Assembly: GCA_038248205.1 (NCBI GenBank)
Contig: JBBRUC010000005.1
Location: 1-63,841 of the forward strand
Source of the DNA: Thermoanaerobaculia bacterium
GTDB taxonomy: Bacteria > Acidobacteriota > Thermoanaerobaculia > Multivoradales > UBA5704
Direction of reading: 5' to 3'
DNA length: 63,841 bases
The notes beneath the pieces were generated by a model, which ran no database searches, was not told the origin of the DNA, and saw only the letters and a list, made by a program, of their open reading frames with translations. The stretch's first letter is position 1. Each line of letters opens with the position of its first letter. Shown piece after piece: positions 1-63,841 of the stretch. The translations under genes were made by a program, and so were the position numbers.

Positions 1-184
1 CGCCGAGCGCGTTTTTCACCTCGACGAAATCCCAGGCCAACCCGTCGGCGTCCAGGCGGTCGGTTTCGAGGATCGCTTCCACCCGCCACGAGTGGCCGTG
101 GACGGCCTCGACCGCGCCGCGATAAGAGGTCAAATGATGAGCGGCCTCGAAACGGCCTCGAACGCGCAGACGATAGCTCGGCAT
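1..184 (-). CDS. queD: 6-carboxytetrahydropterin synthase (QueD/PTPS family), first 61 codons; gene runs off the window start
   Basis: Not in the ORF track because it is truncated. Minus-strand translation from ATG 184..182 gives MPSYRLRVRGRFEAAHHLTSYRGAVEAVHGHSWRVEAILETDRLDADGLAWDFVEVKNALG. The AAH...HGH metal-ligand pattern is typical of QueD/PTPS. Confidence 0.7.
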   Translation of the reverse strand, partial: MPSYRLRVRGRFEAAHHLTSYRGAVEAVHGHSWRVEAILETDRLDADGLAWDFVEVKNALG

Positions 185-293
185 GGCGCTCATCATAGCC
201 GGGCCGAAGGATCGAAGGAGAGGGTAGAATCAGGCGATCCGTGGGAAGAGAACCCAACCCGAGGGATCTCGGTTTTGCCTGGGAGGAATTTCG

Positions 294-1871
294 TTGCGTC
301 GAGTCGGAATCTTCGGTTGGGGGATCGTCGCCCCCCGGTCGCCCAATATCCCAGCCTTCGCGGCCAACCTGGATGCCTCGGAGAGCTGGCTCACGCCGTT
401 CCATGGTTTCGGTCCGGACACCTTTCTGGTCGGCAAGCCGGAGTTCTCGTTCGAGGACTACCGGCCATGGATCATCGAGCGCTTCCCGCCGAGCCGATTC
501 CACACGCTCGAAACGAAGATGGATCTGCCGACCCAATTCGCGATCGGCGGTTTCATCCAGGCGCTCGAACAGAACCCGGGAATCGAGCAGGAGCTTTCGC
601 GCCTCGGGACCCGAACGCGGGTCTACGTCGGCACCGGACTCGGAAACCTGGCGACGATTTCGGAGGCGACCCTCTCCCTTCGCCGGGGCCAGCGCCGCTG
701 GGATCGCTTCTGGGCCGAGCGCCACCCTGAGTACGCGGCGGCGAATGCCGGCGCGTCGGCCGGCAAGTCAGCTGGCGGCCGGGTCGATCCCGAGTTTCCC
801 CCGCACCCCGATTCGGTCAGCATCGACGATCGCGACGAGGCGCAGGGCGCTTGGTGGCACCACTGGGCCGAGCGTTCGCCCGAGCTGCCGCTCTACTTGG
901 CCGAGCTGGCCGAGATCGAAGGACACGGCATTCACGGCGACGTCGAGAAGGCCAAGATGTCGGTGATGAAAGAGAAGCAGCGCGGCCACGCGAAGCTGCA
1001 GGAGAAATGGCAGTGCCCCGATCCGCCCTGGCGCTCGGTCTCGGCGAACCTGCTGTGGAACATTCAAAACACGCCCTCGTCGCAGATCTCGATCCTGGGC
1101 AAGATCACCGGCTTGGCGTTTGCCCCGGTCGCCGCTTGCTCGACGTTCGGCGTCACGCTCAAGCTCGCGATGGATGCGATCCAGAGCGGCGAGGCGGACG
1201 CGGTGGTGATCGGGGCGACCGATCCGCCGCCGCTGGCGATCACGGTCGCCGCGTTTTATGCCGGGCGGGTCATCTCGGCCGATGCGGCGGTTTCCAAACC
1301 GCTCACGACGCTGCGCGGTACCCACGTCGCGGGGGGCGCGGCGATCTGGATTCTCGGCGACTACGAGCACATGACCGCGCGAGGCTTCAAGCCGCTCGGC
1401 ATGGAGCCGCTCGCCGTGGGCGTCTCGTCCGACGCCGATCACATCATCACCCCGTCGATCGAGGGGCCGACCACGGCCATCCGCGAGGCGTTCGCCGCCT
1501 CGGGCGTCGATCCGGCAACGATCGGCTCCTGGGATCTCCATGCCACAGCGACCCCGGGCGACTGGAAAGAGGTCGAAACCTTGCGTGGCATCGTGCCCGA
1601 GCAGGTTTTGGTCACTGCCCGCAAAGGAACCTTCGGCCACGGCATGTCCGCGGGAGGCGGCTGGGAGCTGACCGCCCAATATCTTGGCTACGACCGCGGC
1701 CGGCTCTTCCCCACGCCGCTGGCGCCCGGCGAGCTGAACGAGGAGATCGGCCGGCTCCACCCGCACTATGTTTTCGAAGCTTCCTGCCCGGCGCCCAAGG
1801 GTCCGGCCGGCAAGCTTTCCATGGGCATCGGCGGCATCAACGCCTGCGTGATCTCGCGCCCTTGGGGGTAG
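294..1871 (+). CDS. beta-ketoacyl-ACP synthase, FabF/KAS II-like, with a large internal insertion
   Basis: FabF-type motifs appear in the correct order: active-site Cys in VAACSTFG, DADHIITPS (DAYHxTAP-like), LHATATPGDW (first His), and GHGMSAGGG (second His). The Cys sits at residue 282 instead of about 163. Confidence 0.8.
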   Translation: MRRVGIFGWGIVAPRSPNIPAFAANLDASESWLTPFHGFGPDTFLVGKPEFSFEDYRPWIIERFPPSRFHTLETKMDLPTQFAIGGFIQALEQNPGIEQELSRLGTRTRVYVGTGLGNLATISEATLSLRRGQRRWDRFWAERHPEYAAANAGASAGKSAGGRVDPEFPPHPDSVSIDDRDEAQGAWWHHWAERSPELPLYLAELAEIEGHGIHGDVEKAKMSVMKEKQRGHAKLQEKWQCPDPPWRSVSANLLWNIQNTPSSQISILGKITGLAFAPVAACSTFGVTLKLAMDAIQSGEADAVVIGATDPPPLAITVAAFYAGRVISADAAVSKPLTTLRGTHVAGGAAIWILGDYEHMTARGFKPLGMEPLAVGVSSDADHIITPSIEGPTTAIREAFAASGVDPATIGSWDLHATATPGDWKEVETLRGIVPEQVLVTARKGTFGHGMSAGGGWELTAQYLGYDRGRLFPTPLAPGELNEEIGRLHPHYVFEASCPAPKGPAGKLSMGIGGINACVISRPWG

Positions 1872-1884
1872 CTCCCGGGAGCCC

Positions 1885-3204
1885 CTAGGGCTTGCCGAAC
1901 CGCCAGCGGGCCGAGGCCGACCAGACGGTCGAGCGAGCGGAATAGCTGGACCGCCGGCTCGGCAGATTCGCATCCGCGGGCACCCGATTCCGGTCGTGCT
2001 CATGGAGCGAATAGCCCAGGTCGAACGAGATCTGCGGGAAGTTGTAGGTCGCGCCGACCGCGTAGACCATCGCATCGCCGCGCGGGAAGGCCGGCGTCAC
2101 CGCGCTTCCCGAGACCGGCGATTCCTCGCGGGAGATGCCGCCGAACAGGCTCACCTGATCGCTGAGATCGCCTTCGACCCCGAGCCGTAGCGACAGCGTG
2201 TCGTCCCAGTTACCGAAGCGACGCGTCTCCGCGGAGTTTATGTCCAGTCCGCCGGGACCGAAGCGAACTTTCGAGGCGCTCACGTCCGACCACTTCTGCC
2301 ACGCGGCGTCGAGTTCGACCCGCAGCTCGGGGTACGGCGCGAACCAAATTCCCGTCGAGAATTCCGCGGGCAACTCGAAGTTCTGGTTGACCGAGCCACT
2401 CGACCGGAACTGCGCCTGATCCAACGGAGGAAGCTGGAAGTCCCGAATGCGAAACCGCGAATCGCCGGAGCCCTCCAACTCGACGGCGCTTCGGACCACC
2501 CCGCCCCAGCCCCAACGTTCGGTGGCGTAATGCAGCGCCAGGTCCCAACCGAGGCCATCGACGTCGGACTTCGCCTCGCGTTCTTCCTCCACGGCTTCCC
2601 GATGGAGCGGGCCCGTGATCACGAGGAACGTCCTGCTGTCGTCTTGTTCGAGCGAGCCCTTGAGGTACCGGATGCCGCCCCCGACGCTCCAGCCCTCGCT
2701 CAGGCGAAACGCCACGACCGGATGCAGCTCGAAGACGGTCAGTTCAAACTTCTTCTGGCTAAACCGCTCGGGAAAAAGCGCCGGCTTCCAATCGAGGGTG
2801 GTCCAAAACGGCGCGTCGAGCCCGAGGCCCACGGCCCAGCGGGAATCCTTCGAAGGGCGCCAGGTGGCATAGGCCGCGGGCGGAAATTGAATGACATGCC
2901 CGGCATCGTAGTTTCCGGAGACTTCGTCTCGGAACGAGTCGGTGTCGTTCTCAAAGTCCAGACCGCCCTGGAATTGAAATCCGTCCAGGCGCGTGATCGC
3001 GGCGGGATTGAACGTTACGGCCGAAGGATCGGAGGCGCGGGCGGTGAACGCTCCGGCCTGGCCGGTGGTCCGGCCCCCATGCTGAAACAATCCGAAGCCG
3101 GCGGCGGCCGCGGGCTCGGTAGAGAGAAGAAGCAGGGCGGCGATCGCGCAGCCGAAGCCTATGAGGTACGACCGAGAGCGAGGACGGGACAGGATGAGGA
3201 TCAT
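1885..3204 (-). CDS. outer-membrane transport protein, OMPP1/FadL/TodX family
   Basis: A signal peptide is followed by AAGFGLFQHGGRTTGQAGAFTARASDPSAVTFNPAAITRL, the N-terminal hatch signature of the FadL family. The rest has a beta-barrel-like alternating pattern. Confidence 0.75.
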   Translation of the reverse strand: MILILSRPRSRSYLIGFGCAIAALLLLSTEPAAAAGFGLFQHGGRTTGQAGAFTARASDPSAVTFNPAAITRLDGFQFQGGLDFENDTDSFRDEVSGNYDAGHVIQFPPAAYATWRPSKDSRWAVGLGLDAPFWTTLDWKPALFPERFSQKKFELTVFELHPVVAFRLSEGWSVGGGIRYLKGSLEQDDSRTFLVITGPLHREAVEEEREAKSDVDGLGWDLALHYATERWGWGGVVRSAVELEGSGDSRFRIRDFQLPPLDQAQFRSSGSVNQNFELPAEFSTGIWFAPYPELRVELDAAWQKWSDVSASKVRFGPGGLDINSAETRRFGNWDDTLSLRLGVEGDLSDQVSLFGGISREESPVSGSAVTPAFPRGDAMVYAVGATYNFPQISFDLGYSLHEHDRNRVPADANLPSRRSSYSARSTVWSASARWRFGKP

Positions 3205-3244
3205 GCGAATCTCCTAGGGAGCAGGCTTTCGGGGTATGGAAGGC

Positions 3245-3703
3245 TCATTCGACGGCAAGAATTTCCGGCACGATTCGCCCCTCGTCAAGGGTCAGGATCG
3301 CCAGGGTAAGCGGCAGGCGAAAACGCCGCCCGCCGCAGGCACCGGGATTGATCCAAAGCGCCTCGCCCCGCCATTCCAGCTCCGGGCGGTGCGAATGACC
3401 GAAACCGATTACCCGCATCGAGCGCTGCCACCGGTCCGGGATGTCCTCCCGCCGATGGACCAGACCGAGCGAGATACCGTCGATCTCGACGGTCGCCGTA
3501 TCCGGCAGCGCTGCAAGCTCGCCGCCATCCGTATTGCCCCGGACCGCCGCGACCGATACTCCCGGCGTAATCTCGGCCAGCCGAGCGAGGATCTCCGGCG
3601 AGCCGACGTCCCCCGCATGAAGAATCCGGTCGCACCCGGCAAGCAGCTCAAGCACCCGGGGGCGCAGCAAGCCGTGAGTGTCGGAAAGCAGACCGATGCG
3701 CAT
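3245..3703 (-). CDS. YfcE/MJ0936-family metallophosphoesterase
   Basis: The internal start MRIGLLSDTHG (ATG at 3703) is followed by ILHAGDVG, VRGNTD and GHSH, the calcineurin-like phosphoesterase motifs. The 50 upstream codons of the ORF look spurious. Confidence 0.8.
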   Translation of the reverse strand: MRIGLLSDTHGLLRPRVLELLAGCDRILHAGDVGSPEILARLAEITPGVSVAAVRGNTDGGELAALPDTATVEIDGISLGLVHRREDIPDRWQRSMRVIGFGHSHRPELEWRGEALWINPGACGGRRFRLPLTLAILTLDEGRIVPEILAVE

Positions 3704-3815
3704 CGGGGTGGATTGTAGCGTTGTCGCGGCAGACGAGAGAATCGAACTCCCGGTCGTTTCGGGATCGGTCGGGCCATTTCGCGGCCCGAGACTGCATGCT
3801 AACCTCCCTGCCGCC

Positions 3816-4913
3816 ATGTCTGCCCTCGACAAAATCCGAATCGCCGGCTTCAAGTCGATCCGTGATCAGACTCTAGAATTGCGCCCGCTGAACGTCCTGA
3901 TCGGGGCCAATGGAGCGGGGAAGTCGAATTTCATCGGAGCCTTCCGGCTCCTGAACCAGATTGTCGCCTCAAACCTTCAGCTCTACACAGGCAAAGCGGG
4001 AGGCGCAGAAAGCCTCCTCCATTTTGGCCGGAAGGTTACGGAAGCGATCGAGCTTGAATTAACGTTCAACCCCAACTCGTATCAATGTCGACTCGATGTA
4101 ACTGACGACGACTCCCTCCTCTTTGGCGAGGAACGAATCTCCTATCGAGGCTCAGGGTACGACAACCCCTATGTCGTCCCGCTGGGAGCCGGACACAAAG
4201 AGACCGCTCTCTTTCACGAAGCCGCAAAGAGCAAGACCAAGTCCATCGCCGAGCACGTGCTCGATGCCACGAGAAGTTGGCAGGTGTATCACTTTCACGA
4301 CACGAGTTCTTCAGCGAAGGTCAAGCTGACCGGCAATCTCAACGAGAATGACCACCTGAAGCCTGATGCCGCCAACCTCGCAGCCTTCCTCTTCAGACTT
4401 CAAGAGACTCGCGAGGCGGAGTTTCGCAATGTCGTCGAGACCATACGGCTCGCAGCTCCGTTCTTCGGAAGATTCAGGCTTCAGCCTTCTCATCTAAACC
4501 CACTGAAAATCCGGCTCGAATGGTTCGAGAAAGATTCTGACTCTCTTTTTGACGCAAGCGCACTCTCGGATGGAACGCTTCGTTTCATCTGCTTGGCCAC
4601 CCTACTCCTCCAACCCAAGCTCCCGTCCACGATCCTGATTGACGAACCTGAATTGGGGCTTCACCCCTATGCGATCAATCTCCTGGCCTCGCTTCTCCGA
4701 TCCGCCGCGAAGCGCACTCAAGTGATCGTCTCAACGCAATCCGTCACGCTGGTAAACCAGCTGAGCCCGGAAGACATCGTCGTCGTAGACCGTTCAGGCG
4801 GCGAGTCGATCTTTCGGAGGTTGGGCCAGGAAACGATCGCCTCCTGGCTCGACGACTATTCCTTGGGAGAGCTTTGGGAGAAGAATGTGCTCGGGGGGAG
4901 ACCTCACGCTTGA
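3816..4913 (+). CDS. ABC-type (AAA15/AAA21, RecF/SMC-like) ATPase
   Basis: Start MSALDKIRIAGFKSIRDQ (ATG 3816). Walker A is GANGAGKSN, the ABC signature is LSDGTLRF, and Walker B is ILIDEPELGLHP. G+C is lower than in the flanks. Confidence 0.8.
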   Translation: MSALDKIRIAGFKSIRDQTLELRPLNVLIGANGAGKSNFIGAFRLLNQIVASNLQLYTGKAGGAESLLHFGRKVTEAIELELTFNPNSYQCRLDVTDDDSLLFGEERISYRGSGYDNPYVVPLGAGHKETALFHEAAKSKTKSIAEHVLDATRSWQVYHFHDTSSSAKVKLTGNLNENDHLKPDAANLAAFLFRLQETREAEFRNVVETIRLAAPFFGRFRLQPSHLNPLKIRLEWFEKDSDSLFDASALSDGTLRFICLATLLLQPKLPSTILIDEPELGLHPYAINLLASLLRSAAKRTQVIVSTQSVTLVNQLSPEDIVVVDRSGGESIFRRLGQETIASWLDDYSLGELWEKNVLGGRPHA

Positions 4914-5563
4914 AAAGAATCTACGTCCTGGCGGAGGGCCAGACAGAGGAAACCTTTCTTCGCGATGTGCTTGGACCTCACCTTTTGCCTTTTGAAATCT
5001 CCCTGAACCCCGTTATCGTTTCGACCAAGCGCATGAAGTCGGGGCTCAAGTTCAAAGGTGGTATCTCCCATTTCAAGCAGATTCAAAACGATCTTCGACT
5101 GCTGCTTCGGGATTCCAGCGTAGCCGCTGTGTCCACCATGCTCGACTACTACGGACTACCATTGGACTTCCCGGGCCGATCGGCCGTAAAGGGCTCGTGC
5201 TTCGAGCGCGTAGCTATCCTTGAGGCTGCCCTTTCCGACTCGATCGATGATTCGCGCCTGATTCCCTATCTGTCACTCCATGAGTTCGAGGCACTCCTCT
5301 TTGCCGGTGTTGAAGAGTTCGCGTCCGTTTTCCCTCGAATCAAGATTCCAAACGATCTGCGGGACTCCTCAAGGTCGCCGGAAGAGATCAACGACGGCTC
5401 GACGACCCATCCCGCCGCGCGAATTTTGTCCCACTACCCCACTTACCAGAAGCCATTCCATGGTCCTCTCATCCTTGGCAGAATCGGCCTACCGGCGATC
5501 CGCGCCCGCTGTCGTCATTTCGACTCCTGGGTGAGCCGCCTCGAAGCTCTCGGCAATCTATGA
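4910..5563 (+). CDS. DUF4276-like (putative Toprim-like) partner of the ATPase
   Basis: A likely TTG start at 4910 overlaps the ATPase stop (TTGA). RIYVLAEGQTEETF and HEFEALLFA resemble my recollection of the DUF4276 family. The AAA ATPase + DUF4276 pairing is a recurrent two-gene module. Confidence 0.6.
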   Translation: MKRIYVLAEGQTEETFLRDVLGPHLLPFEISLNPVIVSTKRMKSGLKFKGGISHFKQIQNDLRLLLRDSSVAAVSTMLDYYGLPLDFPGRSAVKGSCFERVAILEAALSDSIDDSRLIPYLSLHEFEALLFAGVEEFASVFPRIKIPNDLRDSSRSPEEINDGSTTHPAARILSHYPTYQKPFHGPLILGRIGLPAIRARCRHFDSWVSRLEALGNL

Positions 5564-6066
5564 ATCAGACGGTTGTCCTCCCCGCCCTCCACGTCGTGCT
5601 GGTTCATCCGGAGATCCACTGGAACACCGGCGCGGTCGGTCGGACGTGTTTGGCGACCGGGGCACGGCTGCATCTGATTCGGCCGCTCGGCTTCTCGCTC
5701 GATGCCAAAGAAGTGCGGCGGGCCGGGCTCGACTATTGGCCCCGGGTCGATCCTCGGGTGTGGGAAAGCTGGCCGGAGTTTTCGGCCGAGATGCCGGATC
5801 ACGGCGAGGCGTTCTTCTTTTCGGCGGAGGCCAAGCGGACGCTCTGGGAGATCGATTTTCCGGATCGTACCGTGCTGGTCTTCGGCCGCGAGAGCGTCGG
5901 GCTGTCGCCCGAGATCCGCGAACGGTACCGCGAGCGGTTGGTGCGGATTCCCATGGCCGATCCGGAGCTGCGCTCGCTGAACCTGTCGAATTCGGTCGCG
6001 ATCTCGTCGTACGAGGCGCTCCGTCAGCGGGCGGTCAGGGCTTCGGCACGTCCCGCTGCACTTTGA
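5560..6066 (+). CDS. trmL: tRNA (cytidine/uridine-2'-O)-methyltransferase TrmL (SpoU/TrmH family)
   Basis: HVVLVHPEIHWNTGAVGRTCLATGARLHLIRPLGFSLDAKEVRRAGLDYW and the C-terminal LNLSNSVAI match the TrmL pattern. The ATG overlaps the upstream stop (ATGA 5560-5563). Confidence 0.8.
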   Translation: MNQTVVLPALHVVLVHPEIHWNTGAVGRTCLATGARLHLIRPLGFSLDAKEVRRAGLDYWPRVDPRVWESWPEFSAEMPDHGEAFFFSAEAKRTLWEIDFPDRTVLVFGRESVGLSPEIRERYRERLVRIPMADPELRSLNLSNSVAISSYEALRQRAVRASARPAAL

Positions 6067-6844
6067 CCCGGGTATAGGCGACGCGGAATCCCGCCCGCTC
6101 GAAGTTGCGTTGCGAGCCGCTGCCGGGCAGCGTCATCGCGGCCGCGAGGTCCGCACCGCGGGTTCGGGCATAGGCCAGCCCTTCGCCAATCAGCGCGGCT
6201 TGAACCCCGCGACCCCGAAAGGCCGGAAGTGTGCTCTGCCCCGCGAACAGCACCACGCCCTCCGCTTGCTGCACCGAGCCGCCGCCGACCGAGGCTCCGT
6301 CTTGTCGGACAAGCCAGGCCGAAGTGGACTCCGCGACGGCCATGCCGGCCATGACCTCGACCAGGTCGGCCGGCGCCGTCTCCCCTTCGAAGAAGCCCCT
6401 CGCCACGATCTCCGACCAGTGCATCGACTCCTCCGGCGTCGCCCTGGCGACTTCGAGTCCGGCCGGAGGAGCGCTCGGCACGAAATTCTCGATCGAGCGG
6501 AAGAGCACCTGGGACAGCTCGGTCATCCGATAACCGCGCTCGGCGAGTAGCGGCAGCAGCGAGGGGTCGGAAAACGGGCAGATCTCATAGATCGCGGGCT
6601 CGCCCCGATCGAAGAAAAAGCTTTCCAGGGCTTCGAACACCGCCGCCTCGACGGGTCCGTCGAGGCCGACCCCGAGCGCCTGGTTGACCGGCGAGCCCGC
6701 TCCGGAATAGAGCGCCCAGCCACCGCAGTGCGGCTCCGCGGCGGCGCCGCCGGCCGGATTCGCCGCGCGAGCCGCCAGGGCGAAAGCCCGGCCCGCGAGC
6801 GCTTCGGCCCACTCGATCCGACGGGCGAGAGTGAAATCGATCAT
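6035..6844 (-). CDS. GNAT family N-acetyltransferase
   Basis: The C-terminal half carries an acetyl-CoA binding motif (PAFRGRGVQAALIGEGLAYARTRGADL ... QRNFERAGFRVAY). The start overlaps the hyuB stop (ATGA 6841-6844). Confidence 0.6.
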   Translation of the reverse strand: MIDFTLARRIEWAEALAGRAFALAARAANPAGGAAAEPHCGGWALYSGAGSPVNQALGVGLDGPVEAAVFEALESFFFDRGEPAIYEICPFSDPSLLPLLAERGYRMTELSQVLFRSIENFVPSAPPAGLEVARATPEESMHWSEIVARGFFEGETAPADLVEVMAGMAVAESTSAWLVRQDGASVGGGSVQQAEGVVLFAGQSTLPAFRGRGVQAALIGEGLAYARTRGADLAAAMTLPGSGSQRNFERAGFRVAYTRVKVQRDVPKP

Positions 6845-8427
6845 GCGGCCTCCTCACCTTCTGTCGTCGAGCCAAAACCGCCGCCGCCCGGGGTTTCGAG
6901 GATCAACCGATCGCCGGGTCCCACCTCGCGCGCGGCGGAAGAGGGCAGCAGCTCGCGCTCACCGTTGGTCCGGAGGAGCGTTTGGCGGCCGCGTTCGCCC
7001 GGTTGCCCTCCGTTCAGACCGTACGGCGCCTCGACCCGGTGCTGGGTGAGCAGAGAGAGCGACATGGGCGCCAGAAACTCGATCTCGCGGATCGCGCCGT
7101 CACCGCCGCGGAAACGCCCGGCGCCGCCGGAGCCGCGGCGGATCGCGAAGCGGTGCAGGCGCACCGGATAGCGATGTTCGAGGATCTCCGGGTCGGTGAT
7201 CCGCGTGTTGGTCATATGGGTGTGGACCGCGCTCGCGCCGGGATGGTCGAAAGTGGCTCCCGCGCCGCCGCAGACCGTCTCGTAGTAGCCGAAGCTCGGA
7301 TTGCCGAACAGGGTGTTGTTCATCGTCCCTTGGCCCCCCGCCACGAGACCCAGGGCGTGCAGCAGCGCATCGACCAGGCGCTGGCTGGTTTCGACGTTGC
7401 CCCCGACCACGGCGGGCGATTCGGCCGGGTCGGCAGGAAACGGCGGATCGAGCAGGCAGCCGGGCGGCATGCGGATCTCGATCGGCCGCAGGAGCCCTTC
7501 ATTCAAGGGCATCGGCTCGGCCACCAAGAGGCGCAGAACGTACAGGATCGCGCTCCGCACCACGGCGGGCGGCGCGTTCAGGTTGCCCGGGTGGACTTGC
7601 CCCGTGCCGGCGAAATCGATCGTCGCCCGGCCAACCCCATCCTCACTCGCTACCTCGATGTGCACCGCGATCGGCGAACCGTCGTCGAGGCGCTCGACGG
7701 CGCGGTAGCTGCCCGAGGCGAGGCGGCCGAGCGCGGAGCGCATGCGCCCCTCGGCCCGGTCCGCGAGCGCCGCCATGTAGTGATGGAGCGCCGCCCGGCC
7801 ATGGCGTAGGCCCAGGGCGCGGAGCGCTTCGCCGCCGCATCGATTCGCCGCGAGCGCCGCTTCGAGGTCGGCCAGATTCTCGCGCACGGCGCGGGTCGGG
7901 AACGGCCCCGAGGTGAGCAGCCGTTCGATCTCCTCCCAACGGGGCACTCCCCCTTGCACCAGATAGGTCGGCGGGATGACCACGCCCTCTTCGATCAGGC
8001 GCGTGGCGTCCGGCGGCATGGAGCCCGGCCGGGTGCCGCCGATCTCCGCGTGATGCGCCCGATTGGCGACGTAGCCGAGGATCTCTCCCGCATCGTCGAA
8101 CACGCCGGAGACGAGCGTCACGTCCGGCAGGTGCGAACCGCCATAGGCCGGATGGTTGGTGACCACCGCGTCGCCCGGCCCGACCGAAAGGGTCTGGACG
8201 AGGCGGCGGACACAGAGCCCCAAGGCACCGAGGTGAACCGGGATGTGCGGGGCGTTGGCGACCAGAACCCCGTCCGGATCGAGCAGCGCGCAGGAGAAAT
8301 CCAACCGCTCCTTGACGTTGGTCGAAACCGCGGTGCGCCGGAGCTGCTCTCCCATGTCGCGCGCGACCGCCGCGAACCGTTGGGTGAACAGCTCCAGCTC
8401 GACCGCCTCGGGCCGAGACCGCACCAT
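6841..8427 (-). CDS. hydantoinase B / 5-oxoprolinase B-type subunit
   Basis: ELELFTQRFAAVARDMGEQLRRTAVSTNVKERLDFSCALLDPDG is the canonical Hydantoinase_B N-terminus. The 528-aa length fits. Confidence 0.85.
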   Translation of the reverse strand: MVRSRPEAVELELFTQRFAAVARDMGEQLRRTAVSTNVKERLDFSCALLDPDGVLVANAPHIPVHLGALGLCVRRLVQTLSVGPGDAVVTNHPAYGGSHLPDVTLVSGVFDDAGEILGYVANRAHHAEIGGTRPGSMPPDATRLIEEGVVIPPTYLVQGGVPRWEEIERLLTSGPFPTRAVRENLADLEAALAANRCGGEALRALGLRHGRAALHHYMAALADRAEGRMRSALGRLASGSYRAVERLDDGSPIAVHIEVASEDGVGRATIDFAGTGQVHPGNLNAPPAVVRSAILYVLRLLVAEPMPLNEGLLRPIEIRMPPGCLLDPPFPADPAESPAVVGGNVETSQRLVDALLHALGLVAGGQGTMNNTLFGNPSFGYYETVCGGAGATFDHPGASAVHTHMTNTRITDPEILEHRYPVRLHRFAIRRGSGGAGRFRGGDGAIREIEFLAPMSLSLLTQHRVEAPYGLNGGQPGERGRQTLLRTNGERELLPSSAAREVGPGDRLILETPGGGGFGSTTEGEEAA

Positions 8428-10503
8428 CTACCGGCCCACGAGCTCCGCCACCAGGCGATCCGCGCCGTAGACCTTGCGCAGCGCTTCGAGCATGCCGCCG
8501 GAATCGACCGCGACGGTCCGATTCTTCACCGAATCGAACCATAAGCTGCCGCCGATCGAATGGATGTTGCCATCGAAACAGAGGCCCACCAGGTGGCCGT
8601 TCTTGTCCACCACCGGGCTGCCCGAATTGCCTCCCGTGATGTCGGTGGTCGAGACGAAGTTGAGCGTCTTGGTCAAATCCAGTTTCGGTTTGGCGGCGAG
8701 CCAGCTGTCGGGCAGGGCGAACGGATCCTTGCCCGTCACCCGCGGAAAGAGCGCGCCGAAGGTGGCGAACGGACCGACCTCCTTGCCCCCTTCGTCCCAC
8801 CCTTCGACCGCGCCGAAGGTGAGGCGCAGCGTGGCGCTAGCGTCCGGGTAGACGCTCGTCCCTTCGATTAGAAAGCGGGCGCGGGAGATCCGTTCGGTCG
8901 CGCTCGTCTCCTTGGCCTCGACTTCCTTTATGAAGCGATCGAGAACCGTCCGCCCATCCGGCTCGACGAGCCGGGCAAGGCGAATCATCGGATCGTCCGA
9001 CGCATCGATCGCGGCTTTTCCGCCATCCCAAAGCGCCTGGCGAAACGCCGGGGCGGTGAGTTTCGTGCCCGTTACCGCGGCGTGCGCCACCTCATCCGGC
9101 GACCGGTCACCGAGCACCTTCTTGACCAGCGGATCGTCCGGACCGAGCCACTCGCGGAGCTTCTCGAGGCCGAAACCGAGTTCCAGCTCCTCCAGGTCGA
9201 GCGCGATCGGCGCCTTCGACCCGATCTCCAATGCGAGCGACGGCAGTTGCGTCTCGGTGTACTCGCGCAGGCGTTCGGTGTTCGGCACCGCCCTTTCGTC
9301 GGCGGCCCGTACGAGGATTCGGGCGTGGTGGAACAGATCGCCCAAGAACCCCTGGCGCAACTCGACCAGAACGTAGCGCGGGAAGATCGCGCGGTAGACC
9401 CGTTGCGCGTGGGAAATTTCGTCCCAAGCCCCCTCGGCCGCCTTCACCTCCGGGTTGGTAGACGCCGCGACCGCCTTGCGAAACGCCATTTCCTGCTCGG
9501 TTTTCCGCCGGTCGAAATCGGGATCGAGCAACGCCGCGAGCTGACCGCGTCCCACCTTCAAGCCGTTCTCGATCCGCAACAGGTCGGTGAGCATCACGCG
9601 GGCCTGCTCGGGGCCGAGCTTGCCGAACTGGATCAGCCGGCCGCGCAGCTCGGAGGCGAGATAGAGCCGCAGCGGCAGGATCGCCGCCCGCCGGGTTTGG
9701 AGCTGGTCGACCGTCAACTGGCGATTGGTCTTACCGGGGTGGCCCGTCACGAACACCGGCTCGCCGGCCGTAGCCCCCGCGGGATTCCAGGTCAGATGCT
9801 GCTCCGACCGCAGGGGCTTGCCCCCTTCGTAAACCCGCAGGATCGCCATGTCGAGGTCGTAGCGCGGGAAGTTGAAGTTGTCCGGGTCGCCGCCGAAGTT
9901 GGCGATCGAGATCTCGGGCGCGAACACCAGCCGAACGTCCTGGTAGCGCCGATAGGTGTAGAGCCAATTCTGGCCGCCACTGTAGAGATTGACGATTTCG
10001 CAGCGGATGGCCTTGTCGCCCGACGCCTTCTCGCAATCCGCTTCGAGCTTCGTCTTGGCCGCCTGGCGCACCGGGTAGGCCGCCGCGCTGTCGAGCCCTT
10101 GGATCGCCGCGGCGATCTTGTCCGAGACGTTTTCCAGCTGGATCAGGGTGGACACTTCAAACGCCTCGCAGCGGTGCTCCTCCGCCGCGGTCTTCGCATA
10201 GAAGCCGTCGGCGACGAGATCCTTACCGGCCGACGACAGCTCCTGAATGCACGCTTCGACGCAGTGATGATTGGTGAGCACCAGGCCGTCGCCCGACACG
10301 AACGAGCCCGAGCAGCCCCCTTCGAGCCGCAGCGAAGAGAGGCGCAGATGATCCAGCCAGGGATCGGTCACCTTGACGCCGTATTTCGCTTCGATCGCCG
10401 CGCGCGGCACGTTGTCGAACGTCCACATCCCTTCTTCGGCGCGGGCGCCAAGTCCGAGACAGAAAGGCAAGACTGCCAAGCAGAACGGTAGGGGGCGGGG
10501 CAT
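8428..10503 (-). CDS. secreted S46-family dipeptidyl-peptidase (DPP7/DPP11-like)
   Basis: A signal peptide is followed by EGMWTF. The catalytic His is in LVLTNHHC and the catalytic Ser in TGGNSGSPVVDKNGHLVGL. The 691-aa size is typical of S46. Confidence 0.85.
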   Translation of the reverse strand: MPRPLPFCLAVLPFCLGLGARAEEGMWTFDNVPRAAIEAKYGVKVTDPWLDHLRLSSLRLEGGCSGSFVSGDGLVLTNHHCVEACIQELSSAGKDLVADGFYAKTAAEEHRCEAFEVSTLIQLENVSDKIAAAIQGLDSAAAYPVRQAAKTKLEADCEKASGDKAIRCEIVNLYSGGQNWLYTYRRYQDVRLVFAPEISIANFGGDPDNFNFPRYDLDMAILRVYEGGKPLRSEQHLTWNPAGATAGEPVFVTGHPGKTNRQLTVDQLQTRRAAILPLRLYLASELRGRLIQFGKLGPEQARVMLTDLLRIENGLKVGRGQLAALLDPDFDRRKTEQEMAFRKAVAASTNPEVKAAEGAWDEISHAQRVYRAIFPRYVLVELRQGFLGDLFHHARILVRAADERAVPNTERLREYTETQLPSLALEIGSKAPIALDLEELELGFGLEKLREWLGPDDPLVKKVLGDRSPDEVAHAAVTGTKLTAPAFRQALWDGGKAAIDASDDPMIRLARLVEPDGRTVLDRFIKEVEAKETSATERISRARFLIEGTSVYPDASATLRLTFGAVEGWDEGGKEVGPFATFGALFPRVTGKDPFALPDSWLAAKPKLDLTKTLNFVSTTDITGGNSGSPVVDKNGHLVGLCFDGNIHSIGGSLWFDSVKNRTVAVDSGGMLEALRKVYGADRLVAELVGR

Positions 10504-10546
10504 GAATCATCCTCCGTGGATCTAAGGGGTCGGTAAGAAATTTCGG

Positions 10547-11050
10547 TCAACGAGCCAGCCGTTCGAGGTCGGCCAGGCGCGGCCAGCGCACGGCCATCCC
10601 GAGGACGGCCGCGGCGATCAGCACCAGGGCGTAGCGAACCGAACCGGTCAGCGGAACCATGGCGACGCCGAGCCAGGCGACCATTTCGAGCAGAGCGAAA
10701 TCGAGCCAGATCGCCCGCCGGTAGGCCGCGATCAGCTCGGGCGCCGCGGCCGGGGAGAACCGCGCCTGGCGCCGCGCCGCGTTGAGCAGGGTGCCGCGCA
10801 GCCGCGAGGCGGCAAGGATCAGAATCATCGCCAGGAACGGCAGCGCCGTGCCCGCCAAGCGAAACGCCTCGGGCGGTTCGGTCGTCCCGGCGCGAGGAAA
10901 GGCGAACAGCGCCGCGCCGGTCGCGAGGGCGCTTCCGGCGAGCGCGCCGAACGCCAGGCGTTCCAGGCCGGCCACCGCGCGCCGCTCGGCCGCCGAGTGC
11001 CCGGCCGCCTCCTCGGAGCCCGGAAGACCGCGAATCTCGCCTTTGCTCAC
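10547..11050 (-). CDS. small integral membrane protein, unknown function
   Basis: The ORF is trimmed to a GTG at 11050 so that it does not overlap hyuA. It has about four hydrophobic segments and no recognisable family. Confidence 0.4.
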   Translation of the reverse strand: MSKGEIRGLPGSEEAAGHSAAERRAVAGLERLAFGALAGSALATGAALFAFPRAGTTEPPEAFRLAGTALPFLAMILILAASRLRGTLLNAARRQARFSPAAAPELIAAYRRAIWLDFALLEMVAWLGVAMVPLTGSVRYALVLIAAAVLGMAVRWPRLADLERLAR

Positions 11051-11057
11051 GGCCGAA

Positions 11058-13391
11058 TCATAGTGGCAAACCAACAAGCTCTTCTTCGGGAACCTTTTCG
11101 AGCACGAGCGCCAGCGCCTGATCCAAACGCCCCCGCCACCCCGATTCGACCACGGTCGCCGAAAGCTCTTCGACGACCAGGCACGGCCCCATAAATCGAT
11201 CACCGGGCGCCAGCGCGCTCCGCTCGAAGACTTCCACCTCGCGCCAGGCACCGCCAAACCGAGCCCGGCGAGATCCGGAAGGCCGCGCCTCGACCGCCCG
11301 CGCCGGCCTCACCCCAGGCTCCGGCTCCGCGCGACCGCCGGCCGAAACGACCACCCGGAGCGCCTCGACTTCGAGCTTGCGCCCTTCGGGGACGTACCCG
11401 TAGAGGTCCCGATAGGCGGCGAGGAATCGCGTTCGCAGCTCGGCCCCCAGCCCGCGACCAACCTCCCGCGGCTCGATCGACAGCGAAGTCTCCTGCCCGG
11501 CGAAGCGCAGCTGCACGATGCGGCGGCGGATTTGCATTTCGCCGCCGTCCGTCCCGTCTTCTGTCCCGTCCGTCCGATACTCCGCCACGATCGCCGCGCG
11601 CGCCTGGCCGGCCAACCGGTCCAGGCGGTCGGCCAGCTCGCCCTCGATCTCGTCGAGCGGCCGGAGCACCTGCTCCACCGCGAAGCGCTCGACCGCCGCG
11701 ATGCCCAGCCCCCGGGCCGAAAGAAGGCTTGCGTCCTCCGGCACCAACACGGTTGAAATGCCGAGCAGGTCGGCTACCGCGCAGGCGTGTTGGGCTCCCG
11801 CCCCGCCAAAGGCGACGAGAGCGTATTCGGCGGGATCGTAGCCGCGGCCGATCGAGATCCGCCGGATCGCGTCGGCCATCCGTTCGTTGGCGATCTCTAA
11901 AAATCCTTCGAGCAGCGGCTCCGGTTCCGAATCCAGCCCCCGCGCGATCTCGTCGATCCGCCGCCCGGCCGCCTCGGGATCGATCGGGATGCCGAAGCGC
12001 TCCGGGGAGAGTCGCCCCAGCAACAGGTTGACGTCGGTGATCGTGAGCGGACCGCCCGCGCCGTAGGCCGCCGGCCCGGGGGACGCCCCGGCGCTCTCCG
12101 GCCCTACCGACAGCTGGCGATCGACCCGCGAACAGATCGAGCCGCCCCCCGCCGCCACGGTTTCGACCCCGAGCGCCGGAGCGACCAGATGGGCGTCGCC
12201 CACGCGGTGCTCGAAGCGCAGCTCGAAATCGCCGTCATAGCGCGCCACGTCGGTCGAGGTTCCTCCCATGTCGAACGACAGGACGCGCGGAAATCCGGAT
12301 CGACGCCCCGCGGCCGCCGCGCCGAGCACGCCCCCCGCGGGGCCGGAAAGCAGCCCATCCTTGGCCCGGTATCCCTCGGCGCGGGCGAGCCCTCCGGCGC
12401 TCGTCATGACCCACAGGGAATCTCCCTTCCCGCCATTGCCAAGCGCCCCCGCCACCCGCTCCAGATAGCCGGAAAAGATCGGCGCAAGGTACGCCTCGAC
12501 CACCGTGGTCGCCGCCCGCGCGACGAAGCCGATTTCCGGCGCCAGCTCGGACGAGACCGCGACGCGCGAAAATCCCGCCGCGCGAAGGATCGCCGCCAGC
12601 TGCCGCTCGTGGCGCGAATCGCGGTAGGCATGAAGCAGAGCGATCGCGGCGGAGGTCGCCCCCCGGGAAACCGCCTCGCGGGCCGCCCTCCCTGCGGCCT
12701 CGGCGTCGAGCGGCTTGAGCACCGCGCCGTCCGCCGCGAGCCGCTCCGCCACCTCGACCACCCGCGCATAGAGCGGCGCGGGTTTTTCGATCGCCAGCGC
12801 GAACAGGTCCGGCCGCGCCTGGGTACCGATCGCGAGCAGGTCGGCGAACCCCGCGGTGACGAAGAAGGCGACCGGCGCGCCTTTGCGTTCGAGCAGCGCG
12901 TTGGTGCCGCGGGTGGTCGCCAGCCGCATCGCGAGCGGCGGCAGGGGCCGATCGGGAGGGGTGCCGGTGGCGATCCGCGCCGCCAGGACCGGCGCCTCTT
13001 CCGGACCGACCAACTCGCAGGCGGCCCCCGCTGCGAGCGCGGCGATCTCCGGGATCGAGTCGAGATCCTCGGCGAGATCGAGCCGCAGCGCCGCGGGATC
13101 CCAATCGAGCGCGAGGATTCCCCCGGGCCTCCCCTCGGCCAGCCTGTCGGAATGCGCCCGCAGCACCGGTCGAAACAGGAAGCCGCGGAAGAACCCGGCC
13201 GGCAGGGCGGGGAGCCCTTCGATCGTCACGCTCCGGCGCCCGGGCGGCGCGGCGATTCGGCCGCGCAGCGCGCTCGACGACAGCACTTTCAACCGGCGGA
13301 TCTCGCCCGAGGGAGAGACCGCGATGCAGTCCGTGAAGGTGCCGCCGGTGTCTACCTGCAGTTGCCAGAGCTGCGTTTCGGCCCGGGTCAT
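11058..13391 (-). CDS. hydantoinase A / 5-oxoprolinase A-type subunit
   Basis: The true start is MTRAETQLWQLQVDTGGTFTDCIAV (ATG at 13391, ATGA overlap with the upstream gene). It has the DxGGTFTD and FDMGGTSTDV ASKHA-fold motifs. The longer 1094-aa ORF is an artefact. Confidence 0.85.
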   Translation of the reverse strand: MTRAETQLWQLQVDTGGTFTDCIAVSPSGEIRRLKVLSSSALRGRIAAPPGRRSVTIEGLPALPAGFFRGFLFRPVLRAHSDRLAEGRPGGILALDWDPAALRLDLAEDLDSIPEIAALAAGAACELVGPEEAPVLAARIATGTPPDRPLPPLAMRLATTRGTNALLERKGAPVAFFVTAGFADLLAIGTQARPDLFALAIEKPAPLYARVVEVAERLAADGAVLKPLDAEAAGRAAREAVSRGATSAAIALLHAYRDSRHERQLAAILRAAGFSRVAVSSELAPEIGFVARAATTVVEAYLAPIFSGYLERVAGALGNGGKGDSLWVMTSAGGLARAEGYRAKDGLLSGPAGGVLGAAAAGRRSGFPRVLSFDMGGTSTDVARYDGDFELRFEHRVGDAHLVAPALGVETVAAGGGSICSRVDRQLSVGPESAGASPGPAAYGAGGPLTITDVNLLLGRLSPERFGIPIDPEAAGRRIDEIARGLDSEPEPLLEGFLEIANERMADAIRRISIGRGYDPAEYALVAFGGAGAQHACAVADLLGISTVLVPEDASLLSARGLGIAAVERFAVEQVLRPLDEIEGELADRLDRLAGQARAAIVAEYRTDGTEDGTDGGEMQIRRRIVQLRFAGQETSLSIEPREVGRGLGAELRTRFLAAYRDLYGYVPEGRKLEVEALRVVVSAGGRAEPEPGVRPARAVEARPSGSRRARFGGAWREVEVFERSALAPGDRFMGPCLVVEELSATVVESGWRGRLDQALALVLEKVPEEELVGLPL

Positions 13392-14527
13392 CGGCCTCCG
13401 CTCGGCGCCGCCCGCGCGCTCAGCCGCCGGTCGAGTTTTACCACCCGGGCGTTTTCGGGCTCGATCGCGCGCGCCTTCTGAAGCCATTTGCGCGCCTCGG
13501 CCCAATTGCCTCTCTCGACAGCCCACATTCCCATCGCCGCATACGGCTCGGCGTTCTCGCGGTAGAGGCCGAGCGCCCGGCGGTAGAAACGCCGCGCCTC
13601 GTCGAGCCGGCCCCGGCCGAGCGCGAGATCGCCCAAGCTCAGGAAGCTGTAGGGGTTCTTGGTTCCCTGGTGCTCCGCGATGCGCAGCAGCTCCTCGGCT
13701 TCGTCCGCCTCGCCGCGCTGGCGGAGCAGCGAGGCCAGGTTCTGATAGGCCGACGAGGCCTGCGGGTCCGCTTCGAGCGCCGAGCGGTACTGCGCCTCGG
13801 CCCCCGCCGAGTCGCCGTGCCGCCGCAGCGCCACGCCCAGATTGACCCGCGCTCCGGCGATGTCCGGCGCGAGAGCGACCGACGTGCGCAGCAGCTCGAT
13901 CGCCTGTTCGAGATCGCCCGCGCGCAGGCTCTCCGCCCCCAGGTTCGAGTAATAGAGGCCGACGGCGGACAGGTCGTCGAGCGCCCGCGCGTCGCGATAG
14001 GTGGCAACCGGCGCAACGGTGAAATCGAGCACTCGGATCTGGCCGCCGGTATCGAACGCCGCGCTGACGTGATTCGAGATCACGACGAGATCGCCGTCGC
14101 GCTGGAACCGCTCGATGTCGTCGACCGCGAGGTAGTAGGTCGGAATCTCGATCGATCGCGCGAGTCCGACCAAGAGGCTGGTAAAGCCGAGGCAGTTGGC
14201 CTGCCGCTCCGCGAAGACCACCGGTGCCGTGGTCGTCCGTCCCCCGACGTAGGACGGTTTCAAATCGAGCAGCACCGCATCGAACAGCCGGTTGAGCCGA
14301 GCTTCGAGCGGCAACCCCTCCGGCGCCGCCGCGACGGCCCAAGCCTTCATCTCGGGAGTGACGTCAAACGGGATCACCACCCGCTCGGGATCGAGCCCCC
14401 GATCCCGAATGGAGCGCACCAGGTCGGCCCGATCGAAAACCCCGGAGGAGGCGCAACCCGATACAGCCAGCACCGAAACCAGAAACACCCAAGCCCGCGG
14501 GCTGAGCGAAGTCGAAGCCCCCCTCAT
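13388..14527 (-). CDS. lipoprotein with transglutaminase-like Cys-protease core and C-terminal TPR repeats
   Basis: There is a lipobox (LAVSGCAS). A Cys in RQANCLGFTSLL and a His in ISNHVSAAFD match the transglutaminase-like core. At least four TPR units follow (AxxNLGxxxxxxG pattern). Confidence 0.7.
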   Translation of the reverse strand: MRGASTSLSPRAWVFLVSVLAVSGCASSGVFDRADLVRSIRDRGLDPERVVIPFDVTPEMKAWAVAAAPEGLPLEARLNRLFDAVLLDLKPSYVGGRTTTAPVVFAERQANCLGFTSLLVGLARSIEIPTYYLAVDDIERFQRDGDLVVISNHVSAAFDTGGQIRVLDFTVAPVATYRDARALDDLSAVGLYYSNLGAESLRAGDLEQAIELLRTSVALAPDIAGARVNLGVALRRHGDSAGAEAQYRSALEADPQASSAYQNLASLLRQRGEADEAEELLRIAEHQGTKNPYSFLSLGDLALGRGRLDEARRFYRRALGLYRENAEPYAAMGMWAVERGNWAEARKWLQKARAIEPENARVVKLDRRLSARAAPSGGR

Positions 14528-14547
14528 CGCGCGGCCCTTCGACCCCC

Positions 14548-15129
14548 TCAGGCTCGAACGGTCGCCCGCCGGAACAGCAGCCGCCGCGAAACGAACGTCA
14601 ACAACGCGACGATCGCGACCACGGCAACGACCGGCAAAACGATCGCGACCACCGAGAGGAGCGCCGAACCTCCCGCTTCGACGGTGGCGACGACCGGGTT
14701 TCCGAGCCCCCCGGTGGTCATCGTCGACAACCCGCGCGCGGTGGCGGTCACCCCCTGGAAGACCGCGGCGGTCCCCCCGCCGGCGACCAGGGCGAGCGAC
14801 CAGCGCAAGAACGGATCCATCCCCTGGGTGAGGGCACCGGCGGTCAAAATCACCCCGGCCACCACCGCGGTGGGCGTCGCCACCGCATCCAGCAGATGAT
14901 CCACCCAGGGGATGTAGTAGCCGGCGATCTCCAAGGCGGTCGCGGCCGCGAAGGCGATCAACGCCGGGGTCGAGCCGATCCAGTCGAGACCCGACCAGAT
15001 CTGGAGATGGCCGCTCCGCGCCGCGAGGCTGGCGATCAGCATCGGAACGAAGACACGAAACCCACAGGCGGCAGAGAGTCCGAGACCGATCAAGACGCTG
15101 AGCAAGGTTTCCATGGCGAGAGAATACAC
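14548..15129 (-). CDS. DUF4126-like integral membrane protein
   Basis: GLGLSAACGFRVFVPMLIASLAAR and EIAGYYIPWVDHLLDAV resemble the DUF4126 signature. The protein is polytopic and hydrophobic. Confidence 0.55.
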   Translation of the reverse strand: MYSLAMETLLSVLIGLGLSAACGFRVFVPMLIASLAARSGHLQIWSGLDWIGSTPALIAFAAATALEIAGYYIPWVDHLLDAVATPTAVVAGVILTAGALTQGMDPFLRWSLALVAGGGTAAVFQGVTATARGLSTMTTGGLGNPVVATVEAGGSALLSVVAIVLPVVAVVAIVALLTFVSRRLLFRRATVRA

Positions 15130-15200
15130 CTCCTAGGATTCACACTACGATCCCGGGGCCGGGCAGGTTTCCGCGCTGCGGCAAAGGAGGGTGGCTGAAC

Positions 15201-17612
15201 CTACTCCCAAGCCGCCACGCCCGCCCGCTCGGGTACCCACACCAGAGTCAACAACCGGACGTCGACGTCGGACTTCTTCGGTTTGACCGGCACGGCCGCA
15301 AGCTCTTCGGTCGCCGGGTCGAACCGCTGAGCGAGCGCCGCCACCTCCGCTTCGAGCTGCGCCGAGACGTCGTGCAGCTTCGCCTGCAGTTGCTCCAGGC
15401 TCTCGTCCGCCGCGTCCACGTCTTTGCCTTCCTTATAGACCCGGCTCGCGCTCTTGGCCGCAGTGGTCATCTTGGCAACCGAGAGCTTGCGCCCGCCGAA
15501 GAGTGCGCCGAGGAGCGTCCCGCCGACCGACAATCCCGCCTGGAGCCACTGGCCGCGCGACTGCGACGCCTCCCGCTCGCGCTTTTCGATGGCGCGGCGG
15601 ATCTGATCCTCGATCCGCGCGAGCTGCGTGCCGTACTTCTGGTTCAAGTTCGCCTTCTCGGCATCCCGCCGTTCGCGCGCCAAATCGCCCAGACGAATGC
15701 GAAAGTCGCGCTCGCTCTCTCCCGCTTTCGAGGTCTCCCCCAGCACGCTCTGCCAAAGATCGACTTTTCGGGTACGGAACAGGCAGTCGGCAAGATCCTT
15801 CTCCCACGCGGCGTAGCTCTTCGCCTTGGCGGCCTCTCCCGGCAGGTTCGCGAAGGTCGCCCCGGTGACCGGCTCGTGCTCCAGCTCATCGGCCCCCACT
15901 TCGATGTCTTTGCCCTCGTACCAATCGACCCAAGGGGCCTGGGCCGCGAACGGCGTGAGCAGGCGTACCTCGTCGGTCGATTCGACGCCGCTCTTCTTGT
16001 CCGAGTAATGGATCTGCGCCAGGCCGAAGAGCGCCGGGCGGTAGGCGATCCCGTCCGGCTTGCCGCGCACCGGCAGGAACGCCACCGGCACGCCATCCGG
16101 CAGAACCGGAGCGATCGAGGCCACGGCCGGCAAACCCGCCCCCGGATGAGCGACCGAGGGTTTGCCTCCGTCGGCACCGGCCGCGGCCTCTTCGGCCTGC
16201 TTCAGCGGGTCCATCAGGCGTTTGATCTCCTGCCGGGTGAGGGGGCCGCGCAGGTACGACATCGCCCAGCGGGTTTCGAACACCTCCGGCGCCCCCTGAT
16301 GCACGTCGTGGAGAAGAAAGTTCCGCTTCTCCAACCCGGAAAGCAGCGCGTCGAAATGGCCGCGATCGAAACCCGCCCCGACCGCCCCTTCGAGCCCGTC
16401 CAGGATGCGCTGCTTGTCCTGCTCGGTCTGCATCCGACCCAGGAACCAGGTGCCGATGTTGGCGAGCCCTCGATAGTCGAGGTCGACCGGGTTCTGGGTC
16501 GCGAGCACCACCCCGACGCCGAACGCCCGCGCCTGTTTGAGCAGGGTGAGCAGCGGTTTTTTCGAAGGCGGCGCCGCCACCGGCGGGAAGAACCCGAAGA
16601 TCTCGTCCATGTAGATCAGGGCGCGGAGCGAGGAGGTGCCGGGCCGCGAACGCATCCAGGCCACGGTCTGCGACAGCAGCAGGGCGACGAACGACATCCG
16701 CTCCGCATCGCCGAGGTGGGCGATCGAGAGGATCGCCACCCGCGGCTTGCCGGCCTCGGTGTAGAGCAGCCGGCCGACGTCGAGCGGATCGCCTTCCCGC
16801 CAGGCGGAAAAGCCCGGAGCGGCGAGCAGGTTGTTGACCGCCATCGCCAGCTCGAAGCGATCTTTGCCGGGGTAGAACGACTCGATCTCCAAGGCCCCGA
16901 TCCGGCCGAACGGCGGCTTCTGGATCTGCGGCACCAGCCCCGCGATATCGATTCCCTTCCCCTCCCGCCAGGTCCGGTCGAGGATCGTCGAGATCAAAAT
17001 GTGCTCGCGGCTCTTGACCGGATCGGCCTCGATTCCCAGCAGCCCGAGCAGGCTCCCCACCAGGGTGCCGATGTGATCGCGGAAAAGCTCGTCGTCTTCT
17101 AGGACCTCCGGGGGAGGCGCGGCAAACGTCGAAAGCATCGAGACCGGCCAGCCGGCGGAACTCCCCGGCGTATAGATCCGAAAATCGGCCGCCTGCTTGA
17201 GCCGGGCGATCCGCTCCCCGTCCTCGCCCCATTTCGCGAGGCCGTTCTTCCAAGTCTCCGCCTCTTTGGCCGCGAGCTGCTCGACCGTAATCCCCTCGCG
17301 CGTCGCCCGATCGGGATCGACCCAGGGGGCGAAGTCCGCCGGAGCCAGATCGGGGAACGTCAACATCAGGTTCGCGAGATCGCCTTTGGGATCGATCACC
17401 AAAGCCGGAACGCCGTCGAGCGCCGCCTCTTCGAGCAAAGAGATGCAGAGCCCGGTCTTGCCCGACCCGGTCATCCCGACGCAGAGAGCGTGGGTCAGCA
17501 GATCCTGCGAGTCATACAGCAGCGGCTCCGCGCTCGGCCGCCCCGCCGCATCCCGCCGACGCCCCAAGTAAAACGCCCCCAACTTCTCATACGTCGCGGC
17601 ATCCATCGGCAT
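15201..17612 (-). CDS. HerA/FtsK-like P-loop ATPase (DUF87/DUF853-type)
   Basis: Walker A is CVGMTGSGKTGLC and Walker B is ALIYMDEIFGFFP. The 803-aa protein has a coiled-coil C-terminal third. Confidence 0.7.
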   Translation of the reverse strand: MPMDAATYEKLGAFYLGRRRDAAGRPSAEPLLYDSQDLLTHALCVGMTGSGKTGLCISLLEEAALDGVPALVIDPKGDLANLMLTFPDLAPADFAPWVDPDRATREGITVEQLAAKEAETWKNGLAKWGEDGERIARLKQAADFRIYTPGSSAGWPVSMLSTFAAPPPEVLEDDELFRDHIGTLVGSLLGLLGIEADPVKSREHILISTILDRTWREGKGIDIAGLVPQIQKPPFGRIGALEIESFYPGKDRFELAMAVNNLLAAPGFSAWREGDPLDVGRLLYTEAGKPRVAILSIAHLGDAERMSFVALLLSQTVAWMRSRPGTSSLRALIYMDEIFGFFPPVAAPPSKKPLLTLLKQARAFGVGVVLATQNPVDLDYRGLANIGTWFLGRMQTEQDKQRILDGLEGAVGAGFDRGHFDALLSGLEKRNFLLHDVHQGAPEVFETRWAMSYLRGPLTRQEIKRLMDPLKQAEEAAAGADGGKPSVAHPGAGLPAVASIAPVLPDGVPVAFLPVRGKPDGIAYRPALFGLAQIHYSDKKSGVESTDEVRLLTPFAAQAPWVDWYEGKDIEVGADELEHEPVTGATFANLPGEAAKAKSYAAWEKDLADCLFRTRKVDLWQSVLGETSKAGESERDFRIRLGDLARERRDAEKANLNQKYGTQLARIEDQIRRAIEKREREASQSRGQWLQAGLSVGGTLLGALFGGRKLSVAKMTTAAKSASRVYKEGKDVDAADESLEQLQAKLHDVSAQLEAEVAALAQRFDPATEELAAVPVKPKKSDVDVRLLTLVWVPERAGVAAWE

Positions 17613-17668
17613 GGTGAAGCTCCTCCCCCGGGTGTTTGAGCGGGGGAGATCCTATCGCGGCGGGTGTC

Positions 17669-19126
17669 TCAATCCTCCTCTGCCAGCGGCGCGATCCATT
17701 CCGCGCCGTACAGGCGGCGGGGTGCGTGGGCGAGGTCCGCCTCCGGTTGCACCAGGGGACGCGGCGGCCTGCCGTTGAAAGAGATCGAGGTCTCGGCGCG
17801 CACCTGGCAGTCGGCGCACCCGGCTTTTTCCAGCCGCTGGGCCAACTCCTTTGCGAATTGGCGAATCATGTCCGGATCGTGGACCATCATCTCCCACTGG
17901 CGCTGGGAAAGGGCGTCCTTCGCGTCGGCGAGGTCGATGCGGCGGCCCTGGTCATCGAATGCGGTAAAGCGTATCGATCCGCGTTTGTCCCGAAGCTTCA
18001 TCCGCCAGGAGAAGCGGATTCCTTCTTCGGTCCAATCGACGTTTCCCGGATAGGCGAAGTGGCGTAAGGGAAAGAGCAGCTGCAATGCGACCCACGCCGC
18101 GAGCACGCCCCGTCCGCGCCTGCCCAGCGGAGTCACTGGCGCTTCCACCACGTCCGGCCGCGGCTTCTTTCTTCTCTTCGCGCCGAGCTTCTCGCGCGCG
18201 GCCGCCTCCGCTCGCCGCATCAGGCCGACTCGGCGCGGCCAATCGGGATCGAAGAAAAGCGTGGTGGCGGCGATCATCAACCAAGGGAAGACCCCGATCG
18301 AAAAGAGCTGCGAATTCAACAGGTGGAACCCCAGCACGATGACCACGGCGATCCATCGGGTTCGTCGCCAAAGAAGTGCCGGAACGATGAGTAAGTCGAA
18401 CAGCGCGCCGCTCCAACACAAGAAGTAAGCGGCCTCGGCTCCTTTGGGGAATCGCCCGCCGAGAGGGCCTTCGGTCCCTTGCTGAAGCCAGAGTTGCATC
18501 GGTTGCGCATGGAAGAGCCAATCTTTGTTGAGCTTCGCGAGACCGCCGAAGAAATAGGGAACACCCAACTGAAAGCGTAGCAGCCAGAGAGTCCAAGCCG
18601 GAACCACCCGTGACCGGATCGCGGGTCGTCGCCACGCATCGAGCGAGGCTGCGCGGTGGCTCGGGATGAATACCATCAGAATGGCGAGCAGACAGATCAG
18701 GTAGGTATGGTTCTGGTAATCCGCTTCATCCAGAAGAAAGACGTAGGTGATGCCCAGCGCGAAGTAGAGGGTGGCGAAGCGGTAGAAGAGACCGAAAGCG
18801 ATCAGTAGCGCGGCAAGCGCCAGCAAGGCGAAATGAATTCGCATCCCGGTGGGCGAAAATCGATCCACCCACTCGAAGCCGAAGAATTTGAACAGGATGA
18901 GGGGTTGCAGGTATTGCCGTTCCAGCCGGCCGCCCAACAAATATTGGAGGACGTGCCAAAGCATCAAAAAGCCGAACGCGATGCGAAAGAAAGCAACCGA
19001 AGCGATGTCTATCGGCTGGTCGAGCCGGGACACCAAGGCTCCCATAGGGGCACCCGGCCCTGATTCACCTGCGGGCATGCTCCCATTATAGGCGCACCTT
19101 CTAACGCGAAGCCCAGCAAGAGACAT
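17669..19126 (-). CDS. HTTM-domain (vitamin K-dependent gamma-carboxylase-like) membrane protein
   Basis: IDIASVAFFRIAFGFLMLWHVLQYL followed by multiple TM helices is the HTTM signature. A soluble C-terminal domain is present. The exact start is uncertain. Confidence 0.7.
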   Translation of the reverse strand: MSLAGLRVRRCAYNGSMPAGESGPGAPMGALVSRLDQPIDIASVAFFRIAFGFLMLWHVLQYLLGGRLERQYLQPLILFKFFGFEWVDRFSPTGMRIHFALLALAALLIAFGLFYRFATLYFALGITYVFLLDEADYQNHTYLICLLAILMVFIPSHRAASLDAWRRPAIRSRVVPAWTLWLLRFQLGVPYFFGGLAKLNKDWLFHAQPMQLWLQQGTEGPLGGRFPKGAEAAYFLCWSGALFDLLIVPALLWRRTRWIAVVIVLGFHLLNSQLFSIGVFPWLMIAATTLFFDPDWPRRVGLMRRAEAAAREKLGAKRRKKPRPDVVEAPVTPLGRRGRGVLAAWVALQLLFPLRHFAYPGNVDWTEEGIRFSWRMKLRDKRGSIRFTAFDDQGRRIDLADAKDALSQRQWEMMVHDPDMIRQFAKELAQRLEKAGCADCQVRAETSISFNGRPPRPLVQPEADLAHAPRRLYGAEWIAPLAEED

Positions 19127-19269
19127 GGATCCAAAGCCGGCAGTCCCACCCTTTCGTGATTGCGGCCCCGCCCCAACGATCGGCGCGCGCGGGGCGGCTC
19201 CAGGGGGAACCTTCCAGCATGGCCTCCCGAGTTCCGTCGGCTCGGGCGCAATCCCTTCGGAGGTGCCCC

Positions 19270-21171
19270 ATGAACCGCTTCGAGAACCTTTCCCGCCGCC
19301 TCAGCTTGTCGGTGTCGTGGTTGTTCCTACTTCTGTTCGTCGCCCGCCTCGCAAGTCCCGCAAGTTGGGTGCCGGTCGGACCGGGGGCCTCTTGGCGCTT
19401 CGGCGTCACCTCGTTGACGGTCCAAGCGGGCACTGCCGGCGGAGTCTGGCTGGGAATGCCGCACGGCGCTCTCTATCGAAGCCAGAACCGTGGCGCGAAC
19501 TGGCGCTGGGTCGGCCGGCCGTTCGGCGGTGGCGCGATCTCGGCGATCGACGCCGACCGCTCGCTTCCCGGGCGCCTTTTCGCCGCCACCACCGCAGGGG
19601 TCTACCGAACGGACGATGGCGGAACCCATTGGACCAAAGTCTCGATGCCGGACTTTGCCAGCCTGCTCGGCGGCAGCGAACCGGAAAGTCTGGCGGCGAC
19701 CCCGGGGACGCTCTACCTCTCCGCCGGTCCGCGCCTGCTCGTCAGCGCCGACGGGGGACGGACCTTCGAGGTGCGCTTCGAGGCTTCGACTGATCAGACC
19801 CTCGCGTTCGCCGTCGATCCTTCCCGTGCCGGCCGGATCTACCTGGCCCATACCATCGACGGCGTAAGCCACCTCAAGAAGAGCACGAACGCCGGCAAGA
19901 GCTGGTCCGAGGTCGCAACCCCTCTCTGTTCGAACCTGAACTCGCTCAGGGATCTGGCGACCGTTCGCGGCGTCATCTACGCCACTTGGTCCGGCTCCGC
20001 TTCCGAACTCTGGCGCAGCCGAGACGGGGGCCACACATGGAATCGCCTCCTCGACGGCGATCTCGGCCCGCTCGCGATCCATCCCGCCAAGCCGCGAACG
20101 CTCTATCAGAGCCGGTCGAGATCGGACGCCCCACCGGAACTCTTGGTGAGCCGCGACGGCGGCGACAGCTGGAGGATTCTCGGTACGCTACCTTTCTATC
20201 TGCAACGCTTGGGGGTCGATCCAGCCTCCGGTACGTTCTATGGCCTCGGGGAAGCCGGATATCACCAGTCTGCGCTCGTCCGTTCCGCCGACGGCAAGGT
20301 ATGGGAAACGATCTTCCTCACCCCTTCGAGCGAAGCCGAGGTCGCGCGGCTCTCCTTTCGCCCCGGGCTCCCCAAGCACCAATCGCTCACCGTCGGCTGG
20401 AGCCTCTACCGCAGTTTCGACGGCGGAGCGAGCTGGAGCTGGCGCGCCCTGCCCTTCCGGCCGGGTGACGTCGCGCTCGACCACGACCCGAACCGGCTGA
20501 TCGCGATCTCGGGCCTCTACGCCTATCTGAGCGAAGACGCCGGCCGGACCTGGCGGACGACCTCGTCGAGCCTCTTCTATGGCGAGGGTTTGGTCCGGAG
20601 CGATCGCGACACCCTGTTCGCGATCGGCTGCGGCGTCGTGCGCAGCACGGATGACGGCGAAACCTGGCGGGTCGTGTTGCCCTGTTTCGCATCCAACGAC
20701 GATCCGCCCCGGTGGACCGCGAAGCTCGACGTCGATCCGATGCGCCTCGACCGGGTCTACGCCCTCTCGTTTCAAGGCGTCATCGACGGATTGCCACACG
20801 GGCCGCTCAACGACTGGCCGTCATTCCTCTGGCGCAGCGAAAACGGCGGCGCGACCTGGAAGAAGGCCACCTCCAACCTGCGCGCGTTCGCCCTTGAACG
20901 GGGAACCGGCAGACTCTACGGCGCGCGGGGAACGAAGCTCCTCGAAAGCGACGACGCCGGGCGCACATGGCGCCTCGTCGGCACCGCTCCTTCGGAGGTG
21001 CTCGACCTGATCGCCGATCCGACGACGCCCGGCGCCCTCTTTGCCAATGGCCGCGGCGGCCTGCAATGGAGCCCGGATCGCGGTACAACCTGGACCGCCG
21101 TAAACCCCGGCGGCGGCTGGGTGCTGCAATTCAACCCCGCGAACCCGAAGGTGATCTACACCGAGACCTAG
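19270..21171 (+). CDS. secreted BNR/Asp-box repeat (sialidase/Ycf48-like beta-propeller) protein
   Basis: The start is trimmed to MNRFENLSRRLSLSVSWLFLLLF (signal peptide). About ten SxDxGxTW Asp-boxes are present (SADGGRTF, STNAGKSW, SRDGGHTW, SRDGGDSW, SFDGGASW, SEDAGRTW, STDDGETW, SENGGATW, SDDAGRTW, SPDRGTTW). Confidence 0.8.
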   Translation: MNRFENLSRRLSLSVSWLFLLLFVARLASPASWVPVGPGASWRFGVTSLTVQAGTAGGVWLGMPHGALYRSQNRGANWRWVGRPFGGGAISAIDADRSLPGRLFAATTAGVYRTDDGGTHWTKVSMPDFASLLGGSEPESLAATPGTLYLSAGPRLLVSADGGRTFEVRFEASTDQTLAFAVDPSRAGRIYLAHTIDGVSHLKKSTNAGKSWSEVATPLCSNLNSLRDLATVRGVIYATWSGSASELWRSRDGGHTWNRLLDGDLGPLAIHPAKPRTLYQSRSRSDAPPELLVSRDGGDSWRILGTLPFYLQRLGVDPASGTFYGLGEAGYHQSALVRSADGKVWETIFLTPSSEAEVARLSFRPGLPKHQSLTVGWSLYRSFDGGASWSWRALPFRPGDVALDHDPNRLIAISGLYAYLSEDAGRTWRTTSSSLFYGEGLVRSDRDTLFAIGCGVVRSTDDGETWRVVLPCFASNDDPPRWTAKLDVDPMRLDRVYALSFQGVIDGLPHGPLNDWPSFLWRSENGGATWKKATSNLRAFALERGTGRLYGARGTKLLESDDAGRTWRLVGTAPSEVLDLIADPTTPGALFANGRGGLQWSPDRGTTWTAVNPGGGWVLQFNPANPKVIYTET

Positions 21172-21222
21172 GACGGCGTGTACCGGCTGGCGCTGCCTTG
21201 AGAGGGGCGGCGCCACTCAGGA

Positions 21223-21690
21223 CTATTTGCGCGCTTCCGCCTCCGCCAGCCAGCCGCGACGGAGGTTCTCCGCCGGGACGCTTGAAAGATAGGGCTTGAG
21301 ATCGAGGACCGGCGTGCCGTCCAGCATGTCGACACCGCGGACGAAGAGCACCCGCCCCTCGCGCCGCAACAGCTCGACGACCGTGAGCGCCAGCGGATTC
21401 GGCCGGCGCGGCGAACGGGTGGCGAAAACGCCGTGCGGCCGGTCGTCGGCCGGCGGCGTGCCGACCCACTCCAGCGGTCGAACCTCCGCGCGGTCGAAGA
21501 CCCATAGCACGTAGAGGTGCGAGAACCCCTCGATGTCCAAGAGCCCCGCTTCGTACTCCGGAAGGATTTCGATCGTCCCCGCCGCGCGGTGCTCCGTCCC
21601 CAGACCTCTGGGGATGTCGTGGGTTGCCGTATAGGAGGAGTGAATGGTGCCGATGGGGCGAAAGGTAAAAGTGTCGACAGGAGTCTCCAT
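21223..21690 (-). CDS. trmO: tRNA (N6-threonylcarbamoyladenosine(37)-N6)-methyltransferase TrmO/TsaA (YaeB family)
   Basis: FRPIGTIHSSY, FSHLYVLWVFD, GVFATRSPRRPNPLALTVVELL and VRGVDMLDGTPVLDLKPY are the YaeB/TrmO motifs. Confidence 0.8.
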   Translation of the reverse strand: METPVDTFTFRPIGTIHSSYTATHDIPRGLGTEHRAAGTIEILPEYEAGLLDIEGFSHLYVLWVFDRAEVRPLEWVGTPPADDRPHGVFATRSPRRPNPLALTVVELLRREGRVLFVRGVDMLDGTPVLDLKPYLSSVPAENLRRGWLAEAEARK

Positions 21691-21956
21691 GATCGGGAAC
21701 TATACTGAGCCGGCCTGATACCTTCGATCGCACCCTTTCTAGATCAGCTCCAAACGTTGCGGTTTCAACTCTCGCCAGCCACTCGAACAGCCGTACTGGC
21801 ATCGGCGGGCGAAATCGCCTGACTCGGCAATCTCCCGGTGCACAAGCGTGATCTCCCGGCGCACCTCTGCAAACCTCCAGCCTGCGTGAGCGATCCCGGG
21901 CCGATCGGCCGCGAAACGCGATAACCTTGCCCGATCACTTCGTCGGAGGACTGAGA

Positions 21957-23210
21957 ATGCGATCGAAAGCGGCAGCTTCCTTGTGGCCGGTTCGTTTCCT
22001 GGCGCTTGCGCTTTTCCTTCTGACCCCAGGCGCTACCCTCGCCCAGAGCCCCGACGGCGTTGCCGCAACCGTCGTTCCTCCCTCGCCGTCCGCGGCGCGG
22101 GCGGTGGCGGAGCCGAGGGTGGTCGAGATCCTAGGGGGGCATCTCGAACTCGACGTCGTGATCCGGCTGCGGCTCGAAAACCTCGCCGAATGGTCGAAGA
22201 CCAACGACCCCAGCAAGCTGGTTCCCTACATCAACGGCCTGGCCATCCGCGGCAACTTCCCCGTCGAGATCGAGACGGCGCGGAACCTGCTTTCCTTCCA
22301 TCTGCAGATCACGCCGGACAACCGAGAGACCTGGACCGACCTGCTGGGCGCGCCGACCAGCCTCCGGCACCCGGTGACTCTGAGCGTCGGGCTCGAAGAC
22401 GGGACGCAATCTTCCTTCGACACGGTCTTCGATCTGACCAACCGGGTGCCCTTGACCGTGATGTCTCCTTGGTACGGCGTGATCGCCGCCGTGCTCACCC
22501 TGGTTATGACGGTGCTCCTGCTCTGGCTCGCCCGCACCACGAACCTGATTCGCGAGACCGGTCCGACTCCACCGGGCGGCAAGCTGCGGCCCTACAACTT
22601 GGGCCGCACGCAGATGGCGTTTTGGTTCTTTTTGATCTATGTCTCGTATCTCGGGATCTGGCTGATCACCGGGACGCTCGACACCATCACCGCCTCCTTG
22701 CTCGCACTGATGGGCATCAGCGCCGGCACCGCCCTCTCCGAGGCGTTGATCGACTCCGGTAAAGACACCGCGACCGCGGCCCAACTCCAGGACCTAACCG
22801 CCGAGAAGCAGGCTCTCGAACAGAACCTCCCAACCCTCCAGACGCAAACCGCGGGGGTCAACGCGAGCACCGACCTTTCGCCCGATGAGCTGACCAACCG
22901 CGACAGCCTGAACCGCCAGGTCCAGGAGAGCCGCACCCGACTCGCCCAGGTGAACCTGCAGATCCAGGCGCTCACTCCCACGGTGGCGTCGGGCGTGACC
23001 CGCGGCTTCCTCCGCGACCTGCTGGCCGACAACTTCGGCTACAGCTTTCATCGCTTCCAGATCTTCGCCTGGACGATCCTGCTCGGGATCATGTTCGTCT
23101 CGTCGGTCTACAACGATCTCGCGATGCCGGAGTTTTCCGCCACGCTCTTGGGTCTGATGGGAATCAGCTCGGGAACCTACATCGGCTTCAAGTTCCCGGA
23201 GCAGAAGTAG
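21957..23210 (+). CDS. membrane protein with central coiled coil, unknown function
   Basis: ATG 21957 is preceded by GGAGGA. The protein has a signal/TM segment, several TM segments and a Q/L-rich coiled coil (AAQLQDLTAEKQALEQNLPTLQTQ). No family was recognised. Confidence 0.5.
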   Translation: MRSKAAASLWPVRFLALALFLLTPGATLAQSPDGVAATVVPPSPSAARAVAEPRVVEILGGHLELDVVIRLRLENLAEWSKTNDPSKLVPYINGLAIRGNFPVEIETARNLLSFHLQITPDNRETWTDLLGAPTSLRHPVTLSVGLEDGTQSSFDTVFDLTNRVPLTVMSPWYGVIAAVLTLVMTVLLLWLARTTNLIRETGPTPPGGKLRPYNLGRTQMAFWFFLIYVSYLGIWLITGTLDTITASLLALMGISAGTALSEALIDSGKDTATAAQLQDLTAEKQALEQNLPTLQTQTAGVNASTDLSPDELTNRDSLNRQVQESRTRLAQVNLQIQALTPTVASGVTRGFLRDLLADNFGYSFHRFQIFAWTILLGIMFVSSVYNDLAMPEFSATLLGLMGISSGTYIGFKFPEQK

Positions 23211-23331
23211 CGCCGCGAGCGCACCGCTGGGACGGACGAGATCGATTGCGCCGGGGACCGAAGCCGGCGTAACCTTTCTCGCAAATCTTCGGAGTCGAGC
23301 ACACCGCCTCCGGCTCTTCGGCTCCCGAGGA

Positions 23332-23922
23332 ATGGCGAGGCAATCCGTGGCGCTCCCTTTCTCGACCCTCATCCATTCCGCCGACCGCGGCGAACCGCAG
23401 GCCTCCGACGCCCTGTTCGCCGCGCTGTACCGCGAGCTCCGCGGCCTGGCGCGGCGCGAGCTGGCGCGCTCGGGGCCGGGGGCGGCGCTCGGCGTGACCA
23501 GTCTGCTGCATGAGGCCTACCTCGACATCGCGAAGCGCGAGGGGGTCGAGTTTCCCGATCGCGCCCGGTTCTTCACCTACGCGGCCCGAGTGATGCGCGG
23601 CTTGATCATCGACGGCCTGCGAAGCCGCCAGGCCAGGAAGCGCGGCGGCGCCTTCGAGATCACCTCGCTCGACGGTAAGGACGTGGGCGATGGCGGCCCG
23701 CCGGACGATGCCGAAGAAATCGAGCGGCTAGGCCAGGCGCTCGACGAGCTGGCGGCGCTCGAACCGGAGATCGCCCACGTGGTCGATCTCAAATTCTTCT
23801 GCGGTTTCACCTTCGCCGAGATCGCCGAGCTGCGCGGCGTTTCCGAGCGGACAGTGCAGCGCCATTGGGACAAGGCGCGGATCTATCTCCGCCACTCGCT
23901 GCGCGAAGGGGTGCTCGATTGA
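23332..23922 (+). CDS. ECF-type sigma-70 factor (TIGR02999/Sigma70_ECF type)
   Basis: ALYRELRGLARRELAR, TSLLHEAYLDI, DRARFFTYAARVMRGLIIDGLRSRQARKRGG and the region-4 HTH (FAEIAELRGVSERTVQRHW) match this ECF family. Confidence 0.85.
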   Translation: MARQSVALPFSTLIHSADRGEPQASDALFAALYRELRGLARRELARSGPGAALGVTSLLHEAYLDIAKREGVEFPDRARFFTYAARVMRGLIIDGLRSRQARKRGGAFEITSLDGKDVGDGGPPDDAEEIERLGQALDELAALEPEIAHVVDLKFFCGFTFAEIAELRGVSERTVQRHWDKARIYLRHSLREGVLD

Positions 23923-26411
23923 ACAGCGAGCGCTGGAAGCTCGCGAGCCCTCACCTCGACCGCGTACTCGACCTCGAGGGAGAGGAGCGGCAGCGCTACC
24001 TGGACGATCTCCTCCGCGAGAGCCCGACGCTCGCCGCCGATCTCATGCTCCTGCTCGAAGAGGACCGCGCGCTGCGCGACGAGCGGTATCTGGAACAAGA
24101 CGTGGGAGAGCTGCTCGCCCCGTCGCCGCTCGCGGGTCAGGTGTTCGGCTCGTACATACTGGACAGGCCGCTCGGGGTCGGCGGCATGGGGAGCGTCTGG
24201 CTCGCGCGGCGCAACGACGGCCGCTTCGAAGGGACCGCCGCGGTCAAGCTGCTCTCCGCCGCGTTGCTTGGCCCCGAAGGCGCCGCCCGCTTCCGCCGCG
24301 AGGGAACGATCCTCGCCCGTTTGAAGCACCCCCACATCGCCCAGCTGATCGACGCGGGCGTGTCGCCGGTCGGCCAGCCGTATCTGGTGCTCGAATACGT
24401 AGAGGGCGAACCGATCGACCGCTGGTGCGAGGAACAGGCCCTAGACGTGCCGGCCCGGATGCGACTGTTTCTCGACGTGCTCGCCGCCGTCGCGCACGCT
24501 CATGCCAACCTGGTGGTCCACCGCGATTTGAAGCCTTCGAACGTCATGGTGTCCAAAGAGGGCTGGGTGAAGCTGCTCGACTTCGGCATCGCCAAACTGC
24601 TCGAAGAGGGGGGGACCGGCGAGTTCGCCCTCTTGACGCGCGACGCGGCGCGGATCTTCACCCCCGCTTTCGCCGCGCCCGAGCAGGTGACGGGCGAGGA
24701 CGTGACCACCGCCACCGACGTCTACTCCCTGGGCGCCCTGCTCTATCTGCTGCTCACGGGGTGCCACCCGACCGGCGACCCCGGAGCCTCGCCGGTCGAG
24801 CTGTTTCACGCGATCTTGAAGACCGAGCCGGAGCTGATGTCCACGCGCGAAGGGCTGCCCGACCGCCTGCGCCGCGAGCTGCGCGGCGACCTCGACACGA
24901 TCGTCGCCAAGGCGCTCAAAAAGCGCCCCGAGGAGCGCTACGCCTCGGTTTCGGCGCTCGCCGAAGACTTGCGCCGCTATCTCGCCGAGGAGCCGATCCT
25001 CGCCCGCCCGGATTCGCTCGCCTACCGGATGGCGAAATTCGCGCGCCGCAACGCCCGCAGCCTCGCCGCCACCGCCGGGGCGGTCCTGGCGCTCGCGGCG
25101 ACCATCGCGTTTTACGGCACCCGGCTCGCCCACGAACGGGACCGGGTACGTCACGAAGCGCAAAAATCGGCGCAGGTGAGCGGTTTTCTGACCGAGCTGT
25201 TGACTCAGGCGAGCCCCTACGATGCGGATCGGCCCGAGCCCACCGTAGGGAGCCTGCTCGACGTGGGCGCCGCGCGGGTGCGCAAAAACTTGGCCGGCGA
25301 GCCCGAGCTGCAGCGCGAAATGCTCACCTTGATGGGCCGGATCTACGAGCGGCGCGGAGCCTACGAGCAGGCCCTACCGCTGCTCGAAGAGGCCGTAGCA
25401 CTCGGCCGCCGGAGCGTGGGGCCAAGCCTCGAGCTGGCTCAAAGCTTGACCGACCTCGGCGTCACCCAAGGGCAGAAGGCGAATTTGGTCGCCGCCCGTG
25501 CGAACCTCGAAGAGGCGCTCGCGATGCGCCGCGAATTTCTCGGCGAGGAGCACCCGGACGTCGCGATCGGTCACAGCGAGCTCGGCCGCGTGCTGTTCGA
25601 TCAAGGCCACCTGGACGAGGCCGAGGCGGAGTTCCGCACCGCCTTGGCGATCCGGCGGAAGATTCTCGGACCGGTTCACCACGAGACGGCGACCAGCACG
25701 AGCGACCTCGGGCTCCTGTTGCGCTTCAAAGGGGACCGGGCGGGCGCCGAAACGATGTTCCGCGAGGCGCTCGACGTGACGCGCAAGGTAAGCGGCCCGC
25801 GGCATCCGGATACCGCGACCGCCCTTTCCAACCTGGCGTTGACGGTCAACGAACGGGGCGACCACGCGGCCGCCGAAGCGATGTTCCGCGAAGCGTTGGC
25901 GATCGGCCGTTCGATCCTGGGCAGAAACCATCCCGATACCGCCCAGCGCCTCGTCAATCTCGCGGGTGCCCTGCGGCTCGAAGGCAAGCTTTCCGAAGCG
26001 GAGGCGACCGTCGAAGAAGGCTTGGCGCTCTCGCGGCCGGCGCTCGGGCCGAACCACCCGGCGGTCGCCCGCCAGGAGACCGGCCTCGCGCGCATCTACC
26101 TCGACCAAAAGCGCCCCGCCGAAGCCGAAGCGCTGCTTACCCACGCGCTCGAAATCCAGCAGCGCAACTATTCCCCCACCGACTGGCGGCTCGGCAGCAC
26201 CCACACCCTGCTCGGCGCCGCCTACACCGATCTCTCCCGCTTCCCCAAGGCGGAGTCTCACCTGCTCCGGGCCTACGAGATCCTCAAAGTGACGCCCGAC
26301 TCCGAAGGCCAAGAGACTCGCGAGGCCCGCGAAAACCTTGCCCGGGTCGTGGCGCTTTACAAAGCATGGGGCCGGCCCGAGAAGGCCGCGCCCTACCGGG
26401 CCGCCCGCTAG
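23919..26411 (+). CDS. Ser/Thr protein kinase with TM segment and C-terminal TPR array
   Basis: A TTG at 23919 overlaps the sigma stop (TTGA). Hanks motifs are present: GVGGMGSVW, AVKLL, VVHRDLKPSNVMV, DFGIAK and APEQ. A TM helix (AATAGAVLALAATIAFYG) follows, then at least eight TPR_10/12-like repeats. Confidence 0.9.
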   Translation: MNSERWKLASPHLDRVLDLEGEERQRYLDDLLRESPTLAADLMLLLEEDRALRDERYLEQDVGELLAPSPLAGQVFGSYILDRPLGVGGMGSVWLARRNDGRFEGTAAVKLLSAALLGPEGAARFRREGTILARLKHPHIAQLIDAGVSPVGQPYLVLEYVEGEPIDRWCEEQALDVPARMRLFLDVLAAVAHAHANLVVHRDLKPSNVMVSKEGWVKLLDFGIAKLLEEGGTGEFALLTRDAARIFTPAFAAPEQVTGEDVTTATDVYSLGALLYLLLTGCHPTGDPGASPVELFHAILKTEPELMSTREGLPDRLRRELRGDLDTIVAKALKKRPEERYASVSALAEDLRRYLAEEPILARPDSLAYRMAKFARRNARSLAATAGAVLALAATIAFYGTRLAHERDRVRHEAQKSAQVSGFLTELLTQASPYDADRPEPTVGSLLDVGAARVRKNLAGEPELQREMLTLMGRIYERRGAYEQALPLLEEAVALGRRSVGPSLELAQSLTDLGVTQGQKANLVAARANLEEALAMRREFLGEEHPDVAIGHSELGRVLFDQGHLDEAEAEFRTALAIRRKILGPVHHETATSTSDLGLLLRFKGDRAGAETMFREALDVTRKVSGPRHPDTATALSNLALTVNERGDHAAAEAMFREALAIGRSILGRNHPDTAQRLVNLAGALRLEGKLSEAEATVEEGLALSRPALGPNHPAVARQETGLARIYLDQKRPAEAEALLTHALEIQQRNYSPTDWRLGSTHTLLGAAYTDLSRFPKAESHLLRAYEILKVTPDSEGQETREARENLARVVALYKAWGRPEKAAPYRAAR

Positions 26412-26621
26412 TTCACATGACCAACCCCGACCAGTCGGTGGCCGGCGTCAACTACACCTTGACCGTTCGCTGAGGCAACGACGGACTCCAAGTTCTCCGA
26501 GGATCGAAAGCGAGGTACGGCGGCAACCCCGCCGTACCCGCCTTTCACGGCCACCTGTCGTCTTTTCCTGCTCGAATCCGATGGAGAGAGAGTCGATCAA
26601 CTCTACCGAAAGGATTCACCC

Positions 26622-28370
26622 ATGCGACTCTTCTCTCGGCCTGCCCTCTCGATCGGAGCCGCGGTCTTTTACCTCGGCTTTTGGTCCGCCCCTGCTCCCG
26701 CTCAAGATCCGGAGCCTGAGCCGGCCCCCGTCACCTCGCTGCTCACCTGCGGCGGAACGGGAACCTGCCGCGATGTCAACCCGAACGACTGCTTCATCGC
26801 CCAGTGCGTCGAGGGGCGCTGCGAACTCGACTACCCGTCGCCGACCGCTTCGCGATGCACCGTTCCCGGCAATCCCTGCTCGCTCGGCCGGTGCGTCCCC
26901 TATACCGGAGTATGCGCGCCGCAGGAGCCGCTGGCCGACGGCACCTCCTGCCCAGACCTCGACGGCAACGCCTGCACCAAGGCTAGCTGCCGGGCGGGAA
27001 GCTGCTCCCAAACCGGCACCGTCTCCGCCGACGGCACCCCTTGTCCCGATACCGACGGCAGCGTCTGCACGGTCGCCCGTTGCCAGTCGGGAAGCTGCAA
27101 TCAGGGCGGCATCTTTCCCGAAGTGCCCTCGATGCAGGATCTAACCAAGGTGGAAGTTAAGGCCCGCGAGGTTCGCGTCACCGAAAGCGAGACCTATACC
27201 AACTGCTGTGCGCTCTGCGCAAGGCAATGGCTGGAAGCTCTTCGCCCGACGCCGCTCGGACCCGAACGCCAGGAGCCGGACGGCGGCCTGCCGCAACGCA
27301 CGACCTATTGCGGCACGGTGGTTCGCTACGGCGTCAACGACGAGAACGCCGATCCGCGCGACATCATGCTCAACATCGAGCCGAGCCCGGGATTCGAGCA
27401 CTTCGTCAAGGGGTTTCTCAACACGGAATGTACCGGCCTCACATTCGACGAGAAACGGCAGTTTGAAAAGACCGACGCGCAGTGTCCCGTGAGTTCGTGC
27501 CTCGCGGCGAGCGAGGTTCCCAGCCGGACCGGCCGCTGCGTCCACGTCGAAGTCACTCCGGCAAATCAATTTTATGGCAAGGATTCGCGCTTCCTGCCGA
27601 TCGACAACGGCGGCGATTGTGGCGACGGCTGGGGTTGCAAATCGGCCCTCGAACCGGCGGGCCAGTGGAGCGGCTCTCCCCCGGCGGGCGGCCAGCCGGG
27701 CCAGAGCGGCCGGCAGGTTTGTGTTTCCGGCGTCTACGCTGTGGACCATGGCAGCGGCCATCGCGCGAGCAGCCATCGCGAGCTCTGCTGCTCGCGCGAC
27801 GCGAGCCACGACCGGCCGGAGATCCACCCGATGGACGCGATCTGGTTCCGTCAGCCGAACGGCGGCCTGGGATGGGTTTTCGGCGTCTTCCAAGACGACT
27901 CGAACCGCTACAGCTATCCGCACTGTTCGGATTACCACAACGGCAACCGCTGGTCGGAGGCGCCGCGCGACATGACGTTCCGCTTCCCTTTCCGGCTCCC
28001 CCGTTCGCCCATCCCGTGGAAAGCCTGCGTGCGGCACAACCGCAAAGGCCAGGGCGCCGGTCCGGAGATCCAGCCGGTCAACGTCACCACCTCCTCAATG
28101 CCGCAGCCGCTGGCGGAAGTCAAGACGCTTCTGGATTCAACCACCGGCGCCGCGGTGCTCGAAGTGGTCGAGGCACCGGGAGCCGAAGGCGAAACCCAGG
28201 TGCGCCTCGAGGGGTGCGTCACCGGCGACCAGATCACCGGCTTCCTCACCCTTCGCGTGGCCGTGGGCTGCCCCCGAGGTACGTCCTGCCCCGGGCTCAA
28301 CGACAGCGGAGATCCGGGGTCGGGTTTCTACTACGGCGAGGTGGTCTTTCAGGGATCCTGCACGGATTGA
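26622..28370 (+). CDS. secreted cysteine-rich protein, unknown function
   Basis: A signal peptide (FYLGFWSAPAPAQ) is followed by repeated DG(T)xCxDxDGxxCTxAxCxxGSC units. The C-terminal 400 aa match no family I recognise. Confidence 0.55.
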   Translation: MRLFSRPALSIGAAVFYLGFWSAPAPAQDPEPEPAPVTSLLTCGGTGTCRDVNPNDCFIAQCVEGRCELDYPSPTASRCTVPGNPCSLGRCVPYTGVCAPQEPLADGTSCPDLDGNACTKASCRAGSCSQTGTVSADGTPCPDTDGSVCTVARCQSGSCNQGGIFPEVPSMQDLTKVEVKAREVRVTESETYTNCCALCARQWLEALRPTPLGPERQEPDGGLPQRTTYCGTVVRYGVNDENADPRDIMLNIEPSPGFEHFVKGFLNTECTGLTFDEKRQFEKTDAQCPVSSCLAASEVPSRTGRCVHVEVTPANQFYGKDSRFLPIDNGGDCGDGWGCKSALEPAGQWSGSPPAGGQPGQSGRQVCVSGVYAVDHGSGHRASSHRELCCSRDASHDRPEIHPMDAIWFRQPNGGLGWVFGVFQDDSNRYSYPHCSDYHNGNRWSEAPRDMTFRFPFRLPRSPIPWKACVRHNRKGQGAGPEIQPVNVTTSSMPQPLAEVKTLLDSTTGAAVLEVVEAPGAEGETQVRLEGCVTGDQITGFLTLRVAVGCPRGTSCPGLNDSGDPGSGFYYGEVVFQGSCTD

Positions 28371-28506
28371 AGGAGGTGCGTCCCGCGACGGCAGGCTCGA
28401 GGTTTGTCACGTTCGGCGAATTCGGCGCACCTCTGAAGGTGAAATCTCTGTTCGCCCTATCCGAGGCTCCTGCAATCGAGCGGGAATCTTTCGTCAAGGA
28501 GGCCTC

Positions 28507-29616
28507 ATGCGAAAGCTAGGTCTGTGGAGCATGGTTTTGGCTTGTCTGATCGTCGTTGCGGGAGCCCCGGCAAGCGCCGCGCCCACCGGGTCGCTCGTGC
28601 CCCAATTGTCGATGGAGCAGAGGTCGTTCACGACGGCCGATGGCGTGAACGTCCGCTTTTCTCTCACCAACCAGGGCGCGGACGAGCTTCTCGTCCTCCG
28701 CTGGAAGACCCCTCTCGCCGGTTTCGAGGGCGACCTGTTCGTCGTCGAGCGCGATGGCCAGCCGGTGCCGTATACCGGCCGCCTGGTCAAGCGGGCGGCA
28801 CCGCGGGCGGCCGACTATGTCCGCATTCCGGCGGGCGAGAGCGTGTCGGCAACCTTCGATCTGTCCTCGGTCTACGACATGCGGAAGCCCGGCAACTACA
28901 CCGTGCGCTACGAGGCGGCCGGCATCGATTTCGTCCATGAGGACTACAAGAAGGGCCTCACCGCCGTCGGCACGTTCGACGTCTTGGAGTCCCAGACCCT
29001 CGATCTCACCCTCTCCGGCAAAGATTTGAGCGGCGACGAGCGGGAGGCCGATCTGCCCACGGCGCGCCCGATCGGCGGCAAGGCGCTCACCCCGACCTAC
29101 CTCAACTGCTCGAACAGTAACATCTCCTCGATCGGCAACACGCTCACCAACGCCCAGAATTACGCGACCGAGTCGTACAACTTCCTGGTCAACCTGCCCT
29201 CCGGCTCGCGCTCGACCGACGTGCGCTTCAAGACCTGGTTCGGGGCCTACAACAGCTCGCGGTACGCGACGGTCCAGGCGCACTACAACAGCATCAAGAA
29301 CGCCTTCTCCGGCCAGACCTTCCAGCTCGACTGCGACTGCGCTTCGGACAACTCGCTCTACGCGTTCGTCTACACCAACCAGCCCTATCACGTGCACCTC
29401 TGCGGCGCCTTCTTCGCCGCCCCGGCGACCGGCACCGATTCGAAGGCCGGCACCCTGGTCCACGAGACGAGCCACTTCACCGTCGTCGCCGGCACCAACG
29501 ACTACGCCTACGGTCAGACCGCCTGCAAGAAGCTCGCGACCAAGACCCCCAAAAAGGCGATCGCCAACGCCGACAGCCACGAGTACTTCGCCGAGAACAC
29601 GCCGTTCCTGAACTAA
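28507..29616 (+). CDS. secreted M35-family aspzincin metalloendopeptidase (peptidyl-Lys endopeptidase-like) with propeptide
   Basis: A signal peptide is present. HExxH is found in TLVHETSHF and the aspzincin GTxDxxYG in AGTNDYAYGQ. Confidence 0.8.
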   Translation: MRKLGLWSMVLACLIVVAGAPASAAPTGSLVPQLSMEQRSFTTADGVNVRFSLTNQGADELLVLRWKTPLAGFEGDLFVVERDGQPVPYTGRLVKRAAPRAADYVRIPAGESVSATFDLSSVYDMRKPGNYTVRYEAAGIDFVHEDYKKGLTAVGTFDVLESQTLDLTLSGKDLSGDEREADLPTARPIGGKALTPTYLNCSNSNISSIGNTLTNAQNYATESYNFLVNLPSGSRSTDVRFKTWFGAYNSSRYATVQAHYNSIKNAFSGQTFQLDCDCASDNSLYAFVYTNQPYHVHLCGAFFAAPATGTDSKAGTLVHETSHFTVVAGTNDYAYGQTACKKLATKTPKKAIANADSHEYFAENTPFLN

Positions 29617-29625
29617 CGCTCTGAA

Positions 29626-29653
29626 GGGCGGGGCGGCTTCGACCGCCTCGCCC
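29626..29653 (+). terminator. GC-rich hairpin downstream of the M35 gene (no T-tract)
   Basis: GGGCGGGGCGG-cttcga-CCGCCTCGCCC forms an 11-bp stem with one mismatch, 10 nt after the stop codon. Confidence 0.3.
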
Positions 29654-29710
29654 TCTCGACAGGCGAACCTCCAAATCGATAGGGTTGGTGCTTCCCGGTT
29701 CAAGGTCGAA

Positions 29711-31087
29711 TTGAGATCTCTCGCCGCCCGCTCCCAGCCCCCAACGTCCGCCGAGGCTGCCGCGTTTCGGGCGGACACGCCTGCGCAGAGTCCCGGCCGC
29801 ATCGACAGCGACTCTCTGGCCCGCGCCGAACGGTTCGGTCATCGTCTCGAGGCACTGGCGCCGCTCGGCCCCGCTTCGGTGACCGCGCCGATCCAGCGTG
29901 TCCGCTGGCGCTGGAACGCCACATCCAGCAGCTGGTCGGTCGTCGGCTCTTCCAGTTCGACTTCCGTTCCGCCCAGCCACCGCGGCGGCTCCGATGGAGA
30001 GGAGTACGACGACACGTATAGCCAGAGCAGGGATGAGACGGTGCGGCCTTTCCTCTCAGGCGGCCGGGGCTTCATGGGCGAATCCGGTGCGTTGCTCCAA
30101 TCCAAAAGCAAGATTCCTACCTCTCGGGACATCCGGGAAGACGCGGTGAAGACGTCGGACCTGCGGGGCGGCTCCGGCTTGCATGAGCTGTTGCCGACCA
30201 ACATGGGACCGGAGGTCTCCAAAAGCGGCAACCCGATCGCGATCGGCCTGCAAAGCGGCGCACGAACTTCGACCGCTCATCAGATGTTTCGGATCGACGG
30301 CGGCGACGTCGGCGGCCATACCGGATTCGCCCCGAAGCCGACGGGGGGACCGGGCAGCACCCACACGCGGGGCCAGGCGCCGGCGCACGATCGAATGCGC
30401 AAGCGGGCGCGAACTTCGGTCTTTAAAGAGACCGAGCCCGATACGGCGATCAACGAGCTCATGCGCGAGCACCTGGACGTGACGCCGACCGGCCAGGACA
30501 TCCTGAACAGCTCGTATCTGGAGGGAATGCAACCGAACGTCAGCTCGATCGGCACGATCGGCAAGGTGGGTCAGAAAGACCCCGCCCGTATCCGCCTCGC
30601 CCAGTTCGGACATAGCGAGCGCGAGCAGGTGAAAAAGCGGACCCTTTCCCACAAGCGCAAACGAGGCTACGGCCGGTCACCCAGCCCCGATCGAACACCG
30701 ATTGACGACGACGGCAACGGCGGAGACTACTTGGTCGGGCCTCCCCTTCCCCCTCCACCGATCCCTACGTTCGAAGGGACACCAGGCTCTTGGCAACACG
30801 TGGCCAACACCGCGAGCTGGCTGACGGCGCCGCAACGTCAAGGATTCCAACCCTACGGGTCGTCGCTACCCCTTCTGCAGCCGTCCTCCACACCACTTTC
30901 GAACCCGACCCCGACGCTCTCGACACCCACGCCGCTCTTCTCCCCGACTCCCATTCCCCAATTCTCCAATCCATTCTCGCCCTCCCCTTCGCCGTCCCCT
31001 TTCGTCTTCTCGCCCCCCCAACCGATCCCGCCGACCTCGACACCGCTCCGGCGCTCTCAGCGTAAGCGAACGCCAAGGAAGTTTTGA
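29711..31087 (+). CDS. hypothetical protein with Pro/Ser/Thr-rich tail and basic clusters
   Basis: This is a long ORF with an uncertain start and no signal peptide or known motif. Basic clusters are KKRTLSHKRKRG and RRSQRKRTPRKF. The low-complexity tail reads STPLSNPTPTLSTPTPLFSPTPIPQFSNPFSPSPSPSP. Confidence 0.35.
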   Translation: MRSLAARSQPPTSAEAAAFRADTPAQSPGRIDSDSLARAERFGHRLEALAPLGPASVTAPIQRVRWRWNATSSSWSVVGSSSSTSVPPSHRGGSDGEEYDDTYSQSRDETVRPFLSGGRGFMGESGALLQSKSKIPTSRDIREDAVKTSDLRGGSGLHELLPTNMGPEVSKSGNPIAIGLQSGARTSTAHQMFRIDGGDVGGHTGFAPKPTGGPGSTHTRGQAPAHDRMRKRARTSVFKETEPDTAINELMREHLDVTPTGQDILNSSYLEGMQPNVSSIGTIGKVGQKDPARIRLAQFGHSEREQVKKRTLSHKRKRGYGRSPSPDRTPIDDDGNGGDYLVGPPLPPPPIPTFEGTPGSWQHVANTASWLTAPQRQGFQPYGSSLPLLQPSSTPLSNPTPTLSTPTPLFSPTPIPQFSNPFSPSPSPSPFVFSPPQPIPPTSTPLRRSQRKRTPRKF

Positions 31088-31150
31088 GTAAGGCGGGTAG
31101 ATAGCGGCAGGTGCAGGTCTTGCCGCCCTCGGTGTTATCGTCACCGGCCC

Positions 31151-31540
31151 ATGAATACCAAAGCTCTCCTGCTCGCCGCCGCCGCCCTGCTCGGGCTCGA
31201 CGCCGTCGCCTGTCTGTTTGCACCGGTTGAAATTCTCAATGCGCTTGGGCTTTCTCAGCCGGCCGAAGCGGCCGTCCTGGTCCAGCTCCTGGGCGCGGCG
31301 CTGCTCGGCTTCGCCATGCTCAACTGGGCCTCCCACGGCCAGACGATCGGCGGCATCTACGGCCGGCCGCTCGTCTTCGCGAACCTCGCCTTCTTCGGAA
31401 TCGCCGCGATCTCTCTGATCAAAGCCGCGAGCGCGAGCCTCAACCATCGCCCCTTGCTCGGAATCACAGCGGTGGTTTGCGCCCTCTTTGCCGTGGCCTT
31501 CTGGGTTGTCTCTTCTCGACCGGCGATGGCGCGGGGGTAG
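31151..31540 (+). CDS. small 4-TM membrane protein
   Basis: A 129-aa ORF with four hydrophobic helices and an ATG start. No family was recognised. Confidence 0.5.
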   Translation: MNTKALLLAAAALLGLDAVACLFAPVEILNALGLSQPAEAAVLVQLLGAALLGFAMLNWASHGQTIGGIYGRPLVFANLAFFGIAAISLIKAASASLNHRPLLGITAVVCALFAVAFWVVSSRPAMARG

Positions 31541-31550
31541 AACAGCCTCA

Positions 31551-32120
31551 TCAGCTTGCGATGGAGGCTCCTCGCCGTTTGAAGGCGGATCGAAGCCCGG
31601 CGATCAGAAGGAAGAACCCCACCGCCGGAAGCCCGATCCAGACCAGTTCACTTTCGAGCACTGCGAGCCCCCGGCCCGTGAAGAAACCCGCGCCGATCGG
31701 CGAGACCTGGATCGGCGTCCAGGGGAAGAAGATCCGCTGGGGATCAAACGGCGAGAGCAGCGCTACACCGCGGCCGCCGTTGGTCATGGCATCGAGCAGG
31801 CCATGCGAAGCGGTCGCCGCGAAAAGGAAAAGCCAGAGTACCGGCATGGCCTTCTTCCCAGGCTCGGCCGGTTCCTTTCGGCGGAAGGCGGTCCATAGCG
31901 CGACCAAGGCAATCACGGCAGCGATCAGCAGCGAATGCGACAGGCCCCGATGCCCGAGCAAATCTCCATAACGCACACCGAACCGAAAACCGATGACGTC
32001 GAGATCGGGCACCATCGCGCAGAACGCTCCGACGGCCATCACCCGTCGCCGCAGCGTCGGCACCGGAAATGCCGATCCGAGCGCGGCGGCGGCGATGGCG
32101 TGCGAAAGGATGGTAGGCAC
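31551..32120 (-). CDS. YdjM/DUF457-family membrane-bound metal-dependent hydrolase
   Basis: MPTILSHAIAAAALG and LGHRGLSHSLL are the His-rich motifs of the YdjM family. The protein has multiple TM helices. Confidence 0.7.
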   Translation of the reverse strand: MPTILSHAIAAAALGSAFPVPTLRRRVMAVGAFCAMVPDLDVIGFRFGVRYGDLLGHRGLSHSLLIAAVIALVALWTAFRRKEPAEPGKKAMPVLWLFLFAATASHGLLDAMTNGGRGVALLSPFDPQRIFFPWTPIQVSPIGAGFFTGRGLAVLESELVWIGLPAVGFFLLIAGLRSAFKRRGASIAS

Positions 32121-32296
32121 AAATAGTTACTCCGAAGGAAGATCGCCGAAGCATAGTAAGGAAAGCCCGCGGTCATTGCACCGGCACCCCCACCGACCCG
32201 ATTCCCGGCCCTTCGTCGCGTCTTGAAGTAAGACTCCCTCCGGATCGGTGCGGCCCAGATGTGTAGCCGGTTCTCGCTTCCGCCGAGGTCTAAACC

Positions 32297-32971
32297 ATGC
32301 CGAGCCGCCGCCCCTTCCCCTACCGTTCTCAAGCCTGCGTGCTCCTGTTGGCGGCGAGTTGTGGGTCGCTCCCTCCGGCAGATAAAGCAGGTCCGAGCGG
32401 GCCACCGCTAAAGGCCAACGCTCTCGCGGCCGGCAGCGAGACCTGGCGGTCCGGCGACCTGATCTTTCGACGGGGGGAGGGGATCGCGAGCCAGGCGGTG
32501 CTCGCCGCCGACCCGCGCTCGCCGTTTTCGCATGTCGGCCTGTTCGTCCGCTCGCCGCAAGGCGCGTTCGTGGTCAGCGCTCTTCCCGCCGAGGGCTCGG
32601 CGACCGGCAGCGTGCGGAGCGATCCCCTGGCACGCTTCCTGGCCCCGGAAAGCGCCACGGCGATCGCCGTCTACCGTCTGCGCGGCGAGCCCGAACGCGC
32701 ACGCCGGGCCGCGGAGGTCGCCCTCGGCTGGGCGACGAGGCGCCTTCCTTTCGACGACCGCTTCGACCTTGAAACCCCCGACCGCGTCTATTGCACCGAG
32801 CTCGTCCGCAACGCCTACCGCGCCGCCGGCCTCGACCTGGTCGACGGACGCCTCGACCGGCTCGACCTGCCACTGCGCAGCGGCCTTTACCTGCTCCCGA
32901 GCCGGCTTCAAGCGAGCCGGCACTTGGAACTCATCCAAACGAACGACCCTGGAGACACCGATACGCCATGA
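32297..32971 (+). CDS. YiiX-like permuted papain/NlpC-P60 family hydrolase (lipoprotein-like)
   Basis: GDLIFRRGEGIASQAV...FSHVGLF and YCTELVRNAY match the YiiX family permuted catalytic motifs. Confidence 0.7.
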   Translation: MPSRRPFPYRSQACVLLLAASCGSLPPADKAGPSGPPLKANALAAGSETWRSGDLIFRRGEGIASQAVLAADPRSPFSHVGLFVRSPQGAFVVSALPAEGSATGSVRSDPLARFLAPESATAIAVYRLRGEPERARRAAEVALGWATRRLPFDDRFDLETPDRVYCTELVRNAYRAAGLDLVDGRLDRLDLPLRSGLYLLPSRLQASRHLELIQTNDPGDTDTP

Positions 32972-33351
32972 TCGCACGCACACAGCTCTCTTTCGCCTGC
33001 TCCCTTCTGGCCGTCGCCTTTCTCACCGCCTGCAGTCCCGGGCCGGAGAAGACGGTCGAGCGCTTCTACCACGCCGTCGAAGCCGGTGACATCAAGGCCG
33101 CGGCGGGGGTGATCTCGAAAACCCTCGTCGGCATGATCGGCCAGCCGAAGATGGAAGCAGGGCTGCAACAGCAGAGTCTGCAGATCAAAGCCAAAGGAGG
33201 GATCGCAAAGCTCGAAGTCAAGCGCACCACCGAGGTAAAGGATCTCGTCGACGTCCACACCACGATCGAATACGGTGACCATTCGAAGGAGGAGGAAGAT
33301 CTCCGCCTGGTCCGCGAGGACGGCGACTGGAAGATCGCTCCGAAAAAGTGA
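32968..33351 (+). CDS. DUF4878-like small lipoprotein
   Basis: The ATG overlaps the upstream stop (ATGA 32968-32971). A lipobox is present (FLTACSP), and VERFYHAVEAGD...DGDWKI is typical of NTF2-like DUF4878 proteins. Confidence 0.55.
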   Translation: MIARTQLSFACSLLAVAFLTACSPGPEKTVERFYHAVEAGDIKAAAGVISKTLVGMIGQPKMEAGLQQQSLQIKAKGGIAKLEVKRTTEVKDLVDVHTTIEYGDHSKEEEDLRLVREDGDWKIAPKK

Positions 33352-33417
33352 ACCGCCGGTTCGCTCAATCCGGCAGATCCGCCAAGAAGGCCGCGACCGC
33401 CGCGATCCCCTCTTGCC

Positions 33418-34410
33418 TCAAAACAACTTCTGCTGCTCCGGTACCCCCTGCACGGCGGGAGCTTTCGCTTCCAGCGCTTCGAGCAGCGCCCCCGGCGTCA
33501 CCGGGTCGGGCCAGGGGAGCGCGCCCTTCTTCCCGAGCGCTTCGAGACCGGGGCCGATTTCTCCGCTCGCGCGGACGTAGACGGGGACAAAGCGATGCTT
33601 CTCTAGCTGCTCGGTGGCCCCTGCCCAGGTGCCTCCTTTTTCCAGATCCGAGCTGACGACGAGCGCGGCATCGGCCAGGGCGTAGATCAGCTTGTTGCGC
33701 TGCATCGCGTGGCCGACGTTCCATCCCGCGCTCGGATCGTAGGGCGAGAGGAGCACGAGTCGTTTTTCCATCAGAAGGCTGCGGTGCTCGCGGTTCGTCA
33801 CCGTCCGTTCCAGGCTGTCGGCAAGCACCCCCACCGCGCGACCTTCGGCTTCCAAAGCGCCGCGCATCGCCGCCTGATCGATGCCGCGCGCTCCGCCCGA
33901 AACGAGGGTGACCCCGGCGCTTGCGGCGAGCCGGCCGACCCCTTCGGTGATCTCGACCAGCTCTTCGGACACGTTCCGCGAGCCGACGACCGCGAGGCCT
34001 CCCCTGTCCAGCATCGCGGCGTCGCCGCAACCGTAGAGCACCGCCGGGGCGTCCTCTTTGAGCCGCGACTTGATCCGCTGCGGATATTCGGCGTCGGCGC
34101 GGCTCACCACCCAGATCGCCCGTGCCTGCCAGCGCTCCAGCGCCTGGCTCAGCAGAAACCCGCGCGCCAACAGCCGTTCCAGCCGATCGCTTTCGATCAC
34201 GTCCCGGCACTCTTCGATCACCTCAGCGGCGGTCGGCGAAAGCAGGTCGGCCGGCTGGTGCTCCCGCTCACGCAAGTGGCGGGCCAGGCGGCCGTACTCT
34301 CTCGGCGCCAGGAGATCGGCGGACGGTGTCTTGCCCCCAGCGATCAACGGCGCGGTCAGCAGCAGGATGGCTTGGGTGTTGGCGGAAAGGGCGCTGTTCA
34401 TGTCTCCCAT
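33418..34410 (-). CDS. dprA: DprA/Smf-family (SLOG-fold) DNA-processing protein paralog
   Basis: [60 protein letters not shown] is the DprA Rossmann-like core. The start overlaps the recQ-like stop by 13 nt. Confidence 0.75.
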
Positions 34411-36476
34411 CCCGTGAAGGCCAGCGCCAGCGGCCGGACCGGGCCGCTGCCGTGCTTGCGCAGTAGCCAGGCGGCGACGGTCACCGTCCAGCGCGAATCG
34501 ATCATGTCATCGACCAGGAGGACCGGGCCGCCGGGAATCTCGACATCGAGCACCGCGAGCGAGCCGTCTACGTTGCGCGCCTGCTGGGCGCTGTTGGCCA
34601 TGGTTTTCTGCTCGGGCCGGTCGTCGGTCCGCTCCAACGTTTCGACGAACGGCAGATCCAACGCCGCCGCGAGGCGCCGCGCCAGATCGGGCACCAGCGT
34701 CGGATGGCGCCGCGACGCGATCGAGGTGAGCCACTCGGGCGCCGGCTCTGGGTTCCACTCGCGGACCAGCTCCACACAGGCAGCGACCAATTCGTCCGAG
34801 AAGCGCCCGTCGCGATATTTCCCTTCCCGCACCAGGCGCCCCCAACCGGCATCGCCCCAGGTGCAGAGCGCCCGGCCCTCTTCGGCTTGTAGCTCGGCGG
34901 CGAGCTTGCCCTTGAGTTTCATCTGCGGCAGACCGCCCGTCGGCCACATCTGGCGCGGCGCGATCGTCAGGTGGGTGCGGCGCAGAAACACTTCGGCCTC
35001 GCGCACCAGCGCCGGCTCGGCCGTGGTCGGGAGGGGAACCAAGGGGGGATCCGCCACCTTGCCCGGTTCGCCGTCGAGCGCGCGGATCAAAAACTCCATG
35101 TGTCCGCGGGAGAGGGCCACGTACTCCCCCATCTGCCGTTGTTCCTCGCGCCGCAACGCGGTCAGCCGGTCGGCCCGCTGCCAAAATGCCGGACTCAAAG
35201 TCGCTACGGTGAGCTGCCACTTCGAACCCTGCTTGACCATCGGCGGCGGCGATTCGAGCGACAGCAGCGCGATCGTTTTCTCCACCCGTCCTTTGCTCAG
35301 GTTCACCTGGGTCAACAGCTCGGGCACCGAGAGCCCCTGCGGCGCCTCCTCCAACGCGCGGAGTACCTGCTCCACCTCCGCCGGCTTGGGGAACGCGCTC
35401 TCGATGAAGTAGTCCGTGATGTCCAGCTCTTCCTCGCCGCTCAGGAGCACGCCGTACGCCGCATCGACCGCACGCCCCGCGCGGCCAACCTGCTGGTAGT
35501 AGGCGACGACCGACCCGGGCATCTGGTAGTGGATCACGAAGGAGAGATCCGGCTTGTCGAAACCCATGCCCAATGCGGTGGTGGCGACCAGCGCCTTCAC
35601 TCGATTTAGGAGCAGCGCCTGTTCCAGCTCGGGGCGCCCCTCGCCGGTTTCGCCCGTGTAGGACTCGACGTTCAATCCGCGCAACTTCAGCCAGTCGGCT
35701 ACCCGGTTCGCATCGCGAATGGTGAGGGTATAGATGATGCCGTGCCCCGGCAGGGCCGGTACCTCTTTGGCCAACCAGGCCAAACGTTCGGCCTGGCTCG
35801 GCAGCACAATCGTCTGCAACGCGAGCGACGGCCGGCTCAAATCGCCCCGAGAAACTTCGAGGCCCGGGCCGAGCACCTCTTCAAGATCGGCCAGCACCCG
35901 GTCGTTGGCGGTCGCGGTGGTCGCGAGCAAACGAAGGTTCTGCGGCAGTGTGCGCGCGATCCGTTCGATCAGCCGGTAGTGCGGCCGGAAGTCGTGCCCC
36001 CAGTCGGAAATGCAATGCGCTTCGTCGATCACCAAGAGGGAAAGGCGCTGCCCGACCTCGGCCAGCACCCGGGTGCGAAACTCCTCGTTCGCCAATCGCT
36101 CGGGCGAGATCAGAAGGATGTCCACCTCGTCCTGCCCGATCGCCTCTTGGACCGCCGGCCACTCGCTCTGGTTGTCAGAATGGATCGTCACCGCCCGCAC
36201 GCCCATCCGCTCCGCGGCTTGGATCTGGTTGCGCATGAGCGACAGCAGCGGCGAGATCAACAGCGCCGGGCCGGCCCCGGCCTCGCGCAGCATCTTGGTC
36301 GCGATGAAGTAGACAAAGCTCTTGCCCCAGCCGGTTTTTTGCACCACCAAGAGCCGCCCACTGCCCGTGACCACATGGCGGATCGCCTCCTCTTGGGCCT
36401 CGCGAAAATGCGCTTCCGGCCGGCCGCACCCGAGGCGCAGAAGCTCCAAGGCGCGCGCAGGTTCGTAGGTCGCCAT
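34398..36476 (-). CDS. RecQ-family DNA helicase fused to a C-terminal ComF-like phosphoribosyltransferase-type domain
   Basis: Helicase motifs are present: QKTGWGKS (I), [16 protein letters not shown] (II, DEAH), TATA (III) and QQVGRAGR (VI). The C-terminus carries a PRPP-loop-like [14 protein letters not shown]. Confidence 0.85.
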
Positions 36477-36733
36477 TCGACGTGGAGTCTACCGCCCTCG
36501 CGTTATGGTCATCGACCCAGGAATATCAAAGCACTCCTGGCTCGGCAACAAATGCCGCCCGCGTGTCGGGCTAACCGGAATTAACCCGCCCTGTCGGAGG
36601 AGATTGCGCGACTGCCAAGGCGAGGGCTTGGGCACCGCCCTTGCAAATTCAGGAGACTAAGCCACGGGGCTTGAAGCGAAAGCGCACCCCTGATAACCTC
36701 TTACCACATCGGAAGATAAGGGAAGGATCACAA

Positions 36734-37561
36734 ATGAAGAGAGTTCATATCGGTTTCAGTCTCCTGGGCGCAATTGGGGGATCGGCCGCGCTTCTCTTCG
36801 GTCCGCTTCCGGCGCACGCTCAGACCGCACCGCCTCTGGGCGTGGCGCAGCAGTTTTCGGTCTTGGGCAACTCGGGGGTGACCGGCTCGACCGGTGCCGG
36901 GACCGAGGTCAACGGGGACGTCGGCTCGTCTCCGACCGCCTCGATCTCGAACTTCCCCCCTTCGAGGGTCACGTTTCCATTCGACCTGCATCTCACGAAC
37001 GACACCGCGGTGCAGCAGGCTCATCTCGATGCCATCGCCGCCTTCAACTTCCTGGCCGCCCAGGGACCGGGTACGGTGCTCGCGGCGCAGTTGGACGGCG
37101 CCGTGCTCACCTCCGGCATCTATTCCTTCGCGGGAGGGGCGGCCGACCTGGCCTCCGGCGGTACGCTGACTCTCAACGGGCCGGGAATCTTCGTCTTCCA
37201 GGTGGACAGTTCGTTCACCGCCAACATCCTCTCGAACGTCATCGGCACGGCCGATCCGTGCAGCGTCTACTGGCGGGTGGGCACCTCCGCCACCTTGAAC
37301 GGCGTCACCTTCCTGGGCAACGTGATCGCCGACGCGAGCGTGACCGTCGGCTCCGGTTCGAACGTGACCGGCCGAGCCCTAGCGGGAACCGGAGCGACCG
37401 GCGCGGTGACGATGGCAGGCGCGGGCGGCAACATGGTTGGAGGATGCCTCGGCTCCACCTCGGCCTTGAACGTTCCGGCTCTCGACCACAGCGGAATGGT
37501 GATTCTCTTCATCCTGCTCGGTGGAGCCGGACTATGGGCCGTCCGGAGGATGATCGTCTAG
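36734..37561 (+). CDS. secreted ice-binding-like (DUF3494) protein with IPTL-CTERM-like anchor
   Basis: Start MKRVHIGFSLL (ATG 36734) with a signal peptide. LGVAQQFSVLGNSGVTGSTGAGTEVNGDVGSSPTASISNFPP is the DUF3494 signature. The C-terminal VPALDHSGMVILFILLGGAGLWAVRRM resembles the IPTL-CTERM sorting motif. Confidence 0.75.
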   Translation: MKRVHIGFSLLGAIGGSAALLFGPLPAHAQTAPPLGVAQQFSVLGNSGVTGSTGAGTEVNGDVGSSPTASISNFPPSRVTFPFDLHLTNDTAVQQAHLDAIAAFNFLAAQGPGTVLAAQLDGAVLTSGIYSFAGGAADLASGGTLTLNGPGIFVFQVDSSFTANILSNVIGTADPCSVYWRVGTSATLNGVTFLGNVIADASVTVGSGSNVTGRALAGTGATGAVTMAGAGGNMVGGCLGSTSALNVPALDHSGMVILFILLGGAGLWAVRRMIV

Positions 37562-37813
37562 GCGAGGCCGTCATTTCGCCGAGTCTGGCGAGGGCCCTCA
37601 TTTCGCGAGCGAATCGATTATTTTGACGGGGTCGAGCGCCCTAGCCTTCGGCGCGATCTGAGCGAAGGCCGCCTGGCGGTAACCAAGCCCGCTTCGGACT
37701 TCGCAGAACTCCCACCCTCCGCAAAGCGGGTTAGGTTTCCCAACGAGGTCGCACCACCGGCGGTGCCGAGCGATTCCACCAGGCTCCGGACTTCGCGAAG
37801 CACCGCAAGCGAG

Positions 37814-37837
37814 GTGCCTCGGCCAAAGCCGAGGCAC
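37814..37837. other. perfect 10-bp hairpin inside a 350-nt non-coding gap
   Basis: GTGCCTCGGC-caaa-GCCGAGGCAC has no flanking T-tract on either strand. Its function is unknown. Confidence 0.5.
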
Positions 37838-37907
37838 TCGCAGCAGCCAAGACGGTGAAGGGCAGTCCGTGAACGCCGAAACCTAATCCGGCGTCCAACG
37901 GCCGAGA

Positions 37908-38417
37908 TTGGGGGCAATCCTCTCGCGGCCGGTCGTTTTGGAGTCCTATCCTACCCCGAGAATCGAAAAAGACGCCTTTCTGACTGACCCTGGGGAAATT
38001 GACCCTCCCGGGCCGTTCCAAGAGTGGATCGACGCGCGAAAGCGGCATCGCCTGTCGCACGCCCACGTCCAGATGGCGCGCGAACTGGGCCTGAATCCGG
38101 GCAAGCTCGGCAAGATCGACAACCACCGCCAAGAACCCTGGAAGGCGCCCCTGCCGGATTTCATCGAGCACCTCTACTTCAAACGGTTCGGCAAGGAGCG
38201 CCCGGACGTGGTCACGACGCTCGAAGAGATGGCTCTCCGCCTCGCCGCGAAAAAGGCCGAGAAGCGCGAAAGGCGGGAACAAGATCCCCGAGCAGCACAT
38301 CCAGCACCGCTTCCTCCTCAACCGCCACACCAGCTTCGGCCATCGCGGGTGCGAGGTTGGGATCCCAGAGCGCCGCGGGGATCGTGCCGGGGACCAGCGG
38401 CTCGCCCGTGCCGGTGA
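37908..38417 (+). CDS. hypothetical protein; 3' end probably over-extended into jetD
   Basis: The 169-aa ORF has a plausible globular part (FQEWIDARKRHRLSHAHVQMARELGLNPGKLGKIDNHRQEPWKAPLPDFIEHLYFKRFG). Its last 70 codons overlap the convergent jetD and are Pro/Arg-rich. Confidence 0.35.
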   Translation: MGAILSRPVVLESYPTPRIEKDAFLTDPGEIDPPGPFQEWIDARKRHRLSHAHVQMARELGLNPGKLGKIDNHRQEPWKAPLPDFIEHLYFKRFGKERPDVVTTLEEMALRLAAKKAEKRERREQDPRAAHPAPLPPQPPHQLRPSRVRGWDPRAPRGSCRGPAARPCR

Positions 38418-39528
38418 GGGCGGCGCGGTAGTCGGGCGTGCTGAAGCGCCAGGGGCGGAAGGCGGGGTAACGGCGGGCGAGGGCGTTGGCGATCAGGATC
38501 CCCGCGCCGTCGAAATCGCCGTGATAGGCGAACTCGGCGCCTTGCGCGGCGAGTCGGTCGAGGAGGGTCCAGGCCGCTTGGTTGGGGTTGCCGGCGACGC
38601 AGACCAACGGCGGGCAGGCGGCGCCGAACCGATCGGCCGCGGCGGCGAGCACGGCTGGGTTCTCGCAAGCCCAAACCCGAGGCAGCGGGGAAAACCGGAG
38701 ATCACCGCGGGTGAGTTGGCGCAGGGTGAGCACCACCGGCTCGCCGAGATCGGCCAGGGCGCGAAGCGCGACGGCGAGCGAACCTTCGCCTTCGGGGCGG
38801 AGGCCGAGTGCGAGCACGTTGCACAGCAGGTCGTCGGCGATCACTCCCGCGGATTCCCAGAGCGCCCGCCGCGCTTCGGCGGTGCGCGGCGGCGGCTCTC
38901 CTCGCAGATGGGCGAGGGCGGAGAGGACGAGGGTCGCTGTCGGCTGGCCGAGGTCGAGGGCGTGGCTCGATCCGAGCGTCCGGTTCGCCACCACGGCGAG
39001 CGGCGCGGGCTCGGCGGGTTCATCGAGCAGGGTGGCGAGGACGATCAACGTACGTTCCAGGACCGTCTCTTCCACCCCCGGTGCAAGCCGGTGGAGCACA
39101 CCAGAGCGGGCGACATCGTCGAGCCAGCCAGCGAGCGCGGGTCGACCCGCGATCGCCGGGTGCTCGCGCGCCGTCTGCCAGAGCCGCTGGCGGCGTTCGG
39201 CTTCGGCCCGGCGCTCGGCCGGCAGATCGCGCAGCGGTCCGCAGATTGCTTCGATCGCTTCGGGCAGGTCGACCGCGAAGCGCGAGCCGGTGAGCGCCGC
39301 GTCGAGCGCCGTGAGCCGGACCTTCACCGCACCGCGCGGGAACGATTTAAGGCCGAGCAGGTTCGCGATCGCCTGGCGCTCAGCGTCGGTCGCTTCGGGA
39401 AGGATCGCCGCGCCGCCGATTCGGCCGAGCCGTTCGAACTTCGCCCGCGCCGCCGCCCAGAGCCGCGCGAGCTCCGGCCTCATGAGGTAGGCGAGCAGCT
39501 CGGCCCTGGGCTCGGTTGGCGGGCTCAT
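38212..39528 (-). CDS. jetD: Wadjet JetD (TIGR02679/DUF2399-type, Toprim nuclease subunit)
   Basis: True start MSPPTEPRAELLAY (ATG 39528, ATGA overlap with the jetC stop). Toprim motifs are WACENPAV (Glu) and YHGDFDGAGILIAN (DxD). It is the last gene of a jetABCD-ordered operon. Confidence 0.85.
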   Translation of the reverse strand: MSPPTEPRAELLAYLMRPELARLWAAARAKFERLGRIGGAAILPEATDAERQAIANLLGLKSFPRGAVKVRLTALDAALTGSRFAVDLPEAIEAICGPLRDLPAERRAEAERRQRLWQTAREHPAIAGRPALAGWLDDVARSGVLHRLAPGVEETVLERTLIVLATLLDEPAEPAPLAVVANRTLGSSHALDLGQPTATLVLSALAHLRGEPPPRTAEARRALWESAGVIADDLLCNVLALGLRPEGEGSLAVALRALADLGEPVVLTLRQLTRGDLRFSPLPRVWACENPAVLAAAADRFGAACPPLVCVAGNPNQAAWTLLDRLAAQGAEFAYHGDFDGAGILIANALARRYPAFRPWRFSTPDYRAALTGTGEPLVPGTIPAALWDPNLAPAMAEAGVAVEEEAVLDVLLGDLVPAFRASRPFSRRGGEPSLRAS

Positions 39529-42500
39529 CCGGCCGGTTGCTCGGCGCGCCGGTGGCCGTCCCAGACGAAGCGGATCGCGAGGATGCCGCGCAGTGCCGGG
39601 TCGCGGTAGAGCTGATAGATCGCGACACCCGGCAGCTCGGCGTAGCAGCCCCACTCGTCGTGGCTGGTGATCAGGAAATCGAGGTCGAAATCGACCAGCA
39701 GCGCCATGATTCGGCCGCGCATCCCCTCGTCGATGCCGGCGAACGCCTCGTCGAGCAGAATCAGCCGCGGCGCGGTCGCCCGTGCCGACTCGTAGTGCGC
39801 GGCGGCGGCGGCGAACAGCGGCAGGTGGAGCGCCACCGCCTTTTCGCCCCCCGAACTCGCCTCGTGCCGACGGCGGGTGAGATCGCGCCAGCTCTTGTCG
39901 CCCGCCTCGCGCTGTTGGATCCGGAACTCGTGCCAGCGGCGGTAGTCGAGCGCCTGCATCAGGTGCTCGCGCCAGGGAACCGAGCCGGCATCCTGGCGCG
40001 CGGCGTCGATCCGGCCCTGGAAGAACGCTTCGAGCGCCCGGCGGTCGGCGTCGGCGAGCAGCTCGGGCTCCGTGCGCAACCGGTGCACCGCGTCGCGCAC
40101 GGCCTCCGCCGACTCCTCGGCCGGCCGCCAGGCGAGGCGCAGGGTGAGGCCCGAGGCGGTCGCCGCCTGAGACAGCAGTTGGTTGGTTTTCGCCACCAGC
40201 TCCTCGGCCTGGCGCAGGAGCTTCCTCAGGTGGTCGCCGACCTCGCCCAGGACATAGCGGCGGAGGATCACGCGCTCGTCTTCGAGCAGCAGCTCGCGGC
40301 GTTTGGCCGCCTCGCCGCGCAGCAGGTCGAGCAGCGCGGGAACGCCCCAGTCCCGATTGTCGTGGTGGATGCTCGCGACCCACAGGTTGTCGTCTTCGGG
40401 GGTGAGACCCGGTTGCAGCTCGGCGCCCAATTCGCGGGAGAGTTCGACATGGCGGGCGTGCAGACGGTTGAGCCGCCGGGTGGCCGCTTCTTCGGCAAGA
40501 TCGACCTCGCCGGTGGCGACCTCCAGCGCACGCGCAAGCTCCAGGCTCCGGGTGAGCGTCCAGGCGGCCGGCGGCTCTTCGGGAAGCTCGACCCAGAACA
40601 GCCCGAGCAGGCCGGTGGCCCCGAGGCGCTGGAGGTGGAAGACCGCCCGGCCACGCTCCCGGTCGCGCTCCTCTTGTTGCTCGGAGAGCTGGCGCAGGCG
40701 CTCGCCGAGCGCCGCTCTCGTTTCGCCCGCGTGCTGGCGCTCGCGCCGCAGGGCTTCGCGCGCGGCCGTTCGCGCCGCCAGTTCTTCCTGCGCCTGTTGG
40801 TGCCGGGCGACGACCTCGCGCACTTCGACACCCACGGTCCGTTCGAGCATCTCGTATTCGGCTTCCGCCTCGCGGGCGCGGAGTCCCCCGGCCGCCGCCC
40901 GGTCGCGCGACTCGGCGGCGCGCTCCGTCGCCTGGGCGAGCCGCGCCGCGGCACCCTCCGCCGCCCGCGAAGCCGAAAACGCCGCTTCGGCGGCGCGCAG
41001 CAGGTCGTCGAACGCCGATCGGTAAGCCCCAAGCCGGCGGCGGAACTCGTCGAGGGTCTCAACGTGAGGGCCGAGCCCCAGCTCTCCGGCACGGCGCTCC
41101 AGCCGGCGTTCGGCCTCCTCCCGCCGCCTTCGCGCCGCCGCCGCTACCGCTTCGGCCTCGGCCAGTTCGGCGCGGCGGCGCGCCTCTTCGGCCGCCGCGG
41201 CTTCGGCGCGCACCCGGGTCTCGGCGAGCGGTGCCGCGGACGGAGCGCGGCGCATTTCGGCGGTTGAGAGGTCGAGGCGCTCGACGATCTCGCGCCGCTC
41301 CTCGGCCAGAGCTTCGAGCCGCGCGTCGAGCCGCGCGAGCTGGGCGTCGAGTTCGGCCAGGCGGCGGGCGCGCGTCGCCTCCCGCGCTCCCGCCCCGACG
41401 TGCTCGGCGACCGGTTTTCTCCAGGCACCGCGGAGCGGGCCGAGCCGCCAGCCGCCGGCCAGATCCACCTGCTGGGAGCGGGTGCCGGCATTGGCCGGGT
41501 CGGTGGCGGGGAGCGCGATCGAACGCAGGACCGCGGCGATCGTCTCGGGCTCAACGCCATAGGCGGGCACCGGCACCAGCGCGTCGGCGAGGGTTCTTCC
41601 CCCTTCGAGGGGAGTCGGCACCAGTGCGGCGTCGAGCACCCCGGGGTCGAGCGGCCGGCCGTGGGGGCTGATCCAGGCGTCCAGCAGTCCCGCCGCTTCG
41701 AGCGCCGCTTCCAGCCCGGCCGCCTGCTCGGGTTCGAGCCCGGGGGCCAGATCGCAGAGCAGATAGAGCGGCGCGCCCGGCCGGTCGCCGCGCTCGGCGG
41801 GGCGAGTGCGCGCGGGCTCGGGGCCGACCTCCCGGGCGCTGGCGATCTCCGCGCGCCGGGCGGCGGTCTCGGCAAGCTCGGCCGCAATCCCCTCGGCGCG
41901 TCGATCCAGGCTGGTGCGCGCTTCGACCAGGGTGTCGCGCCGCGGGCGGGCCAGCGCTTCGATCGTGGCGGCGAGGGCGGTCTCCGCAGCTTCGAGACCC
42001 TCAACCTCCTCCGGCGATAGCCGCAGCTCGACCAGCTCCCCGGCCCAGGCCGTAAGCGCCGCGCGCAGCCGCGAGTGTTCGGCTTCCGCCCGGGCGCGCG
42101 CCTCGGCGGTCCGTTCCACCGCGGCGCGGGCCTGCGCGTCGGCGTCCTGGCGGCGCTGGTCGGCTGCCTCGTGCTCGCTGCGCGCCGTCTCGCGCTGCTG
42201 GCGCAGTTTGGCCACTTCGTCCGCCTCGCCGTGGCGCTTGCGCACGGCGGCTTCGACCGTCGCGCGGGCGGGCTCGGGGCGGCCGGGAGTCTCGGTGAGC
42301 ACCGCGCGCGCGGCCGCGTGCGCGGCATCGAGCCCGACCTCTCCAGCCGCGGCGTCGGCGCGAGCCGCGGTCTGGTCGTGCCGCTCCGCGCTACGCCCCG
42401 CCTCTCGCTCGGCCTCTTCCCGATCGCTCCGACGCGCGGCTTCCGTAGCCTCGTCGCGGGAGAGGTCGGCGCGCTCCCGTTCGGCCTGGACGGTTAGATT

Positions 42501-43628
42501 GGCGGCCAACTCGCGCTTGGCGCCGAGCGCCGCGGCCTGGCGCATCTCGGGACCCTGCGCCAGCGAGTTGATCGTGCCCTGCAAGTCCGCGATCTCGCCG
42601 TCGGCCGCCGTTGAGCGCGCATCCAGCTCGGCGATGCCGGCCTCGACGCGGGCGGAATCCTCGCTGGCGACGCGCACATCGCCCGCGGTCTTGTGGTACC
42701 GGCTGTCGGCCTGGCGTACCTCGGCGGCGCGGGCGCGGGAGATCCCCCGGGCGTAGTCCGCGTAGACGCCGAGGAACCCTTCGACCGCCCGGGCCGCGCC
42801 CTCGATCCGCGAAAGTTCCGCCTGGTCGTGCTCCAACCGCTCGTAGTTTTCGGAGATCAGCTGGATCAGATCGGCGTCGAGCGGCGGCAGGCTGTCGGAG
42901 AGGAGGCGCGAGAGCGCCGGAGGGTCGAGTTTCTCCGATAGATGGGGCCGGCGCAGCTGGAGCAGCAGCTCGCGCAGCGCGGCGAAACGCTCGACGCCCA
43001 GGCCGTAGAGCAGCGCGTCCAGGCGCTCGCGGTACTCGCGCCCGGCGTCGAAGATCTCGCCACGATCGCCGCCATCGCCGAGCGCGGCGCGGAGCCCGTC
43101 TTTGCCGAGCGGCACCCGGTCGGCGCCGACCAGCGAGAGATCGCCGCCGATCCGGCGATCGGTGAGGAAGTACCAGGCGTCGACCCGCCGCGAGGAGCGG
43201 TTGGCGCGCAGGCCGCAGCCGAGAGTGCGGTAGATTTCTTTCGGCGTCTCCCCCTCGGCGCCACGTTCGATCCGGCCCAGCTCCAACCAGACGTAGCCCA
43301 GGCGGTTGGCGTGAAGGTCGCCTTCGAGCAGGTTCCATTCCATTCGCCGGGCGGTCGAGGCGAAGGGATCGAGACGGTGCGGCGAGAGGTCGGCGTCGAG
43401 CAGGAACGGCAAAAGAAGTTCGAGCGCCTTCGATTTGCCCGAACCGTTCTCGCCCCGCAAGAGCAGGCGCCCGTCGTGGAATTCCAGCTCCTGGTCGTCG
43501 TACTGCCAGAGGTTCAAGATCCCGGCGCGCAGCGGCTGGAACCGTTCGCGCACCGGCCGCGGCAGCACTCGGGCGGCCGCCGCCTCGGCGCCGGCTAGAA
43601 GCTCCGGAAACAGCGTCAGGTCAGCCAT
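39525..43628 (-). CDS. jetC: Wadjet JetC (TIGR02680-type SMC-like ABC ATPase)
   Basis: True start MADLTLFPELL (ATG 43628). Walker A is RGENGSGKSKALE, followed by a very long Ala/Glu/Arg coiled coil. The signature motif is SSGGEKAVALHLPLF and Walker B is LILLDEAFAGID. Confidence 0.9.
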   Translation of the reverse strand: MADLTLFPELLAGAEAAAARVLPRPVRERFQPLRAGILNLWQYDDQELEFHDGRLLLRGENGSGKSKALELLLPFLLDADLSPHRLDPFASTARRMEWNLLEGDLHANRLGYVWLELGRIERGAEGETPKEIYRTLGCGLRANRSSRRVDAWYFLTDRRIGGDLSLVGADRVPLGKDGLRAALGDGGDRGEIFDAGREYRERLDALLYGLGVERFAALRELLLQLRRPHLSEKLDPPALSRLLSDSLPPLDADLIQLISENYERLEHDQAELSRIEGAARAVEGFLGVYADYARGISRARAAEVRQADSRYHKTAGDVRVASEDSARVEAGIAELDARSTAADGEIADLQGTINSLAQGPEMRQAAALGAKRELAANLTVQAERERADLSRDEATEAARRSDREEAEREAGRSAERHDQTAARADAAAGEVGLDAAHAAARAVLTETPGRPEPARATVEAAVRKRHGEADEVAKLRQQRETARSEHEAADQRRQDADAQARAAVERTAEARARAEAEHSRLRAALTAWAGELVELRLSPEEVEGLEAAETALAATIEALARPRRDTLVEARTSLDRRAEGIAAELAETAARRAEIASAREVGPEPARTRPAERGDRPGAPLYLLCDLAPGLEPEQAAGLEAALEAAGLLDAWISPHGRPLDPGVLDAALVPTPLEGGRTLADALVPVPAYGVEPETIAAVLRSIALPATDPANAGTRSQQVDLAGGWRLGPLRGAWRKPVAEHVGAGAREATRARRLAELDAQLARLDARLEALAEERREIVERLDLSTAEMRRAPSAAPLAETRVRAEAAAAEEARRRAELAEAEAVAAAARRRREEAERRLERRAGELGLGPHVETLDEFRRRLGAYRSAFDDLLRAAEAAFSASRAAEGAAARLAQATERAAESRDRAAAGGLRAREAEAEYEMLERTVGVEVREVVARHQQAQEELAARTAAREALRRERQHAGETRAALGERLRQLSEQQEERDRERGRAVFHLQRLGATGLLGLFWVELPEEPPAAWTLTRSLELARALEVATGEVDLAEEAATRRLNRLHARHVELSRELGAELQPGLTPEDDNLWVASIHHDNRDWGVPALLDLLRGEAAKRRELLLEDERVILRRYVLGEVGDHLRKLLRQAEELVAKTNQLLSQAATASGLTLRLAWRPAEESAEAVRDAVHRLRTEPELLADADRRALEAFFQGRIDAARQDAGSVPWREHLMQALDYRRWHEFRIQQREAGDKSWRDLTRRRHEASSGGEKAVALHLPLFAAAAAHYESARATAPRLILLDEAFAGIDEGMRGRIMALLVDFDLDFLITSHDEWGCYAELPGVAIYQLYRDPALRGILAIRFVWDGHRRAEQPAG

Positions 43629-44841
43629 CGGCCGCCCCCGCGTCGCGTAGTTCGCTCGCCTGGAAGCGTGCGATCGCCGGCAGCGGCTCGATACCGTCTT
43701 CGCGGAACGCCAGCAGCCCCATCGCCTCCAGCCGGCCCAGCGCCTCGCGGCGCAGCCGCTCGACCGCCGCGGCGTCTTCGGAAAAGGCGCGCGCCCAATA
43801 TTTGCCGTAACGCGCGAGCAGCGATTCCAGTTCCGCCTCGACCTCGACATCCCCCACCCGGGCACGATCGCCGCCCGCCGCCCGCGCGCGACCGGCGAGG
43901 AAGCCGGCGAGCAGCAGCGCGGCATGGCCGACCGTACCCGGTCCGGGAAACGTAAGATCGGTCGCCGCCCCTTCCGGATCGACCGCCGCCAGGCCCTCGG
44001 CGCGCACCTCGACGGTCAAGCCCACGGCGGCGCCGACCTGACGAATCAGGAACGGCCGCTGCTTGGCGAGGTAGGCGCGCTCCGCGTCGTCGAGGTCGGC
44101 GGTGTAGAGAACCGGCTCTTCCACCAGCCGGCGCATCAGGCGGTGGCGGATGCGCCGGTTCGCGCCGTCCTCGGTTTCGGGATAGATCTCGGCCGCGATC
44201 CCCGCCGGCCCTTCGGCCATCGACGGCGCGACCGGCGCCGCGAGCAGTTGAGCCAGGCGGCGGCTCCGCACGTCATAGAGCACGTCGCCGCTCCGGTCGA
44301 GAAAACTCTGCTCGTCGCCGTCGGCACGGTGGAGAACCCCGAGATCGACCAGCAGACGCACGGCGTCGACGAACGCCTGCCGCTCGGCGTAGCGGTCGAG
44401 GTCGAGGCTCGCGATCCCCTCTTCCGAAGCGGCGAGCAGTTGCACCTGCCCGGCGAGTTCCGTCAGCACGGTCTGCATACCCGCCCGTTCGAGCGCCGCG
44501 GCGAGCAGGCAAAAGAGGCCATAGCGGCGGGGGTCGAACTCGGCGGCGGAGCGGTTGCGAGCAGGGCGGATGCGGGCGCCGGGCGCCGGGCGCTTGTAGA
44601 GCCGCGCCGACTCCTGATCGACCGCCAGGCGGTAGCCAAGGTGGTCGGCGAACCAGGTTTCGAGCCAGGGTTGGTGGCGCCGCACCAGCGCGAACGCTTC
44701 CGGGTCGGGACCCCGGTCGTCGGCGAACGGCGAGTCGAGCAGCAGCCGCACGGCCTGCCGCCGCTCCTCGGCAGCGCGCTCGGTCTCCCGCCCCTCCCCG
44801 CTGTCGACCGCGGCCGGTTCCATCTCTTCCCTCTCGGCCAT
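43621..44841 (-). CDS. jetB: Wadjet JetB (TIGR02678/DUF2398-type kleisin-associated subunit)
   Basis: The 406-aa size, the position between jetA and jetC, and the N-terminal pattern (FALVRRHQPWLETWFADHLGYRLAVDQESARLYK) fit my recollection of TIGR02678. Confidence 0.8.
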   Translation of the reverse strand: MAEREEMEPAAVDSGEGRETERAAEERRQAVRLLLDSPFADDRGPDPEAFALVRRHQPWLETWFADHLGYRLAVDQESARLYKRPAPGARIRPARNRSAAEFDPRRYGLFCLLAAALERAGMQTVLTELAGQVQLLAASEEGIASLDLDRYAERQAFVDAVRLLVDLGVLHRADGDEQSFLDRSGDVLYDVRSRRLAQLLAAPVAPSMAEGPAGIAAEIYPETEDGANRRIRHRLMRRLVEEPVLYTADLDDAERAYLAKQRPFLIRQVGAAVGLTVEVRAEGLAAVDPEGAATDLTFPGPGTVGHAALLLAGFLAGRARAAGGDRARVGDVEVEAELESLLARYGKYWARAFSEDAAAVERLRREALGRLEAMGLLAFREDGIEPLPAIARFQASELRDAGAADG

Positions 44842-44844
44842 CGG

Positions 44845-46476
44845 CTACCCCGCCGCCGCGAGCCGCACGGCCGCCACAGGCTGCCGATCCTCGACGGTCA
44901 ACACCCAGGCCGGCAGGGTGAGCCGGCCGTGGGTCGTCTCGATCCGGGCGCTCCCCCCAGCTGTGGGCGGATCGAGAGTGAGAGCCAGCCGGCCGTCGCG
45001 GCTCCGGGCGAGGCGCCGGCCGTCGGCTCCGGCCGGGCGGGAGAGCAGGCGGTCGAGCAGGCCGAGCAGCAACCGCAGTTCCCCGGGCGCGAGCTGCGGC
45101 AGGTCGGAAAGCGCGAGGGGTCCCCGGCCGGCGAAGCGCGCGAGGGCGGCGAGAAAGTCCTCCTGCTCCCGCCGGTGCCGCTCGGCCAAGAGGAGCTTTT
45201 CCCGCCGGTGGTCCTCGATCTGCGTCATCCGCCCGAGCACGCCGGTCCTCCCCATCTGGCGCAACATGGGTGCTACGGGGACGGGAGGCGCCTGCCACCA
45301 GCTGGCCCCCGGGCGAATCCCCTCGGGATCCTCGTGCAGGCCGCCGAAGTGGCGGGCGCCGAATAGGCCGAACGCATTCTGAAACAGACGGTGCGCCCCG
45401 GCCGCGTCGTCGCGCGTGCCGAGCGCCTCGAACCAGGAGGCCAGGCGCAGCAGGTCGGCGGTGCGGTCGATCCGCCGGAAGCGCTTTTCGTGCAGGCGTT
45501 CGAGCACCAGCAGGATGCGGTTGATCGCCTGGAGCGCCGCGCCGCGCAGGTTTTCAACCATCGGCCGCTCGCGCCCCTCGCCGACGAACCAGGCGGCAAC
45601 GCCCCGCCATTGGAGCGCGAGATCGCCCGCCGGCCCGGCGTTTGGCTCGGCGGTCTCTCCGGCGTCCAAAGTCGGCGCCCGGTCGGCCGCGGCGGCCAGC
45701 TCGATCATCCGCGCGACTCCGGCGGCCTCGATCCGCCGCACCTGCCGGGTGACCTGCGGCGCGATCGCCGCCAGCTCGCCGACGAACCGTTCGAGGTAGC
45801 CGATCACCGCCTGCTTGTAAACCACGAACGCCTCGGCGTGGACCTCGCCCGCATCGATCGCCGCGTGGAGGCCGGCCAAAAACAGGCTCGCGTTCTCGGT
45901 CAGGGCGCGGAACTGCTCGCCGATGTTGAACAGCGCCTCGAACAGGCGCGCCGCCGAGGGATCGTTGGTCGCCAGCTCGTCGGCCAGCTCGGTCAGGTTG
46001 CGCAGGATCGCCCCGAGCATCACGGTTTGGAGTGAGCCGCTGCTCTCGATCGCCGCGAGCACGGCGACGACCGCGCGCTCGGCGGCCTCGCCCGCGGCGG
46101 TCAACTGATAGACGAAGTGGCGGCGGCGAAAGTCTTCGAGCGACGCAACCCGGCCCGTGTCGTGGCTGCGCCGCAGGTTGCCCCACTCGACCAATTGGTC
46201 GAGCGCGCGGTCCAGGCCGTCGGCCGGCAGCAGGTCGGTAAACCCAAGCCGCCGCACCTCGGGCGCGATCTCGTCCGGCCGCAACTGCACCCGATATCGC
46301 GCCTTCGCGTCGGCGAACACCCGCACCACCACCCGATAGAGCGCCGCCTGAGACTCGACGGTATAGGCGAAGACCCGCAGCGGCCGGAGGTCCGCGGCGG
46401 CGGACGGCGTAGACGAGGAAGGCGGTTCCTGGATCATCGGCAAGGCGGGGGTTGCGGGATTGCGCGATCGTAGCAT
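44845..46476 (-). CDS. jetA: Wadjet JetA (TIGR02677/DUF2397-type kleisin-like subunit)
   Basis: LRVFAYTVESQAALYRVVVRVFADAKARYRVQLRPDEI fits the TIGR02677 N-terminus, and it is the first gene of the operon. The start is either 46476 or MIQEPP at 46437. Confidence 0.8.
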   Translation of the reverse strand: MLRSRNPATPALPMIQEPPSSSTPSAAADLRPLRVFAYTVESQAALYRVVVRVFADAKARYRVQLRPDEIAPEVRRLGFTDLLPADGLDRALDQLVEWGNLRRSHDTGRVASLEDFRRRHFVYQLTAAGEAAERAVVAVLAAIESSGSLQTVMLGAILRNLTELADELATNDPSAARLFEALFNIGEQFRALTENASLFLAGLHAAIDAGEVHAEAFVVYKQAVIGYLERFVGELAAIAPQVTRQVRRIEAAGVARMIELAAAADRAPTLDAGETAEPNAGPAGDLALQWRGVAAWFVGEGRERPMVENLRGAALQAINRILLVLERLHEKRFRRIDRTADLLRLASWFEALGTRDDAAGAHRLFQNAFGLFGARHFGGLHEDPEGIRPGASWWQAPPVPVAPMLRQMGRTGVLGRMTQIEDHRREKLLLAERHRREQEDFLAALARFAGRGPLALSDLPQLAPGELRLLLGLLDRLLSRPAGADGRRLARSRDGRLALTLDPPTAGGSARIETTHGRLTLPAWVLTVEDRQPVAAVRLAAAG

Positions 46477-46512
46477 CGAAGGGCGCGCCGGGAGAGGATT
46501 GCTTGCTAACCT
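46473..46512. repeat. 40-nt direct repeat, copy A (upstream of vapB, at the jetA start)
   Basis: GCATCGAAGGGCGCGCCGGGAGAGGATTGCTTGCTAACCT matches copy B at 47311-47350 in 36 of 40 positions. Confidence 0.85.
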
Positions 46513-46616
46513 GGACTTCTTTCAGCGGAAGTTGCGAGGGATCGAAGAACGGCCAGGCGACCTCACAGACCACCTGCCAGCATGTGCTAGCATCAAACCC
46601 TGCCAGGAGGTTCCCA

Positions 46617-46847
46617 TTGGCGAACTTGAGTATCCGCAAGCTGGACGACGAAACCTATGACCGGCTCAAGGACCGAGCCGTTCGGCATGGCTTATCGATG
46701 GAAGAAGAGGTTCGCCTGATCCTCAAGCGGGCCGTCGCCCCGCCGGATCGCCTAGGGGATCTTTTTCTCCAAATCTTCGGCCCCACCCGGGGAGTCGACC
46801 TGACTCTTCCCGAACGAGAGCCGCACGACCCGATGGACCTTCAGTAG
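46617..46847 (+). CDS. vapB: RHH (FitA/Arc-like) VapB-type antitoxin
   Basis: A TTG start gives (M)ANLSIRKLDDETYDRLKDRAVRHGLSMEEEVRLILKRAV, a typical FitA-like ribbon-helix-helix. It lies 15 nt upstream of a PIN gene. Confidence 0.8.
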   Translation: MANLSIRKLDDETYDRLKDRAVRHGLSMEEEVRLILKRAVAPPDRLGDLFLQIFGPTRGVDLTLPEREPHDPMDLQ

Positions 46848-46862
46848 TTCGTCCCACTGACC

Positions 46863-47291
46863 ATGATCATCGTCGACACGAATGTCGTGGCAGAGATGAT
46901 GAAGGAATCCCCCGCCGTGGAGGCCGTAACTTGGCTGAATGCCCAGGTTGCTTCGAACCTGTTCCTGGCTGCGATCACCCTTGCGGAAATCGGTTATGGC
47001 CTCGCTATTTTGCCCCACGGCAAGCGGCGGCTAACCTTGGAACAGGGCTTCGAGCGGGTGATCGCAGAAGCCTTCGCGGGGCGAGTTCTGGCTTTCGATG
47101 ACGAGGCGGCTCGTCTGTATGGTGTGTTGATGGGAAGGCGTAAAACAATCGGGCGCCCTTTAAGTATTTTTGATGGCCAGATCGCTGCGATCGCTCGTTC
47201 GAATCGCTCGGCCATCGCGACGCGAAACGTCCGAGATTTCGAGCACTGCGGAGTTGAGGTCATCAACCCCTTCGAAACGGTTGGTGGCTGA
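46863..47291 (+). CDS. vapC: PIN-domain VapC/FitB-type toxin
   Basis: MIIVDTNVVAEMMKE (first acidic residue), LAAITLAEIGYG and IAAIARSNRSAIATRNVRDF are canonical VapC/FitB motifs. Confidence 0.85.
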   Translation: MIIVDTNVVAEMMKESPAVEAVTWLNAQVASNLFLAAITLAEIGYGLAILPHGKRRLTLEQGFERVIAEAFAGRVLAFDDEAARLYGVLMGRRKTIGRPLSIFDGQIAAIARSNRSAIATRNVRDFEHCGVEVINPFETVGG

Positions 47292-47310
47292 TACGTTGAC
47301 TCGTATTGCA

Positions 47311-47350
47311 GCACCGAAGGGCGCGCCAGGAGAGGATTCCTTGCTAAACT
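47311..47350. repeat. 40-nt direct repeat, copy B (19 nt downstream of vapC)
   Basis: GCACCGAAGGGCGCGCCAGGAGAGGATTCCTTGCTAAACT. See copy A at 46473-46512. Confidence 0.85.
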
Positions 47351-47402
47351 CGCCCGTGCCGAGCACCCCACCTCAGCTCCTACCGATCGGAGAGGCCCTG
47401 CC

Positions 47403-47666
47403 ATGAGTTCAAAGCCGACCTATCTGGACAGCGCCCACCGGAAGATGCGAATGGCGGAAGACATGTTGCGGGGGCTCGAAGAGCGGCTCGGCGACCTCGA
47501 ACGGACTCCGAGCTATATGCCGCTCGACCGGTCGGAAGAGAAGTTGTGCATCCTCGCGGGCGAGGCCCGGCGGGAGGTGGCGCGGATGGTCGCCGAGCTC
47601 TCTTTTCTGCTCGATAACCCAGATGCGGAACTGCCCGAGCCACCGTCGGCGCCCGCCGACGCGTAA
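47403..47666 (+). CDS. small hypothetical helical protein
   Basis: An 87-aa ORF with an ATG start. No family was recognised. Confidence 0.4.
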   Translation: MSSKPTYLDSAHRKMRMAEDMLRGLEERLGDLERTPSYMPLDRSEEKLCILAGEARREVARMVAELSFLLDNPDAELPEPPSAPADA

Positions 47667-47799
47667 GGCGGCGAAGTCGGGTAGTCCGAACATCGCGACA
47701 TCGATCGTAAAGTAGCGGGGCGAACCGGTCCCCGTTCTTCCCTGGTCCCTCCCCGAACGGGTAGCGGAGCTTGCGCCTCGGTCACTTATCATTCGGAAC

Positions 47800-48774
47800 A
47801 TGGACCGCTCTCCAAACGCCGCCGCCGCCGTGGCTCGACTTCCCGTGGTTTCTACGGCCGTCGGGGAGACTCCCTTAGTGGAGGTCGACGGCATCCTCGC
47901 CAAGCTCGAATGCGCGAACCCGTGCGGGTCGATCAAGGACCGGATCGGGCGCTACATCCTGGAGGAGAGCGAACGGCGCGGCTTGCTGCGCCCGGGGATG
48001 CGGATCGTCGAGGCGACCAGCGGCAATACCGGGATCGCGTTCTCCTACTTCGCGCGCGAGAAGGGGTATCCCGTCACCATCGTGATGCCCGAGGACATGA
48101 CCGAAGAACGGAAGGAAATGATCCGTGCGCTCGGCGCCGAGCTGATCCTCTGCTCGGCCGCCGGGAGCTTCACGGAAGCCGCCGCAATCCGCGACCGGCT
48201 CGCGGCGGAGCATGGCTGGTTCAATCCCGACCAGTTCTCGAATCCCTTGAACACCGAGTGCCACGAGCGGACGACCGGCGAGGAAATGATTCGCCAAACC
48301 GACGGCCGGCGGATCGACGCCTTCGTCGCCGGGGTGGGAACTGGAGGAACCGTGATCGGGGTCGGCCGGCGGTTGCGCGCGAAGTTCCCGAGAGTCTGGA
48401 TCGCGGCGGTCGAGCCCACGGAATCGGCCGTGATGAGCGGCGGCGCTCCCGGCACGCACGGCATTTCGGGCATTGGCGACGGGTTTATCCCTGCGCTTGC
48501 AAGCGACGGCCGCGGCGGGGTTCATCCGCTGATCGACGAGGTGATCTGCGTTTCGACGGCCGAAGCGCTCGCCGCCGCCCAGGACATTCGCTCGCGGCAC
48601 GGCTTCTGCGTCGGCGTCTCCGCGGGGGCCAACTATCTGGCGGCACGGCGCCTCGCCGAGCGTTTTCCGACGGTCGCCACGATCTTCCCGGACGGCTACA
48701 CCAAGTACCAGTCGCGCGGCCTCAGCCATTGCGCACCGGGCACCTGTCCGTACGAGCACAGTCTGCCGGTCTGA
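47800..48774 (+). CDS. cysteine synthase / PLP-dependent (fold type II) enzyme
   Basis: The PLP-Lys motif is NPCGSIKDRIG. Also present are TSGNTGIAFSYFA and GVGTGGTVIG (phosphate loop). Confidence 0.8.
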   Translation: MDRSPNAAAAVARLPVVSTAVGETPLVEVDGILAKLECANPCGSIKDRIGRYILEESERRGLLRPGMRIVEATSGNTGIAFSYFAREKGYPVTIVMPEDMTEERKEMIRALGAELILCSAAGSFTEAAAIRDRLAAEHGWFNPDQFSNPLNTECHERTTGEEMIRQTDGRRIDAFVAGVGTGGTVIGVGRRLRAKFPRVWIAAVEPTESAVMSGGAPGTHGISGIGDGFIPALASDGRGGVHPLIDEVICVSTAEALAAAQDIRSRHGFCVGVSAGANYLAARRLAERFPTVATIFPDGYTKYQSRGLSHCAPGTCPYEHSLPV

Positions 48775-48818
48775 GCGGTCCCTGAGAGGCCATCGATACG
48801 GGGATCCTGCAAAACCCG

Positions 48819-49100
48819 GTGCCCGTGAACGCCCTCTACGACCGCGAGGCCGCTCACGCCGTCACCTTTCGCAATCTGCTCCAGCGCCAGGGCTATCGGG
48901 ATCTCGACGAGATCCGCGATGAAGGACAGCAGCAAGCCTTGCGCGAATCCGTCCTCGCCGTCCTTCTAGCTCGCGGCCTGGCGGTCGACGAAGCGGCCCG
49001 CGCCGCCCTCGAAGCGATCGGCGATCCCGCCGTCCTGCGACGCCACCTCGGCCGGGCGGCGACGGTGGCGCCGACGGACGAAGTCTTCGTCGCCGACTGA
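48819..49100 (+). CDS. DUF4351-like fragment (C-terminal domain of Rpn/PD-(D/E)XK putative transposases)
   Basis: EGQQQALRESVLAVLLARGLAVDEAARAALEAIGDPAVLRRHLGRAATVAPTDEVF resembles the DUF4351 pattern. It is standalone and starts at GTG, so it is possibly a remnant. Confidence 0.35.
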   Translation: MPVNALYDREAAHAVTFRNLLQRQGYRDLDEIRDEGQQQALRESVLAVLLARGLAVDEAARAALEAIGDPAVLRRHLGRAATVAPTDEVFVAD

Positions 49101-49270
49101 GGGCTTCGGGTGGTACCTCTTGCTTAAGGCACCTATATAGCTGACCTGCCGGGTTGTATCGCTGCTCGCGATGTATATTCTCCTGAGCGGCATGGAAAAA
49201 CCCGTGTCGCAGAGCGCTCACGGCGAAGGCGTCTCGACCCTGTCCTGAGTGAAGCGGAGAATTCGCAGAT

Positions 49271-49606
49271 CTGGCCCAAACCACTACTGAGCTGGCCTGG
49301 ATCACTACTGATCTGGTCCAGATCACCACTGAGCTGGACCGGATCACCACTGAGCTGGACCAGATCACCACTGAGCTGGTCCAGACCACCACTGAGCTGG
49401 GCCAGATCACTACTGAGCTGGACCAGATCACCACTGAGCTGGCCTAGATCACTACCGAGCTGGACCAGACCACCACTGAGCTAGACCAGATCACTACTGA
49501 GCTGGACCGGACCACCACTGAGCTGGGCCAGATCACTACCGAGCTGGACCAGATCACCACTGAGTTGGGCCAGACCACCACTGAGCTGGCCCGGATCACC
49601 AGCTGG
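49271..49606. repeat. 16 tandem copies of a 21-bp unit (consensus CTGGACCAGATCACCACTGAG)
   Basis: Counted unit by unit. The copies are contiguous with no spacers. The plus frame reads as the heptad L-D-Q-I-T-T-E but contains a TAG in unit 9 and has no start codon. Confidence 0.95.
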
Positions 49607-49622
49607 GCTCCGGGGGACTGGC

Positions 49623-49809
49623 GTGAAGGTCAAAGATTTGATCGACAAGCTCGAAGGAGATGGTTGGAATCAAGTGCGGATGCGCGGCAGCCACCGACAG
49701 TTTCGGCATTCGACGAATGCCGGGTACGGTTACCGTCGCGGGCAAGCCGAGCGTCGACGTGCCGCCGGGGACCCTGAACGCCGTTCTTAAGCAGGCCGGA
49801 TTGAAGTAA
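49623..49809 (+). pseudogene. hicA: hicA-family toxin gene with a +1 frameshift
   Basis: VKVKDLIDKLEGDGWNQVRMRGSHRQFRHSTNAG is in one frame. TVTVAGKPSVDVPPGTLNAVLKQAGLK* continues in the next frame. The span is 187 nt, which is not a multiple of 3. Confidence 0.75.
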
Positions 49810-49820
49810 GAGGTGCTCAA

Positions 49821-50033
49821 TTGCAATACGCAGTGGTCATCGAGAAAGGGCCGGCCAGTTACGGGGCCTACGTTCCGGACCTGCCGGGCTGCATCGCCGC
49901 CGGAGCAACGCGGGCCGAGGTCATGCGATTGATCCAGGAGGCCATCGAATTTCACCTTGATGGGCTGCGCGAAGACGGGCTGCCGATTCCGGCCCCTGCT
50001 TCGTCCATCGAGCTGATCGAAGTGGCCGCATGA
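49821..50033 (+). CDS. hicB: HicB-family antitoxin (UPF0150 type)
   Basis: (M)QYAVVIEKGPASYGAYVPDLPGCIAAGATRAEVMRLIQEAIEFHLDGLREDGLPIPAP is a canonical HicB N-domain. Confidence 0.85.
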   Translation: MQYAVVIEKGPASYGAYVPDLPGCIAAGATRAEVMRLIQEAIEFHLDGLREDGLPIPAPASSIELIEVAA

Positions 50034-50065
50034 ACTGGGGCCCACGAGTTTAAGCGCCCGCAAGA

Positions 50066-50370
50066 GGATCGTGCTCCTCAAATGGCCTGGTATCGACCGA
50101 GGGCGGATCGCCGAGATGGTCGAGGCAATCACCGATCAGTCCGCCGCCCGCCAAGCAGAGCCGGGAATCGAGTCCAGGATTTCCCGAGCTTCCGGAGGTC
50201 GGCGACGATACGCCTGAGTGTTTCGGTCAGAGGGTTCATGAACGGCGAGGCCACGCAACCGCGCGGCCGACTCCGTCGCCGTGCTCGGCTCCGGGCCGAC
50301 GCTCGCGCCACTCCCGGACGTGGGCCTCGATTTCAGCCTCGCTGGCCAGAGGGTGTTTCCGCCGGAGTTT
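50066..50370 (+). pseudogene. short decayed remnant of a transposase-like gene 3' region (paralog of 52505-53196)
   Basis: IVLLKWPGIDRGRIAEMVEAITDQSAARQAEPGIES and a later LAGQRVFPPEF align with the equivalent parts of the longer remnant. It is broken by stops and frameshifts. Confidence 0.35.
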
Positions 50371-50438
50371 CTGTCGAACTCCCCGGCCTCCAAGAGCATG
50401 GCGAAGACTTCCTCGAGTTCCAGGAACGGAGACTTGGA

Positions 50439-50663
50439 CTACCGAAGCGTCTCGGTGAACTCCTCCACAGTCAGCCCAGCCAGCCGAATCAACTTGCGCA
50501 GTGTGCCGGGTGATAGTTCGCGGTGGTCTGGGACCGAGAGGGAAACGATGCTCCCTGGCCGAGTGAGAATCATGTGACTTCCGACTTGTCGACGGAAGAC
50601 CCAGCCTCGCTTCTCGAAAACTCGTCGCACCGCCCGGCCGGACACGACCGGCAGTTCAGGCAA
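50439..50663 (-). CDS. hicA: HicA-family toxin (YcfA-like)
   Basis: (M)PELPVVSGRAVRRVFEKRGWVFRRQVGSHMILTRPG...PDHRELSPGTLRKLIRLAGLTVEEF. A TTG start at 50663 overlaps the hicB stop. Confidence 0.8.
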   Translation of the reverse strand: MPELPVVSGRAVRRVFEKRGWVFRRQVGSHMILTRPGSIVSLSVPDHRELSPGTLRKLIRLAGLTVEEFTETLR

Positions 50664-50865
50664 CCGCGACCTCGACCTCAAGGGTCCGCACGGTCAGCGG
50701 CAGACCTTGCTCGGCTCGCACTTCCAGGCAACCGAGAATCGCTTCCCGAATGTTGGCCAGCGCCTCGGTCTCGGTTCGGCCTTGGCTGATACAGCCAGGG
50801 ATGGCCGGGCACTCGGCGACGAGCATTCCGGTTTCGTCTCGTTCGAGGGTCACGGAGAGTTTCAT
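50656..50865 (-). CDS. hicB: HicB-family antitoxin (UPF0150 type)
   Basis: MKLSVTLERDETGMLVAECPAIPGCISQGRTETEALANIREAILGCLEV. Confidence 0.8.
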   Translation of the reverse strand: MKLSVTLERDETGMLVAECPAIPGCISQGRTETEALANIREAILGCLEVRAEQGLPLTVRTLEVEVAVA

Positions 50866-50870
50866 GACGC

Positions 50871-51251
50871 TCAGGATACCATCGCCCACGAGGAAGGCTC
50901 TGCGGAGAGGCGAATCAGCGGCGACAACCAGGAACTCGGCCCCGGCACAAGATTGCCCGCCTGCCAAGATCTTTTGACGCCAGTGAGCAATGATCGGTCG
51001 AGGGCAATCATCTGAGTCACATTGGCGACCGAGTCTTTGGGAAGGCCCGTTTTGCTCGCGGAGAGAAGCACGTTGCCCGGCATGGCCGCCAAGCGAATAG
51101 TGGTCGTCAGGGGAATCACGACAACGGTGGCGAGCTGGCTGTAATTGAAGCTGTCACCCTGCACGATCACGACCGGCCGATTGAAACCCGGACCCTACCC
51201 AATCGGATCTGGCATCGTCGCCCACCAGATGTCGCCTTGAGAAATTACCAC
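50871..51251 (-). pseudogene. mazF: MazF/PemK-family toxin gene with an in-frame TAG
   Basis: A GTG at 51251 overlaps the antitoxin stop. The translation reads VVISQGDIWWATMPDPIG-TAG(51197..51195)-GPGFNRPVVIVQGDSFNYSQLATVVVIPLTTTIRLAAMPGNVLL...GLPKDSVANVTQMIALDRSLL. The C-terminal tail also looks atypical. Confidence 0.7.
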
Positions 51252-51484
51252 TCTGCGCGTTCGAGGACTCGCCGGGCCGCCTCTTTGACGAAGGAGTCGT
51301 GGCGCGTGTCGACTTCGTCGCACACGGCGTTGATCCGGTCGGTGATGCTCGGCTCATGGCGGGCCAGGTATTCGGCCACCGATTCGCTGTAAACCTGGCT
51401 TCGGGATTTCTTCAACCTGGCCGCGAGACGCTCCGCGTCTCGGAAGACTCTGTCGGGAATAGAGATAGCGGTCTTCATGCTCAA
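51245..51484 (-). CDS. RHH/CopG-type MazE-like antitoxin
   Basis: MKTAISIPDRVFRDAERLAARLKKSRSQVYSESVAEYLARH is a typical RHH antitoxin found upstream of MazF-like toxins. Confidence 0.75.
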   Translation of the reverse strand: MSMKTAISIPDRVFRDAERLAARLKKSRSQVYSESVAEYLARHEPSITDRINAVCDEVDTRHDSFVKEAARRVLERAEW

Positions 51485-51649
51485 AGTATAAGCCCATGGC
51501 TCCGCTCGGGCAACGAACTCGCGAACCAGTGTAGTGGCTTGGGAGGTTCAGTTCGAAGGCGATGTTGCGGCCGGCCGGCTCGACCACCTGGCTGAAAAGG
51601 CGCTCTCTTCCTTGCGCGCAGGGGAAAAAGAACGGGTAGGTCGCCCACC

Positions 51650-51859
51650 TCAGGCGACCTTGAGCGCCTGGGTGCCGACGAACTCCGAATGAAGCCTGGG
51701 CTCACCAGCCTCCAAGAGCATGGCGATGACTTCCTCGAGGGTCAGTCGAAGCTCATCCATCGTCTCTCCCTGCGAGTGAGCTCCGGGCCAGCCGGGCACG
51801 TGGCCAACGTACAGGCCCGTGTCGGTGTCCTTCTCGACAACGGCGGTGAAGTTTCGCAT
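51650..51859 (-). CDS. hicB: solitary HicB-family antitoxin
   Basis: MRNFTAVVEKDTDTGLYVGHVPGWPGAHSQGETMDELRLTLEEVIAMLLEAGEP. No intact hicA lies adjacent. A duplicated fragment of its 3' end is at about 51955-52015. Confidence 0.75.
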   Translation of the reverse strand: MRNFTAVVEKDTDTGLYVGHVPGWPGAHSQGETMDELRLTLEEVIAMLLEAGEPRLHSEFVGTQALKVA

Positions 51860-52017
51860 GGCGAAAAGGCTACCACTCGCAACCTGCGTTGTGTAACCCG
51901 AAAGGACGGTCAAGATCTTTTGGCGCCAGCGTCAGCATCGCAGAGGTGACCCTTGAGCGTCTGGGTGCCGACGAACTCCGAATGAAACCTGGGCTCCCCG
52001 GCCTCCAAGAGCAGCGC

Positions 52018-52236
52018 TCATGCAAACATCAGGCGACCCTTGGGCTCGGGAATCCGACGGCCCATCTCGCGCGCCGTTTCGATCCACTCGCGAATGACGA
52101 CCTTCACCGCAGCAACCGAAGCTTCGTAGGTGGGGCCGTCCGCCATGCAACCTGGCAGCTCCGGAACCTCAGCGAGGAAAGCGCCGTCTTCGTCGCTCCA
52201 GTAGATGATCACTTCGTATCGGGAATTAGTTTCCAT
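52018..52236 (-). CDS. hicB: HicB-family antitoxin
   Basis: METNSRYEVIIYWSDEDGAFLAEVPELPGCMADGPTYEASVAAVKVVIREWIETAREMGRRIPEP. Confidence 0.8.
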   Translation of the reverse strand: METNSRYEVIIYWSDEDGAFLAEVPELPGCMADGPTYEASVAAVKVVIREWIETAREMGRRIPEPKGRLMFA

Positions 52237-52483
52237 CGTCCGGCTCCGCAAGTTTGTACCGCACGATTACGTTCCGTACCTGCCGCACTTGGTAGCTCTT
52301 CGCCTTCCCGCTCGGAAGCGGTTGAAGATTGAGGATCTCGGCGACACCCTCCAGCCCGAAGATGCGATGGTCACCCCGAATTCGTTCCCTGAAGCCGAGA
52401 TTTATCAGCAGGTTGCGAAGCGGCACAAACTGGATGTTGTTGTCAGTACGCCCGGAGACGACCTGCTCGAGCAGGTGTCCCAC
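52226..52483 (-). CDS. hicA: HicA-family toxin
   Basis: A GTG at 52483 gives (M)GHLLEQVVSGRTDNNIQFVPLRNLLINLGFRERIRGDHRIFGLEGVAEILNLQPLPSGKAKSYQVRQVRNVIVRYKL. It overlaps the hicB start by 11 nt. Confidence 0.7.
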   Translation of the reverse strand: MGHLLEQVVSGRTDNNIQFVPLRNLLINLGFRERIRGDHRIFGLEGVAEILNLQPLPSGKAKSYQVRQVRNVIVRYKLAEPDDGN

Positions 52484-52504
52484 AGGACCATGTAGCGACG
52501 ATAA

Positions 52505-53196
52505 CACAGGGTCCGGCGAGCGATTGGCCTGTTCATGGACAAGGTCTTCTCTCGTCGATACCAAGCCATCCTCGTCAGGTACGAAGAGGAAGCCCAGATC
52601 GGGCGCTTGACCTGACATCCTCTCCCACGGCTGCAAGAAGACCTGGTCGCCCGACCCCAAGATTGGCCGAGGGTCCACTGCGTCACCGCCCTGCTGACCG
52701 GCCAAGCGTTCGAGGGAGCCTGGTTCGATCGCACAAAGGAGTGGGAAGCGTGCCAGCGCGGCGCGGAGGTCGGCGTCCGGCAATTCAAGGAGACAGAAGT
52801 CTTGAACCTCACCCCCCGTTTCCTGCTGGCGGCATCTATCGTCCGAGGAGTACCGTCACCGGATCGCCGAGATGATCGAGGCGATCGCCGCGATGGCCAC
52901 CGCCCGGCGAGCAGAGACAGGAATTGAGCCCTTCGGCCCGCTCGCAATCCTTCGGCAACGCCCCTTCTCGCAACCGGCGAAGACCAAGAGGTCGCCCGCG
53001 CCGCCAGCAAGCGGGTTCGGACCCAGATGCGGATTGCCGACGCCTGGTTCGCACGGGCCTGCCGAGAGGAGGCCGAGTACCTCAGGGCTGGCGTCGCGGG
53101 CCATCCGAGCCACTCGTGGACGCGGGCCTTCGATTCGGCCTCGATGACCAGAGGGTACTTCCAGCCGCAGCTTCTGCTGAATCACTGCCTGTATAG
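52505..53196 (+). pseudogene. decayed 3' two-thirds of a Y1/RAYT-associated transposase-like gene
   Basis: The plus-strand reading is RYQAILV...HPLPRLQEDLVARPQDWP...GAWFDRTKEWEACQRGAEV...EVLNLTP[fs]PVSCWRHLSSEEYRHRIAEMIEAIAAMATARRAETGIEPFGPLAILRQRPFSQPAKTKRSPAPP[fs]ASKRVR...LRAG. It contains an in-frame TGA at 52613 and at least two frameshifts, and the catalytic N-terminal domain is missing. The family assignment is from memory. Confidence 0.45.
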
Positions 53197-53328
53197 AGAC
53201 TCAAAAGGTTGTGGGCCTGTAGGAAGGAGTTTGTCGCGTTATCAGTCATAACTGTCGATCGTCCTAACTTCCAATCGGGAAATACTTAGCGCCCTACTCT
53301 GACTTCAAAGATTTTAACCGAGACCGTA

Positions 53329-54615
53329 ATGCCAAAACGATATTTCGATTTCTCTTTGGGATTCGAGAACACGGCAGGAGGAGGGTATCTCGTTCGCGCC
53401 GCGTCTCGACAAGCTGAAGCGGAAAGCGTCACTGGCCTGACTTTCGATTCAGGAGAGCTGAAGGCACTGGGGCCGCTCGTCCGGGGCTCCGATTCGGTAC
53501 CTTGCATTAGCGACAACCACGAAGCTCTCGGCCGTGCCCTCTTCGCTGCTCTCTTTCCCGGACCAGTTGGCGAACTCTACTCGGCAGAATCTCAAGCGGC
53601 TAAAGATGCTGGGCTCGGACTCCGCATTCGCCTTCACTTTCGCCCTCAGAGCCCTGAATTGGCCTGGCTCATGAGAGTGCCTTGGGAACTCCTTTTCGAC
53701 GAGAACAATGGCGGCTTTCCCGCTCTGAACCCGAGCACTCCCATCCTGCGCCATCTCGACCTACTCCGACCGGCGAGCCGGTTTCCCTTCAAGTCACCTA
53801 TACGAATTCTGGTGGCGATGGCAGACACACTCGGTCCCATTCAACTGCAGCTAGAGGACGAGCTAAGGCGGATCGAGTCGGCCCTGTCGGGACGCAAGAG
53901 GTTCGAGGTAAAGGTGATCGGTAGGGCGTCGCCGGAGATCCTGCGACAGGAGCTGACGCGGAGCAAGTACCAAATCGTCCACTTCATGGGCCACGGGATT
54001 ACAGATTCAGGTGAAGGCAGCTTGATCTTCTCGACGCCTAGAGGGCAGGCCCGCCCGGTGGCCGGAAAGGAACTTGCGCACTTGCTCCAGGTCACGAGTA
54101 CGCCTGGGCTTGTGATCCTGAGCGCCTGCCGTTCCGCAGCGACTCCTCAGGACCACCGAGCTACTCCGCTTGCAGGAGTGGCCGGCGCCCTCGTTCGTAG
54201 CGGGCAACCTGCCGTCATCGGAATGCAGTTCGACGTCAACGATTCCGCAGCCATCACCTTCAGCGGCCGCCTTTACGAGCAGCTTGCCGAAGGCGAGCCG
54301 ATCGAGGCTGCCGTAGCCGAGGCCCGACTGGCGGTCTATTTGGCCAATTCGAACTCCACCAATTGGATTGCTCCGGTGCTCTTCTTACGAGGGGCAGACC
54401 AACGACTTGAGGGGAATCCCGTGAAAGCGAAGAATCCTGCAGGCGACAGTATTCGTCTCAGAGTCGAAAGCAATGAAGTCGAAGGCCGCGATATCGAGAT
54501 CCTCGGCTCTACCGGTGACCGATCGTCCGGCAGACCACGCAAGGTAGACGCCAAGATAGCAATAGGAAAGATCATCGCTCACGAAGGCTTGATCATCGCC
54601 GCAAACAAGAAATAA
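53329..54615 (+). CDS. CHAT-domain (caspase-like) protease
   Basis: The His-Cys dyad is visible in YQIVHFMGH(222)GITDSGEGSLIF and PGLVILSAC(267)RSAA. The IGMQF/AITFSGRLY context is typical of CHAT. It is the first gene of a lower-GC operon. Confidence 0.85.
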   Translation: MPKRYFDFSLGFENTAGGGYLVRAASRQAEAESVTGLTFDSGELKALGPLVRGSDSVPCISDNHEALGRALFAALFPGPVGELYSAESQAAKDAGLGLRIRLHFRPQSPELAWLMRVPWELLFDENNGGFPALNPSTPILRHLDLLRPASRFPFKSPIRILVAMADTLGPIQLQLEDELRRIESALSGRKRFEVKVIGRASPEILRQELTRSKYQIVHFMGHGITDSGEGSLIFSTPRGQARPVAGKELAHLLQVTSTPGLVILSACRSAATPQDHRATPLAGVAGALVRSGQPAVIGMQFDVNDSAAITFSGRLYEQLAEGEPIEAAVAEARLAVYLANSNSTNWIAPVLFLRGADQRLEGNPVKAKNPAGDSIRLRVESNEVEGRDIEILGSTGDRSSGRPRKVDAKIAIGKIIAHEGLIIAANKK

Positions 54616-54633
54616 AGACTGCCGGATAAGCGC

Positions 54634-55806
54634 ATGGATACTTTGAATGCCCTCTGGCACAGCATCTGGTCGGACAACTCGACACCAGGGAGAATCATCG
54701 TCCTTGTCATCATTGCCCTGCTCTTATGGGCACTCCGGAGCGGCTCCCGGCATTCCAGACGCTATCTAAAGGAAGAGAGAAACCTCTCGATTTTCGAGGA
54801 GAAGTTGCGGGAAGCCGCGACTCCGAAGGCAGCTGAACCCGGCAACGAAGAACTTCCAAATGGGCCGCAGCCGGTATCCCCGGCCGACCTAGCCAAGCTT
54901 CGAGAGGGTTTGGCGCCGGACAGTCTGATCGCGGAGCGGATCGAGGCGATCGAAAAGCTGCGGACTCGACAGGTCCGGGTAAATCCGAGCGCGCTTCAGC
55001 AGCTCAGTCTTGCCCGAGATGAAGCCCGGCCAGGAATGGCGGTCCCCGGAGCCGTCGCGGGCTTGGCGACCATGCTCGGTTTGCTCGGGACTTTCATCGG
55101 CCTCGCTATGATGGTTCAACAGATCCAGTTCGTACTGCCGCGGAACTCGGGTGCCACCTCCATCGATTCCTGGACGCAATCGGTCGACAACATCTCGCGG
55201 GTTCTCGGCGGGATCAAAACCGCGTTCTCTGCCTCCCTGGTCGGCATCGCCTGCTCCATTCTCGCCTCCTTGATCAACTTCAGGATGCGAACCGCCCAGG
55301 CTCTGCTCTTCGAGCGCTTGGAGCGCTTCACGACGGTGGATCTACTTCCGGCCGCTGTGCCAGCGGTCGAAGATGAAAGCCTCCTCGATCGCGTTTCGCT
55401 GCAGCTGGAGAACTCGTTTTCTCGCCTGGAAGAAATCTATCGCCAGAACCAGGAATCGATCAAAGACATGACTGGAGCACAGCGCGCCTTCGTCGATATT
55501 GTCGAAGAGATCCGCAAGATCACTCGCAGTGAGGCGTCGCAGAATCTCGAAGGTGTTCTAGAGCAGCTTGCACAAACAAACCGCTCTGTGCTGGCGGTGA
55601 CTCAACAGCTGCCCAAGATTGTGTCGGCGGTCGAATCGGGCCAGCACCGGCTTCTCGATCGCCTGTCGACCCTGCTCTCTTCCTTCGCTCCGATGGCCAA
55701 CGGCTCATCGCTCGGCGCGAAGCAGCGCTTGAGCACAACCGGCATCCTCGCCATCATTCTGGTCGGCTTGCTCATGGTCTTCTTTTACCTGAAGACGGGA
55801 GCTTGA
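54634..55806 (+). CDS. MotA/ExbB/TolQ-family ion-channel protein, atypical architecture
   Basis: An N-terminal TM helix is followed by the MotA_ExbB core (GLATMLGLLGTFIGLAMMV ... GIKTAFSASLVGIACSILASLINF). Then come about 150 aa of helical tail and a terminal TM helix (GILAIILVGLLMVFFYL). Confidence 0.75.
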   Translation: MDTLNALWHSIWSDNSTPGRIIVLVIIALLLWALRSGSRHSRRYLKEERNLSIFEEKLREAATPKAAEPGNEELPNGPQPVSPADLAKLREGLAPDSLIAERIEAIEKLRTRQVRVNPSALQQLSLARDEARPGMAVPGAVAGLATMLGLLGTFIGLAMMVQQIQFVLPRNSGATSIDSWTQSVDNISRVLGGIKTAFSASLVGIACSILASLINFRMRTAQALLFERLERFTTVDLLPAAVPAVEDESLLDRVSLQLENSFSRLEEIYRQNQESIKDMTGAQRAFVDIVEEIRKITRSEASQNLEGVLEQLAQTNRSVLAVTQQLPKIVSAVESGQHRLLDRLSTLLSSFAPMANGSSLGAKQRLSTTGILAIILVGLLMVFFYLKTGA

Positions 55807-56471
55807 ACGTGAGGTGGCACGAACGACACACGGGAGAGTTCGCTCGGCGCAGCATGCCCGTACCTTGGCCCGCGATGCTCGATCTAATTACCTCTACCTT
55901 TATGGTCTTCATGCTCATTACAACTCTCCAGCTGGCTCTCGGCGTCGACGAGATGGAGGCGGCGCTAACCCGGAACAAGCAAGAGCGTTTCCTCGAGAAT
56001 TTTCGGCGCGAGTTCGAAAAGGAAATCCGACGCGACGAGATTTCCGTGGAGCGTCACCTCAACTTCATCCAGATCCTGTTCCGTGACAACGTCCTGTTCG
56101 GGCCGGGGGATTTCCGGCTGGGCTCCGCCGGCAAAGGGTTGCTGGATCGATGCGCGCGGGTGTTCGCGAAGGCCGAGGGGAGTGGCTTCGAGCAGATCCA
56201 GGTCGAGGGGCACACAGACAACATAAACCTCGACCACGATCAATACCCCACCAACAATTGGGAGCTGTCCACAGCTCGGGCTCTCGAGGTCGTCGAGTTC
56301 CTGAGCCGCAAGCACCCTTCGTTCGCCCCAGCCCTTTCCGCCAACGGCTACTCCCATTACCGCCCGGTGGCGGACAACTCGACTCGCGCCGGACGCGCCC
56401 GTAACAGAAGGATCGAGATTCGGCTGTTCTTCTCCGGCACCGAGTCGACCCGAAAGGTCGCCGCGCGGTGA
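55803..56471 (+). CDS. MotB-like protein: TM plug with conserved Asp plus OmpA-type peptidoglycan-binding domain
   Basis: The start overlaps the upstream stop (TTGA). PWPAMLD(27)LITSTFMVFMLI is MotB-like. The OmpA_C motifs are QVEGHTDN, NNWELSTARALEVV and ARNRRIEIRLF. Confidence 0.85.
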   Translation: MNVRWHERHTGEFARRSMPVPWPAMLDLITSTFMVFMLITTLQLALGVDEMEAALTRNKQERFLENFRREFEKEIRRDEISVERHLNFIQILFRDNVLFGPGDFRLGSAGKGLLDRCARVFAKAEGSGFEQIQVEGHTDNINLDHDQYPTNNWELSTARALEVVEFLSRKHPSFAPALSANGYSHYRPVADNSTRAGRARNRRIEIRLFFSGTESTRKVAAR

Positions 56472-57262
56472 GACGGGACGCTTCCTGGTTGCTCCGCAGG
56501 TTTGCGGACGGAGGCGCTCCCGACTGGCGGGTGGAGGAGGCCCTGGGATGGGAATTCGACGCGCTGATCGACCGACGAGCTGCGCTGGCCGGAGAGTCGA
56601 GCGGTCTCCGGCGAACGGCCTCGGAGCAGCTGCGGGAATTCGACGAGGCGACCAACCGAGCTCTCCAGTGGCGAAAGGAGCGGCGATTCAAGGAAGCGCT
56701 ACTCGAGATTCGCCGCGCCCAGGTCGAACTGGCCAAGCTACAGCGTATCGTGACCGTCGAGCTGGGGCTGGCGCGAACTCTCGCTTTGATCGAGGAGATC
56801 GACGCGCTCGTCGAATCGCCTCTCCACGAGCTGCCGACCCTCGGCATCCTGCGGCGCTTGCAGCGTTTAGCGCGAGAGTTCCTGGATCAAGGGCAGCCGA
56901 GACCGGCAAACTTCGTGATCTTCCTCCTCACCGCCCAGGTCGATCGCCTGCGATCTCGCGAGCACGGTCGCGCCACCTCACCCGAGCCGATTTCGGCGCC
57001 TTCCGAGAGACCAAGGAGCGGAGCAGCGGCGGAGAGCCTGAAGCGGCTGAGCCGGGAGGGATACTTCCACCTCGCCGACAGGCTCTCCCAAGACCTCGAC
57101 ACAGTTCAGACCGTCGAGGAGCGTGCCCGGCGCGCTTCGGAGGCACAAGGGCCGATGGGCGCTCTTGTGGAAGAGATGAAAAGGATTCGCGAGCAGGCCG
57201 ATTCGGCCCGGCGCTCCCTGGCGGCATGGCTCGAAAGTGCCGCGCCTGCCAGCACTCCCTAA
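56468..57262 (+). CDS. hypothetical helical protein (operon gene 4)
   Basis: The GTG overlaps the upstream stop (GTGA). It is 264 aa, Arg/Glu/Leu-rich and predicted helical, with no TM segment and no recognised family. Confidence 0.55.
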   Translation: MRRDASWLLRRFADGGAPDWRVEEALGWEFDALIDRRAALAGESSGLRRTASEQLREFDEATNRALQWRKERRFKEALLEIRRAQVELAKLQRIVTVELGLARTLALIEEIDALVESPLHELPTLGILRRLQRLAREFLDQGQPRPANFVIFLLTAQVDRLRSREHGRATSPEPISAPSERPRSGAAAESLKRLSREGYFHLADRLSQDLDTVQTVEERARRASEAQGPMGALVEEMKRIREQADSARRSLAAWLESAAPASTP

Positions 57263-57272
57263 GGAGGGTGAT

Positions 57273-58577
57273 ATGGCTGCTTCACTTACCGAAGATCTGC
57301 GCGTCGCGTGGAAAATTCAGGGCGTCGGACCCGATCCGACGCATGCCCTGGCGATCTTCAAGAAGAACGGGACCGGAAGCGTCCTGCACAAAATGCTCGA
57401 GCCGGGACAGACCTTCCGACGATGGTTCGGCTCGCTCGACTCTTATCACGCTTACTCCATTTCAACTGAGGAGAATCTCCGGCACACTTTCAGCCGCAAG
57501 TACCAGGCCGTCAACCAGACCTGGACATTCACCCTCCATTTTGCTCTCGATTTCAAGGTTGCCAGGCCCAAGGTCCTGGCCCTCAAGCTGGACAGAAGCG
57601 ACCCCGTGCGGCGACTTGAGGAAGAGGTCGCGATGGTGCTTAGCGCCACGGCCCGTCGGCTCTCCTGGGAGGCCTTGGAGGTCGAAGGCCCCAGTTTCAG
57701 TCTCCGACTGTTGGAAGCCGAGAGCACGGAGGGTCTTGGCGAGCGCACCCTGAACTTCGTACGCCTTATATCCTTCGCGGAGAACCTCGGTCTCCAGCTG
57801 CGAAACGTCGGCGTCACCCGAAGTCTCTCCGAAGGGGATCTCCGACCTGTTATAAGAAAGCGCGAAGTAGGCATCCAGCTAGAGGTCAAGGTCGCCGACC
57901 ACACTCTGGCGAAGGGGGAGGAGCTGCTTCTGCACGATAGCGAACTCCTCAAAGATCACCATCGGCAGGAGCGTGAACTCCTCAAAGAGAATCACCGGCA
58001 GGAGCGTGAGCGGCTGGCTCTTCACGGAAATCAGATCCTTCAAGGTGCCGAGCGGCTCAAGCTCGTCCTCGACAGCTTGACCAAAGAGGGTCTTCGAGGC
58101 TTCTCGCAAGCCGTCGACGGCGTTCGCTCCTTTCCCGCGATCGCCGACGCGCTCGGGGAGGTACAAGCGATTCAGGCGAGTCTGATGAAATTGTCCTCTG
58201 TGCCGGCCTTCCCCCTATCGTCGCCGGACAACGAGGCGAACCCACTCGCGGGCTCGCAGGCGGTGCCTATTCTGACGGAGGCGAGACACCCTTTGGACCC
58301 GTTGGAGCGATTCGTCGGCGACGCCTTCCAGCATCTTCGCAGCCTGGATGAAAATCCCGCAGATAAGCGACTTCTTCTGGCCATCAGCCTGCATATTCTC
58401 GCTGAAGCCTCGATCGGCAACGAAGGCGACGAGGAGTTCTTGATCGGTTGCAGCGAGAGCTTGAAACGGCAGATCTATCCCTTGGAATCAATCTTGGGAG
58501 TCGGGCCGTTGGACTTCTTCAACCGGATCATGAACGTCGACGAGCTTCGACAGGATCTGAGGCTTGAAACCCGATGA
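57273..58577 (+). CDS. hypothetical protein (operon gene 5)
   Basis: ATG 57273 is preceded by AAGGAGGG. The N-terminal roughly 200 aa are beta/alpha and faintly SPFH/band-7-like. The centre has a tandem LLKDHHRQERELLKENHRQERERL motif. No confident family. Confidence 0.6.
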   Translation: MAASLTEDLRVAWKIQGVGPDPTHALAIFKKNGTGSVLHKMLEPGQTFRRWFGSLDSYHAYSISTEENLRHTFSRKYQAVNQTWTFTLHFALDFKVARPKVLALKLDRSDPVRRLEEEVAMVLSATARRLSWEALEVEGPSFSLRLLEAESTEGLGERTLNFVRLISFAENLGLQLRNVGVTRSLSEGDLRPVIRKREVGIQLEVKVADHTLAKGEELLLHDSELLKDHHRQERELLKENHRQERERLALHGNQILQGAERLKLVLDSLTKEGLRGFSQAVDGVRSFPAIADALGEVQAIQASLMKLSSVPAFPLSSPDNEANPLAGSQAVPILTEARHPLDPLERFVGDAFQHLRSLDENPADKRLLLAISLHILAEASIGNEGDEEFLIGCSESLKRQIYPLESILGVGPLDFFNRIMNVDELRQDLRLETR

Positions 58578-61030
58578 CCAAGCCACGTGACGAGCCGTTG
58601 CCTCTCGATGGGGAGGACGAACGGGAGGACGAGGAACCGCACGATTCCCTGGACGACGACGACGACGGTCCGGATCGGGTGGCGAACCAGAATTCCGTTT
58701 CCGTCAAATCGGATTTGATTTCGGCAGGAACCTTCGACCTGGCCGCCACGATTATCAAGAAACAATACAACTTCACGATGGCGTCGGCGACCACCGACAC
58801 GGTTCAGCTGTCGATTCACCATTTCCGCTCCTGGAGCCCGGAGGAGCTCGACCGTTGCGAGACGGAACTGGTCTTCGATCCGGAAGCGATGTCGGAACTA
58901 GAGCGCGCCTTGGAAGACCGGCGGATCCTGGTCCTCTGCGGTGAAGCGGAAAGCGGCAAAGGTAGCACGGCGTTGATTCTCGCCTCAAAGCTGACCAAGA
59001 CACTTGGGCTCCAGGGCTCGCTGGTCTGCCAGGGACTCGACTCCAATGTGCAGGTCGATCTCGAGAAGATCTGCGGCCAGCGCTCTTTTCAACGCCACGT
59101 GGTGATGTTGGAAGACGCCCTGGTCGGCGAGAGTTCATCGCTCAAGGACTTCGTCAAGACGATCGACGGAGTCCGCGTGGCAAACCTGTCGCAACGGCTC
59201 GAACGGAATGACTCCGTACTGGTCATCACGGCCACCCCCCATTCTCTCTCCGAACATCAGAAGCGACTCGAAGGGCTGGGGATACTCAAGCTTGTCGGCA
59301 CTGCCTCTGCGGAGTTGTTGTGGCGGGCCTTCCAGCGGTCCGTAGAGCGCCTGCCGCAGGCCCCGGAGCGACGCGAGGAGCTGGCAGCCGTGGTCACGGA
59401 GATCAAGGCGAACCTGCCGCCCGAGCTGAACACAATCCCGCGGATCGCTCGGTTCGTTCACGATTACCTCGGCGAGATCCTGGAAGGGAACCTCACGATC
59501 CAGCAGGCCCTCTCCCGGATGGACGACCTGTCTCAATGGTTGACTACCGATCTGTCGGGTGACTTGGACGCACAGGCGGCAGTGCTCGCGATCGTCCTCG
59601 GCTCGGCAGTTCCACCGGCCGCCGGCGTTCCCTGGCTCTTGTTCGACCAACTGCGGCGCAAGATTGTCGACCTCTTCCTCCGGGAGCTACGGATCTCGGA
59701 CGACAAGCCGCTCTCGACGGCCGGCTTCGGCAGCACGGCGTTCCTCCGGCGCGCCAGAGCCCATATCGTGTCGATGCCCTCTCCTCTGCAGGATCTCGTC
59801 CGGTTTCGTGACGATCGATATCCTCGACGGCTCTGGCAGGCCTTGTTGGGGTCTGCTCGCGGGATCGCGACCCTGTTGGTGCCCTTACTGAAAGAACTCT
59901 CGCACCACTCGGAAGACCTTTATTTCCGTGCTTGCGCCGCGGCGGCCTTGGGGCGGTTGGGGCAAATTGGACCGACATCGCTCGCGGTACCAATCATTGA
60001 GGAGTGGGCTCGGGACACATCTACACCGGATGATCTCCTCGGCTTCTTCCTTCAGGGAATTGTCGCAAGCGAGAACGACGGGTATATGGATTTCTGCCTG
60101 GCAGTTCTTCGCCATCAGGCTTCTCAGGAGGATCTCGCTGTGGCTCAGACCGTTGTCCACGCCTGGAGGCACTTAGGCTGCCGAGATCCCGCGCTGCCGA
60201 TCCGGGAGCTGTGCCTCATCGTACGATCGCGCCTCCCAATCCAGATCGATCAGCTCCGTCTAGTGGAACGGGAGGTTGTCGCGGAAGAGGAAAAGATCCG
60301 GGGCGCTGGGGACTCTCGTAAGGTCGCCCGCGAGCTGCGTGTTTTCCAAGCCCAACTTTTTGTCGTGATGGCCGCCGCCCTGGTCCCCGCGGAACGGATC
60401 CCCTTAGTGGGCGCGATCCGATATTCCCTGGCCGGCGTTCTGTTCTCGCAAGGCGGCAACCTCGGTCCAGTGCTGTCCGAGCTGACGGCTCGTATGCGAA
60501 AGGAGCCAACGAAGCTCGCCCCCCTCTTCGCCTATCTCTTCCTCCATCGCAGAGGCTTATTCGATCTACTCGATCAACACAAGTGGATCTCCAGCTCCCT
60601 GAGCCTGGCGCCTTGCAGTCGCTTCCTGATCACCGCGAGCCGAGGCCCCGAGGATGCCGCGACGTTGATCCAATTCCTGGAGAAGATCTTCGGCACACTC
60701 CAGACGTTTCCTGGGGTCTTCCAGCTCGTGCTCGAGCAGAGACTCCTTCAAGTTCTCAGGAACTGGAGCAAGGAGGGCTGTCAGGTGATCGAATTGCGAA
60801 CGACGGTTATCGGCTTGCTGAACAGCCTAAAATCTGCGGGAAATCCCTACCTAGCGAAGACTGTGATCCATTTCCTCCGGACGGACCGGCACTTCCTGAC
60901 CAAGGGAAGCCGCCTCCATGCTCTTGGAACCGATGTGTTAAACGGTCGTGGCATGGATCCAATTCCAGTGCCCTTAGCAACCAGGCGCTTGCCGCGATGG
61001 ATGGAGACGGAGCGGCGAGAGATCGATTAA
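58574..61030 (+). CDS. 818-aa P-loop-like NTPase with acidic N-terminus and helical-repeat C-terminal region (operon gene 6)
   Basis: ATGA overlap with gene 5. The N-terminus reads DEPLPLDGEDEREDEEPHDSLDDDDDGPD. The Walker A-like motif is ILVLCGEAESGKGSTAL (GK followed by G, not S/T) and the Walker B-like motif is RHVVMLEDAL. The remaining 550 aa are Leu-rich and ARM/HEAT-like. Confidence 0.6.
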   Translation: MTKPRDEPLPLDGEDEREDEEPHDSLDDDDDGPDRVANQNSVSVKSDLISAGTFDLAATIIKKQYNFTMASATTDTVQLSIHHFRSWSPEELDRCETELVFDPEAMSELERALEDRRILVLCGEAESGKGSTALILASKLTKTLGLQGSLVCQGLDSNVQVDLEKICGQRSFQRHVVMLEDALVGESSSLKDFVKTIDGVRVANLSQRLERNDSVLVITATPHSLSEHQKRLEGLGILKLVGTASAELLWRAFQRSVERLPQAPERREELAAVVTEIKANLPPELNTIPRIARFVHDYLGEILEGNLTIQQALSRMDDLSQWLTTDLSGDLDAQAAVLAIVLGSAVPPAAGVPWLLFDQLRRKIVDLFLRELRISDDKPLSTAGFGSTAFLRRARAHIVSMPSPLQDLVRFRDDRYPRRLWQALLGSARGIATLLVPLLKELSHHSEDLYFRACAAAALGRLGQIGPTSLAVPIIEEWARDTSTPDDLLGFFLQGIVASENDGYMDFCLAVLRHQASQEDLAVAQTVVHAWRHLGCRDPALPIRELCLIVRSRLPIQIDQLRLVEREVVAEEEKIRGAGDSRKVARELRVFQAQLFVVMAAALVPAERIPLVGAIRYSLAGVLFSQGGNLGPVLSELTARMRKEPTKLAPLFAYLFLHRRGLFDLLDQHKWISSSLSLAPCSRFLITASRGPEDAATLIQFLEKIFGTLQTFPGVFQLVLEQRLLQVLRNWSKEGCQVIELRTTVIGLLNSLKSAGNPYLAKTVIHFLRTDRHFLTKGSRLHALGTDVLNGRGMDPIPVPLATRRLPRWMETERREID

Positions 61031-61044
61031 TCCGGGATCAAGGC

Positions 61045-61455
61045 TCAAAATGCTCTGGCGGCTAATTCGCCAGTCTGCTTCTGAACCTCCGCCCCCTGAA
61101 TCGCCTTCTGCCGCCCCTCAAACCCCGCGTCGCTCAGTATCGACAGCTCCCGAGCCGCCACCAGTGCCGCCTCGGCTTTGCCTCGGTCCAGTTCGTCCAA
61201 CCGTTTGTCCTGCTCCGTCAGCAGGGTCAGCTTGTCCCCCACCATCTGGGCGAAGCCTCCGTCGACGTAAAGGGTTTGCTTGCCCTCGGGGAATTCGACT
61301 TTGAGGTTTCCAATCCCCATTTCGAAGAGGAAGGGGGCGCGCTGGGGGAGGACTCCGACTTCGCCGTCCCAGGCGGGGAAGCCGACGGCGGTCGCCTCGG
61401 TTTCGAGGACCGCTCGCTCGGGGGTGATGACGCTTAGGTGGAACGTTCCGGCCAT
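61045..61455 (-). CDS. atpC: F-type ATP synthase epsilon subunit, copy A
   Basis: MAGTFHLSVITPERAVLETEATAVGFPAWDGEVGVLPQRAPFLFEMGIGNLKVE... is a canonical AtpC. A 1-nt indel relative to copy B changes the last residues (QTGELAARAF versus QLAN). Confidence 0.8.
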   Translation of the reverse strand: MAGTFHLSVITPERAVLETEATAVGFPAWDGEVGVLPQRAPFLFEMGIGNLKVEFPEGKQTLYVDGGFAQMVGDKLTLLTEQDKRLDELDRGKAEAALVAARELSILSDAGFEGRQKAIQGAEVQKQTGELAARAF

Positions 61456-61479
61456 GGTATTAGCTCCGAGGCCGTGCCT

Positions 61480-62111
<632 letters not shown>

Positions 62112-62139
62112 CGCGAAAGATCTCCTGCGGACTCCAGCC

Positions 62140-62403
62140 TTAAGATGCCCGACGCAGGCGTTCGAGGAGCCAGAGGTTCACCAGGGTCTCCGGTAGGATG
62201 CCTTGCCGCTGAGCCTGCATCTCTACTTGCGAGTAGATGTCGGGCGCAAGAGTCACTCGCCGTCGGCGTTCAGCCCGCACTTCCAGGTTCACTTCACGGG
62301 TCTCGTTCCAGTGGTCGGCAAGACTGTGGGTGTCCCAGTAATCACCGACCTCCGCGACCGTGATCGCGTCTGAAAGGATCTCTTCAGGCTGAAAGGGGGG
62401 CAC
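62140..62403 (-). CDS. BrnA/CopG-like antitoxin-family protein
   Basis: GTG at 62403. VGDYWDTHSLADHWNETREVNLEV...VTLAPDIYSQVEMQAQRQGILPETLVNLWLLERL matches the BrnA-type pattern. No BrnT-like partner was seen. Confidence 0.6.
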   Translation of the reverse strand: MPPFQPEEILSDAITVAEVGDYWDTHSLADHWNETREVNLEVRAERRRRVTLAPDIYSQVEMQAQRQGILPETLVNLWLLERLRRAS

Positions 62404-62408
62404 GGATG

Positions 62409-62744
62409 CTAGGCAACCCGCCGGGCACGGTGAGCCCGTTCCTGGAAGGCGACCATTTCCACGAGGTGAGCGAGACGTTGCTTGGGGGTCATACGGAGAC
62501 GCTGGACGATCTGGCTGCGGTCTGGGTCGGCGACATCTTCCCGTATCGCGTAGAGGAGGCAAGCTGTGACGTCATCCGCTTCCAGACCAGGATATGTTCG
62601 GGGGATCTCCTCTTCCCTCCGATCTGCCGCCAGGAGCGCGAGGACATCGGCCACTCTGACCTTCATCCCGCGAATGCACGGCTGGCCACCACATTGGTCT
62701 GGGTTGATCGTGATCCGATCGAGCAAGTCGGCGGTCGGCGTCAT
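62409..62744 (-). CDS. DUF433-domain protein (antitoxin-like) with C-terminal extension
   Basis: Start MTPTADLL (ATG 62744). ITINPDQCGGQPCIRGMKVRVADVLALLAADRREEEIPRTYPGLEADDVTACLLYA is the DUF433 signature. Confidence 0.7.
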   Translation of the reverse strand: MTPTADLLDRITINPDQCGGQPCIRGMKVRVADVLALLAADRREEEIPRTYPGLEADDVTACLLYAIREDVADPDRSQIVQRLRMTPKQRLAHLVEMVAFQERAHRARRVA

Positions 62745-62820
62745 GGCGGCGTCCCTCTTTTCTCGCAAAGATCCCTGCGGGCTCCGGCCTTCCTGGAGAG
62801 GAGCGCTCAACGGACCGCCC

Positions 62821-63033
62821 CTATGTCGAATTGCCGGGATCAACCCAGCCGGCAGAGCGAGGGCGCGTGACCACCGGATGACCTGAGGACGCCTGCCTCT
62901 CGCGCAGCCGGCGACAGAACTCGAAGATGTCGTTCCCCGCAGCGGCAAACAACGCCTGCCGAGCCTGCCTGACCTCTTCGACGATCGGATCGCGCCACCT
63001 TTCCTCATCGCGTGGTTCGTCGTTCATCTTCAT
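62821..63033 (-). CDS. small antitoxin-like protein downstream of and overlapping the PIN gene
   Basis: The 70-aa protein contains DPIVEEVRQARQALFAAAGNDIFEFCRRLRERQASSGHPVV, a pattern commonly seen next to PIN genes. It overlaps the PIN stop by 29 nt. Confidence 0.55.
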   Translation of the reverse strand: MKMNDEPRDEERWRDPIVEEVRQARQALFAAAGNDIFEFCRRLRERQASSGHPVVTRPRSAGWVDPGNST

Positions 63034-63502
63034 CTCCCATGAGCTCGTCCGGCGTACATAGGATCGGAGCGGGATAACCCTGTTCCTGGCACACTTGCTC
63101 GATTCGTGGACGTAGTTCCGCGTTCGCGATGTGCGTACAATTCCACGTCAGCAGAAAGTCGATCCCATGGTACGCCGTAAGGGCGATATGCGAAGCGTCC
63201 GCGTTGGCCCGTGGCGGAAGTCGCAACCGCTCGACCAGGATAGCAGCCAGCTCGGCAACGGGGGGCGTAAAATCCAAAAAGGGAAGCCCTGACAAGAAAT
63301 TCACTCTTCGTTGTGCCGCCTCGGCATCACCTTCGAGGATCTCATCGAGCTCGACTTGGGAGACGTAGAGGTCCAGCTCGCGGCGTCGCCACTGCCACCA
63401 CGCATGTGTGATCTGTTGTCGAGCCGCCACGATCAGGTCCCGGGGCGGCCGGGCAGCGAGGTAGCTGATAACGCTGGTCTCGACATACACCGTGCGCCGC
63501 AT
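63005..63502 (-). CDS. PIN-domain protein (VapC-like toxin)
   Basis: VYVETSVISYL (first acidic residue), EILEGDAE, DASHIALTAYHGIDFLLTWNCTHIAN; PIN-like acidic residue spacing. Confidence 0.7.
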   Translation of the reverse strand: MRRTVYVETSVISYLAARPPRDLIVAARQQITHAWWQWRRRELDLYVSQVELDEILEGDAEAAQRRVNFLSGLPFLDFTPPVAELAAILVERLRLPPRANADASHIALTAYHGIDFLLTWNCTHIANAELRPRIEQVCQEQGYPAPILCTPDELMGDEDERRTTR

Positions 63503-63590
63503 TCGGCCATGCTACCCTACAGCCGAGGTGGTCCTCGCCGCCCTCGGGACTTGAAACGGGCCGGCCAGCCGAAAATTGGCGAGGGCGCGC

Positions 63591-63627
63591 AACAAAAACG
63601 CGCCGAACCCCGAAAGGCCGGCGCGTT
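63591..63627 (-). terminator. rho-independent terminator of the atp operon
   Basis: On the minus strand, AACGCGCCG-13 nt loop-CGGCGCGTT is followed by TTTTTGTT, 37 nt after the atpC copy B stop. Confidence 0.75.
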
Positions 63628-63663
63628 GGGTGACTTCTGAGCGGCTTCGCGCGGCGGCAGCCG

Positions 63664-63841
63664 CTAATTCGCCAGCTGCTTCTGCACCTCCGCCCGGGCA
63701 ATCGCCTTCTGCCGTCCCTCAAACTCCGCATCCGTCAGCATCGGCAGCTCCCGGGCCGCCGCCAGCGCCGCCTCGGCTTTGCCGCGGTCCAGCTCGTCCA
63801 AGCGCTTCGCGCCTTCAGTCAGCAGCGTCAGCTTGTCCCCC
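63664..63841 (-). CDS. atpC: F-type ATP synthase epsilon subunit, copy B; C-terminal 58 codons (gene continues beyond window end)
   Basis: The minus-strand reading is GDKLTLLTEGAKRLDELDRGKAEAALAAARELPMLTDAEFEGRQKAIARAEVQKQLAN*. It is followed by a terminator and is about 84% nucleotide-identical to copy A by hand alignment. Confidence 0.8.
   Translation of the reverse strand, partial: GDKLTLLTEGAKRLDELDRGKAEAALAAARELPMLTDAEFEGRQKAIARAEVQKQLAN

Follow-up and report, generated by a model that had tools for sequence, protein, structure and literature searches.

We describe here a six-gene operon, g1 to g6, in a 63,841-nucleotide stretch of DNA from a Thermoanaerobaculia bacterium (contig JBBRUC010000005.1 of assembly GCA_038248205.1; "the window" refers to this entire stretch). 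We regard the operon, with moderate confidence, as a candidate system for immunity or abortive infection that is Zorya-like and has not been described before, in which a core of five conserved genes is combined with a single effector gene that can be exchanged. The initial annotation had proposed a Zorya-like logic with non-Zorya partners, and this proposal is supported by a membrane unit of the MotAB/ZorAB type, g2 and g3, together with the absence of ZorC-G. Full-text searches of the literature retrieved no description of a g1-g6 system.

Table 1. Genes of the operon, with positions in the window and predicted products
Gene	Position	Strand	Length (aa)	Predicted product
g1	53329..54615	+	428	Cytoplasmic CHAT (caspase-like) protease; effector, variable position
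g2	54634..55806	+	390	MotA/ExbB/ZorA-like channel subunit
g3	55803..56471	+	222	MotB/ZorB-like subunit, peptidoglycan anchor
g4	56468..57262	+	264	Cytoplasmic, fold not recognised, probably all-helical
g5	57273..58577	+	434	Cytoplasmic SPFH-fold (stomatin/prohibitin/flotillin/HflK/C) protein
g6	58574..61030	+	818	STAND/AAA+-like P-loop NTPase with HEAT/ARM-like solenoid

All six open reading frames are present at the coordinates and on the strand first annotated (Table 1). They are co-directional on the plus strand between 53329 and 61030 and either overlap or nearly abut. The overlaps reported for g2/g3 (TTGA at 55803), g3/g4 (GTGA at 56468) and g5/g6 (ATGA at 58574) hold, as does the 10-nt gap from g4 to g5; the gap from g1 to g2 measures 18 nt rather than 19 nt, a trivial correction. 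A ribosome-binding site, AAGGAGG, lies in front of the g5 start codon ATG at 57273. A longer g5 starting from GTG at 57237 is possible, without the support of a ribosome-binding site. As had been claimed, the G+C content of the operon is lower than that of the rest of the window (0.603 versus 0.667). The window also qualifies as a defence and toxin-antitoxin island, with PsyrT, a complete type II Wadjet system (JetABCD), HicAB, MazF and PIN modules, and the operon comes after PsyrT, the Wadjet genes and a number of toxin-antitoxin pairs.

Co-conservation of the genes beyond this genome was confirmed. The order g2-g6 is kept in all of the approximately 20 related loci for which the contig is long enough, whereas the flanks differ, and the recurrence of the same gene order indicates that the adjacency is not due to chance. 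Among these loci, identities fall to 31-38% for g2 and to 17-25% for g5 and g6, and divergence is correlated among the core genes (Spearman 0.66-0.83). The g6 proteins of the window and of locus L005 are homologous at 25% identity (E 5e-56), and additional g6 proteins were detected, with E values of 6e-154 or below, by an HMM built from 12 g6 orthologues, that of locus L020 included. By contrast, the position of the first gene is occupied by CHAT, caspase C14, TIR_2, Metallophos (a calcineurin-like phosphoesterase) or Trypsin_2 (a trypsin-like protease), and a short-CHAT type of first gene is nested within the TIR clade. In these sequence comparisons, the five core genes are inherited together while gene 1 is swapped, and the CHAT protease is not a fixed partner, as five or more kinds of effector gene can occupy its place. 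A constant g2-g6 core combined with a variable effector is a pattern typical of immune and conflict systems, which argues for an immune-type reading of the operon.

In the window, the effector position encodes a protein that exceeds the Pfam CHAT cut-off by a wide margin (112 bits versus 24; E 3.7e-32). It matches the PADLOC model SAVED_CHAT (E 1.7e-14) as well as BovA, and its nearest sequence in the PDB is the CHAT protein 8tl0. The predicted catalytic dyad of His222 (in HFMGHG) and Cys267 (in LNAC), recognized earlier in the single protein, is kept in eight CHAT orthologues. No hydrophobic segments were detected in g1 of the window or in its three closest orthologues; such segments are present in four other CHAT orthologues, but they are not conserved. 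A docking tail common to the different effectors was also looked for and was not supported, a result that counts against the reading we prefer.

The g2 and g3 proteins carry the features of a MotAB/ZorAB-type unit, namely channel-core motifs, an invariant transmembrane aspartate and a domain for peptidoglycan binding. The assignment of g2 to the MotA/ExbB channel core was upheld by Pfam MotA_ExbB (29.2 bits, cut-off 22.9). PADLOC ZorA1 matches g2 at E 2.1e-9, with coverage limited to the core and the first part of the tail. Among the MotA-type families of NCBIfam, g2 matches ZorA models exclusively and always far below the cut-offs (antiphage_ZorA_2, 31 bits versus 100; ZorA_1, 24.8 versus 190), with no match to the TolQ, ExbB, MotA or PomA models. 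A search of PDB sequences with g2 found no solved ZorA, MotA or ExbB, which weighs against our preferred reading. The predicted layout of g2 consists of TM1, a channel core formed by TM2 and TM3, a cytoplasmic helical tail of about 150-170 amino acids, and a C-terminal TM4. Four hydrophobic segments were found in 11 of 12 orthologues, and the remaining one, from locus L023, shows three at the threshold used, the C-terminal one included; the hydrophobic C-terminal helix after the tail is thus present in all 12. The motifs MLGLLGT and, in TM3, RFTxE[DE]LLPA are conserved in 12 systems. For g3, the single MotB-type transmembrane helix with Asp27 was borne out, given that Asp27 and its WPxxxD motif are invariant in 12 systems, and so was the OmpA-type peptidoglycan-binding domain (Pfam OmpA, 49.2 bits versus a cut-off of 27.2; E 7.2e-13). 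PADLOC ZorB1 matches g3 over nearly its full length (residues 22-210, E 3.9e-20), and scores against the NCBIfam MotD and MotB models are far below the cut-offs (105 versus 283 bits). The nearest PDB sequences are MotB, MotS, PomB and TssL. The peptidoglycan-binding domain of g3 is nearer to flagellar MotB/PomB than to the proteins described as 'MotB-like' or 'MotB-related' (8vvi, 8vvn), and this, too, speaks against the preferred reading.

The next two genes had been described as matching nothing recognizable. This is correct insofar as both lack a family hit, but it does not hold for the fold of g5. Searches with g4 returned no match in Pfam, PADLOC, NCBIfam, PHROG or PDB sequences. It is the least conserved core gene, and its 260-aa and 315-aa versions, which accompany different effector clades, are homologous according to profile comparison, the sole method by which homology across clades was confirmed (hhalign probability 99.2%, E 9.8e-20). 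There is no conserved transmembrane segment among g4 orthologues. In the AlphaFold2 model of g5 (pLDDT 78), the SPFH domain (residues 1-185) is followed by one long helix, of about 95 residues, and the C terminus forms a helical bundle. In a Foldseek comparison with the PDB, the top 24 matches are all SPFH proteins (best E 1.3e-6), and the top matches, HflK/C-FtsH structures among them, extend over the SPFH domain as well as the long wall helix; FliL (6ahq) is matched weakly. The g5 protein of the window does not match Pfam Band_7, and within its family, which forms 214 clusters at 50% identity, weak matches to Band_7, the only recurrent family, were obtained for 17 of 57 members (best E 2.3e-5). 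No transmembrane segment was detected in 11 of 12 g5 orthologues, none is conserved, and there is no N-terminal membrane anchor; since g5 has neither a signal peptide nor a transmembrane segment, we assign it to the cytoplasm. The SPFH fold is that of ring- and cage-forming membrane scaffolds, and cages of HflK/C, prohibitin, stomatin and flotillin surround membrane proteins, a protease among them, and regulate them. The structural model predicts g5 to be a flotillin/HflK-like scaffold protein.

Profiles and a structural model of g6 agree with its earlier description as a P-loop NTPase with helical repeats, identifying an nSTAND3-like P-loop domain and a HEAT-like solenoid. The protein of the window scores 24.0 bits against Pfam nSTAND3, just under the cut-off of 27.2, with a weak match to HEAT_2, and the orthologue from L020 scores above the cut-off (37.9 bits). 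An acidic disordered N terminus (residues 1-76) is followed by the P-loop domain (about 85-245), with Walker A GEAESGKGS and Walker B VVMLED, and by an all-helical HEAT/ARM-like solenoid (about 416-790). With the AlphaFold2 model (pLDDT 76), Foldseek retrieved AAA+ ATPases, Avs4, NLRP2, importin-beta and PP2A-A, all weakly (E 2e-4 to 3e-3); the matches to importin-beta and PP2A-A correspond to the C-terminal repeat arm. We classify g6 as an NLR-like P-loop NTPase that carries an arm of helical repeats. The Walker A lysine, Lys129, is invariant. It is followed by G, A, Y, Q or T and then, one position later, by a conserved S/T (GKGS in the window); Walker B has the form hhhh-x-[DE], in which the usual first acidic residue varies. 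These deviations from the canonical motifs render nucleotide hydrolysis uncertain. Moreover, the variability of the solenoid does not exceed that of the NTPase domain of the same protein, and hence there is no arms-race signature. Both points weaken the preferred reading.

The distribution of the relatives is patchy. All named members are from Thermoanaerobaculia assemblies, three loci have a lower G+C content, and the flanks of L005 contain IS66 transposases together with three integrases. Searches of IMG/VR viral contigs and PLSDB plasmids found no relatives. In the flanks of 10 relatives, PADLOC hits were only scattered and generic, with no systematic embedding in defence islands. Both results count against the reading we propose.

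Among known systems, Zorya I-III (ZorAB with ZorC/D, ZorE or ZorF/G) is similar in combining a MotA-like protein, a MotB-like protein and cytoplasmic partners in one operon, in having a B subunit with a membrane-helix aspartate and a peptidoglycan-binding domain, and in the variation of the cytoplasmic partners among subtypes; g2 and g3 also match ZorA and ZorB in both PADLOC and NCBIfam. There are clear differences. The g2 protein does not reach the curated ZorA cut-offs, and ZorC, D, E, F and G are absent: PADLOC models of the Zor partners, searched at E up to 1, gave no match to g1, g4, g5 or g6. In agreement with the initial annotation, g4-g6 also fall outside flagellar, Tol-Pal, TonB and gliding families, with no PADLOC or NCBIfam match. 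In the place of the Zor partners, the operon encodes a toxic enzyme that can be swapped, a helical protein, a protein of the SPFH fold and a STAND-like NTPase. To our knowledge, the known Zorya effectors are DNA-directed (ZorC/D) and not of protease or NADase types. According to PMC11946911, the ZorAB envelope motor signals to soluble effectors, and the ZorA tail is a free coiled coil of about 70 nm; the tail of g2, by contrast, is short (about 150 aa) and ends in a fourth transmembrane helix. The pairing of an SPFH-like protein with a predicted MotAB-type 5:2 unit resembles the flagellar motor, in which SPFH-like FliL rings the MotAB stator units (PMC8794807). FliL differs in being a membrane-anchored, periplasmic part of the flagellar motor, whereas g5, lacking a transmembrane segment or signal sequence, resembles cage-forming SPFH proteins in its 95-residue helix and its bundle at the C terminus, and has no flagellar genes nearby.

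Other systems share single components with the operon. CHAT proteases act in the type III-E Craspase, in SAVED-CHAT of type III CRISPR and in BovA of Borvo. The intact His-Cys dyad and the matches of g1 to SAVED_CHAT, BovA and 8tl0 constitute the likeness; g1 is, however, small and stand-alone, has no SAVED, TPR or Cas partner, and is replaced by TIR, C14, Metallophos or trypsin-like genes in relatives. Similarly, g6 resembles Avs/AVAST and other bacterial NLR-like STAND NTPases in that an nSTAND3-similar P-loop domain precedes a helical-repeat arm, but its effector is encoded by a separate gene instead of a fused domain, its Walker motifs are non-canonical, and it is embedded in a membrane-motor operon. 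In comparison with HflK/C-FtsH, prohibitin, stomatin and flotillin cages, g5 has a matching SPFH domain and long wall helix, but it lacks the N-terminal anchor, stays below the Pfam Band_7 threshold and has operon partners unrelated to FtsH or NfeD. The NTP-dependent conflict systems of multicellular-type bacteria (Kaur, Burroughs, Iyer, Aravind 2020, eLife 9:e52696, PMC7159879) draw on the same set of components, with STAND NTPases, effectors of the CHAT, caspase and TIR types, scaffolds resembling Band7 and cell-wall-binding domains such as OmpA. MotA, MotB, ExbB and TolQ are nowhere mentioned in that paper, its Band7 domains occur in fusions to vWA proteins of ternary systems, and it contains no description of the g1-g6 architecture.

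It is conceivable, yet in our view unlikely, that sensing occurs primarily in the cytoplasm through g6, in the manner of Avs and NLR proteins, and that g6 activates g1. The g2/g3 channel with its g4/g5 scaffold would then have no sensory role and would be an envelope anchor for the system or a second effector that, on opening, dissipates the ion gradient. STAND proteins are direct sensors of phage proteins, the layout of g6 is NLR-like, phage-portal-bound Avs4 is among its structural matches, and a MotB-type unit with the invariant Asp of g3 could in principle provide an ion path. Among close relatives, however, the membrane subunits are the most conserved (65-72% identity, compared to 43-52% for g5 and g6), a pattern more in keeping with a core machine than with an accessory. 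The lack of excess variability in the g6 solenoid and its degenerate Walker motifs also argue against this possibility, and the role of the effector is already filled by the enzymatic and swappable g1.

We attribute a still lower probability to a non-antiviral conflict or stress module acting in cell death triggered by envelope damage, in kin conflict or in the quality control of membrane proteins, in which an SPFH scaffold would regulate the protease as HflK/C regulates FtsH. SPFH cages that enclose and regulate a protease are known and are represented among the top matches of g5, combinations of CHAT, caspase, TIR and STAND are described as general conflict systems in PMC7159879, and the flanks of the relatives are mostly not classical defence genes. 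Yet the exchange of the protease for a TIR or a phosphoesterase argues against dedicated proteolytic quality control, and the patchy distribution, the lower G+C content in three loci, the mobile-element flanks and the position of the window operon in a defence island are at odds with this explanation. A housekeeping energizer with accessory proteins, be it similar to Tol-Pal, Ton, flagellar stators or gliding motors, is highly improbable, even though g2 and g3 are members of the MotAB/ExbBD/TolQR superfamily and FliL offers a precedent to which g5 bears a weak structural resemblance. No TolA, TolB, Pal, TonB, GldM or flagellar genes were found in or beside any cassette examined, NCBIfam placed g2 in none of the housekeeping families searched, g5 is cytoplasmic unlike FliL, and the operon also carries genes for a toxic enzyme and for a STAND NTPase, with all named members confined to Thermoanaerobaculia assemblies.

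We therefore retain the Zorya-like immune or abortive-infection system as the preferred reading, and infer for it a defensive function and the following mechanism. The g2 and g3 proteins would assemble in the inner membrane into a 5:2 peptidoglycan-anchored, ion-driven complex, which would report perturbations of the envelope such as the injection of a phage genome. The signal may reach a g4/g5 scaffold, assembled on the cytoplasmic face, through the cytoplasmic tail of g2, which would loop back to the membrane. There, the g6 NTPase could switch or oligomerize and activate the effector by induced proximity. In the bacterium studied here, the CHAT protease would then cut host or phage targets, resulting in growth arrest or death of the infected cell.

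Six ORFs (g1 to g6) lie head to tail on the forward strand at 53329-61030 of the window. They are joined by three 4-nt overlaps (TTGA at 55803, GTGA at 56468 and ATGA at 58574) and a 10-nt gap upstream of g5, whose ATG start at 57273 follows an AAGGAGG ribosome-binding site. The initial annotation had described this tight, co-directional packing correctly, except that the g1-g2 gap given as 19 nt measures 18 nt. It had also called the operon lower in G+C than its surroundings, and the values are 60.3% for the operon and 66.7% for the remainder of the window. Terminator and Rfam scans of the operon interior found no convincing terminator and no Rfam element breaking up the block; around the operon, a sigma-70-like promoter, a convincing terminator and an Rfam RNA were all sought and none was found.

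The domains proposed earlier for g1 to g3, namely a CHAT protease with a His-Cys dyad, a MotA/ExbB channel core and a transmembrane (TM) helix with Asp27 followed by an OmpA-type domain, all hold. The 428-aa g1 protein is a CHAT protease (Pfam, 112 bits) that also matches the SAVED_CHAT and BovA models and the PDB CHAT protein 8tl0; eight orthologues retain its His222 (HFMGHG) and Cys267 (LNAC). The 390-aa g2 protein passes the Pfam MotA_ExbB threshold at 29.2 bits. Its only matches in PADLOC and NCBIfam are to ZorA models (NCBIfam 31 bits against a cut-off of 100); no TolQ, ExbB, MotA or PomA model was matched and no solved structure was found by sequence. Four hydrophobic helices are present in 11 of 12 g2 orthologues, the locus L023 having three at the threshold used. 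From the N-terminus, g2 comprises TM1 and then the TM2/TM3 channel core, in which MLGLLGT is invariant. A cytoplasmic tail of about 150-170 aa follows, its opening motif RFTxE[DE]LLPAxxP being strongly conserved, and the protein ends in a further TM helix that occurs in 12 of 12 orthologues. In g3 (222 aa) a single TM helix bearing the invariant Asp27 (WPxxxD) is combined with an OmpA-type peptidoglycan-binding domain. The ZorB1 model aligns with almost the entire protein (E 3.9e-20), and the closest sequences to the periplasmic domain are those of flagellar MotB, MotS and PomB, and also of TssL.

Genes 4 and 5 had gone unrecognised, which stands for sequence families but not for the structure of g5. 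The 264-aa g4 protein has no match in Pfam, PADLOC, NCBIfam, PHROGs or PDB, and its homology between clades is detected by profile-profile comparison only (probability 99.2%, E 9.8e-20). The window's g5 protein (434 aa) likewise has no family match. However, its AlphaFold2 model (pLDDT 78) opens with an alpha/beta domain (residues 1-185), from which one helix of about 95 residues leads to a helical bundle at the C-terminus. In a Foldseek comparison with PDB the best 24 matches are all SPFH proteins (prohibitin, HflK/C, stomatin, flotillin; E down to 1.3e-6), with FliL as a weak match. The assignment is backed by the g5 family, 17 of 57 members of which match Pfam Band_7, the sole family found in more than one member. 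Comparison of g5 orthologues revealed no conserved membrane segment, and the alignments contain no conserved stretch of 7-10 residues. SPFH proteins form rings and cages on membranes. Since, in addition, the SPFH-like FliL rings flagellar stator units (PMC8794807), assembly of g5 round the cytoplasmic face of the motor is a reasonable hypothesis by analogy.

The description of g6 as an 818-aa P-loop NTPase with helical repeats agrees with its model (pLDDT 76), in which an acidic disordered N-terminus precedes a P-loop domain and an all-helical solenoid. Pfam nSTAND3 scores 24.0 bits for the window protein, against a threshold of 27.2, and 37.9 bits for the orthologue of locus L020. Structural matches are weak, to AAA+/STAND ATPases (PCH-2, RuvB, ORC, Avs4, NLRP2) on the one hand and HEAT/ARM solenoids on the other. 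The Walker A lysine is invariant but the Walker motifs are non-canonical, with a variable residue after the lysine (GKGS in the window) and a Walker B of the form hhhh-x-[DE], so that nucleotide binding appears plausible and hydrolysis uncertain. We tested the solenoid for excess variability and found none. Close relatives of g6 number only 34, all of about 820-840 aa, and those with names are Thermoanaerobaculia assemblies. Sequence-profile searches of g2, g4 and g6 against PDB returned nothing useful except designed HEAT-like repeat proteins. g1, g4, g5 and g6 lack conserved TM segments and are thus predicted to be cytoplasmic.

An exhaustive search placed the g5 family in 214 clusters at 50% identity. 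We compared 12 related loci obtained by protein look-ups and 23 by metagenome scan. Metagenomes were scanned with a tail-only g2 alignment. When genome contigs were scanned with the full-length g2 alignment, matches to the generic MLGLLGT pattern dominated and a single true locus, L009, emerged; the Leptospira and other MotA-like matches were unrelated and were rejected. In every locus with a long enough contig the order g2-g3-g4-g5-g6 is the same and the flanks are unrelated. The lowest identities to the window are 31-38% for g2, 36-43% for g3 and 17-25% for g5 and g6, and the core genes have diverged in step in pairwise comparisons (Spearman 0.66-0.83), as expected if the core is inherited as one unit. 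By contrast, the gene ahead of g2 differs between loci (Table). In g2-based clustering the short-CHAT loci are nested within the TIR clade, which argues that gene 1 has been replaced. A common C-terminal two-hairpin docking tail on the effectors, suspected by eye, was rejected, as a CHAT-tail HMM scored TIR, caspase and Metallophos proteins no higher than shuffled controls. Some clades carry an optional seventh gene right after g6 (about 610-640 aa, no Pfam match); its product contains one or two hydrophobic stretches around residues 470-550, and the L001 and L004 copies share 66% identity. TIR-type loci have an extra trypsin/Nal1_C-like serine protease gene beside the cassette, placed after g6 in L009, L020 and L039, which suggests a two-enzyme output of TIR plus protease in that clade. 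The window has neither addition, since a convergent atpC follows g6.

Conservation of gene neighbourhood, proposed as a check, was thus found for g2-g6 but does not extend to consistent defence systems in the flanks: in PADLOC, 76 flanking proteins drawn from ten loci yielded no more than sporadic matches to generic domains. One of them matched ZorD1 (E 7e-128) and DpdE (2e-123). It is most probably the SNF2/DUF3670 helicase at L020:993-4076, the sole SNF2 protein in the set, and the match probably reflects generic SNF2 similarity, not a link to Zorya. This helicase lies 5 kb upstream of a TIR-type cassette, with an opposite-strand RecD2 gene between and a SWIM protein following; SNF2, RecD2, SWIM and HTH-S24 genes adjoin the L020 cassette. 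That of L005 sits amid IS66 transposases and three integrases. The window, L002 and L005 are the only loci in which cassette G+C is clearly below that of the flanks. IMG/VR viral contigs and PLSDB plasmids yielded no relatives. Further large CHAT, TPR-CHAT or caspase C14 genes often occur within 10 kb of the relatives' cassettes, on either strand. Class II lanthipeptide synthetase-like genes (DUF4135 plus LANC_like) were seen near two otherwise unrelated cassettes (L005:1-2569 and L021:1144-4425).

The window itself is a real defence and toxin-antitoxin island, as the initial annotation had held, given the PsyrT-like, Wadjet and toxin-antitoxin genes upstream of the operon and the DUF433 and PIN genes downstream. 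The PsyrT match suggests a PsyrTA-type toxin-antitoxin or defence module. Within the window, G+C peaks in the Wadjet region (0.71-0.77). Toxin-antitoxin genes are dense at 46863-52783 and 62409-63502, and several short direct repeats (39-72 nt, 69-94% identical) indicate duplication of HicB modules. A tandem array of a 21-nt unit (49205-49643, about 440 nt, about 20 units, 14 overlapping windows listed; units about 65-88% identical to the reference) spans the ORFs 48862-49434 (-) and 49596-50132 (-) and would encode a 7-residue repeat if translated. atpC is present twice, as a complete copy (61045-61455, -) and as a second (63665-63841) that runs off the window end. Of atpD, only about the final 150 codons (61480 to about 61950) stand ahead of the complete copy, and the beta-subunit P-loop is absent from the entire window. 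A 166-nt direct repeat (61075-61240 and 63676-63841, 84% identity) is present, and the 2.6 kb separating the copies holds the DUF433 and PIN genes. The doubled atpC resembles a scar left by insertion or duplication where the atp operon ends.

Table. Features of the window and of related loci in other genomes or metagenomes (handles beginning with L; coordinates after a handle are those of that locus)
Feature	Position or loci	Strand	Evidence or remark
PsyrT-like helicase, 692 aa	34398-36476	-	full-length PADLOC PsyrT match, E 9.9e-268
Complete type II Wadjet	38212-46476	-	PADLOC, E 1e-124 to 0
JetD2	within ORF 38212-40383	-	PADLOC
JetC2	39525-43925	-	PADLOC
JetB2	43621-44841	-	PADLOC
JetA2	44845-46476	-	PADLOC
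PIN	46863-47291		
HicB-like genes	49821-50033, 50656-50967, 51650-51913, 52018-52251		
HicA	50439-50681		
MazF/PemK-like toxin	50871-51170		
DUF433	62409-63008		downstream of operon
PIN	63005-63502		downstream of operon
Gene 1, long CHAT	window and 10 loci		
Gene 1, short CHAT	L041, L043, L045		266-292 aa
Gene 1, caspase C14	L023		
Gene 1, TIR_2	L009, L020, L034, L036, L038, L040		weak in L038
Gene 1, calcineurin-like phosphoesterase	L005		
Gene 1, trypsin-like protease	L029		
Optional seventh gene	L001:12322-14241, L004:12570-14432, L023:16765-18591, L024:15950-17815, L025:15670-17583		
Extra trypsin/Nal1_C-like gene	L009:16347-17345, L020:16525-17460, L039:15195-16655, L040:306-1547	- (L040)	
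Extra CHAT, TPR-CHAT or C14 genes	L019:1185-3302, L019:5339-8449, L020:18484-21236, L023:439-1884, L031:6979-8709, L039:3743-7042, L039:17632-18864, L043:16201-17754		

As far as computation can go, the interpretation of the initial annotation is supported. In Zorya, ZorA5B2 is a peptidoglycan-binding, proton-driven motor whose tail signals phage invasion to soluble effectors (PMC11946911). By analogy, g2 and g3 would form a 5:2 envelope-anchored unit that is activated by envelope perturbation and signals via the g2 tail to g4/g5 and g6, after which g6 would switch on the effector. Cell suicide or growth arrest is the most economical reading of the output, because the gene 1 enzymes are typical of abortive-infection effectors. 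We favour this overall picture of a Zorya-like, motor-coupled defence with a swappable effector and regard it as somewhat probable; it is weakened by the sub-threshold ZorA scores, the non-canonical Walker motifs of g6, a g6 solenoid that is not unusually variable, and flanks that do not place the cassettes systematically in defence islands. A more specific version, in which a cytoplasmic flotillin/HflK-like SPFH cage of g5 (with g4) sits on a peptidoglycan-anchored 5:2 ion motor and gates both the NLR-like NTPase and a death effector of caspase-like, TIR or other type, is a tentative proposal.

It is rather unlikely that g6 is the true sensor and the channel an anchor or depolarising effector. 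We give slightly less credence to a module for envelope-stress-linked cell death, kin conflict or protease regulation that serves no antiviral defence. A housekeeping Tol, Ton, flagellar or gliding role for the MotA/MotB-like pair is very improbable, as no cognate partners are present, the module occurs patchily and its partner genes encode toxic enzymes.

While the operon of the favoured Zorya-like model would work like Zorya, it differs in that g2 scores below the curated ZorA models and its tail is neither free nor long. Its partners are non-Zorya, as had been claimed: ZorC-G genes are absent, and PADLOC-DB 2.0.0 holds no model for g4-g6. Parts are shared with SPFH cages, NLR-like STAND NTPases and CHAT immune proteases, and with the conflict systems of Kaur et al. 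2020; a term look-up of that text found no MotA, MotB, ExbB or TolQ, and Band7 is used there only as a fusion to vWA proteins. A search of the published full-text literature found no description of this architecture (in a TIR paper, the 'MotA' matches came from MoTad2, an unrelated word). Because PADLOC lacks g4-g6 models and the literature search found no such architecture, we read the operon as a candidate motor-coupled defence of previously undescribed make-up; there is a real chance that it stands for a family of its own that works by a new mechanism.

Zorya established that a flagellar-stator-like motor can be used by bacteria as an immune sensor, and the operon family described here bears on how widely this principle is used and what parts can be attached to it. 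With about 200 signature-g5 clusters in public data, the family would couple such a motor to an SPFH scaffold and an NLR-like NTPase, with interchangeable caspase-like, TIR, phosphoesterase and serine-protease outputs. If the SPFH-cage reading is true, it would constitute a membrane-bound bacterial 'inflammasome' mechanically triggered by envelope breach, a new motor-based defence family distinct from Zorya and the first link of SPFH scaffolds, ion-driven rotary motors and NLR/caspase-type immune signalling. For experiments, the operon provides a compact cassette of 7.7 kb and well-defined point mutants. Its natural effector-swap variants could be used to test how envelope events become cytoplasmic immune activation, as well as the roles of cytoplasmic, anchorless SPFH proteins in bacteria and the control of caspase-like proteases in prokaryotes.
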